32,000 bases of DNA from Chlamydiota bacterium (GTDB taxonomy: Bacteria > Auribacterota > JACPWU01), in NCBI GenBank assembly GCA_016196885.1, contig JACPWU010000021.1, positions 30,001 through 62,000 on the forward strand, in the 5' to 3' direction. Every line of letters starts with the position of its first letter. Position 1 is the first letter of the stretch. Of this stretch, positions 1-32,000 are shown piece after piece. A model generated the notes under the pieces. It saw nothing but the letters and a program-made list of their open reading frames with translations. It did not search any database and was not told the DNA's origin. The position numbers and the translations under genes are program-made.

Positions 1-1036
1 GCGCGTGCGGCTCCTGGTCGAGCAACATCTGGTCATGTCTCATCTGTCGCAAAGAAGAGATCTCTCGGAAGAAAAAGTGATCATTGATTTTTCACAAAAG
101 GTGGTGGATGTAGAAAATCTAAAAATGCTTCAGCTCTTGACTTTTGCGGACTGGCGGGCGACCAGCGAAGACGTTTGGACTGAATGGCGAGAGGCCCTTT
201 TATGGGAGCTTTTTTATAAAACCAAGCGCTACCTGGAAGAAAAGGTGATTTTGCTCCCCTCAGAGATAGATGCCATGAAGGAATCGCACCTCGAGATTCT
301 CACCCAAAAGGGCTTCTCTCGAGAGACCCTTATAAACCATCTGGAAACGCTGCCCGTCCATTATCTTCAGGCGTATCGTTCTGAAACCATCGCCGAACAT
401 ATCAAGATGATTGAAGCACTTCAAAATCAAGACCCCCAAATCCATTGGGACTATCATGAAAAAACCAATGTCACGGACCTGACCATCTGCACGCGAGATC
501 ATCTGGGACTTTTTTCGGAAATGGCGGGGGTGATTGCAAGCCAAGAAGTGAACATTTTGAGCGCTCATATCTTCACGCGAAAAGATGGTTTCATTCTGGA
601 TAAATTCTCCCTGGAAAACCGTTACGAAAAGGGCATGCTCGACGAGCGGACACGTCAGAAAGTGGAAGAAGGAATGAGGAAGGTTTTGAAACGCACGGTG
701 ACGGTGGAAAGCTTTTTAAGGGCCCACACATCTCAAAAAATGACTGCCAAGAAGGCACAAGCCTTGATTAAATTTGACAACGAAACCAGCCTTGCCACCA
801 CTGTCGTGGAAATTCAAACGGATGATGAAGTGGGATTTCTCTATAAGGTCACGCGAACGTTTTCAAAGCTGGGACTCAACATTCACCTGGCCAAAATTGC
901 GACGGAAAAAGCTCAAATATTGGATGTCTTTTACATCACCGATTTTGACGGAAAGAAAATTGACCACCCCAAGGTTCAAAAAGCGATTCAAGAAGAGCTT
1001 CAAAAAGCCATCCAAAGCCCGTTGGAAGAGATTTAA
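1..1036 (+). CDS. glnD: [Protein-PII] uridylyltransferase/uridylyl-removing enzyme GlnD, C-terminal part (5' end lies outside the window)
   Basis: The frame is open from the window edge (same frame as ORF 5..1036, whose first codon is only a GTG). The translation ends in two ACT-type modules (DLTICTRDHLGLFSEMAGVIASQEVNILSAHIFT... and TVVEIQTDDEVGFLYKVTRTFSKLGLNIHLAKIATE...), preceded by the helical linker typical of GlnD. Confidence 0.8.
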   Translation, partial: RVRLLVEQHLVMSHLSQRRDLSEEKVIIDFSQKVVDVENLKMLQLLTFADWRATSEDVWTEWREALLWELFYKTKRYLEEKVILLPSEIDAMKESHLEILTQKGFSRETLINHLETLPVHYLQAYRSETIAEHIKMIEALQNQDPQIHWDYHEKTNVTDLTICTRDHLGLFSEMAGVIASQEVNILSAHIFTRKDGFILDKFSLENRYEKGMLDERTRQKVEEGMRKVLKRTVTVESFLRAHTSQKMTAKKAQALIKFDNETSLATTVVEIQTDDEVGFLYKVTRTFSKLGLNIHLAKIATEKAQILDVFYITDFDGKKIDHPKVQKAIQEELQKAIQSPLEEI

Positions 1037-1192
1037 CCCAGATTTTGCAATAGACGCGAGAACCGCTTATTTTTCATTCCCCTCGTTCACAACATTTTCC
1101 TAAAAAACCATGGCCCAAATAGAGATCAATTGTTATCATTTTCCAAAGCCTAAAGTCTTTTTAGGGATTCTTGAAAAAATTCATGAGACAAC

Positions 1193-1966
1193 ATGAATCA
1201 GAAAAAACCTACTCAAACCCATTGGGATGCCGTCTCCAAATGGTACGACCAGAAAGTCGGGAAAGAGGGCTCTGAGTATCACATGGAGGTTTTGATCCCC
1301 GGTCTTCTTCAAATGCTTCAGCCCCGAAAAGGGGAAAAAATCCTGGATCTGGGTTGCGGACAGGGAGTTCTTTGTCGGACCTTGGCCAAAGAAGGTGTGC
1401 ACATGACCGGCATTGACGCCAGTCCCCTCCTCATTGAAAGTGCCAAACGCTATCCTGAAGGAAAAAATTTGATTCATTATCAAGCGCACGAAGCCCAAAG
1501 TTTGAAAGGGATTCCAGACACCTGTTTTGATGCCGTGGTTTCTCTCTTGGCCATTCAGAATATGAATCCGTTAGAATCCGTCATGAAAGAAGTCACACGT
1601 GTGGTTAAAAAAAGGGGGCATTTGCTCTGGGTTCTCAACCATCCTTGTTTTCGCATCCCGAAGGCATCTCACTGGGGTTTCGATGAAGAGGAAAAAATTC
1701 AGTATCGAAGAGTCGACCGCTATTTAAGCCTGATGAAAGTTCCCATTCAAATGCATCCAGGGGAAAAACCGGATGTCGTGACCTGGTCTTTTCATCGCCC
1801 GCTTTCTTTTTATTTTGAATTGTTTGCCTCATTTGGCTGGGCGGTGACAGGACTTGAAGAATGGACTTCTCATAAGAAGAGTGAGCCGGGACCCCGCGCT
1901 AAAGCTGAAGATCGTGCCCGGTTAGAAATTCCGCTTTTTCTGGCAATCGGGGCAGAGAAAAGTTAA
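1193..1966 (+). CDS. Class I SAM-dependent methyltransferase (Methyltransf_11-like)
   Basis: 257-aa ORF with an ATG start. SAM-binding motif I is ILDLGCGQGVL, followed by an acidic loop (GIDAS) and a VVSLLAIQNM post-I region. Confidence 0.8.
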   Translation: MNQKKPTQTHWDAVSKWYDQKVGKEGSEYHMEVLIPGLLQMLQPRKGEKILDLGCGQGVLCRTLAKEGVHMTGIDASPLLIESAKRYPEGKNLIHYQAHEAQSLKGIPDTCFDAVVSLLAIQNMNPLESVMKEVTRVVKKRGHLLWVLNHPCFRIPKASHWGFDEEEKIQYRRVDRYLSLMKVPIQMHPGEKPDVVTWSFHRPLSFYFELFASFGWAVTGLEEWTSHKKSEPGPRAKAEDRARLEIPLFLAIGAEKS

Positions 1967-2002
1967 GAGAACCCGTGTATTTTTGAACAACCCCCCAAAC
2001 GC

Positions 2003-2420
2003 TGTCATTTCGAACGAGCCAAGGCGAGTGAGAAATCTTGTTTTTAACGCTAGCCCACGTTTCATCTGAAAATAGTCTTTAGTTATTCTTATACAATAAG
2101 TTATGATGACTTGTAGTCGCCCGATTCATCGGGCAGCCCCATAAATGGGGCGACTACAAGGGTGATTTTCATCCCCCTTTGTGACGGACAGTCATGGCCG
2201 CGCGAGGAACGCCTGAGTCCGCCTTGGATGCGAGGAAGACGCTCCGTGCCATGTGAGGCGTATTTTACAGTACGTCGAGCACGGCCGACCTCTCTTGCGA
2301 CGCCAGACGAGGCGGACTTGGCGCTCGCAGCAGAAATGTGATGAGAAATGTGGGCCAGAAGAAAGATTTCTCAGTCGGGCATCCCGATGTAGCATCGGGA
2401 TGCTCTTCTTCGAAATGACA
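2003..2420 (+). repeat. Composite non-coding repeat bounded by perfect 12-bp terminal inverted repeats (TGTCATTTCGAA / TTCGAAATGACA)
   Basis: The TIRs are at 2003-2014 and 2409-2420. The interior has a ~148-nt module (2052-2199), nearly identical to the reverse complement of 25313-25460, and a GC-rich structured module (about 2196-2350). It also contains an 11-bp hairpin GCATCCCGATG-tag-CATCGGGATGC (2379-2403). It fills the space between convergent genes, and the only ORF over it (2192..2395) is Arg-rich junk. Confidence 0.6.
2110..2160. repeat. Y-shaped (three-way junction) palindromic repeat, copy 1
   Basis: CTTGTAGTC-[GCCCGA ttca TCGGGC]-A-[GCCCCA taaa TGGGGC]-GACTACAAG: a 9-bp closing stem enclosing two adjacent 6-bp hairpins. 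Related copies are at 12139-12210, 25014-25070 and 25352-25402. Confidence 0.7.
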
Positions 2421-2437
2421 TGAGAGGGAGTTTTTTA

Positions 2438-3220
2438 CTATTTCACGACATTTTGTCGGAGAATATATTCATCCACTTCTCTTCGCGTGAGCTGCCGCGT
2501 TTCTCCTACTTTCAAATCTCCAATTTCCAAATTTCCAATCGCCACTCGCCGAAGTTTCGAAACCTCTGATCCTACCGCTTCCAGCATCTTACGTATTTGG
2601 CGATTTTTCCCTTCCTTCAGAGTCATTTCAAGCCACGTACTGGCCTCATTTGTTTTTAGAATGTGACACTGACAGGGTTGAGTAAAAGCACCTTTATCCA
2701 ATTTAACGCCTGAACGAAGCCTTTTGATTTGATCCTCACTCAATTTTCCCCGAGCCTTGACTTCGTAAGTTTTGGGAATCCCATATTCATGATTCGTCAA
2801 AACTTCCCCTAGCTCTGTGTCGTTTGTGAAAAATAAAAGGCCGGTGGTATTGGCATCCAAGCGCCCCACCGGAAAAACTCGAACGCTTAATTTAGGAAGA
2901 AATTGATAGACCGTTGTTCGGCCTTCAGGATCTTGAGCGGTCGTGATTACATCCAAAGGTTTATTGAGAACGAGGTAAATTTTAACTTGAGACCGGGCAA
3001 TCTTGCCATCCCATTCAATCACATCCTCTTCCACCCACGTTCGATGCTCCGGATCTCTCACCACCCGGTGATTCACCTTCACGCGACCGGCACGAATCCA
3101 CTGACCTGCCTCACTGCGAGAAACAATTCCCAATTTCGAAAGGACCCTGGCCAAGCCGTGTCCACCCCTTCTTTCAGGCGTTCTAGATTTTTCTTTGGAA
3201 TAAAATTTTTTATGCCTCAT
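2438..3220 (-). CDS. RNA pseudouridine synthase, RsuA/RluB family (S4 domain plus catalytic domain)
   Basis: 260-aa ORF with an ATG at 3220. It has an S4-like N-terminus (LARVLSKLGIVSRSEAGQWIRAGRVKVN) and the catalytic motif PVGRLDANTTGLLFFTND. Its start overlaps the 3' end of tsaC by 11 nt, indicating an operon. Confidence 0.85.
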   Translation of the reverse strand: MRHKKFYSKEKSRTPERRGGHGLARVLSKLGIVSRSEAGQWIRAGRVKVNHRVVRDPEHRTWVEEDVIEWDGKIARSQVKIYLVLNKPLDVITTAQDPEGRTTVYQFLPKLSVRVFPVGRLDANTTGLLFFTNDTELGEVLTNHEYGIPKTYEVKARGKLSEDQIKRLRSGVKLDKGAFTQPCQCHILKTNEASTWLEMTLKEGKNRQIRKMLEAVGSEVSKLRRVAIGNLEIGDLKVGETRQLTRREVDEYILRQNVVK

Positions 3221-4190
3221 TTTTTTGACCCGCCGCCTTTCGAAGACGATTCATGATGGCTCGTCCCAATCCTTCTTCTGGGACCCTTTCTGCATCAATT
3301 TCCTGAAGTCCTGCATCATCCAAATGGTGGAGCGCGGAAAATAAATTTGCAGCTGCCTCTTTAAAATCCCCACTCACAGACAAAATTTCAATATGCCCGT
3401 AATGAAGAGAACGTGAAGGAGCTCGAAAACACAGAAGCCCTATTTTCTCTGAAGCATTTTCTCTATATTGACCTCTTGAAATAAGGTTTACACGGGTTCT
3501 GGGCGAATAATGTCGCGCCATTTGACCTGGGGCTAAAATAGACGAAGGATTTTCAATACCCTCTCTTACAGGGCCAATCACTTTTTCAATTTTTTCAAGC
3601 ACCCATCCCCCCGGTCTCAAAAGACAAGGCACCTTTTGGCTGAAATCTATAATCGTGGACTCTACACCGATTGAACAAGGACCGCCATCCAAAATGAGAT
3701 CAACCTTTTCTCCAATTTGATCCATCACATGCTGCGCGGTTGTCGGGCTTAAATATTCAAAAGGATTTGCGCTGGGCGCCGCAATCGGACACTTGCTCTG
3801 GCGAATCAAATCCAGTGCGATCGGGTGGTTCGGTATCCGCAGCGCCACAGAAGGAAGTCCGGCCGTCACAATGTCTGGAACGATTTTTTTCTTTGGGAGA
3901 ATCACCGTCAAAGGGCCCGGCCAAAACTTCTCCATTAATTTTTTAGCCTTTTCAGGAATAGAAGCAGCCAATGAATCTATTTGAGAGAAATCTGCTACAT
4001 GAACAATAATGGGGTCCAATCGAGGCCGATTCTTTACTTCAAAAATTTTCGCCACCGCCATGGGATCCAACGCATTGGCCCCCAAACCATACACGGTTTC
4101 CGTTGGAAAAGCGACCAATCCACCTTGCTGAATCAAAAGGGCCGCTTGATGAAGAATTTTGGGGGAAGAATTAACCAAATGAACTGTCAT
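3210..4190 (-). CDS. tsaC: L-threonylcarbamoyladenylate synthase (Sua5/YwlC-type TsaC with C-terminal Sua5 domain)
   Basis: YrdC-fold signature GGLVAFPTETVYGLGANA, KIFEVKNRP and a long C-terminal domain. I place the start at the ATG at 4190 (MTVHLVNSS...) with AAGGA upstream. The track ORF start at 4274 would translate through repeat element A. Confidence 0.85.
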   Translation of the reverse strand: MTVHLVNSSPKILHQAALLIQQGGLVAFPTETVYGLGANALDPMAVAKIFEVKNRPRLDPIIVHVADFSQIDSLAASIPEKAKKLMEKFWPGPLTVILPKKKIVPDIVTAGLPSVALRIPNHPIALDLIRQSKCPIAAPSANPFEYLSPTTAQHVMDQIGEKVDLILDGGPCSIGVESTIIDFSQKVPCLLRPGGWVLEKIEKVIGPVREGIENPSSILAPGQMARHYSPRTRVNLISRGQYRENASEKIGLLCFRAPSRSLHYGHIEILSVSGDFKEAAANLFSALHHLDDAGLQEIDAERVPEEGLGRAIMNRLRKAAGQKNEA

Positions 4191-4205
4191 AATAAAATTT
4201 TCCTT

Positions 4206-4368
4206 GAGAAGTGGGTGGTCCGACTGGGGGTCCCCCGACAAGCGCCAGCAGGTGGAGTCAACGGCTTCTAACAATAACCTATCAAGAACTGACCCGACAC
4301 CGACCCCACAGGGGGGCTATAACCTCTGTGCCGTTGTCGGGGGTGAGGAGGAACAGGACCCACTTCTC
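4206..4368 (-). repeat. Structured intergenic repeat, copy A (candidate cis-RNA element inside the suf-tsaC transcript)
   Basis: It shares about 110 conserved nt with 4940-5089. The outer stem is GAGAAGTGGGT (4206-4216) / ACCCACTTCTC (4358-4368). The long-range stem is CCCCCGACAA (4232-4241) / TTGTCGGGGG (4334-4343). It fills the sufT-tsaC spacer almost exactly. Confidence 0.55.
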
Positions 4369-4372
4369 ATCT

Positions 4373-4921
4373 TTAAAACCCCAACTGCAACTTCGCCGCC
4401 TCTGACATCATGCTCATATTCCAAGGGGGATCCCACACCCATTGCACATCGGCGTCTCTCACCCCTGGAATGCTTAAAATCTTGGTCTTTGCATCGGTCG
4501 CAAGGATAGACCCCATTCCGCAACCTGGCGCCGTCAAAGTCATTTTAACTTCAACCTTATTTCCACCTTCAGCCAAAGGCATGACACGGCAATCATAAAC
4601 CAAACCCAACTCTACAATATTAATGGGAATCTCGGGATCAAAACAGGTTCTTAATTGATCCCAAACCATTTTTTCAATATCCGCCCCCTCTGAAGCTTGA
4701 GGAGCTCTTGCCTCTGGTGGAATTTCTTTTCCAAGCGCGTCTGCATCCTTTCCCTCAATTCTCACCATGTAAAGCTCAGGCGTAATCACCGTGTAAGAAC
4801 CGCCCAAAGTTTGAGTGAGGGTGACCACCGAGCCACAACGCAGCATCATGGGCGTCCCATCCGGTATCTGAATAGCCGGGCAGTCCCGCGTTAAACTAAC
4901 TCGTTCTTGTGTTTTCATCAT
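4373..4921 (-). CDS. sufT: Fe-S cluster assembly protein SufT (N-terminal domain plus DUF59/MIP18-like domain)
   Basis: 182-aa ORF with GGAGG 8 nt upstream of ATGATG. The DUF59 core is DPEIPINIVELGLVYD...MTLTAPGCGMG. It sits in the suf operon after sufU. Confidence 0.75.
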   Translation of the reverse strand: MMKTQERVSLTRDCPAIQIPDGTPMMLRCGSVVTLTQTLGGSYTVITPELYMVRIEGKDADALGKEIPPEARAPQASEGADIEKMVWDQLRTCFDPEIPINIVELGLVYDCRVMPLAEGGNKVEVKMTLTAPGCGMGSILATDAKTKILSIPGVRDADVQWVWDPPWNMSMMSEAAKLQLGF

Positions 4922-4939
4922 TCACTCTACCTCCAACAA

Positions 4940-5089
4940 AGCGGGTGTCCCGACTGGGGGTCCCCCACTGTGCGCCAGCAGGTGGAGTCCTACATCTCCT
5001 TACTTCCATATGTGACTTTCCCGACACCGACCCCACAGGGGCTATAACCTCTGTGCCGACAGTGGGGGTGAGGAGGGACAGGCCCCGCT
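4940..5089 (-). repeat. Structured intergenic repeat, copy B (same family as 4206-4368)
   Basis: The outer stem is AGCGGG (4940-4945) / CCCGCT (5084-5089). The long-range stem is CCCCCACTGT (4972-4981) / ACAGTGGGGG (5059-5068). The conserved blocks are identical to copy A. It fills the sufU-sufT spacer. Confidence 0.55.
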
Positions 5090-5096
5090 ACCTTAA

Positions 5097-5558
5097 TTAC
5101 ACATTATCCTCTGTCGTCACGGCCTGACCCCTTTTTCCCAGGGCTGCCTTCAAGGTATGCCAAGCCAGCGTGGCACATTTTACCCGTGTGGGATATTCCG
5201 AGACACCGGAAAAAACAGCCAATTTACCCAGTAATTTTAAATCGAAACCAGCGTTTGTCGGACCCGAAAGCATTTTGTGAAAATTTTGGAACAATAGAAG
5301 AGCCTCCTGCTTCGTCTTGCCTTTTACCCCTGTCGTCATCATCGATGCCGAGGATTTCGAAATTGCGCAACCCGATCCTTGAAAACCGATGTCCTGGATT
5401 TGATCCCCTTTCATTTGCAAATAAAGATTCAGACGATCCCCACACAAAGGGTTATAGCCTTCCGCCACATGATCCGCATTTTCAATCGCATGAAAGTTGC
5501 GGGGATTTTTGTTATGATCCAAAATCATTTCTTGATAGAGTTCATTTAATTCGCTCAT
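5097..5558 (-). CDS. sufU: SUF-system NifU/IscU-like Fe-S scaffold/sulfur-transfer protein SufU
   Basis: 153 aa with LYQEMILDHNKNPRN, NPLCGD, GSGCAISKSSASMM and a C-terminal CATLAW motif. The ATGA overlap with the sufS stop is at 5555-5558. Confidence 0.85.
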   Translation of the reverse strand: MSELNELYQEMILDHNKNPRNFHAIENADHVAEGYNPLCGDRLNLYLQMKGDQIQDIGFQGSGCAISKSSASMMTTGVKGKTKQEALLLFQNFHKMLSGPTNAGFDLKLLGKLAVFSGVSEYPTRVKCATLAWHTLKAALGKRGQAVTTEDNV

Positions 5559-6850
5559 CCAAAAATCTCCGTCACATGCCCAAGCGCCTCAACCATCACG
5601 TCAATTTCAGAGCGAGTATTGTAAAGCGCAAAAGAGGCCCTCACCGTAGCAGGAACCCCCAGAAAATCCATGAGCGGCATGGTACAGTGATGCCCCGCTC
5701 GCAGTGCCACCCCGGCTCGATCCAACACGGTTCCTACATCATGGGCATGAACAAGGTCAAAGACAAAGGAAACAATGCCAGCGCGATCAGAGGGTTCTCC
5801 CACCAAACGCAAAGTCGGCACCGATAAAAGCAATTTCACACCATAAGTTACAAGATCTTTTTCATGCACCGCGATCGCCTCCAAACCCACACTTCGAATG
5901 TAATCCAAGTAAAGCGTCTTCTCAAATGTGACACGGCTGATCATGTCACCGCCTCCCTGATAGGGCGGCATTTTTTCAAGCCGTTCTTTCTTTCCATAAA
6001 GAACGCCAATGCCCGTGGGACCATAAATTTTATGCCCCGAAAAAACATAAAAATCTGCGTCCAGCACCTGCACATCCACTTTTAAATGGGCCACTGCTTG
6101 GGCCCCATCTACCAAAACAGGAATACCTTTGGCATGGGCCATTTGAATCATTTTTTGGACAGGATTCACCGTCCCTAGTGCATTGGAAACATGAACGATC
6201 GAAACTAATTTTGTCCGAGCATTCAAAAGTCGCTCATATTCCTCTAATAAAAGTTCACCCTTCTTATTGATAGGAATGACGCGCAGCTTCGCACCCATTT
6301 GCTCACACAACATTTGCCAAGGAACAATGTTGGAATGGTGTTCCATTGCAGAAATCAAAATTTCGTCACCCGCTTTTAAAAAAGTGCGCCCGAAACTTTG
6401 TGCAACCAAGTTAATGGCCTCCGTTGTTCCACGTACGAAAACAATCTCACACACCTCTTTTGCATGGATGAAGCGTTGAACTTTCCCCCGAGCCGCTTCA
6501 TAATCCTGCGTGGCCCTTTCGCTCAAAAAATGAATGCCGCGATGAATATTCGCATTCTCATCTGAATAATATTGATTCAGAACGTCAATGACCCACAGAG
6601 GTTTTTGCGTCGTCGCTGCATTGTCCAAATAAACGAGCGGCTTCCCATAAATTTTCTGCCTCAAAATGGGAAAATCCTGCCGCAGCCTCTTGACATCGAG
6701 AGAGGATGGACATAACGCACTACCTGATACATCGTTAACCCCTCCAACTCCCCTTGGATAACGGGAGAACTCCCCTCTTATTCTAAGAGGGGCTGGGGGA
6801 GTTAATTCATTTTCACCCTTTGAATGGGCCATTTTTCCCCTTGCCTTCAT
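5555..6850 (-). CDS. sufS: Cysteine desulfurase SufS (class V aminotransferase) with an unusual ~45-aa N-terminal extension
   Basis: FPIL...IYLDNAATTQKP, the PLP-lysine context SGHKIYGPTGIG, and RAGHHCTMP around the active-site Cys. The ATG at 6850 forms an ATGA overlap with the sufD stop. There is no in-frame ATG, GTG or TTG between 6832 and the conserved core. Confidence 0.9.
   Translation of the reverse strand: MKARGKMAHSKGENELTPPAPLRIRGEFSRYPRGVGGVNDVSGSALCPSSLDVKRLRQDFPILRQKIYGKPLVYLDNAATTQKPLWVIDVLNQYYSDENANIHRGIHFLSERATQDYEAARGKVQRFIHAKEVCEIVFVRGTTEAINLVAQSFGRTFLKAGDEILISAMEHHSNIVPWQMLCEQMGAKLRVIPINKKGELLLEEYERLLNARTKLVSIVHVSNALGTVNPVQKMIQMAHAKGIPVLVDGAQAVAHLKVDVQVLDADFYVFSGHKIYGPTGIGVLYGKKERLEKMPPYQGGGDMISRVTFEKTLYLDYIRSVGLEAIAVHEKDLVTYGVKLLLSVPTLRLVGEPSDRAGIVSFVFDLVHAHDVGTVLDRAGVALRAGHHCTMPLMDFLGVPATVRASFALYNTRSEIDVMVEALGHVTEIFG
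6735..6806 (-). repeat. Small palindromic repeat embedded in the sufS 5' coding region (family shared with 23922-23968)
   Basis: It contains the hairpin CCCCTCTTA-ttc-TAAGAGGGG (6772-6792), flanked by AACTCCCC (6746-6753) / GGGGAGTT (6796-6803). The 20-mer AAGAGGGGCTGGGGGAGTTA recurs with a 1-nt indel at 23949-23967. Confidence 0.6.
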
Positions 6851-8127
6851 AGCAACCTTCCCAACAACACCTCCTCCACCCTCTGCCGCACCGGCTCCAG
6901 CCGAATCTGATCCGTCACTTCATGCATAAACCCATAGGTTAAAAGCCTTCGAGCGGCTGCCTCCCCCAACCCTCGGGTCTTCAAATAAAAAAGGGGCTCT
7001 TCTTCCAATTGACCCACAGCAGCTCCATGCGTACACTTCACATCATCCGCCAAAATTTCCAATTGGGGTCTTGTGTCCACTTTGGCATCCTTTGAAAGCA
7101 AAAGATTTTGATTGGTCTGCTGTGCATCCGTTTTTTGAGCGCCGTGCCTCACCAAAATCTTTCCATAAAAAACGGCCGTGGACCGCCCCGACAAGACGCC
7201 TTTATAAAGCTGACGGCTGGTTCCCTGAGGAAAGGCATGATCCACAAAAGTGGTGTTATCCACATGCTGGCCTTCTTCTGTCCAATAAAGCCCATTTGAA
7301 ACACACTCACTGCCTTCCCCGCGAAGGGTCATATTTAAATCATTGCGAACCAACTTTCCAGAAAGGGTGGCAACGGCATGAGAAAAAAAACTGTTCCGTT
7401 CTTGGTTCACATAAGAAGACCCGATGTGAAATGCTTTTCCCCCTTGTTTCTGGATTTGAATCAACTCTAGCCTGGCCCCTTCTTTCAAAACCATTTCTGT
7501 TAAAGGACTCGAGAAATAAACTTCTCCATCCAACCCCACATGACTTTCCACCACGGTCGCTTCACTGTGCTCATTCAACACGAAAAGATTTCTTGGGAAA
7601 ATGGCCTCAGGCCTCTGGCAAGAATAAATAAAAAGAAAATGAATCGGATGCTGGATTTTAGCCCCTTTCGGAATTTCCAAAAAAAGCCCCTCTTGAAAAA
7701 GAGCCGTGTTTAAAGCATCCAACGGCTTTTCTTTTCTCTCTTGGTCGAAATATTTTTGAAAACTTTTTTCATGGACAGCTTCTCTTAAAGATTTTATCTG
7801 GAGCCCTTGAGATTTTCGGGAAAGAGACTCCGTATAAAACCCATTCACAAAAACCAAACGGTCTGCGGGTAAATCTTCTAAGAAGAGAGGCCCTGGGGAG
7901 AGAGGCAAAGAAGGAGGGTGAAAAGAAATTTCGTAAGGGGTATTCACCACCTGTGAAACATCCGTATATTTCCACTCTTCCCTCTCTTGAGTCGGGAAGC
8001 CCAGAGGGGAAAATTGGTCAAAGGCTTTTTGACGAAGGGCTCGAAGGAAAGAGCCCTCCTTTTGCCTTTGAAGAAATTCAAAGGCTGAAACAAAAGAATC
8101 CATTTTAGAAACGAACCCAGCGCTCAC
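6847..8127 (-). CDS. sufD: Fe-S cluster assembly protein SufD
   Basis: 426 aa in the suf operon between sufC and sufS. A C-terminal beta-helix region resembles SufB/SufD (QQTNQNLLLS..A.VDTRPQLEI.ADDVKCTHGAAVG). The GTG at 8127 lies 5 nt after GAGGAGG; an alternative ATG is at 8103. Confidence 0.85.
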   Translation of the reverse strand: MSAGFVSKMDSFVSAFEFLQRQKEGSFLRALRQKAFDQFSPLGFPTQEREEWKYTDVSQVVNTPYEISFHPPSLPLSPGPLFLEDLPADRLVFVNGFYTESLSRKSQGLQIKSLREAVHEKSFQKYFDQERKEKPLDALNTALFQEGLFLEIPKGAKIQHPIHFLFIYSCQRPEAIFPRNLFVLNEHSEATVVESHVGLDGEVYFSSPLTEMVLKEGARLELIQIQKQGGKAFHIGSSYVNQERNSFFSHAVATLSGKLVRNDLNMTLRGEGSECVSNGLYWTEEGQHVDNTTFVDHAFPQGTSRQLYKGVLSGRSTAVFYGKILVRHGAQKTDAQQTNQNLLLSKDAKVDTRPQLEILADDVKCTHGAAVGQLEEEPLFYLKTRGLGEAAARRLLTYGFMHEVTDQIRLEPVRQRVEEVLLGRLL

Positions 8128-8136
8128 AACGCCTCC

Positions 8137-8898
8137 TCACGATTTGGCCGAGGCTAAAGAATCCTTCACCCCATCATAGCCTTCCCTCTCCAGTTGAAGG
8201 GCAAGGTCTTTGCTCCCGGACTTCACAATGCGACCTTCTAAAAGCACATGCACAAAATCTGGCACAATGTAATTCAAGAGCCTCTGATAATGGGTCACCA
8301 CCATCATCGAACGATCTGGCGATCTCAACTGATTAACCCCTGCGGCCACGATTTTCAAGGCATCAATGTCCAGCCCTGAATCCGTTTCATCCAAAATAGC
8401 AAGTCGCGGTTCTAACACCGTCATCTGTAAAATCTCGTTTCGCTTCTTTTCTCCACCCGAAAAACTTTCATTCACAGAGCGATGGGCCAAGGTTTGATCC
8501 ATTTCGACCTGTTTCAATTTTTTATTAAACAATTCTAAAAACTCCATCGCGTCCAATTCCGGGAGACCTTTGGCCACCCGAACTTCATTCAACGCCGCCT
8601 TCAAAAAATAGGTATTGCTCACACCCGGAATTTCAACCGGATATTGAAACGCGAGAAAAATTCCTTCTCGGGCCCTCATTTCAGGTTCCATCTTCAGAAG
8701 ATTGTTTCCCTCAAAAAGAACTTCACCCTTTGTCACTGTATAAGCAGGATCTCCCGCTAAAACCTTAGCCAAAGTGCTTTTTCCAGAGCCATTCGGCCCC
8801 ATCACCGCATGCACCTCACCCTTGTTAATTTTGAGTGAAATTCCTTTAAGGATTTGAACACCTTCTATACTCACATGCAAATTCTTGATCTCTAACAT
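8137..8898 (-). CDS. sufC: Fe-S cluster assembly ATPase SufC
   Basis: Walker [13 protein letters not shown] signature FSGGEKKR and Walker [13 protein letters not shown]. The ATG at 8898 follows GGAGG by 6 nt; the track start at 8910 is a TTG. Confidence 0.92.
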
Positions 8899-8949
8899 GC
8901 CCGCCTCCAACCTTTGAACTTTTGAACCCTTAAACTTTTGAACCTTTTT

Positions 8950-10383
8950 TTACCCCACACTTCCTTCCAAACTCACACCCAAAAGTTTCGAGGCTTCCAC
9001 CGCAAACTCCATCGGTAAATTGCGAAACACCTCTTTACAAAATCCATTCACAATCATGTTCACCGCATTCTCACTGGAAATCCCCCGCTGCTTACAATAA
9101 AAAAGCTGCTCATCACTGATTTTTGAGGTGGATGCCTCATGCCCTACCTTGGAAGAGTTATTCTGGACCTCGATATAAGGAAAGGTGTTGGCCGCACAGT
9201 CGCTTCCCAAAAGCAATGAATCGCATTGCGTGTAATTGCGTGCATTTTGGGCTTTTGGAAGCACCTTCACCAATCCCCGATAGGTGTTATTGCCATGCCG
9301 TGCTGAAATCCCTTTTGAAATAATGGTGCTTCGCGTATTTTTCCCCACATGAATCATTTTGGTTCCCGTATCGGCCTGCTGATAATTGTTGCAGAGCGCC
9401 ACCGAATAAAATTCGCCCACCGAATCATCTCCTATCAAAATCACACTCGGATATTTCCACGTAATGGCCGAACCTGTTTCCACCTGAGTCCAGGTGATTT
9501 TAGAATTTCGTCCCACACACTTTCCTCGCTTCGTCACAAAATTATAAATACCACCTTTGCCTTCTTTATCACCCGAATACCAATTCTGCACCGTCGAATA
9601 TTTGATAGAGGCCTTTTCCTGAGCCACCAACTCCACCACCGCCGCGTGAAGCTGATTTGTATCTCTGAGGGGTGCAGAGCAACCTTCAAGATAACTTACA
9701 TAGCTTCCCTCTTCAGCCACAATCAACGTCCGTTCAAATTGCCCCGTCTCGGCGGCATTGATTCTGAAATAAGTAGATAGCTCCATCGGACAGCGCACCC
9801 CTTTGGGGATATAACAAAAAGAACCATCACTAAACACCGCGGCATTTAAGGCCGCATAAAAATTATCCGTATAAGGAACCACGGAACCCAAATATTTTTG
9901 AATGAGATCTGGATGATTTTGAACCGCCTCTGAAAAAGAACAAAAAATAACCCCTGCCTTGGACAATTGCTCTTTGAAAGTCGTGGCAACCGAAACGCTG
10001 TCAAACACCGCATCCACGGCCACACCCGCCAGTCGCTTTTGCTCTTCAAGCGGAATGCCCAATTTCTCAAATGTGGTGAGCAACTCTTTATCCACTTCCT
10101 CAAGGCTGTTTAATTTTGGTTTTTTCTTGGGCGCGGAATAATAAATGATGTCCTGATAATCAATTTTGGGGTAATGCACATGCGACCAGCTAGGTTCTTT
10201 CATCGTCAACCAATGCCGATAGGCCTTCAAACGCCACTCCAACATAAAAGAAGGCTCGTTCTTCTTCTGGGAAATGAGACGAATCACATCCTCACTCAAC
10301 CCTTTCGGAAGAGTATCCACCTCCATGGGTGTCACAAAACCATATTTGTATTCTTGTTGAATGAATGAATCTGGCTTATTCAT
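8950..10383 (-). CDS. sufB: Fe-S cluster assembly scaffold protein SufB
   Basis: 477 aa with a highly conserved SufB sequence ([20 protein letters not shown]-like, [24 protein letters not shown]). AGGAG lies 9 nt upstream of the ATG at 10383. Confidence 0.93.
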
Positions 10384-10433
10384 AACATCTGCTCCTGACT
10401 ACCTTTCTAAACTACAACACACGCCGCTTCACT

Positions 10434-10487
10434 TGTCATCTCGAGGAGCGCTTTTTGCGACGAGAGATCTTTCTCTTGAAAATGACA
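10434..10487. repeat. 54-nt mini-palindromic element related to the TIR of the 2003-2420 element
   Basis: TGTCATCTCGAGGAGCGCTTTTTGCGACGAGAGATCTTTCTCTTGAAAATGACA. Its ends, TGTCAT...ATGACA, and its internal CGA.GAGA(A/G)ATCTT block match 2003-2040 and the reverse complement of 2340-2420. It lies in the Rrf2-sufB spacer. Confidence 0.5.
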
Positions 10488-10538
10488 ATATAACGCAACA
10501 AACTAGACTAAATCACTCTGATTAAACAACAAAAAAAA

Positions 10539-10985
10539 TTAACCCGCCTGCGGCATTAGATGTTCGATCTTTCTTGCGTCCTTTGCCATCATTTCAAGCG
10601 TCATCGAGCCAAAAAAATCATCCAAAACCTTTTTCGTCTTTTTCCAAATCGGTGTAATCCCACACAAGCAAAAATGCGTGCACACAATATGCTCTCTCAC
10701 CTGGGGCTCGCAAAATACCTCAAACGTGCTGCCTTCCAAAGCCTCAATGACGTCTTTCAATGTAATTTCGCATGCCGCTCTGGCCAAGGAATACCCACCT
10801 TCTTTCCCCTGATGCGACACGACAATATGTGCGGCCCTCAAATGCTGCATGATCTTTTCAATATAGGTCGCCGAAAAATGCTCTCGCTGGGCAATTTCCT
10901 TCACGGTCACGAGGTCACCCGAAGCCTTCCGCGCCATATAAACAAGACACACAAAGCCATATTCCGTCTTTGTCGTAAACCGCAT
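10539..10985 (-). CDS. Rrf2-family transcriptional regulator (IscR/SufR-like, probable Fe-S cluster sensor)
   Basis: 148 aa with the N-terminal wHTH MRFTTKTEYGFVCLVYMA...VTVKEIAQREHFSATYIEKIMQHLR and a Cys cluster FCEP...VCTHFCLCG. It lies directly upstream of sufB on the same strand. Confidence 0.85.
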   Translation of the reverse strand: MRFTTKTEYGFVCLVYMARKASGDLVTVKEIAQREHFSATYIEKIMQHLRAAHIVVSHQGKEGGYSLARAACEITLKDVIEALEGSTFEVFCEPQVREHIVCTHFCLCGITPIWKKTKKVLDDFFGSMTLEMMAKDARKIEHLMPQAG

Positions 10986-11085
10986 GTTATGATCCTCTTA
11001 GCTCATCTTACTAAATCAGACTCTTTTTGTCCATATTAAAAAATATCAGACATTCAGATATTTTTGTTAACGGATACTGAATAAA

Positions 11086-12024
11086 TCAGGTAAAGGCTTG
11101 CTCTAAAACGGGGGAGGGTCTTGAAGCAGAGCGGCTCTCTTTGCGAGCGAGGGATTTCTCGGCGTGGAGCCTTGCCCGTAGAATTCTTTCTGGAGGAATG
11201 CGTGTTAAATCCTTTGCCATTTTAAAAAAGCCCATCAGAGAGATCAGCCACTTGCTGGGATCCCAGTGATACCAACGAATTCCATTGCGATAATCGCCTG
11301 GGAAACGGTGATGAAAACTGTGATACCCTTCTCCCAGCGTGACCAATGCAACCAACCCATGGTCCTTTGCATTTACCTCTGGATCATAGGTGGCCTTTCC
11401 AATCCAATGGCAAAGAGAATTGATGCAAAAGGTGGCTTGTTGAACGAAAAAGATCCGAAAACAAACCGCTGTGAAAAAAGTGCTCCATCCATGGCCGGCC
11501 ATGATTCCAAGGGTCCATGGAACGAGAATCCCAGACACCAACGCCCAGACCCCATAATATTGATGCTGATTCATGATGATTTTATTTTTTTGAAGGTCTT
11601 TGACGTTTTCGTAAACCTTGGGCTGTTTCCAAAAAATAAGCCATCCGATATGGGCATGCCAAAACCCTTGTTTCATGCTATAGGGGTCTCTTTTCGTGTC
11701 GGGATAGAGATGATGAGAGCGATGCTGGGAAGCCCATTTCAGGGCAGACTGTTCAAAGGCACCCGCTCCGAAAAAAAGAAAGAGGAACTTTACAAAGGAA
11801 GGAACTTTGTAAGAGACATGCGCAAAGAGGCGATGATAGCCCATCGTTACACTCAACCCCGTCGCAGCCACATAAAAGAAGAAGAGTAAAAGGTCAAACC
11901 TTGAAATGCCATGGGAAAAAATATAAAGGGGCATCCCGATCACGGCAAGAGCCGCACTCACAACCATAAAAAGGAATATCCCCCACTGCATTCCCCTTTC
12001 TGGATAAATCAAAGAATCCGACAT
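11086..12024 (-). CDS. Membrane fatty-acid (acyl-CoA/acyl-lipid) delta-9-type desaturase
   Basis: Three His boxes (GYHRLFAH, QHRSHHLYPD, EGYHSFHHRFPGDY) and hydrophobic N-terminal helices. The ATG at 12024 is 4 nt after GGGAGGGG; the track start at 12027 is a GTG. Confidence 0.85.
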   Translation of the reverse strand: MSDSLIYPERGMQWGIFLFMVVSAALAVIGMPLYIFSHGISRFDLLLFFFYVAATGLSVTMGYHRLFAHVSYKVPSFVKFLFLFFGAGAFEQSALKWASQHRSHHLYPDTKRDPYSMKQGFWHAHIGWLIFWKQPKVYENVKDLQKNKIIMNQHQYYGVWALVSGILVPWTLGIMAGHGWSTFFTAVCFRIFFVQQATFCINSLCHWIGKATYDPEVNAKDHGLVALVTLGEGYHSFHHRFPGDYRNGIRWYHWDPSKWLISLMGFFKMAKDLTRIPPERILRARLHAEKSLARKESRSASRPSPVLEQAFT

Positions 12025-12116
12025 CACCCCTCCCTCTGAAAAGAATTCATATGAAAAGAACTCACAAATGATACTATCTTTAAAAAGAGGAGCAAGTCCT
12101 TTTTTAAATTTTTAAT

Positions 12117-12247
12117 AGGCATATGCACTTGATTCCCCTAGTAGTCGCCCGATTCATCGGGCAATCCATGCAAGGGGCACAAGGCTGCCCCATCAATGGG
12201 GCGACTACAAATTCTTGCTATCTGAGGGGAATCAAGTGCATATGCCT
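12117..12247. repeat. 131-nt compound palindrome: a 22-bp perfect inverted repeat enclosing Y-junction repeat copy 2
   Basis: AGGCATATGCACTTGATTCCCC (12117-12138) pairs with GGGGAATCAAGTGCATATGCCT (12226-12247). Between them lies TAGTAGTC-[GCCCGA ttca TCGGGC]-insert-[GCCCCA tcaa TGGGGC]-GACTACAA (12139-12210). Confidence 0.7.
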
Positions 12248-12251
12248 AATT

Positions 12252-12427
12252 TTTAAAAGTGTGTCCTTTATTCATGCGGGTGACACCCAACAGGGTCCCC
12301 ATCAAGTGCCAGAAGAAAGAGTCATTTGCATCAGCCATACATCTGGCATCCCTCATCGAGACCGATGCCGTTGATGGGGTGGTTGGGCGGCAGGACCCGC
12401 CCCCTTTCCAAAGGACACACTTTTAAA
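12252..12427. repeat. 176-nt MITE-like element with perfect 18-bp terminal inverted repeats and an extended internal hairpin
   Basis: TTTAAAAGTGTGTCCTTT (12252-12269) pairs with AAAGGACACACTTTTAAA (12410-12427). Internal pairings include CCCCATCAA/TTGATGGGG, CCCAAC/GTTGGG, GCGGGT/ACCCGC and TGCCAGA/TCTGGCA. There is no credible ORF. Confidence 0.6.
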
Positions 12428-12563
12428 TACATCATCATCAAAAATAGGTAGACACTTCTAGGAAAAATTATGAGATAATTCGAACAAAGAAGGAGTCTCG
12501 ACCCTGAAACGAATTTTCATATTCTTAAGCATTTTTCTTCTTTCAGCCTCTCTGGCCTTGGCC

Positions 12564-13079
12564 ATGCATTGCCCTCGATGTCAGTATGACAATAGGCAGC
12601 GAGCAACCTATTGTGAAAACTGCGGCTATCAACTCCCACAAGTTATTTATTGCTCACAATGCGGCTTTGAAAATCCTTATGGGGCCACTTACTGTTCACG
12701 CTGCCAAGCTCCCTTGGGAGAGGCAGCTCCACCGGCTCCCACAGGGGTAGAGGAAATTTTTGTTCATCATCACCATCACCACGATGAACCCCACTCGGAT
12801 TGGCGGCTCGTGGCCACCCTTTCAGCAAGTGGGGATGATAAGGGAGTTGAGCTTCCAGGAGGGGGATTGATTCATCAGGTCAAATTAAGAGGGGTCAGCG
12901 GTTCTCTGATTATTAATACCGTCACCGTCAGAGAAGGAGGGGAAGCCACTCATTTTCCAATCACCACGAGATTCGCCCCTGGTCAAGAAGTGGTGAAGGA
13001 CTTGGGAAGAGAATACAATTCCACAGGTTTTCGTGTGAGCCGCAAGGGCACGGGATCTGTTGAGTTATATGTTCAATAA
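12564..13079 (+). CDS. Double zinc-ribbon protein with a natural His6 tract and a C-terminal beta-rich domain of unknown function
   Basis: Two CxxC...CxxC ribbons (CPRCQYDNRQRATYCENCG, CSQCGFENPYGATYCSRCQ), then HHHHHH, then ~95 aa of beta-strand-like sequence. The start is uncertain: ATG 12564, TTG 12558, or upstream CTG 12504 (see findings). Confidence 0.6.
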   Translation: MHCPRCQYDNRQRATYCENCGYQLPQVIYCSQCGFENPYGATYCSRCQAPLGEAAPPAPTGVEEIFVHHHHHHDEPHSDWRLVATLSASGDDKGVELPGGGLIHQVKLRGVSGSLIINTVTVREGGEATHFPITTRFAPGQEVVKDLGREYNSTGFRVSRKGTGSVELYVQ

Positions 13080-13218
13080 ATACGGTTAAAAGTTGGAAGT
13101 TTTTAGAGGAGTTTATTTTTAACAATTTTGTACATCGTTCTTCTAAATTTTTTTGTGAGCCCTGTTTGTTAATCTGGAAGAACTTACACAAACCCACAAA
13201 AAATGTAAGGGCAAATCA

Positions 13219-13246
13219 TTGACTTTCTTTAGGAGTGTTGTATATT
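13219..13246 (+). promoter_or_regulatory. Candidate sigma-70-type promoter (TTGACT - 16 nt - TATATT) driving the riboswitch leader
   Basis: The -35 is TTGACT at 13219-13224 and the -10 is TATATT at 13241-13246, with 16-nt spacing. It lies about 35 nt upstream of the aptamer core. Confidence 0.45.
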
Positions 13247-13276
13247 GAGGGGTAGAAGGTGATATAGATATTCTCT

Positions 13277-13370
13277 GATAAGGGCAAACTATCCGTAAGG
13301 ATAGGACGCAAAGCCATGGGCCCCTGGGTAGCTAGGGAGGGGGGTCGCCAGGTTGCCGGAGCATAGGCTG
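13277..13370 (+). promoter_or_regulatory. c-di-GMP-I (GEMM-I)-like riboswitch aptamer
   Basis: 13281-13315 reads AGGGCAAAC-UAUCC-GUAA-GGAUAG-GACGCAAAGCC. These are the two hallmark GEMM-I blocks around a 6-bp hairpin capped by a GNRA tetraloop. A second helix region follows (GCC-AUG 13313-18 / CAU-A-GGC 13362-68; CCUGG 13323-27 / CCAGG 13348-52). The aptamer boundaries are approximate. Confidence 0.75.
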
Positions 13371-13380
13371 AAGAGTCAAG

Positions 13381-13431
13381 AAAAGCGTCTATTCTTTTAC
13401 GGAAGTGAAAGAATAGACGCTTTTCTTTTTT
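13381..13431 (+). terminator. Intrinsic terminator (riboswitch expression platform)
   Basis: A perfect 17-bp stem, AAAAGCGTCTATTCTTT (13381-13397) / AAAGAATAGACGCTTTT (13408-13424), has a 10-nt loop and is followed by CTTTTTT. Confidence 0.8.
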
Positions 13432-13481
13432 ACGTGTTTTAACGTCTTGTGTGTGCATCCGCGTTCAGAATAGGGAGAAGA

Positions 13482-13805
13482 ATGAAAAGGGTCCTGATCT
13501 GCCTATTGGGGATGGGTATGATGATCGAGGCAATGAGTGGAGCGAACGCCCGAGGGGAGGAAGGAAAAAGGGGGAGGGAAATTTTTGTTCGTTTTAAGGC
13601 TGAAGTCTCTCAAGACAGGATACAGGATCTCTTCAAGGAATACCAATTAGAGGTGATTGAGAAATACCCCGCCATTGAGAATCTTTATTTGTGCAAGGTT
13701 CCATTGGATTTGAAAACGCAAGCGGTCATTCGAAAATTAGAAAAGGAGGGCGATGTTGCCTATGTAGAGGCAAATCAGAAAGTGGAAGCACTCGAAGTCC
13801 GATAG
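13482..13805 (+). CDS. Secreted stand-alone peptidase-inhibitor I9 (subtilisin propeptide-like) domain protein
   Basis: The ATG at 13482 lies 6 nt after GGGAG. The signal peptide is MKRVLICLLGMGMMIEAMSGANA. The rest, EIFVRFKAEVSQDRIQDLFKEYQLEVIEKYPAIENLYLCKV...GDVAYVEANQKVEALE, parallels the two propeptides inside the next gene (..LLVRYKPGVS..VLYAEPNYVVEL). Confidence 0.7.
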   Translation: MKRVLICLLGMGMMIEAMSGANARGEEGKRGREIFVRFKAEVSQDRIQDLFKEYQLEVIEKYPAIENLYLCKVPLDLKTQAVIRKLEKEGDVAYVEANQKVEALEVR

Positions 13806-13846
13806 GGTCGAAGTCGTAGAGTCATTACCAGAGAGGCCGGGGTTCT

Positions 13847-16800
13847 ATGATGAAGTCCAACTGGATGAAGAGGGGGATTGTGTCATGCATCTTGGGAGTG
13901 GGGTTGTGGGGAAGCGCCAGTCTCTTTTCATTTTCTGATGAAGAAAAGAAATACGCCCCCGATGAATTGCTCGTCCGCTATAAACCAGGGGTTTCGAGTG
14001 CCCAAATCCGGCAGTTGAGAAAGGCCATCCATGCCGAACGTCTCGAGAAGTTTTCCATCAATGATGTGCAGCATTATAAACTCGAGGCCGGTCAGTCTCT
14101 TCAAGAAGCTCTTTCAGAGTTAAAGGGTTCCTCCAAAGTTCTTTACGCAGAACCCAATTATGTTGTGGAGTTAAATCAAACCCCCAACGATCCCGACTTT
14201 TCCAAACTCTACGGAATGAATAACACCGGCCAGACCGGCGGTACAGCTGACGCCGACATTGATGCCCCCGAGGCTTGGAATACACAGACTGGAAATCAGA
14301 ACCTCGTGATCGCGATTATTGATACGGGCGTGGACTACAACCATCCGGATCTGGCAGCAAATATCTGGACCAATCCCAAGGAAATTGCAGGCAACGGCAT
14401 AGACGATGACGGCAACGGTTACGTGGACGATATTCATGGTTGGGATTTTTATAACAAGGACGCCGATCCCATGGATGATCATTACCATGGCACTCACGTA
14501 GCGGGCACCATTGCAGGAGTGGGCAATAACGGCATCGGTGTGACAGGCGTGGTCTGGAAAGCCAAGATCATGGCACTTAAATTCTTGAGCTCGGGTGGAT
14601 CGGGATACACTTCAGGTGCGATTTCGGCGATCAATTATGCCACTCAAATGGGCGCAAAAATTTCCAATAACAGCTGGGGGGGCGGGGGCTATTCGCAGGC
14701 CTTGAAAGATGCCATCACGGCCAATCAGAATGCAGGGGCTTTGTTTGTAGCCGCTGCAGGAAATAGCGGCGTCAATGCAGACACTTCTCCCATGTATCCC
14801 GCGGCTTATGACGTGGCCAATATTATTTCTGTGGCTGCGACGGACGCTAAAGATCAATTGGCCTCTTTTTCAAATTATGGAAAAACCAGCGTGGATTTAG
14901 GGGCCCCGGGGGTGAGTATTTACAGCACTGCTCCCAACAACACGTATAAAACCTTAAGTGGGACTTCCATGGCAACCCCTCATGTCGCGGGAGCGGTCGC
15001 CTTAATCTGGTCTCAATTTCCGAGCCTGACGAATCTTCAGGTGAAAGATAAATTGCTCGTCTCCACAGATCCGATTTCAGCCCTGTCTGGAAAAACGGTG
15101 AGCGGGGGAAGGCTCAACATCAATAATTTTATGGAGAATGACACGACGGCCCCGGCCCCTGTCACTAATTTAGCCACTTCCAGCGTTTCCTATTTTACCA
15201 CCACACTCACGTGGACAGCGACGGGAGACGATGGTTTCACAGGACAGGCAAGCACCTATGATTTGCGCTATTCTACGAGTGCCATCACAGAGTCTAATTT
15301 TTCCTCGGCCCTTCAGGCGTCCGGGCTCCCCTCACCTAAGACTTCAGGACAGACAGAGACTTTTAAGGTGACAGGACTTTCTTCCAACACGGCTTATTAT
15401 TTTGCACTCAAGGTGAAGGACAACGTGGGAAATACTTCTTCCCTTTCGAATGTGATTTCAGCCACCACCTCTCAGGGAACCACTTTCTACCAGGATAATT
15501 TTGAGAATGGCCAGGGAAGTTGGGTCACAGGAGGAACAAACGGCACGGGTGGAGGGACCTTGTGGCATCTTTCAACCCGTAAATCCAACAGTGCGACCCA
15601 TTCCTTCTATTATGGCAGTGAGTCCAAGGGTAATTACAACACAGGACAAGCCAATTATGGTTGGATCACTTCTCCCAAAATTTATTTAACCTCGGCTACC
15701 AATTCCACTTTGATTTTTAACCACTATCTGACGACGGAGAATCTGGCCCCCTATGATGAAGGAAGTGTCAGAATTTCAACAGACGGCGGATCCACTTTTA
15801 CAACGCTCAACAAATTCTATTCAACCAGCTCAAAATGGCAACAGGTTTCCGTAGATCTTTCGAAATATGATGGGAAAACCGTCTACATTCAATTTTATTT
15901 TACGACGCTGGACGCGCTCTACAACAGTTATGAAGGTTGGTATGTGGACGATGTGCAGGTGATGGCAGATGGGCAAGGTGACACCACACCTCCTGCCGCG
16001 ATCAGTAATTTGGCAATTTCTTCTCTGGGTCAATATTCCCTGACATTGAACTGGACGGCGACAGGAGACGATGGGAATACGGGAACAGCCTCTTTCTACG
16101 ATTTACGCTACTCCACGAGCACCATCACAGATTCCAACTTTTCTTCGGCCGTTCAAGTCTCAGGCCTCTCTTCCCCGAAGGCGGCCGGAAATTCCGAATC
16201 CTTTGAAGTGAAGAATCTTTCCAGTGGAGTCACTTATTATTTTGCGATCAAGGCCACGGACGATCTTTCCAATACCTCCGCTATTTCAAACGGGGTGAAT
16301 GGAAAAACAAAAACGGGACCCAAAATCAGCGTGTCTCCCAGCACCCTTGCGAAAGTCAGTTTGGATGTTGGGAAATCAACCACACAGTCCCTGACGATCC
16401 AAAACACAGGCGATGAAAATTTGACATTTGACATCACAGAAATTCCGACAACCACCGCCAGCAGTGCTGAATCTTCCTCCTCTTTGGAAACGGGATCGAG
16501 CGCGTCAGCTGCCTATGCACCTTCCCAAATTTTGGTGAAATTTAAAGAGGGCCTGTCTGAGGCAGCCATTCATGGACTCGGAGATTCAGTGGACGCAAGA
16601 ACCGTTAAAATTTATTCCGACATTGATGTCCATTTGATTGAAACCGCTTCAGGATTGGATGCCCAGGAAATGGCCAGAATGTACCTGGCGAGCGGCTTGG
16701 TAGAATATGCAGAACCCAATTATGTTGTTCAAGCCTTAAGTACCTTCCCCAACGATTCTTCTTTCTCTCAACTCTACGGCCTTCACAACACAGGACAAAC

Positions 16801-19800
16801 GGGGGGAACCGCAGATGCGGACATTGACGCCCCTGAGGCCTGGGACACTACAAAGGGGGCAAGCTCGGTCGTGGTGGCAGTGATTGACACGGGTGTAGAT
16901 TACACACATCCTGACTTATCAGCCAACATGTGGACAAACTCAGGAGAAATCCCAAACAATGGATTGGACGATGACGGAGATGGTTATGTGGACGACTATC
17001 GAGGATGGGATTTTGTGAACGAAGACAATGATCCTATGGATGACAATAAGCATGGCACACACGTTTCCGGAACCATTGGTGGAGTTGGAAACAACGGTAC
17101 AGGCGTCGCCGGTGTTTGTTGGAACGTCAAAATCATGCCTCTTAAATTCTTAAGTGGGAGTGGGTCTGGATACACCTCGGATGCAGTCGAGGCCGTTCTT
17201 TACGCCAATAAAAAAGGTGCGAATGTGATGAGCAACAGCTGGGGCGGCGGCGGATATTCTCAGGCCCTGTATGACGCTATTAAAGCGGCCGAGGTGAAAG
17301 GCATTCTCTTCGTAGCCGCCGCGGGAAATAGCTCGAGCAACAATGATCAAGTGGCCAATTATCCCTCGAATTACAACATCTCGAACGTCATTGCCGTCGC
17401 AGCCACAGATGCGAACGATGCCCTGGCCTGGTTTTCAAATTATGGAGCGAACACGGTTCATTTGGGCGCCCCGGGGGTCAGCATCTATAGTACCCTGCCG
17501 GGAAACACCTATGGCTCTTTGAGTGGAACTTCCATGGCGACCCCCCATGTAGCTGGGGCTTGTGCCCTCGTGTGGTCCGCGAATCCTTCCTGGAATTATG
17601 CGAAAGTGAAAAATCAGATCATGGTGGGCACAGATAAAATTTCGAGCATGAGTGGTAAAACAGTTTCAGGCGGTCGGCTGAATGTTTACAAAGCCCTTCA
17701 AGCGGCAGAAACCACGCCTCCCTCAGCCGTCACCGATTTGTCCAGCTCCATGGTTTCTTTTTCCACCCTTAAACTTAAATGGACGGCAACGGGGGATGAT
17801 GGCAATACCGGAACAGCCACCTCTTACGAGATTCGTTATTCTACAAGTTCTATCACGAGTTCTAACTTTAGTTCCGCTACGTTGATCAGCAATACCCCCA
17901 CACCCAAATCTGCTGGAGGGGCTGAAGAATTCAACGTCACAGGCCTTTCCCAAAAGACAACTTATTACTTTGCCATGAAAGTGACCGATGATGCCAGCAA
18001 CACCTCTGGCCTTTCGAATGTGACCTCTGCCACCACAGACGAAGCGGTGGTAACCTACTTGGATAGCATGGAAACAGGAGCCGGATGGACGGTGACAGGC
18101 TTGTGGCATCTTTCCACACGAAAATCTAACAGCCCCACGCATTCTTTCTATTATGGAGACGAGACCAAAGGAAATTACGATACAGGTTCTACCACCCAAG
18201 GGACGCTGACATCCTCTACCATCGACCTTTCATCGGGGGTCACGCCTCAACTCTCTTTTCAATATTGGAGAAAAGTGGAGTCGGGAGGGATCTATGACAA
18301 AACCTATTTAGAAATTTCAAAAGACAATGGCTCCAATTGGACCCAGCTTTGGTACAAGAACTCCAGCAACACCTCTGAACAAGCCTGGACCAGTTCTGGA
18401 CCCTTGGATTTAAGCTCTTACAAAGGCGCTAAAGTCCTTTTGAGATTTACCTTTGATTCTGTGGATGCCTACTTGAATTTTTATGAAGGATTCTACGTGG
18501 ATGATGTTCAAATCTTGGATTCAAAAACAGATTTTAACTGGCTCTCCGTGCAACCAGCAACAGGAACCTTAACAGCCAATCAATCTAGCACCGTGACCTT
18601 AACCTACACAGCCGTTTCTAGCGGAACTTACAAAGGAGCCATTCTGATTAAGAGCAATGACCCTGCCAAACCCTCTACCACCCTTTCTCTAGAGTTGACA
18701 GCCACTCAAGACACAACAGCCCCCTCCGCCATCAGCAATTTAAAAGTTGCCTCCATTGCCAGCAGCAACACCTCTCTAACCCTGACATGGACAGCGCCAG
18801 GCGATGACGACAACGTGGGAACGGCCAGCTCTTATGAAATTCGCTACTCTACAAGCCTCATAACAGATGCTAATTTCAGCGCGGCCACTTTGGCTCCAAA
18901 TCCACCCACGCCCCAAGTCGCGGGAAGCACTGAAACCTTCAGCCTGACAGGGCTCGCCCTTTCACAAAATTATTATTATGTTGCGATCAAGACCCAGGAC
19001 GATGTGGGGCAAGTTTCTAGCCTCTCCAATGTGGTCAAGACGAGTGACTTGGATTCCGATGGGGACGGGTTGTGCGACCAAGATGAGTACAGCATGGGCA
19101 CAGATCCTCTCAAGTCAGATACAGATTCCGATGGGTTCAGCGATGGCCAGGAAAAATCGATTGGGACGGATCCTGTGAAGAGCACAGATTTCCCAGCCAC
19201 GATTATTCTGACATGCGACAATGCCTATGAAATTTACATCAATGGTGTCTTCAAAGGGAATGACTCTAATTGGACAAACAAAGAAACATATTATGCAAAG
19301 TTAGGAGACACCATCGCCATTAAAGGCATAGATCTCGGCGGCATTGCAAGTCTCCTTTGCCAAATCAGCCATGGAAATAAAATCATGCCTTCCAATTTTC
19401 TCTGGAAGGCTTCACCTCAAGCCGCCTCGGGCTGGACAAATCCAAACTTTGACGACTCTTCTTGGCCAGGTGCAGTAGAACATTTTGCATACGGACATGG
19501 GCCCTGGGAACAATGGGTGAACGGATTTGACGCCAGCAACAATTGGATCTGGACGAATCGGCCGGAGGAACATGATACTGTCTATTTTCGGCGGAAGGTG
19601 GACTTTTCACAAAATGCCCTCTTACGGGTTACGGCAGATAATGCCTTTGAAGCTTGGCTGGATGGTCAATACCTGGGATCCAGCAATGTGTGGCATCTGC
19701 CCAAATTTTTTATTGGGACTGTCAGTGAAGGCAGCCTCATCGCCCTTCACGGGATAGACCTGGGAGGGATAGGAGGACTGCTTGCCTCTCTTACCTACGT

Positions 19801-20953
19801 GGACTCGAATGGAAAAAGGCAAATGGTAGGAACCAACTCCTCATGGAAAATAAGTACCACATCCTCCTCGGGCTGGCAAAACACAGGCTTTGACGAAAAC
19901 AGCTGGTCCTCAGCGACAGAGTGGGCTGCCTTCGGAAGTGGGGTGTGGGGTTCTTTTGACATGGGTGCCCATTTTTCGAATGCAAGCCAAGCCAAGTGGA
20001 TTTGGGCCTCGGACCCCTATTCTATCGATGACATCTATGCGAGAAAAACGATCCTCACCCCCAACGCAACACTCAGCATGACGGCGGACAACAAGTTCAA
20101 AGTTTATCACAATGGGAACCTCGTTGCCTCCAGCTCCCAATGGTGGTCCCCCGCCGTCGTCGGTCTTAATAATCTCCAAAATGGAGACGTCATTGCTGTG
20201 AGGGCCGATGATGAAGGAGGCATTGCAGCGTTTCTTGCAAAGCTGGACTTTAATGGAACTCAAATCTTCTCAAATACAACATGGAAGGCCTCCACAGGAC
20301 CTTTCTGGGAAGCAGACCTCTCTTGGACGTCAAAAAGCTATGACGACTCGAACTGGACAAGCGCCTTCCCAGTCGGAGGCAACGGAATATCCCCGTGGGG
20401 ATATTTGTCTGACTGTGGGAGTGCGCAATGGATTTGGGCCTCATCAGACACGGACGGTGTCAACACCTCTTTTTTTAGGTGGACGGTGGGAACCAACAAT
20501 ACAGAAGTAGGTGTAACCTCTTTTCTGGTCAGCGCAGACAATGAATACAAGTTCTACAAGAATGGTGTGCTCATCACATCAGGAAGTCGGTGGTATATGC
20601 CGGAGAGCTTCACATGTTTATTATCCCCTGGGGATGTCATTGCGATCGAGGCAAGAGATTATGGTTATAAAGCGGGACTTTTGCTCTACGCCTCCGGGGC
20701 TTATAACCTCGTCTCGGACAGCTCTTGGAAAATGAGTACCACCGAACAGTCGGGAGGATGGGCGAGTAAAACATTTGACGACTCTGGCTGGGCTTCAGCC
20801 AGTGATCACGGGGCCTACGGCATTGCACCTTGGGGAAGCAATGCTTCAGGATTCCCAACCAGTTCTTCAGCTCGTTGGATTTGGGGCCCCAACAATCAGA
20901 CTGGGGCAACAAACATTGATTCCCACGTCTTCTTCAGAAAGAAAATTGCTTAA
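13847..20953 (+). CDS. Giant secreted multidomain protein (2368 aa) with two complete I9-propeptide + S8 subtilase modules, FN3-like, MAM/lectin-like and Ig-like domains, TSP3-like Ca-binding repeats and four C-terminal beta-sandwich repeats
   Basis: Signal peptide at aa 1-30. Triad 1 is D159 (IIDTG, nt 14321), H214 (HGTHVAG, nt 14486) and S374 (GTSMATPHVAG, nt 14966). Triad 2 is D1014 (nt 16886), H1069 (nt 17051) and S1229 (nt 17531). The second I9-like segment is at aa 889-963. DxDxDG repeats are at aa 1733-1780. Four ~145-aa repeats (ADNxFxxYxNG...GDVIA...GGI.GLLA...W.....GW....FDDSxW...WIW...FR) span aa 1785-2368. Confidence 0.85.
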   Translation: MMKSNWMKRGIVSCILGVGLWGSASLFSFSDEEKKYAPDELLVRYKPGVSSAQIRQLRKAIHAERLEKFSINDVQHYKLEAGQSLQEALSELKGSSKVLYAEPNYVVELNQTPNDPDFSKLYGMNNTGQTGGTADADIDAPEAWNTQTGNQNLVIAIIDTGVDYNHPDLAANIWTNPKEIAGNGIDDDGNGYVDDIHGWDFYNKDADPMDDHYHGTHVAGTIAGVGNNGIGVTGVVWKAKIMALKFLSSGGSGYTSGAISAINYATQMGAKISNNSWGGGGYSQALKDAITANQNAGALFVAAAGNSGVNADTSPMYPAAYDVANIISVAATDAKDQLASFSNYGKTSVDLGAPGVSIYSTAPNNTYKTLSGTSMATPHVAGAVALIWSQFPSLTNLQVKDKLLVSTDPISALSGKTVSGGRLNINNFMENDTTAPAPVTNLATSSVSYFTTTLTWTATGDDGFTGQASTYDLRYSTSAITESNFSSALQASGLPSPKTSGQTETFKVTGLSSNTAYYFALKVKDNVGNTSSLSNVISATTSQGTTFYQDNFENGQGSWVTGGTNGTGGGTLWHLSTRKSNSATHSFYYGSESKGNYNTGQANYGWITSPKIYLTSATNSTLIFNHYLTTENLAPYDEGSVRISTDGGSTFTTLNKFYSTSSKWQQVSVDLSKYDGKTVYIQFYFTTLDALYNSYEGWYVDDVQVMADGQGDTTPPAAISNLAISSLGQYSLTLNWTATGDDGNTGTASFYDLRYSTSTITDSNFSSAVQVSGLSSPKAAGNSESFEVKNLSSGVTYYFAIKATDDLSNTSAISNGVNGKTKTGPKISVSPSTLAKVSLDVGKSTTQSLTIQNTGDENLTFDITEIPTTTASSAESSSSLETGSSASAAYAPSQILVKFKEGLSEAAIHGLGDSVDARTVKIYSDIDVHLIETASGLDAQEMARMYLASGLVEYAEPNYVVQALSTFPNDSSFSQLYGLHNTGQTGGTADADIDAPEAWDTTKGASSVVVAVIDTGVDYTHPDLSANMWTNSGEIPNNGLDDDGDGYVDDYRGWDFVNEDNDPMDDNKHGTHVSGTIGGVGNNGTGVAGVCWNVKIMPLKFLSGSGSGYTSDAVEAVLYANKKGANVMSNSWGGGGYSQALYDAIKAAEVKGILFVAAAGNSSSNNDQVANYPSNYNISNVIAVAATDANDALAWFSNYGANTVHLGAPGVSIYSTLPGNTYGSLSGTSMATPHVAGACALVWSANPSWNYAKVKNQIMVGTDKISSMSGKTVSGGRLNVYKALQAAETTPPSAVTDLSSSMVSFSTLKLKWTATGDDGNTGTATSYEIRYSTSSITSSNFSSATLISNTPTPKSAGGAEEFNVTGLSQKTTYYFAMKVTDDASNTSGLSNVTSATTDEAVVTYLDSMETGAGWTVTGLWHLSTRKSNSPTHSFYYGDETKGNYDTGSTTQGTLTSSTIDLSSGVTPQLSFQYWRKVESGGIYDKTYLEISKDNGSNWTQLWYKNSSNTSEQAWTSSGPLDLSSYKGAKVLLRFTFDSVDAYLNFYEGFYVDDVQILDSKTDFNWLSVQPATGTLTANQSSTVTLTYTAVSSGTYKGAILIKSNDPAKPSTTLSLELTATQDTTAPSAISNLKVASIASSNTSLTLTWTAPGDDDNVGTASSYEIRYSTSLITDANFSAATLAPNPPTPQVAGSTETFSLTGLALSQNYYYVAIKTQDDVGQVSSLSNVVKTSDLDSDGDGLCDQDEYSMGTDPLKSDTDSDGFSDGQEKSIGTDPVKSTDFPATIILTCDNAYEIYINGVFKGNDSNWTNKETYYAKLGDTIAIKGIDLGGIASLLCQISHGNKIMPSNFLWKASPQAASGWTNPNFDDSSWPGAVEHFAYGHGPWEQWVNGFDASNNWIWTNRPEEHDTVYFRRKVDFSQNALLRVTADNAFEAWLDGQYLGSSNVWHLPKFFIGTVSEGSLIALHGIDLGGIGGLLASLTYVDSNGKRQMVGTNSSWKISTTSSSGWQNTGFDENSWSSATEWAAFGSGVWGSFDMGAHFSNASQAKWIWASDPYSIDDIYARKTILTPNATLSMTADNKFKVYHNGNLVASSSQWWSPAVVGLNNLQNGDVIAVRADDEGGIAAFLAKLDFNGTQIFSNTTWKASTGPFWEADLSWTSKSYDDSNWTSAFPVGGNGISPWGYLSDCGSAQWIWASSDTDGVNTSFFRWTVGTNNTEVGVTSFLVSADNEYKFYKNGVLITSGSRWYMPESFTCLLSPGDVIAIEARDYGYKAGLLLYASGAYNLVSDSSWKMSTTEQSGGWASKTFDDSGWASASDHGAYGIAPWGSNASGFPTSSSARWIWGPNNQTGATNIDSHVFFRKKIA

Positions 20954-21801
20954 GCCGCATCACCTTGTTTAGAATGCGTCAGACGATAAACATATTTTCG
21001 CGAAAGACCTTTCATTTCGGCCACCCATTTCACGGCCTCTTTCTTCGATAGATTGTGGTTCTTCATCGTTTCTTCCACTTCTTGAACGAGCGTTGACTCA
21101 TCCAAAGAAGAAACATGGATCTCTTCCTCTTTAAAACCCTGAACAACCAATACAAATTCTCCTTTGAGATTTTTTAAATCCAACCGGGAAAGAATCTCTT
21201 TCAGAAAACCCCTTTCGAAAGTTTCAAACTTTTTGGTCAATTCTCTGGCAACCGTGACCTTTCTATTTCCAAAAATTTCGAAAAGATCTTTAAGACTTTC
21301 TTTGATCCGGCGTACAGATTCATAAAAAATCAAAGTCCTTGGCTCTGCTTTCAAATCCATGAGAAATTTTCTTCTGGCCATTTTTCTCTCTGGCAAAAAT
21401 CCCTCGAAGGCAAAGCGATGAAGCGGCAATCCTGAAATCGTCAAAGCCGTCAAAAAAGCGGCAGGCCCCGGAATAGCAAAAACGGGAATCTGATGCTCAA
21501 TGGCAAGAGCGATCACTTTAAAACCCGGATCCGAAATCCCGGGTGTTCCGGCATCGCTCACCAAGGCAATGTCTTGTCCTTGCCGAAGACGCTCGATCAA
21601 ATCAAGGGAACGAGACTTTTCATTAAAATCGTGACAACTGACGAGGGGCTTGTGAATATCATATCTTTGGAGGAGCTTACTCGTTTGGCGTGTGTCTTCA
21701 CAAGCAATCAGGGTGACCTCTTTCAAAATCCTCAGCGCCCGCAAAGTAATATCCTCTAAGTTTCCAATGGGAGTTGAAACAACATAAAGCGTTCCGGACA
21801 T
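20950..21801 (-). CDS. rsmI: 16S rRNA (cytidine1402-2'-O)-methyltransferase RsmI
   Basis: GTLYVVSTPIGNLEDITLRALRILKEVTLIACEDTRQTSKLL and SDAGTPGISDPG motifs. The ATG at 21801 lies 7 nt after GAGG; the track start at 21813 is a TTG overlapping the upstream stop. Confidence 0.88.
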   Translation of the reverse strand: MSGTLYVVSTPIGNLEDITLRALRILKEVTLIACEDTRQTSKLLQRYDIHKPLVSCHDFNEKSRSLDLIERLRQGQDIALVSDAGTPGISDPGFKVIALAIEHQIPVFAIPGPAAFLTALTISGLPLHRFAFEGFLPERKMARRKFLMDLKAEPRTLIFYESVRRIKESLKDLFEIFGNRKVTVARELTKKFETFERGFLKEILSRLDLKNLKGEFVLVVQGFKEEEIHVSSLDESTLVQEVEETMKNHNLSKKEAVKWVAEMKGLSRKYVYRLTHSKQGDAA

Positions 21802-21809
21802 AGATCGCC

Positions 21810-22922
21810 TCAAGCCTTCTTGAAATACCCTTGTGCAAACTGAATTCTTCTGTGAATACTCGGATGATCATAAAGAAAAATTTCCACCCAGCGGGGTGGA
21901 TTCATTTCGGAGAGATTTTGCTCGGCCAATTTCTTCATGGCCCGAGTAAAGGCATCTACATTTCGGGTCTGGTCTAAAGCAAATTGGTCCGCCTGCTTTT
22001 CTAATTTCCGAGAATACCCATTTTGAAAAGGCATCAACAAAAGTGAAAAAAGAAAAAGGATTAAAAGAAGGATCGGCAGCCCTGCAACGTCGGCAATTCC
22101 ATTCAGATGAAGGGTTAGAATCAACCGCCCTAAAAATTGAGAAGCACAAAAAAATCCCGAAAGACTTGCAAAAAGTCCCAACGTCATCAGCCGCCAAAGA
22201 TGACGATGGTAATCATGTCCCAATTCATGCGCCAAAACCACTTCAATTTCATCTGGCGAAAAATGTGTAATCAAAGTATCCCCCAAAATAATTCTCTTAG
22301 AACTTCCGAGCCCCGTACACATGGCATTCGCCTTTTTAGTCTTTCGACTCATGTCCATTTGAAAAACGCCCAGCACCTTCACGCCCGCGCGATGGGCCAA
22401 AGCCTTCAGTTTTTCCACCAAAGAAGAATCCTTGAGTGGCTCCACCTTATAAAAAAGCGGCAAAATCAAGGTCGGGGTAATCCGCCCTAAAATCACCGTG
22501 AAAAGAAAATAGAAAAAAGAGGCAAAAAGCCACCATCCATGAGGAAACGCCCTCAACAAAATGTAAATGACCTCAACAGAGATAAGAGAAAAAATCAAAT
22601 TTAAGAAAAAACCCTTCACTCCATCCCACAACCACTGGAGAAAACTCTGTTTAGACAGCTTAAAATAATGCTCCACACGAAACGCAGCATACCCTAAAGG
22701 AAAGGCAATCATCGTCATTAAAATTATAAATACACCCATATATAATGCGTTTTTTACATAAAAATTGGGAAAGTAACTATAAATAATACTTAATAAATTA
22801 AAAGAACATCCACTTATTTGGAAAAAAAGCAAAAATAGAAGAAAAATAAAGAGGTTAGCCATAAAAAATAACCTCTTTATTTTTGCATAACTTTTTGACT
22901 TAGAATGAGTTTCTTTTTCCAT
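21810..22922 (-). CDS. M48-family (Ste24/HtpX-like) integral-membrane zinc metallopeptidase
   Basis: HELGHDYHRH zinc motif, several hydrophobic helices and a C-terminal DHPSIHRRI. The start is uncertain: ATG 22922 has no SD, while ATG 22862 has AGAGG 9 nt upstream. Confidence 0.8.
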   Translation of the reverse strand: MEKETHSKSKSYAKIKRLFFMANLFIFLLFLLFFQISGCSFNLLSIIYSYFPNFYVKNALYMGVFIILMTMIAFPLGYAAFRVEHYFKLSKQSFLQWLWDGVKGFFLNLIFSLISVEVIYILLRAFPHGWWLFASFFYFLFTVILGRITPTLILPLFYKVEPLKDSSLVEKLKALAHRAGVKVLGVFQMDMSRKTKKANAMCTGLGSSKRIILGDTLITHFSPDEIEVVLAHELGHDYHRHLWRLMTLGLFASLSGFFCASQFLGRLILTLHLNGIADVAGLPILLLILFLFSLLLMPFQNGYSRKLEKQADQFALDQTRNVDAFTRAMKKLAEQNLSEMNPPRWVEIFLYDHPSIHRRIQFAQGYFKKA

Positions 22923-22963
22923 AGTGAATTCTTCAATAAAAAAATATACGGTGGGAAATAATT

Positions 22964-23800
22964 TTATGAGGAGACAGCTTCTACAATTCTCTCCAAATCT
23001 TCCACAGAATAATATTCAATCTCGATTTTGCCCTTTTTCTGACCGTGTTTGATATAAACCTTGGTATGAAGTGCCTCTTCTAACTTTTCTTCCATGGCCT
23101 TGAGCTCAGGATTTTTCTTCAAAATCTTTCGATGAAAAGGTTTTTTCTGAACTTGCACCCTCTCTTCAATTTCGCGAACGGAAAGGCCCCTTTTCACAAC
23201 CTCTTGCGCCCATTTGATCTGGTCTTGCGAGTTGGAAAGCCCCAAAATAGCCTTGGCATGCCCAAAGGTTAAATCCCCTTTTTCCATCATTTCTTGAATT
23301 TCTTTGGGGAGACTCAAAAGGCGAAGAAAGTTGGCTACCGTCGCTCTGTTTTTTCCAACCTTCTCTGCTACAGAGTCTTGAGTCAATTCATAATCCCGCA
23401 TCAGCCGCATGTAGGCCCGGGCTTCCTCCATCAGACCTAAATTCTGCCTCTGAATATTCTCAATCAACGCCATTTGCAAAGAGGCTTCATCTGTTGCCTC
23501 TTTCACAAGCGCTGGAATCCGTGTCCAGCCCAAGGCCTTGGCAGCCCTGAGTCGCCTTTCTCCAGCGATTAATTCATATCGGGATTGATGTCTGCGAACC
23601 AAAATAGGTTGAAGAAGCCCGCTTGTTTTCAATGACTCTTTGAGTTCTATCAAAGAAGCCTCATCAAAATCTTTTCGAGGCTGCTGGGGATTGAGATCTA
23701 TCCATTGAATATCCACCGATTCTACTTTCCCATCAGGTCCTGCAATGGGTGTGTTTTGAATTAATGCACCTAACCCCTTGCCTAAAGCTTGCTTAGCCAT
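22964..23800 (-). CDS. parB: Chromosome partitioning protein ParB (Spo0J)
   Basis: ParB box LLQPILVR...YELIAGERRLRAAKALG and the HTH LTQDSVAEKVGKNRATVANFLRLL. GGAGG lies 8 nt upstream of the ATG at 23800. Confidence 0.92.
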   Translation of the reverse strand: MAKQALGKGLGALIQNTPIAGPDGKVESVDIQWIDLNPQQPRKDFDEASLIELKESLKTSGLLQPILVRRHQSRYELIAGERRLRAAKALGWTRIPALVKEATDEASLQMALIENIQRQNLGLMEEARAYMRLMRDYELTQDSVAEKVGKNRATVANFLRLLSLPKEIQEMMEKGDLTFGHAKAILGLSNSQDQIKWAQEVVKRGLSVREIEERVQVQKKPFHRKILKKNPELKAMEEKLEEALHTKVYIKHGQKKGKIEIEYYSVEDLERIVEAVSS

Positions 23801-23906
23801 AGTTATGCCTCCTCGTTATTTTGATTTATCCCCTTCCTCGTCCACACCTGCAAACACTTACCCTGACTCGGTCATGTGGAGAGGGCTCCCCCCTTATTTC
23901 AAGTTT

Positions 23907-24779
23907 TTACAAGATTTTATAGTCCCCGCGGGATAGTTCCCTGTGGAAAAGAGGGCTGGGGGAGTTATGAGTTTTCGTAGTGTCGCCAACCTTTAAGGAT
24001 TCAAAAGATTGAACCCCTAAGTTACGTTCCATAAACTCCTTAGCAAACTGTAAATAGCTTTCAGCTCCTATCGAAGCCTCATCATAATAAAGAATCGGTT
24101 TCCCGAAGCTGGGGGCTTCGCTCAGTCGGACACTGCGAGGAATGACTGTTTTGAATATGAACTCTGGGAAATACTTGCGCACCTCTTCCATCACTTGCCG
24201 CGTTAAATTGGTTCTCAAATCAGCCATGGTGAAAAGAATGCCTGCGACTCCCAAATGCGAATTGATATTGGCCCGGACCAGATCCACCGTTTTTAGAAGC
24301 TGTGTTAATCCCTCCAAGGCATAATACTCGCATTGAATCGGCATGAGAACCCCATCAGCCGCTGAAAGGGCATTGATGGTCAGCACATTTAAAGAAGGCG
24401 GACAATCAATGATAATGCATCCATAATTTTCCTTAGCTTTTGCTAAGAGCTTTCTTAAAATATTATTTCTATCCTCGATTTCTAAAAGCTCAATCTCAGC
24501 TCCCGTTAAATCCGCAACTGAGGGAATCACCTCCATTCCATCCCAAGAAGTGGACACGATTGCTTCGGCTAGAGGCAATTGCTTCACCAAAACACTGTAA
24601 ATACTCTTTTCAATTTTATTTCGATCCAAACCGACGCCACTGGTCGCATTGGCTTGGGGATCCATGTCAATGAGAAGAGTTTTAACTTTTAACCGGGAGA
24701 GAGAAGCAGCCAAATTAACAGCCGTGGTCGTTTTTCCAACGCCCCCTTTTTGGTTGGTAACCGCAATGATTTTACCCAT
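23907..24779 (-). CDS. parA: Chromosome partitioning ATPase ParA (Soj) with a ~38-aa C-terminal extension
   Basis: Deviant Walker A NQKGGVGKTTTAVNLA, IIIDCPPSL and the rest of a ParA core up to about aa 252. The tail (aa 253-290) reads through repeat 23922-23968. Confidence 0.9.
   Translation of the reverse strand: MGKIIAVTNQKGGVGKTTTAVNLAASLSRLKVKTLLIDMDPQANATSGVGLDRNKIEKSIYSVLVKQLPLAEAIVSTSWDGMEVIPSVADLTGAEIELLEIEDRNNILRKLLAKAKENYGCIIIDCPPSLNVLTINALSAADGVLMPIQCEYYALEGLTQLLKTVDLVRANINSHLGVAGILFTMADLRTNLTRQVMEEVRKYFPEFIFKTVIPRSVRLSEAPSFGKPILYYDEASIGAESYLQFAKEFMERNLGVQSFESLKVGDTTKTHNSPSPLFHRELSRGDYKIL
23922..23968 (-). repeat. Degenerate copy of the AACTCCCCCAGCCCCTC repeat, forming the 3' end of the parA ORF
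   Basis: AAGAGGGCTGGGGGAGTTA (23949-23967) matches 6785-6804 apart from one G. The upstream part, TCCCCGCGGGATAGTTCCC, is a shortened version of 6750-6775. Confidence 0.5.
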
Positions 24780-24876
24780 AAGGGAATCTCCAGAGGACAG
24801 AACTCAGAATACAGAATAAATACAACTCCTTAATCATTCTGACTTCTGAGTTCTGTCTTCTGTCTTCCGATCTATT

Positions 24877-24892
24877 AGTTCCACGTGGAACA
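24877..24892. promoter_or_regulatory. parS: parS centromere-like site (AGTTCCACGTGGAACA)
   Basis: It matches 14 of 16 positions of the widely conserved parS consensus TGTTNCACGTGAAACA. It lies about 100 bp upstream of parA. Confidence 0.7.
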
Positions 24893-25012
24893 AAATAATG
24901 ATACATGGCTTATACAAAAGAAAGCAAGATTTTTGATGAGCAAAATTAAGAAATCCGCCTTTTTTATTGTGGGTGACTCTGAAAGGGTCCCTCCAAGTTA
25001 TTCTGGAAATTG

Positions 25013-25460
25013 ATTGTAGTCGCCCCATTTATGGGGCCATGCATGGATTGCCCGATAAATCGGGCGACTACGCTTGACGGATCAAGAATACTTGAGCCAA
25101 GTCCATATGCCAAAATTTATTTCTCCGACAGGCTCCTAGCCCGCATTTCTCATCAGATTTCGTCGCGAGTCCGCCTAAGGTGGATTGGAGGGGAGGTTGC
25201 ACGACTGAGGCCATGCGAGGCATACCTTACAGTATGTTGAGCGTGGCCGACCGAGTCTGCACGGAGGGACGAAGCGGAATCGGAGAAGAGCGGCAGAAAT
25301 CTGACGAGAAACGGCCATGACTTTCAGTCACAAAGGGGGATGAAAATCACCCTTGTAGTCGCCCCATTTATGGGGCTGCCCGATGAATCGGGCGACTACA
25401 AGTAATCATAACTTATTGTATAAAAATAAGTAAAGACTATTTTCAGATGAAACGCGGGCT
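25013..25460 (-). repeat. Second copy of the composite repeat (Y-junction copies 3 and 4, a 148-nt conserved module and a GC-rich structured module)
   Basis: 25313-25460 is the near-identical reverse complement of 2052-2199. The Y copies are at 25014-25070 and 25352-25402. The GC-rich module, 25140-25320, is closed by a 16-bp stem (25146-25161 / 25296-25311). The only ORF (25010..25240) is implausible. Confidence 0.6.
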
Positions 25461-26115
25461 AAAACCCTGCCTGAGATTCTAACTGCTTCTGCCAGGCTAG
25501 GCGAATCATTTCTAATTTTCTCAAAATATCTTGGAAAGAAGACCCTTGGTCTATCATCATAACCAGTTCATCAATATCTTTCGTCGTCAATCCCAGATTG
25601 ACACTTCTCGTCTCTTGTTGGACCCAGGTCACATTTCTGCGAATCAAATCTAAGCTGCCCGGTTTCTCCTCTCTGGAGAAGGACTGGACATAAGAGGCCA
25701 CACATTCTGCACCTTCTAAATGCACTCCCAATATAAAAAGGCTTGAAATCTGTGTGCTTAAACTCGCCCACGTGTTTTGTTCAAACTCAATGCTGCCAAG
25801 CAAACTCTGTCGAATTTCTGGAAAAGTGAGCTGATCTAACTGAGATTGAAGCTGAACCAGAGAATTGGCTGGATTTCCCATTCTTCGAGAAGTATCAATG
25901 CTCCAGGAAAGATTTCGCTTGATTAAATCGAGGGACCCTGGTCTTTCAGCTGTTGAAAAAGCCTCATTCAAAGAAGCGGTGCACTCGGCCCCTCCCAATT
26001 GTATCCCCAAAATAAACACGTCCCTCTTCATTTCATCAGCCAAGGATTTTCCAGGATGAAAAACAGCAAGGGTTAGAACCAAAAATAAAGCCTCAACAAA
26101 GGATTTAAGTTTCAA
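25459..26115 (-). CDS. Secreted protein of unknown function built from two tandem ~90-aa repeats
   Basis: The TTG start at 26115 lies 5 nt after AAAGGAGG. The signal peptide is MKLKSFVEALFLVLTLAVFHPGKSLA. The internal duplication is VFILGIQLGGAECTASLNEAFSTAERPGSLDLIKRNLSW and LFILGVHLEGAECVASYVQSFSREEKPGSLDLIRRNVTW. Confidence 0.6.
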   Translation of the reverse strand: MKLKSFVEALFLVLTLAVFHPGKSLADEMKRDVFILGIQLGGAECTASLNEAFSTAERPGSLDLIKRNLSWSIDTSRRMGNPANSLVQLQSQLDQLTFPEIRQSLLGSIEFEQNTWASLSTQISSLFILGVHLEGAECVASYVQSFSREEKPGSLDLIRRNVTWVQQETRSVNLGLTTKDIDELVMMIDQGSSFQDILRKLEMIRLAWQKQLESQAGF

Positions 26116-26160
26116 GAAAACCTCCTTTCATTAAGAGCAGTGAATAGCACTTAAATGTTT

Positions 26161-26176
26161 TGTTCCACGTGGAACA
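26161..26176. promoter_or_regulatory. parS: parS centromere-like site (TGTTCCACGTGGAACA) at the centre of a 32-nt perfect palindrome
   Basis: It matches 15 of 16 positions of the consensus TGTTNCACGTGAAACA. The palindrome AAATGTTTTGTTCCACGTGGAACAAAACATTT spans 26153-26184. Confidence 0.75.
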
Positions 26177-26186
26177 AAACATTTAA

Positions 26187-27641
26187 TTAACTTCCAAAAA
26201 AATCATCCAGGGTTAAAATGGTATCAAAATAAGCCCCTGTCTTCACTGCTTTTTGAACGCCGTGGGAGGCAATGAGGACTCTGCGAAAACTTTTTTTCTT
26301 GAGTTGGAGATGCGTTTCAAAAAGTTTTATCTTATCCTCAAAAGCATGAACTACTTCCATCCCGACAGGCCTTCTCTGATATTTGATTTCGCAAAGCGTT
26401 ATCACGTGATCATCCCGGTCAAAGACAAGATCCATTTGAAAACCAGGATTCTTGTCTTGAGTCTTCCGGTTAAAAAAGACCCCGTGGCGATATCGGACAG
26501 ATGCAAATCCCAAAAGATCGGCAAGGTCTGTATGATGGCTTCTACAAAACCTCTCGAAGGCCAAACCCAACCATTTTTGATAACTTGAAACATCGAGTCC
26601 CATCCCGGGATTTTCGTCAAAGTCACCCAGGGTAATACGATTCAGTTGGGGTCGGATAAATTTATTGTAGAATTGAATGTAGTAGTCTCTGATACCGTAT
26701 CTGACCAGTAGACTTTTGAAATCAGCGAAATAAGGGGTGTTTCTCTCGATAAAGGTACATCTTTCAAGGTCCTCAAGCACTTTTGTGATCTCGCCGCCAG
26801 AACTGATTCCCAGATGATGGGCAATTTCATCACGGGTTGAAAATTTTTTGCGGGACAAGAAGTCTAGGATTTTTTGATAATGTTTGTTCGAAGATAAACT
26901 GCTCGTAAAAATGCGATCGTATTCTCTTACAAAAAGGCCGGTGGAAGAAAATGCGTTTTGGCAAATTCCTAAAAAGACAGAATCCGCTTCTTTAAGATAT
27001 TTCAAATACTCTGGAATTCCGCCCACCGTCAAATAGGCCTCCATGACTTCTTCATGAGATCGGCTTCCAAGAAATGTTTTAACCTCTTTCACGGAAAGTT
27101 CTTTCAGGTGAAATTCATGCATGGAACGATTGTATAACGCCTTGGAATGCAATACCTTATTAACCAAAAAGGAAGGGGAAGACCCACACAGAATGAGCAA
27201 GAGCTTTGGATGATGTCTAAAATGATTGTCCCAAGCCCACTTCAAATCAGAAATAAATTCATCTTTTTGATCTGCTAGCCACTGAACCTCTTCAAAGTAA
27301 AGGGTCCAGATCCCTTTTCGAAGGGCATCTGCCAGAATTTTGAAAAACTCCATCCAGGTCTCATGTCCGGAAAAAGGGCGTTTCTTTTTTTTAAGGTAAT
27401 AGCCCAATTGGATATAACAACGTTTCAGTTGTTCAGAGCCCTTAAGTCCTTCAACCCCCTCAAATTTCAGGATATTCCGGTCCCGAAAGGTTTGTTCCAA
27501 AAGCTCGGTTTTCCCAACCCGGCGACGGCCGTACATCACGATGATTTGGGCCTTGGGGGAATGGGCAATCTGGAGGAGCTTTTCTTGTTCCTGCCTTCGT
27601 CCAATGAAATTGGAATGAATGGGTATTTGTTTGGATTTCAT
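26187..27641 (-). CDS. AAA+ ATPase (archaeal-ATPase/PF01637-like) with wHTH and a C-terminal DUF234-like PD-(D/E)xK nuclease-fold domain
   Basis: FIGRRQEQEKL...IVMYGRRRVGKTELL (Walker A), a LYFEEVQW Walker B-like motif, a wHTH-like segment KILDFLSRKKFSTRDEIAHHLGISSGGEITKVLEDL, and the C-terminal MDLVFDRDDHVITLCEIKY (D...E-x-K). The ATG is at 27641; the track start at 27653 is a TTG. Confidence 0.75.
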   Translation of the reverse strand: MKSKQIPIHSNFIGRRQEQEKLLQIAHSPKAQIIVMYGRRRVGKTELLEQTFRDRNILKFEGVEGLKGSEQLKRCYIQLGYYLKKKKRPFSGHETWMEFFKILADALRKGIWTLYFEEVQWLADQKDEFISDLKWAWDNHFRHHPKLLLILCGSSPSFLVNKVLHSKALYNRSMHEFHLKELSVKEVKTFLGSRSHEEVMEAYLTVGGIPEYLKYLKEADSVFLGICQNAFSSTGLFVREYDRIFTSSLSSNKHYQKILDFLSRKKFSTRDEIAHHLGISSGGEITKVLEDLERCTFIERNTPYFADFKSLLVRYGIRDYYIQFYNKFIRPQLNRITLGDFDENPGMGLDVSSYQKWLGLAFERFCRSHHTDLADLLGFASVRYRHGVFFNRKTQDKNPGFQMDLVFDRDDHVITLCEIKYQRRPVGMEVVHAFEDKIKLFETHLQLKKKSFRRVLIASHGVQKAVKTGAYFDTILTLDDFFGS

Positions 27642-27740
27642 AAAAATCGCCAATTACTGTTGTAAAATCTCATAATTGGCGATTTTTGTCAATATTTTAT
27701 CCAAATAGTATCATTTTTATAGCTATTTGGATAATGGGTC

Positions 27741-29564
27741 TCATCTCCCGACCCCGCTTTGCTTACGAAGATAAATGAGAAGGGTCGTAATATCCGCGGG
27801 TGAAACCCCTGAGATTCTCGCGGCTTGACCGAGGGAACGGGGCTGAATGGAAGCGAGTTTTTCCTGGGCCTCTCTTCTAAGGCCTTGAATGGAGGCAAAG
27901 TCCATCGCAAGGGGTATGATTTTATCTTCTAATCTTTGCATTTTCTCTATCGTCTGCTTTTCTCTTTGAATATAACCCTCGTACTTGGCCTCGATTTCGA
28001 CCTGGCGAATCACATCTTGAGGGAGGGAACTTGCTTTTCCTTCGAGTCCCAGCAAAGTGGTATAAGAGGACGCGGGCCTTTTTAAAATCTGATAAAGGGT
28101 TTCTTGTCCATGTCGTGTTTTCTTTAAACGATTGAGCTCTTCCTGTATTTTTTCATTTTTTTCTTCCAGGGCTTCAAGGGCCGTTTTAGGAATAAGCCCC
28201 ATTTTATAGCCGTAATGCATCAAGCGGGTATCTGCATTGTCTTGCCTTAAGAGAAGCCGATATTCGGCCCGGGAGGTAAACATGCGGTAAGGTTCCTTTG
28301 TTCCCTTGGTCACCAAATCATCTATCAAAACCCCGATATAGGCCTCCGAGCGTTTTAAAATCAAGGGTTCTTTGCCCAGAAGCTTCAGCCCCGCATTGAT
28401 CCCAGCCATCAGGCCTTGAGCCCCTGCTTCCTCATAGCCACTCGTCCCATTGATTTGACCCGCCAAGAAAAGGTTCGAGAGGGTCTTGGTCTCTAAAGTT
28501 GCATGAAGCTGCGTGGGAGGAGCAAAGTCATATTCCACCGCATAACCATAGCGAATGATTTCGGCATGCTCGAGCCCTGTAATCGAATGAACAATCTCTT
28601 CCTGAACATCTTCAGGTAAGCTCGTGGAAGAACCATTGATGTAAATTTCATCCGTGTCCAATCCTTCGGGCTCTAAAAAGATCTGATGCTTTAATTTATC
28701 TGGAAATCGCATGATTTTGTCTTCAATCGAAGGACAGTAACGCGGCCCAATTCCTACAATCCTCCCTGAATAGAGCGGAGAGCGATGAATGTTTTTCCGA
28801 ATCACTTCGGCCGTTCGATCGGTCGTATAAGTGATATAGCAAGGAACCTGTAGGAGTCTCTTTTCCACGGGGAAATGAGAAAAGGAATAGGGCTCGGGAT
28901 CGCCATGCTGAACTTGAACTTTCGAGTAATCAATAGACCGCTCACTGATTCGAGGCGGCGTTCCTGTCTTCAAACGCAAGAGTTCAATGCCTGCTTTTTG
29001 AAGGCAGTCCGAGAGCCCGTAAGAAGGAAATTCTCCCGCTCGACCCGCGGCAAAAGAAGATTCTCCCACGTGACATAATCCCTTTAAGAAAGTGCCTGTC
29101 GTAATAATGACAATTTTGCCTTTATAAATCGTTCCTGAATTTGTCTTAACTCCTTCTACTACATTATCTTTTAAAATTAACTCCTCGACAATCACTTGCC
29201 TTAAATCCAAATGAGGCTGCCTCTCAACCACGTGACGCATTTCGATGGAGTATTGCTTTTTATCCGCTTGGGCCCGGGGAGCCCAGACAGCCGGGCCCTT
29301 GCTCATGTTGAGCATTCTAAACTGAATGCTGGTTTTATCCGTGATTTTGGCCATTTCTCCACCCAGGGCATCCATTTCCCTCACCAAATGGCCCTTGGCG
29401 ATTCCCCCAATCGCCGGATTGCAGGGCATTTTGGCCACGGTGTCCAAATTGAGCGTGAAAAGGGCGGTCTCCAGGTTCATCCGGGCCGTGGCCAGAGCCG
29501 CCTCACAACCCGCATGGCCCGCACCAACCACAATAACGTCATAGGTTTTTGGATAGATATACAT
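27741..29564 (-). CDS. mnmG: tRNA uridine-5-carboxymethylaminomethyl(34) synthesis enzyme MnmG (GidA)
   Basis: YDVIVVGAGHAGCEAALATARM FAD motif and GPRYCPSIEDK, with a conserved sequence throughout. The start is placed at the ATG at 29564 (MYIYPKTYDVIVVG). The track ORF extends upstream into an A/T-rich spacer. Confidence 0.93.
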   Translation of the reverse strand: MYIYPKTYDVIVVGAGHAGCEAALATARMNLETALFTLNLDTVAKMPCNPAIGGIAKGHLVREMDALGGEMAKITDKTSIQFRMLNMSKGPAVWAPRAQADKKQYSIEMRHVVERQPHLDLRQVIVEELILKDNVVEGVKTNSGTIYKGKIVIITTGTFLKGLCHVGESSFAAGRAGEFPSYGLSDCLQKAGIELLRLKTGTPPRISERSIDYSKVQVQHGDPEPYSFSHFPVEKRLLQVPCYITYTTDRTAEVIRKNIHRSPLYSGRIVGIGPRYCPSIEDKIMRFPDKLKHQIFLEPEGLDTDEIYINGSSTSLPEDVQEEIVHSITGLEHAEIIRYGYAVEYDFAPPTQLHATLETKTLSNLFLAGQINGTSGYEEAGAQGLMAGINAGLKLLGKEPLILKRSEAYIGVLIDDLVTKGTKEPYRMFTSRAEYRLLLRQDNADTRLMHYGYKMGLIPKTALEALEEKNEKIQEELNRLKKTRHGQETLYQILKRPASSYTTLLGLEGKASSLPQDVIRQVEIEAKYEGYIQREKQTIEKMQRLEDKIIPLAMDFASIQGLRREAQEKLASIQPRSLGQAARISGVSPADITTLLIYLRKQSGVGR

Positions 29565-29646
29565 GTTTTCACCCACACCCATCATCCGTTTGAGTCTGAA
29601 AAATAGCAAAAAAAAACCGTTTTGAATATGAGGATTTTTTGCTTTT

Positions 29647-30315
29647 TTATTTTGAGGCAATACTAACATCCTTGATTACTTGGGGCAGGTATAAATTCAT
29701 CCAAGAGGTTTGTTTCTGAGAAAGAACCTCTTTTGTCCCAATACCCTTTGTCATTTCAAAACAGCCATTCATTTGAATTAAGAGTTCACGGACCTCTAAG
29801 CTTTCTGAAAGATTCTCCAAGGCCTTTCTAAATTCACTCGGGTAACTCGCATGAAGAAGGCATAGGTCATAAATATCTGTAGGTTCAATTCGATCCACAA
29901 CACAATAGAGTTTCTCCAGGATCATGTCTTTTTCAGATAAAATCGGGCACCGAAGTTCGGGCTCATAAAGCAATGTGACCGGACGCCAAATTTTTCCAAT
30001 ATCGACTTTTGTTTCAAGTTTGGGATATCTGATATACAGTTGACAGAAGTGTTCTCCACGACGCGTAATTCTATATTTAACCTTCTCAAGATTACACTGC
30101 TTCACAAGCTCAAGCATCGCCTTGTAACTAGAGATTTCTTCTTTCGGGGAGAGAATATCTACGTCCTTACTGTTGCGCGCATGTTGTGGAAGTCTTAAGG
30201 TTAGCCACGTTCCTCCCGAGAGGGCATAATTTTTACGGATGAGCGGACATTTTAAAATCCATTTGGCAAGTGATAAAATATCTTGCCTTGAAGGCTCTTC
30301 AGGCATTTTTTTCAT
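29647..30315 (-). CDS. Nucleotidyltransferase-fold protein, AbiEii/DUF1814-like candidate toxin
   Basis: The Pol-beta-type NTase motif is ALSGGTWLTLRLPQHARNSKDVDIL (hGG...DxD), with a later acidic residue (TKVDIG). It overlaps the upstream HTH gene by 17 nt (or 8 nt if the ATG at 30306 is used). Confidence 0.5.
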   Translation of the reverse strand: MKKMPEEPSRQDILSLAKWILKCPLIRKNYALSGGTWLTLRLPQHARNSKDVDILSPKEEISSYKAMLELVKQCNLEKVKYRITRRGEHFCQLYIRYPKLETKVDIGKIWRPVTLLYEPELRCPILSEKDMILEKLYCVVDRIEPTDIYDLCLLHASYPSEFRKALENLSESLEVRELLIQMNGCFEMTKGIGTKEVLSQKQTSWMNLYLPQVIKDVSIASK

Positions 30316-30703
30316 AAAGACCTCGAATCAGACTTTTGCGAAAAATTCTTTCAAGAAGGGTTCTTCCTTTGCGCACATATTTTTCCGCCACAGACCTTTG
30401 AATCATTTTAGGAATGAGTTGTGGGGCACGCCTAAAAAGAATGGGAATCATTTCTTCTTTCGATGGGATTGATTGTTCTCTCCAGAAGATTGAATAGGGA
30501 GCTATTTTTTGAGGTCTTCCAGAGGAATAGTGTCCTTGAATTTTTTTAAAACGATCGAAAGAAGCTAATGGAATAAACCAGGTATGTCCCTTTTTCAAAC
30601 ATTGCTTCAAGCGCTTTTCCCGGCAATATCGAGCCATCAAGGACTTCGTAATTCCTAATCTTGCCGCTGCCTCAGTGGCTGTTAAGAAAACATTCTTCAT
30701 CAT
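30299..30703 (-). CDS. Excisionase/MerR-like HTH (HTH_17-type) DNA-binding protein, candidate antitoxin/regulator
   Basis: LTATEAAARLGITKSLMARYCREKRLKQCLKKGHTWFIPLASFDRF. I place the start at ATGATG (30703), which lies 6 nt downstream of a TATAAT box (30715-30710) with TTCAAA 17 nt further upstream, suggesting a leaderless mRNA. The track start at 30844 is a TTG inside a repeat motif. Confidence 0.5.
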   Translation of the reverse strand: MMKNVFLTATEAAARLGITKSLMARYCREKRLKQCLKKGHTWFIPLASFDRFKKIQGHYSSGRPQKIAPYSIFWREQSIPSKEEMIPILFRRAPQLIPKMIQRSVAEKYVRKGRTLLERIFRKSLIRGLYEKNA

Positions 30704-30859
30704 GATTTTATTATACACTATTTTGAACAATTTTTGAAAAATTTTGGGATGGTAGACTTTGGTCAAATGGACTGGATTTGATTCGGGAATTTTAAAGGTT
30801 AAAGATTTTAAGTATTTTAACCCTTGGACGTTTGAACTTTTCAACCCTTAAACTTTTTT

Positions 30860-32000
30860 TCACTTCCCAATGCAAAACCTCGAGAAAAGGGTCTGGATCA
30901 TTTCTTCATTGACAGAGGTGCCCAATAATTCATCCCATTTCAGAAGGGCGCTGTGAAGATCGCTGGAGATCAAGTCATCTCCTAAATTGTTTTCTAAGGC
31001 GTTCTGGGCACTCCTCAAGTCTTTCTCCACCGCCTGCAAGATTTCTTGATGCCGGGCGTTGACGAGGTATTGGCATTCTAAAATGTCATTTTTGGATTTC
31101 ACCCATTTTAGAAGAGCCTCTTCCAGCGTTTTCAAACCCTGTCCCAAAAGGAGAGAAGTTTCAAAAAAAGGATGGCGAGGAAAGGTTTTTAAAATTTCAC
31201 TTTTCGAAAAATTTTTGTTCAAATCCACTTTGTTAAAAATCAACATCGCATCTTTTCCATTGCCCAACCAGGGTTGGACCTTGGTAAGATCAAAAGGGGA
31301 GCCAGAGACATCAAAAATCCACAAAATTAAATCCGCTTCTTCATATTGATGATGCGTGACTTCAATTCCCTTTTTCTCGACAATGTTTTCGGGTTCTCTC
31401 AGGCCCGCCGTGTCTACCAAACGCAAGGGAACGCCATTAAAATTCATTTCGTATTCGATAGCATCTCTCGTTGTGCCCGGTAGTTCAGTCACAATGGCCA
31501 ATTCTTTTTTGGCCAATGAATTGAGAAGACTGGATTTTCCAACATTGGGCTCTCCCATGAGAACCCCTTTAAAACCCTCTTTCAAGATGCGTCGCGTTTT
31601 GGCCCCTTTTAAAAGATTCTGAATTTCGTCCCTGATTTCTTTTAGAAGTTGAGCGTAATCTCGCGGGGAAACGCCTTGCGGAACATATTCTGGAAAATCA
31701 ATGTTGGCCTCGGTCTCGACCATCACGTCAAAAATTTTTTGACGGAGGTTGAGTAATTTTCCAGAGAATTCTCCTTTCAGTTGCTGGAGGGCATATTTTC
31801 TTTGCAGTTCGGATTTTGCCTGAATCAAATCTATAACGGCCTCTGCCTGAGAAAGGTCTAAGCGGCCATTTAAAAAGGCCCTTTGGGTGAATTCTCCTGG
31901 CCGGGCTAGGCGGGCCCCTTTTTCCAAGATGAGCGACAGAATTCTTTGAGCCAGATAGGGGCTTCCGTGGAGATAAATTTCAAAAGAGTCTTCGCAGGTG
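30860..32000 (-). CDS. mnmE: tRNA modification GTPase MnmE (TrmE), N-terminus outside the window
   Basis: The frame stays open to the window edge (..EDSFEIYLHGSPYLAQRILSLILEKGARLARPGEFTQRAFLNGRLDLSQAEAV). The G-domain has GEPNVGKSSLLN and DTAGLRE, and the C-terminus is the hallmark FCIGK. The 31927 start in the track is only an internal TTG. Confidence 0.93.
   Translation of the reverse strand, partial: TCEDSFEIYLHGSPYLAQRILSLILEKGARLARPGEFTQRAFLNGRLDLSQAEAVIDLIQAKSELQRKYALQQLKGEFSGKLLNLRQKIFDVMVETEANIDFPEYVPQGVSPRDYAQLLKEIRDEIQNLLKGAKTRRILKEGFKGVLMGEPNVGKSSLLNSLAKKELAIVTELPGTTRDAIEYEMNFNGVPLRLVDTAGLREPENIVEKKGIEVTHHQYEEADLILWIFDVSGSPFDLTKVQPWLGNGKDAMLIFNKVDLNKNFSKSEILKTFPRHPFFETSLLLGQGLKTLEEALLKWVKSKNDILECQYLVNARHQEILQAVEKDLRSAQNALENNLGDDLISSDLHSALLKWDELLGTSVNEEMIQTLFSRFCIGK

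Follow-up and report, generated by a model that had tools for sequence, protein, structure and literature searches.

Bacterial genomes carry several kinds of small repeat that fold into hairpins on mRNA. REP and BIME elements are co-transcribed and act as intercistronic mRNA stabilisers, as in malE-malF, and REP hairpins recognised by RAYT or IS200-IS605-type enzymes show selection for hairpin formation. ERIC sequences alter the stability of flanking mRNA in an orientation-dependent manner, while Correia elements have terminal inverted repeats (TIRs), are flanked by a target duplication and give transcripts that are processed by RNase III. To our knowledge, neither ERIC nor Correia elements have been described with a hypervariable paired segment inside an invariant core. 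The bcr1 repeats of the Bacillus cereus group and the RPEs of Rickettsia are small, non-coding and lineage-restricted, and their RNA hairpins are kept by compensatory changes; some are co-transcribed, and RPEs often insert in frame within genes.

The window analysed here, a stretch of 32,000 nucleotides from one contig of an environmental Chlamydiota MAG, holds two copies (A and B) of a structured element within its suf operon. They probably belong to a small family of dispersed, GC-rich, rod-like hairpin repeats of the selfish MITE/REPIN type, and not a switch specific to Fe-S genes. The family as a whole, to which copies C and D also belong, is best read as a new lineage-restricted, MITE/REPIN-like structured repeat.

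As with REP, BIME and REPIN elements, the family is intergenic, GC-rich and multi-copy, its members form a long imperfect hairpin whose inverted halves enclose a spacer of variable sequence but fairly constant length, its stems covary, and copies are predicted to be co-transcribed with their neighbours; moreover, a bona fide GTAG REP family is present on the same contig. A published precedent (PMC3733652) exists for REP dimers that lie within longer palindromes and whose variable spacers end in complementary sequences. In contrast to REPs and REPINs, however, the ends of copies A-D share neither a GTAG nor a CGTC tag, the two halves do not represent a repeated 20-40-nt REP unit, and the conserved part is much longer (~95 nt) and has strongly conserved asymmetric internal loops. 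The family also resembles ERIC/IRU and Correia/NEMIS in being a structured repeat of 100-160 nt that lies in intercistronic spacers and would form a long hairpin in operon mRNA. There is, however, no sequence similarity to ERIC or BIME by blastn against E. coli genomes, plasmids and phages, and the target duplication, which is TA for Correia, may be 8 bp here. The bcr1 and RPE repeats are unrelated in sequence and host phylum and, unlike RPE, no intragenic copy of the present family was seen.

Results

Two copies of one element fill adjacent spacers of the suf operon

According to NCBIfam, which agrees with the gene names given in the initial annotation, the gene order is Rrf2, sufB, sufC, sufD, sufS, sufU, copy B, sufT, copy A, tsaC/Sua5 and an rluB-like gene. 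Copy B (4940-5089, minus strand; covariance model (CM) score 179 bits, with a match spanning 4935-5094) fills the spacer between sufU (5097-5558) and sufT (4373-4921), and copy A (4206-4368, minus strand; 170.9 bits) fills that between sufT and tsaC/Sua5 (3210-4190). Both are core-only members of the family. The earlier proposal of one element in two copies occupying these spacers was verified in position and strand, the minus strand being the sense strand of the operon.

Copy A runs from 5 nt past the stop codon of sufT to 15 nt short of the ATG of tsaC, where it directly abuts the AAGGA Shine-Dalgarno sequence; both copies stop immediately upstream of intact Shine-Dalgarno sequences. Without the element, the intercistronic spacers at the sites of copies A and B would measure about 19 and 25 nt, respectively. 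The sufU-sufT distance in an unrelated lineage is 15 nt, and sufT holds the same operon position in distant lineages that are without the element. The GC content of the element is 58-64%, compared with 46% for the window. Neither copy, nor the region between them, contains a promoter or an intrinsic terminator, and readings of the element as either were dropped on this ground.

The conserved core surrounds a hypervariable segment that always pairs

Alignment of copies A and B showed that 92 of 95 core columns are identical. Block 1 agrees at 18 of 19 positions, block 2 at 39 of 41 (the sole difference being a 2-nt CC indel), and blocks 3 and 4 throughout (18/18 and 17/17). The core includes conserved asymmetric internal loops, namely CCUCCUCA opposite ACCCCCAGUC, together with GGUUAUAG. 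The apical loop, AT-rich and 33 nt long in copy A (4260-4292, minus strand) and 30 nt long in copy B (4990-5019, minus strand; placed by block alignment with copy A), is identical at only 12 of 34 positions. When copy C is included the core is again nearly invariant, while neutral-looking parts are saturated. The likeness of A and B is not due to chance, the two-block element pattern giving two matches in the window and none in 100 shuffles. The element is non-coding, since the 2-nt indel puts A and B out of register in every frame and no homologues of its ORFs were found: among 5.8 billion protein clusters none shares words with the translation, and HMMER against 1.84 billion representatives gave three weak matches, the best of which (a 53-aa tandem-repeat ORF, 28% identity) was judged spurious. 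A coding reading was dropped for these reasons.

The initial annotation had described a 10-bp helix, here termed P3, that stays complementary although five of its positions differ between the copies, and this was borne out by block comparison and a covariation test. On the minus strand, copy A pairs CCCCC-GACAA (4334-4343), the last five nucleotides of which are variable, with TTGTC-GGGGG (4232-4241), and copy B pairs CCCCC-ACTGT (5059-5068) with ACAGT-GGGGG (4962-4971). None of the five variable positions is identical between A and B on either arm, and all five inner pairs are nevertheless Watson-Crick. Across the four copies there are four perfectly paired 5-bp variants, with 20 of 20 variable pairs Watson-Crick and no G.U; five pairs are changed on both sides and 97% of cells are paired. 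Such covariation was reached by none of 500 shuffles and was destroyed when the partners were slid against each other. Covariation is likewise strong in P1, the outer stem, which as described earlier changes in sequence and still pairs: it comprises 11 bp in copy A (GAGAAGTGGGT/ACCCACTTCTC) and AGCGGG/CCCGCT in copy B, and the shared part, GYGGG/CCCRC, contains one U-A to C-G swap.

Copies C and D carry inverted arms and lie at unrelated loci

The contig was extended by use of the window proteins and one extra protein search, so that record positions 53.7-108.7 kb were covered. A third and a fourth copy were found and scored with a covariance model, an approach proposed in the initial annotation. 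Copy C (L016 7208-7366; CM score 169 bits) lies ~1 kb past the window end, downstream of yidC, between this gene and a PIN toxin-antitoxin pair and in the sense orientation with respect to its neighbours. Together with its arms it spans ~218 nt, and it is the one intact arm-bearing copy. Two further 10-kb extensions yielded one copy (C) and none, giving a known total of four.

Copy D (12270-12406, minus strand; 26.3 bits, E about 5e-4 to 9e-4 over 53-95 kb) is a diverged member located in a divergent intergenic region upstream of a desaturase gene (11086-12027). It keeps P1 (GCGGG/CCCGC), P3 (CCCC-ATCAA/TTGAT-GGGG) and the base of P4, and its apical core, including the CCUCC loop, is replaced by other sequence. 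Its left outer arm, TATTTAAAAGTGTGTCCTTT (12410-12429, minus strand), contains an 18-nt core identical to the copy C arm; its right outer arm, AAAGGACACACTTTTAAAAA (12250-12269, minus strand), is interrupted at the end by another MITE (12116-12248), which made an 8-bp duplication, TTAAAAAT.

Copies C and D thus have identical, perfect 18-nt inverted arms (TTTAAAAGTGTGTCCTTT), the perfect arms being at least 18 bp long, and 20 bp in C. The arm sequence of the family can also be given as TTTAAAAGTGTGTCC. TIRs, a MITE feature, are therefore present in C and D, whereas A and B are without arms and have only the internal P1 pairing. On either side of copy C, 7 nt beyond the perfect arms, stands the 8-bp direct repeat TTAGCAAG, a possible target duplication, and the intervening nucleotides show a 5/7 inverted match; direct reading of the ends of A and B revealed no clear target duplication. 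In its overall behaviour the family is like MITE/REPIN-type repeats, with C and D as full-length members and A and B as arm-less core copies.

The family has at least four members in ~55 kb of a single contig, spread over three unrelated loci and with cores of 137-165 nt as delimited by the CM; C and D are 28 kb and 7 kb away from A and B. This distance already refutes a local duplication of one suf spacer with chance complementarity, an explanation to which virtually no weight can be given; it would account for A and B standing only 725-730 nt apart in the same orientation, but not for four different 5-bp variants that are all perfectly paired, nor for a pattern that the shuffled windows failed to produce. 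All four copies are sense to their flanking genes, an arrangement with a chance probability of about 0.06-0.12. A plain MITE or REP had been expected by the initial annotation to show many copies in both orientations and no covariation; what was found are four copies, all sense and with strong covariation, which leaves room for a role at the RNA level.

The position of A and B on either side of sufT raises the question of a site acting at the DNA level, either a recombination site bounding a sufT cassette, as with integron attC, or a cruciform or binding site for a nucleoid or replication protein. The attC sites, for example the VCRs of Vibrio, are likewise imperfect palindromes (60-140 nt) whose ends are conserved and whose centre varies; each gene is followed by one, all in the same orientation, and they are recognised as a folded single strand. 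In addition to the bracketing of sufT by two direct copies, strict Watson-Crick pairing at the variable positions and equally good folding of both strands fit such a site. It is nonetheless highly improbable: direct reading showed that the R''/R' core sites (RYYYAAC, GTTRRRY) are absent from the ends of A, B and C, the neighbouring genes have no integrase Pfam domain, the flanked genes are core housekeeping genes in an ancestral order that includes sufT in distant, element-free lineages, and C and D bound no cassettes. More broadly, no transposase, RAYT, integrase or recombinase is present among the called genes within the 55 kb seen.

The host contig is rich in other palindromic repeats

The same contig carries GTAG-tagged REPs with covarying stems, as represented by the unit GTAGTCGCCCGATTCATCGGGCA, which qualifies by its GTAG tag, as well as a MITE of 133 nt whose TIR measures 24 bp and whose 8-bp duplications (TTAAAAAT, AAAGAAAG) are clean. 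A third hairpin family is common to this contig and a sister MAG. In the sister MAG, different hairpin repeats occupy the same sufS-sufU and sufU-sufT spacers, and the A-D family is absent from its loci by covariance model and fuzzy patterns. Logan assemblies break within copy B, at the block common to A. On the plus strand, copies A-C show one occurrence of GGGGWSAS (GGGGTGAG), a motif described for the TIRs of RAYT-like genes (PMC3733652); it is absent in D and is regarded as a lead only.

Of the two readings offered by the initial annotation, the ERIC/BIME-like mobile repeat is favoured by copies C and D, their arms and this repeat-rich genome. A cis-acting RNA of the Fe-S operon is disfavoured: the proximity of C and D to unrelated genes, their inverted arms and the other palindromic repeats of the genome indicate that the element is not tied to Fe-S biogenesis.

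Searches outside the host contig

The initial annotation recognised no named RNA class in the element, and an Rfam scan of the window and L016 agreed. At the gathering threshold the sole match in the window is a c-di-GMP riboswitch (13274-13361), with none in L016; when the limit was relaxed to E = 10 for positions 4000-5300, the best score, 19.8 bits against a threshold of 45, is noise. Using blastn (word size 11), no match was found in 5,426 genomes of E. coli, a species with ERIC and BIME repeats, and 72,556 plasmids and 50,697 phages gave nothing, or one 35-nt chance match. In viral contigs, exact patterns for three core blocks gave single-site matches with unrelated flanks, and the exact arm pattern gave single-site matches with no paired inverted site. 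A two-block, 23-base pattern run against 185,579 species genomes and JGI metagenomes matched only one unrelated Ktedonobacteraceae coding sequence; as the genome collection does not include the source MAG, absence elsewhere is only as strong as this one pattern.

Folding, strand sense and the ribosome-binding sites

The folding energies of copies A and B (z of -2.9 and -1.1) are unexceptional for their base composition, the fold of copy D has z = -5.7, and the plus strand folds about as well as the minus strand. The inner helix CGGCAC/GUGUCG put forward in the initial annotation is possible, but it is absent from the minimum-energy and consensus folds, one of its pairs is lost (C.A) in copy C, and it competes with CAGAGGU/ACCUGCUG. 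A further predicted helix, P6, has three of its five pairs broken in copy C by the sole informative substitutions of the apical region. In P4 of copy C one G-C pair is changed to G-U, and on the sense strand G.U cells outnumber A.C cells by 13 to 3, a count biased by the use of this same strand in deriving the structure.

A new catalytic or ligand-binding RNA class, such as a multi-copy self-cleaving ribozyme or riboswitch-like sensor with a pseudoknotted core built from the loops and the C and G runs, would suit the junction sequences and the alternative C5/G5 pairings, which on direct reading permit pseudoknots (GGGGU with GCCCC or ACCCC). It would also suit the lack of a match to any known class and the fact that self-cleaving ribozymes are often multi-copy and repeat-associated. 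We consider this very unlikely, given that no known ribozyme or riboswitch signature appears even at E up to 10, that the overall fold is a simple rod, that P6 is broken in copy C and that copy D is without the apical core; four sequences are, moreover, too few to test a tertiary model. Readings as an HDV-like nested double pseudoknot, an attC site or a tRNA-like structure were dropped by direct reading or ARAGORN.

The complementarity of the conserved CCUCC to the downstream ribosome-binding sites, pointed out in the initial annotation, is real in the sequence. It is, however, trivial, since any Shine-Dalgarno sequence pairs with CCUCC, and folds through the start codons predict no sequestration; anti-Shine-Dalgarno masking by the CCUCC loop was rejected as the minimum-energy folds leave the Shine-Dalgarno sequences unpaired with it.

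These data also bear on a host-beneficial, cis-acting structured RNA, possibly a domesticated repeat, in which the core would serve as a binding site for a protein or RNase, or CCUCC would mask the ribosome-binding site. Such an element would set the stoichiometry of the flanking cistrons, and its variable helix segment would need only to pair. The near-invariance of the core in A, B and C beside saturated neutral-looking parts, the covariation in P3 and P1, the G-U change in P4 of copy C together with the excess of G.U, the uniform sense orientation, and the ends of A and B just before intact Shine-Dalgarno sequences all point in this direction. On the other side, the neighbouring loci (suf, yidC/PIN and the region 5' of a desaturase gene) have unrelated functions, copy D has lost the whole apical core and CCUCC loop, the predicted folds do not mask the ribosome-binding site, four sense copies could arise by chance, and selection along active mobile lineages yields the same mosaic. 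Nor is there a sign of long-term retention, as the two-block pattern scans of genomes and metagenomes found no homologue outside this MAG. On balance, a cis-acting RNA of this kind is unlikely, though it deserves to be kept in mind.

Discussion

Overall, A and B most probably represent mobile 'junk' hairpins present on the mRNA and not a dedicated Fe-S regulator. The selfish-repeat reading is supported by four copies at unrelated loci, the shared arms of C and D, the repeat-rich host and the equal folding of both strands. Weighing against it are the small number of known copies and the lack of a transposase or RAYT in the 55 kb seen; a possible target duplication in one copy only, offset by 7 nt, with A and B armless; the consistently sense orientation and the 13 to 3 excess of G.U over A.C; asymmetric internal loops, which a symmetric, transposase-binding TIR does not predict; and a core that is ~97-99% identical against a 5-bp segment and loop at random level, which is sharper than in typical MITE bursts.

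Alternatively, the core could be a new functional RNA module, protein-recruiting or self-processing, either carried by a mobile hairpin or domesticated from one. The asymmetric loops would then form the active surface, and the 5-bp segment would confer an identity on each copy, for example against mis-pairing across sufT. This alternative is improbable.

If A and B are mobile repeats, they would have inserted into short ancestral spacers, downstream of the stop codon and ahead of the Shine-Dalgarno sequence. With no promoter or terminator in or between them, they would be co-transcribed with sufBCDSU-sufT-tsaC, each forming a long irregular hairpin on the mRNA. By analogy with REP/BIME, ERIC and Correia elements, such a hairpin may impede 3' exonucleases between cistrons or be cleaved by RNase III or RNase E, and may so shift the relative stability of upstream and downstream cistrons. 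The covariation would reflect selection, along lineages of the active element, for the ability to form the hairpin as single-stranded nucleic acid, to which a constraint at the RNA level may add.

Were the mobile-repeat reading true, this would be ordinary biology in an unusual host. The specialist interest lies in the sharp mosaic, in which an A/B core conserved at ~97-99% stands beside a 5-bp segment that is different in every copy and always paired; hairpin-dependent mobilisation or an RNA function are its possible causes. Repeats of this kind break assemblies, as the Logan contigs illustrate, and can pass for regulatory RNAs, and the two direct copies around sufT could mediate its deletion. 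A previously undescribed, lineage-restricted repeat would join REP, ERIC, Correia, RPE and bcr1, and it would follow that genomes of environmental Chlamydiota can harbour large numbers of palindromic repeats, even within an essential Fe-S assembly operon.

Copies A and B, probable insertions within the suf operon

The element occurs as a hairpin repeat in several copies, two of which (A and B) lie inside the suf operon with neither a promoter nor a terminator of their own. The operon runs on the minus strand and, with genes assigned by NCBIfam, has the order Rrf2 regulator, sufB, sufC, sufD, sufS, sufU, copy B, sufT, copy A, tsaC/Sua5, rluB-like. Copy B (4940-5089) occupies the spacer between sufU (5097-5558) and sufT (4373-4921), and copy A (4206-4368) that between sufT and tsaC/Sua5 (3210-4190).

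Alignment agrees with the initial annotation that A and B are the same element. Four blocks are shared (18/19, 39/41 with one CC indel, 18/18 and 17/17 identical positions), the apical 30-33 nt match at 12/34, and the inner 5 nt of helix P3, a 10-bp long-range helix, match at 0/5 in both the 5' and the 3' arm. Despite the five changed positions P3 is perfectly complementary, as described (GACAA/TTGTC in A, ACTGT/ACAGT in B). The outer stems (P1) also match their description, with one U-A to C-G swap within the common GYGGG/CCCRC. The proposed inner helix CGGCAC/GUGUCG, on the other hand, was disfavoured by both the energy fold and the consensus fold. Complementarity between the conserved CCUCC and the downstream ribosome-binding sites is present in the sequence but trivial, and folds extended through the start codons predicted no sequestration. 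For a sequence this rich in GC, the fold energy is unexceptional (z = -2.9 for A and -1.1 for B), and the plus strand of both copies folds as well as the minus strand.

Deletion of A and B in silico leaves spacers of 19 nt and 25 nt, each with its Shine-Dalgarno sequence intact; in an unrelated lineage the sufU-sufT spacer is of comparable length, at 15 nt. From their sequence context, A and B thus look like insertions between a stop codon and a ribosome-binding site.

The window SufT is identical to that of GCA_016178005.1 (contig JACOUD010000001.1, 121 kb, 'MAG: Chlamydiae bacterium'), while the second-best match in a database of 5.8 billion proteins is only 65% identical, which indicates that the lineage is very sparsely sampled. 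The window and JACOUD010000001.1 share 99.7-99.99% identity over aligned stretches, and no difference between them touches the elements. The differences comprise an in-frame 69-nt deletion in the window sufS (~5909), with loss of NVLPYKFEAGTPHVAGAIGLGAA, a segment that we take to hold the conserved SufS motif FEAGTP; an 18-nt indel cluster at 2186-2202, beside a REP copy; and point differences at 12194 and 30399. Strain variation, an assembly artefact or editing of the window could account for them. Two independent Logan assemblies (SRR12113387 and SRR12113416) begin within copy B at precisely the block that it has in common with copy A, because the repeat disrupts assembly. Elsewhere in the operon, the sufB-sufC spacer (8910-8947) contains a short tandem motif of 8-nt period, ACYTTTGA/ACCCTTAA, which recurs between two genes at 30820-30857. 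The window sufB encodes 477 aa, and that of the sister MAG (L012 1-1453) 835 aa with a LAGLIDADG homing-endonuclease (intein) insertion that the former does not have.

Two further copies and covariation of the P3 helix

A contig walk using window-encoded proteins revealed copy C on the minus strand of the contig stretch L016 (7208-7366), ~1 kb past the window's right end, with yidC on one side and a small-ORF/PIN toxin-antitoxin pair on the other. Its core is ~90-95% identical to A and B; in P3 the inner segment reads GCTGA/TCAGC, a third variant with every pair intact. When A, B and C were combined into a covariance model, it identified copy D at 12270-12406 of the window, minus strand (26.3 bits, E ~5e-4 to 9e-4 over 53-95 kb), in the divergent intergenic region that lies 5' of a fatty-acid desaturase gene. 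Copy D is much more diverged; it retains P1 (GCGGG/CCCGC), the base of helix P4, and P3 in a fourth variant (CCCC-ATCAA / TTGAT-GGGG), with unrelated sequence in place of the apical half and the CCUCCUCA loop.

Over the four copies, five P3 pairs are changed on both sides, 97% of cells are paired, and the variable pairs are Watson-Crick in 20/20 cases. This covariation was matched by 0/500 shuffles and was lost when the partners were shifted by 1 to 3 columns. Constraint at the RNA level, acting on the sense strand, is weakly suggested by the orientation of the copies, 4/4 being sense to neighbouring genes (chance probability ~0.06-0.12), by one P4 pair that has gone from G-C to G-U in copy C, and by a 13 to 3 excess of G.U over A.C cells, a count biased by derivation of the structure on the sense strand. 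Evidence against a catalytic or sensing core is that the few apical substitutions break 3/5 pairs of the predicted helix P6 in copy C and that the apical region is absent altogether from copy D.

Known from these four copies in one MAG, within the contig stretches reached, the family had no more members in two further 10-kb contig extensions or in 32 kb of the sister MAG. In keeping with the earlier view, in which no named riboswitch or ribozyme class was recognised, Rfam contained no matching family, whether the cut-off was the gathering threshold or E of up to 10. Plasmids, phages and E. coli genomes gave no blastn match; viral contigs, JGI metagenomes and a GTDB set with a single genome for each species (without the source MAG) gave only chance matches in pattern scans; and a translation-based search for spurious ORFs over other copies gave nothing credible.

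Inverted arms and neighbouring repeat families

One set of perfect inverted arms, TATTTAAAAGTGTGTCCTTT ... AAAGGACACACTTTTAAA, encloses copy C and copy D alike. The 18-nt core of these arms has exactly four exact occurrences in the sequence examined, always as the C and D pairs. An 8-bp direct repeat, TTAGCAAG, flanks copy C 7 nt outside the arms and could be a target-site duplication. The right end of copy D is disrupted by another element, and A and B have no arms. The GC content of the element is 58-64%, compared with 46% for the genome.

The element disrupting copy D is a 133-nt MITE (12116-12248, inside the right arm of D; second copy at L026 10689-10821) with perfect 24-bp TIRs, TAGGCATATGCACTTGATTCCCCT, and clean 8-bp duplications, TTAAAAAT and AAAGAAAG. 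It carries inside it a dimer of a GTAG-tagged REP family, GTAGTCGCCCGATTCATCGGGCA (GTAGTCGCCC-GATTCATC-GGGCA), found mostly as inverted dimers at 2113-2157, 12141-12208, 25014-25071 and 25353-25399 of the window, L026 17976-18028 and L030 277-299. The REP stems covary (CCCGAT/ATCGGG versus CCCCAT/ATGGGG). This family occurs in the sister Chlamydiota MAG too, which implies a RAYT-type system in these genomes.

A third hairpin family, AACCCAGATTTTGCAATAGACGCG... (1035-~1120; L016 7025-7107; L012 5064-5247), is also common to the sister MAG. Its arms are near-identical between the two MAGs despite only 65% SufT identity, suggesting that co-occurring Chlamydiota exchange the family or that it is under strong constraint. 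The sister-MAG copy has a far longer inner part and is nested within a further palindrome, CCCACCACCTGTCT...AGACAGGTGGTGGG. The sufS-sufU and sufU-sufT spacers of that MAG hold quite different hairpin repeats. REP dimers with variable spacers and nested palindromes have already been described (Di Nocera et al. 2013, PMC3733652).

Other features of the contig include a small AT-rich hairpin family of CAGAAGT/CAGAATT-type short repeats (24791-24862; L026 15011-15106) and a perfect palindrome, TTAAATGTTTTGTTCCACGTGGAACAAAACATTTAA, upstream of an ATPase_2 gene (26151-26186), with a second site, TTCCACGTGGAA, 1.3 kb off at 24875-24895; the two sites may be operators. A c-di-GMP-I-GGC riboswitch (13274-13361, plus strand; 67 bits, above the gathering score) is followed by a terminator-like hairpin and T-run (13378-13427) and a 2368-aa ORF with subtilase S8, fn3 and TSP3 domains (13847-20953), an unusual setting for Chlamydiota.

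Nature and possible effects of the element

The initial annotation offered two alternatives. The first, a suf-specific cis-acting regulator, does not hold, given that the genes beside the four copies have unrelated functions; the second, an ERIC/BIME-like structured mobile repeat, has the better support. That the sequence is dispersed, non-coding, TIR-bearing and GC-rich, in a genome with many repeats, speaks for a selfish element of MITE/REPIN-like type. The element is new and lineage-restricted, and of a kind already known.

Its conservation is a mosaic, with a near-invariant core and a saturated loop, outer stem and pair-only helix segment, which at first resembles functional RNA. The same mosaic would be expected if only copies retaining the mobilisation sequences and the hairpin found new copies, so that it does not discriminate host-level from element-level selection. 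Such copy-founding selection has been argued for REPs and REPINs, whose hairpins Y1 transposases recognise in single-stranded form. One puzzle is left, a sharply bounded 5-bp segment whose sequence differs from copy to copy and whose pairing is perfect in each.

Copies A and B would be co-transcribed with the operon and fold as a rod-like hairpin. As REP/BIME in malEFG, ERIC and Correia elements suggest by analogy, that hairpin could keep 3' exonucleases off the upstream mRNA or be a substrate for RNase III/E. The effect may be a modest uncoupling of sufBCDSU, sufT and tsaC-rluB expression. Moreover, A and B are direct copies spaced 725-730 nt apart, and recombination between them could conceivably lose sufT.

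Follow-up and report, generated by a model that had tools for sequence, protein, structure and literature searches.

A full-length class I c-di-GMP (GEMM-I) aptamer, matched far beyond chance, was located at positions 13273-13361 (+) of the window (the whole 32,000-nucleotide stretch of DNA that was analysed) by Rfam match, covariation and folding. On the folding model set out below, this RNA is likely to be a canonical class I c-di-GMP riboswitch that switches off, at the level of transcription, an operon of two genes, one for a small prodomain-like protein and one for a giant double subtilase. All the features described are on the + strand.

The 32 kb window was scanned with Rfam cmscan and a single match was returned at 13274-13361 (+), which belongs to clan CL00126 and extends over model positions 1-80 of 80 with a score of 67.4 bits (gathering score, 59; E-value, 4.6e-14). 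The top model was RF03167 (c-di-GMP-I-GGC), not RF01051, and it stayed on top with a relaxed threshold as well as with P1 trimmed off. Rfam gives the best clan member only, and one further CL00126 family, probably RF01051, also reached its own gathering score; with only the top clan model displayed, the score of RF01051 (threshold, 35 bits) lies below 67.4 bits for the complete site and below 51.8 bits for 13279-13356. For the analysis of covariation, the window aptamer, its relatives and metagenomic examples were aligned (27 aptamers). Standard pairs of P1, P2 and P3 were formed in 90.1% of the cells, and 15 of the 22 pairs had been changed on both sides; the observed pairing and covariation were matched by none of 500 shuffles, and slid 3' partners, used as controls, paired in 26-45%. 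A custom model built from the 27 aptamers gave 84.8 bits for the window site, which is itself one of the training sequences. The GEMM-I-like aptamer of the original prediction is thus borne out by the clan match together with the covariation, and the sequence blocks named there were found in place, i.e. AGGGCAAAC at 13281-13289, the hairpin CUAUCC-GUAA-GGAUAG at 13289-13304 and GACGCAAAGCC at 13305-13315.

The consensus fold consists of P1 (13273-77 with 13357-61), the G21-C46 and C22-G45 pairs (13284-85 with 13308-09), P2 (13289-94 with 13299-304, carrying the GUAA tetraloop at 13295-98) and P3 with an extra distal hairpin (13312-22 with 13343-54). All of its 23 pairs are standard in the window, and the enforced fold lay 2.5-5.8 kcal/mol from the minimum free energy at all transcript lengths tested. 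The three-helix architecture, the GGCAAAC and GGACGCAAAGCC blocks, the GNRA tetraloop on P2 and the contacts G20, A47 and C92 are shared with Vc2 of Vibrio cholerae, the RF01051 type (PMC6140456), as is the position in the 5' leader before a gene whose product is secreted and faces the environment. The window aptamer differs from Vc2 and RF01051 in its GUAA (instead of GAAA) tetraloop, in the absence of the 11-nt receptor (CUAA...UAUG) of the RF01051 consensus, in the extra G+C-rich distal hairpin on P3 and in a strong intrinsic terminator as expression platform. GYRA loops are thought to dock in other helical receptors. Judged by sequence and predicted structure, the window RNA is best regarded as a further example of the class I c-di-GMP RNAs, an established family.

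A sigma-70-type promoter at 13219-13246 (+), with TTGACT (13219-24) and TATATT (13241-46) separated by a 16-nt spacer, was recovered by consensus scan just as originally described, about 20 nt upstream of P1. It matches the consensus at 10 of 12 positions, and because the region has 2 promoter-like sites versus 1.4 expected by chance, the match alone is weak evidence; a comparable -35/-10 pair was noticed by eye at a similar distance upstream of P1 in three orthologous leaders (L209, L205 and L004). We infer that transcription starts near 13253. The intrinsic terminator (13379-13431, +) is composed of a hairpin at 13379-13426 (about -32 kcal/mol) and a U-run at 13427-13431; it starts 17 nt downstream of P1 and overlaps no aptamer helix. 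Hairpin and U-run are therefore as predicted, and the stem is 20-23 bp long rather than 17 bp. The expected gap of about 50 nt between the terminator and the start codon was also found, with the ATG at 13482. In 6 of the 7 orthologous leaders the aptamer is separated from the start codon by a hairpin with a U-run, which points to attenuation as the conserved mode.

The first gene of the operon (13482-13805, +) encodes a protein of 107 aa, which has a signal-like N-terminus of hydrophobic character and a Fervidolysin_NPro-like (subtilase-prodomain-like) domain (Pfam PF22148, E-value 3.5e-8). Its start is most plausibly the ATG at 13482, and its ribosome-binding site is GGGAG at 13473-77. L004, L205 and L209 have a gene of this kind at the corresponding position; a homology search with the 107-aa protein returned only the protein itself. 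The second gene (13847-20953, +) was assigned by Pfam as a tandem subtilase of 2368 aa, in which a unit of prodomain, S8, fn3 and MAM-like domains occurs twice and is followed by TSP3 repeats and then by an unassigned, repetitive C-terminal region of about 570 aa. Both Peptidase_S8 domains have kept the catalytic D/H/S motifs (at residues 159/214/374 and 1014/1069/1229, respectively), and the N-terminus is signal-like, so that the protein is predicted to be secreted. With aptamer, promoter and terminator all in the leader, transcription attenuation of the prodomain-like and subtilase genes, as originally proposed, would be the natural reading of this arrangement.

A candidate antiterminator was identified by duplex energy, folding and conservation. 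Its proposed aptamer-side strand, CCGUAAGGAUAGGACGC (13293-13309, +), which was selected by duplex energy and folding, covers the last two 5' bases of P2, the tetraloop, the 3' strand of P2 and the GACGC junction. The proposed terminator-side strand, GCGUCUAUUCUUUUACGG (13385-13402, +), for which conservation was considered in addition, consists of the terminator 5' arm and the loop-proximal (loop-closing) ACGG. The energy of the duplex of 13293-13309 with 13385-13402 was -17.9 kcal/mol versus a mean of -7.7 kcal/mol for shuffled arms (z, -4.2). Similar values were obtained for L209, L004 and L171, and the complementarity was weak in L205 (z, -1.7). At transcript ends from 13403 to 13410, where the 3' arm is not yet made, the minimum-energy fold contains the antiterminator and has lost P2. 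This fold is favoured by 4-6 kcal/mol over the aptamer fold without ligand, a difference small enough to be made up by nanomolar binding of the ligand. From the transcript end 13415 onward, the terminator (about -32 kcal/mol) dominates the minimum-energy fold, and antitermination would thus depend on kinetics; the antiterminator would also have to invade P2, a locally stable hairpin closed by a GNRA loop.

Compensatory changes in the two strands of this pairing are seen across the window, L004, L171 and L205. In L209 the stretch corresponding to 13385-13402 (5' arm and loop) is identical and the 3' arm is different. In L004 and L171 the aptamer GACGC has become GGCGC and the arm GCGUC has become GCGCC or GCGUGCC, by which an A-U pair is replaced by G-C, and in L205 the tetraloop GUAA has become GGAA and the terminator loop ACGG has become UCGG, by which a U-A pair is replaced by G.U. 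CGG has been conserved in the terminator loop, although the terminator itself has no need of it. L206 and L211 appear, by eye, to use other antiterminator strands. Among 30 terminator-bearing GEMM-I leaders, matched pairs of aptamer and arm were more complementary than mismatched ones (permutation p of about 0.01); the antiterminator design recurs, in a subset of the leaders only.

The window thus combines a terminator before the start codon with a predicted, mutually exclusive pairing that involves aptamer bases, which are features of a transcriptional riboswitch, and the proposed sequence of events is as follows. After initiation near 13253, c-di-GMP bound to the nascent aptamer would lock P2, the G21-C46 and C22-G45 pairs and the A47 stack; the hairpin at 13379-13426 would then form, polymerase would stop at the U-run (about 13427-13431) and the operon would be off. 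Without ligand, the free GACGC junction would serve as a toehold, 13385-13402 would pair with 13293-13309 and P2 would open. The antiterminator would cover the loop-proximal nucleation site of the terminator during synthesis of the 3' arm, and read-through into 13482-20953 would follow. Low c-di-GMP (the motile or dispersing state) would accordingly permit extracellular proteolysis and high c-di-GMP would repress it. Ligand-OFF is the most likely polarity on this folding model; the polarity suggested in the original prediction is kept, and it now rests on a different, conserved antiterminator and not on the pairing put forward there.

The opposite polarity, a ligand-ON switch in which c-di-GMP would prevent termination and induce the protease, was weighed against the same folds and is improbable. 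ON switches of class I do exist, for example Bc2 of Bacillus thuringiensis (PMC6366702), and the polarity of the window was derived from folding only. However, the terminator at 13379-13426 is outside all aptamer helices, so that sequestration by the folded aptamer is impossible; with the aptamer fold enforced, the terminator can form in full; and the sole conserved competitor of the 5' arm is the strand needed by the ligand-bound aptamer. The OFF logic inferred for the window matches the logic tested for zmpI (PPEP-1 protease) mRNA of Clostridioides difficile, where a class I aptamer likewise precedes a secreted protease gene: c-di-GMP represses zmpI, and those class I switches of C. difficile that are functional terminate at high c-di-GMP (PMC6366702). 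The two systems differ in that ZmpI is a zinc metalloprotease from another phylum, whereas the window encodes a 2368-aa tandem S8 serine protease with a separate prodomain-like gene.

The ligand was assessed at the positions equivalent to G20, A47 and C92 of Vc2, which were assigned to 13283 (alignment to the custom model and the Rfam consensus), 13310 and 13356 (alignment to the custom model), respectively. The window sequence around A47 is GGACGCAAAGCC, and A47 has a stacking role in Vc2 structures. The original prediction regarded c-di-GMP and cGAMP as undecidable by eye; this has been narrowed, since the window has the canonical G20, A47 and C92, to c-di-GMP as the predicted ligand, not cGAMP. 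G20 contacts one c-di-GMP guanine at its Hoogsteen face, C92 is the Watson-Crick partner of the second guanine, and the change of G20 to A is the mark of the cGAMP-sensing GEMM-Ib RNAs (PMC6140456). The GEMM-Ib RNAs (Geobacter Gs1761 type) share fold and clan with the window aptamer, and their signature A20 is absent from the window, where 13283 is G.

A response to 3',3'-cGAMP, as in GEMM-Ib, or to both dinucleotides is less probable still than the ON switch. It draws on A20 in the orthologous leaders L207 and L211, a base shared with GEMM-Ib, and on U92 in L206, which mean that ligand-specifying positions vary inside the regulon. The window itself, however, carries G20 and C92, and wild-type Vc2, in which G20 discriminates against cGAMP, has picomolar affinity for c-di-GMP and binds cGAMP only at about 10 μM (PMC6140456). 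A wider reading of this variation, in which a cyclic-dinucleotide regulon of giant tandem subtilases in a deep Chlamydiota-labelled PVC lineage has orthologues re-wired between c-di-GMP and 3',3'-cGAMP, is conceivable if unlikely; if it were true, the ligand bases would have drifted within one regulon (A instead of G20 in L207 and L211, U instead of C92 in L206).

The RF03167 label raises the further alternative that the aptamer belongs to the 'c-di-GMP-I-GGC' class and senses something other than c-di-GMP. 'GGC' presumably stands for positions 20/47/92, and the variant was reportedly defined in a PNAS 2017 paper; it is not described in an NAR 2017 and an RNA 2017 paper. RF03167 is the top model not only for the window (67.4 bits versus a gathering score of 59, and on top even without P1) but also for L004 (61.3 bits), and like the window it has no 11-nt receptor and shows the same P3 consensus, GCcAcGG...CCggGcUGCc. 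The consensus at position 47, GGACGCGAAgCc in RF03167 and GGACGCAAAgCc in RF01051, is nevertheless the sole core difference between the two families, and the conserved G47 that defines RF03167 is absent from the window, which carries A at 13310. Moreover, in a sample of metagenomic aptamers, RF03167 was the label of 20 of the 23 Rfam matches, all with A47 because the search pattern required CGCAAAG, and the metagenomic GUAA-loop aptamers are without the CUAA/UAUG receptor of the RF01051 consensus. What the label tracks is therefore overall similarity (the lack of the 11-nt receptor, for example) rather than the base that defines the family. For the orthologous leaders, RF01051 was the best model (41-67 bits). 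From these comparisons, the label at the window is misleading, a score-competition effect, and membership in the GGC class is ranked below a response to cGAMP in probability. The clan competition of Rfam places many canonical A47 aptamers in the orphan-variant family RF03167, where automated annotation would mislabel them.

The predicted c-di-GMP switch was followed through the relatives of the protease. Species-representative genomes were scanned with the N-terminal 430 aa of the subtilase, by which 80 loci from many phyla were collected. Only the closest one (L004, 72% identity) has a GEMM-I aptamer; there, as in the window, aptamer and terminator are followed by a prodomain-like ORF (101 aa in L004) and then by the subtilase. 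In the 79 more distant loci (L005-L083) no GEMM-I was detected by the custom model (0/79), none was detected by Rfam in the 19 loci L005-L023, and simple core-pattern scans of the 80 loci gave, beyond the known sites, off-target or wrong-strand matches only. The closest full-length relatives are giant tandem or triple subtilases with 50-66% identity. A GEMM-I aptamer is directly upstream of the giant subtilase or its prodomain gene in L205, L206, L207, L209 and L211, and none was found upstream of the L210 subtilase; 7 of the 8 loci of the protease clade (the window included) thus have the aptamer. L205 and L209, on which the custom model had not been trained, were both detected by it (41 and 70 bits, respectively). 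L205 is from a "Chlamydiota" MAG and L209 from a syntenic sister MAG. The gene link was established from the protein side only: beside 120 metagenomic GUAA-loop GEMM-I aptamers, no subtilase or prodomain gene was found (0/120), and the protease clade is therefore a small part of the targets of the class.

This conservation argues against an aptamer that is no more than an inactive relic, with a hairpin that would either attenuate constitutively or terminate a short leader RNA. Some class I riboswitches of C. difficile are non-functional (PMC6366702), and a diguanylate cyclase gene is absent from the sequence examined. Yet the core positions and the helices are all intact in the window, the aptamer has been kept with compensatory changes in 7 of the 8 orthologous loci although the proteins are only 50-72% identical, and the antiterminator complementarity is co-conserved, so that a relic is highly improbable, more so than any of the readings above.

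The least probable of the alternatives is the antiterminator first proposed, a pairing of UAUUCU in the leader (13269-74) to AGAAUA of the terminator 3' arm (13410-15): both elements are present and their six bases are complementary, but the best duplex of leader and 3' arm (-7.8 kcal/mol versus -5.0 +/- 2.0 kcal/mol for shuffled leaders, 11% of which were as good) is about what chance gives, comparable pairing is absent from L209, L004, L171 and L205, and the pairing would face competition from the adjacent, perfectly complementary and already made 5' arm. As a separate candidate, pairing of the 5' leader (13253-13268) with 13389-13400 appeared in one minimum-energy fold, and it was rejected on the basis that the leader is unconserved in L004 and L209.

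If the predicted c-di-GMP OFF switch is correct, the targets of c-di-GMP riboswitches would be extended by a well-supported class, the giant secreted tandem S8 proteases whose prodomain-like partner is encoded separately, and repression of proteolysis at high c-di-GMP would be suggested in parallel to ZmpI in C. difficile. The conserved antiterminator provides a concrete, mutable model. The switch would also point to c-di-GMP signalling in uncultivated groundwater bacteria labelled Chlamydiae by the submitters; Chlamydiae/Chlamydiota is not a phylum known for c-di-GMP riboswitches. Literature searches for a link of c-di-GMP riboswitches to subtilisins and for diguanylate cyclases in Chlamydiae MAGs returned nothing, which is weak evidence of absence, and in the parts of the literature on Chlamydiae, c-di-GMP and riboswitches that were available, nothing appeared to address the link.

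As for the genomic context, no GGDEF, EAL or HD-GYP gene was found among the genes inspected in about 49 kb of the contig. At 8-10 kb beyond the right end of the window are the genes of two ATPases of the T2SS/T4P type that carry MshEN, a domain family known as a c-di-GMP receptor; they are only a hint of c-di-GMP signalling in the organism. The MnmG encoded in the window has 74-81% identity with that of a small clade including the L004 genome and the sister MAG; its next matches are from a "Chlamydiota" MAG (64%) and then from Omnitrophota and Planctomycetota MAGs (about 62%), and on these identities the Chlamydiae label is the submitters' own.

Position 20 (Vc2 numbering) was found to be A, a cGAMP/GEMM-Ib signature, in the aptamers at L207:2850-2930 and L211:2299-2384, both of which are located in the leaders of orthologous giant subtilases. 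Position 92 was U in the aptamer at L206:2799-2892, from another locus of the closest giant subtilases, and the U22-A45 pair of this aptamer represented a compensated change. Since the ligand-specifying positions differ among the riboswitches of orthologous subtilases, one protease regulon may, as judged from these bases, sense different cyclic dinucleotides in different lineages.

The aptamer at window 13274-13361 was labelled as RF03167 ('c-di-GMP-I-GGC') through Rfam clan competition, and the same label was carried by 20 of the 23 GEMM-I Rfam matches with the canonical A47 that were sampled from the metagenomic GUAA-loop loci (L084-L203), themselves picked by a pattern requiring A47. The consensus base at position 47 is G in RF03167, whereas it is A in the sampled aptamers. 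Many ordinary c-di-GMP-I riboswitches would be mislabelled as the 'GGC' variant by automated annotation.

The candidate aptamer of the 'Chlamydiota' MAG GCA_030699095.1 (L205:100-249), with a score of just 41 bits, contained an insertion of about 60 nt within the P2/junction core, apparently consisting of two hairpins. An insertion of about 90 nt was located in the distal P3 of the sister-genome aptamer (L209:2971-3146), because of which a wrong, short P3 helix was chosen in the alignment to Rfam RF01051 (47.8 bits); the insertion was bridged by a purpose-built aptamer model (70.2 bits). Two GEMM-I aptamers spaced 900 nt apart were present at the metagenomic locus L171 (1-66 and 900-982), both with the same P2 and terminator design as that of the window, and each was followed by a gene for a small, acidic, Pro/Asp/Glu-rich secreted protein (178 and 165 aa, respectively).

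The subtilase product in the public record is 1427 aa with its start at window 16670, contrary to which the ORF was unbroken from window 13847 and encoded 2368 aa, the DNA of the window and of the public record being identical over the comparable part of the gene (13847-16805). A similarly shortened call (1570 aa) was found in the sister MAG (L209:3566-6000), preceded by another 830 codons in the same frame. The annotation therefore misses the first prodomain-S8 unit (window 13847-16669). The C-terminal ~570 aa (residues about 1790-2368; window 19200-20950) were made up of about five degenerate repeats of ~110 aa each, with the recurring motifs W..S..W and DDS.W; since none of them had a Pfam match, the repeat is possibly a novel binding module.

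Immediately upstream of the riboswitch, a 173-aa double zinc-ribbon protein is encoded on the same (+) strand (window 12558-13079), and the stretch from this gene to the riboswitch promoter revealed no terminator, so that some read-through into the leader is possible. The locus lies in a block of housekeeping genes that looks origin-proximal, with rpmH-rnpA-yidD-yidC, mnmE, mnmG and parA-parB (window 21810-31927 and the right flank L213); the interval between mnmE and mnmG is interrupted by an AbiEii/HTH toxin-antitoxin pair (window 29647-30844). Three T2SSE-family ATPase genes and one T2SSF gene were found at L213:1-2895, about 7-10 kb past window position 32000. MshEN, a c-di-GMP-binding module, was present in two of these three ATPases, which hints at the use of c-di-GMP by the organism; no cyclase gene was seen in the gene lists covering ~49 kb of the contig. 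The window differed from the NCBI record (L001) at 12194 (C and A, respectively), in the loop of a small hairpin, GCCCCAT(C/A)AATGGGGC, and the other 6323 compared bases were identical.
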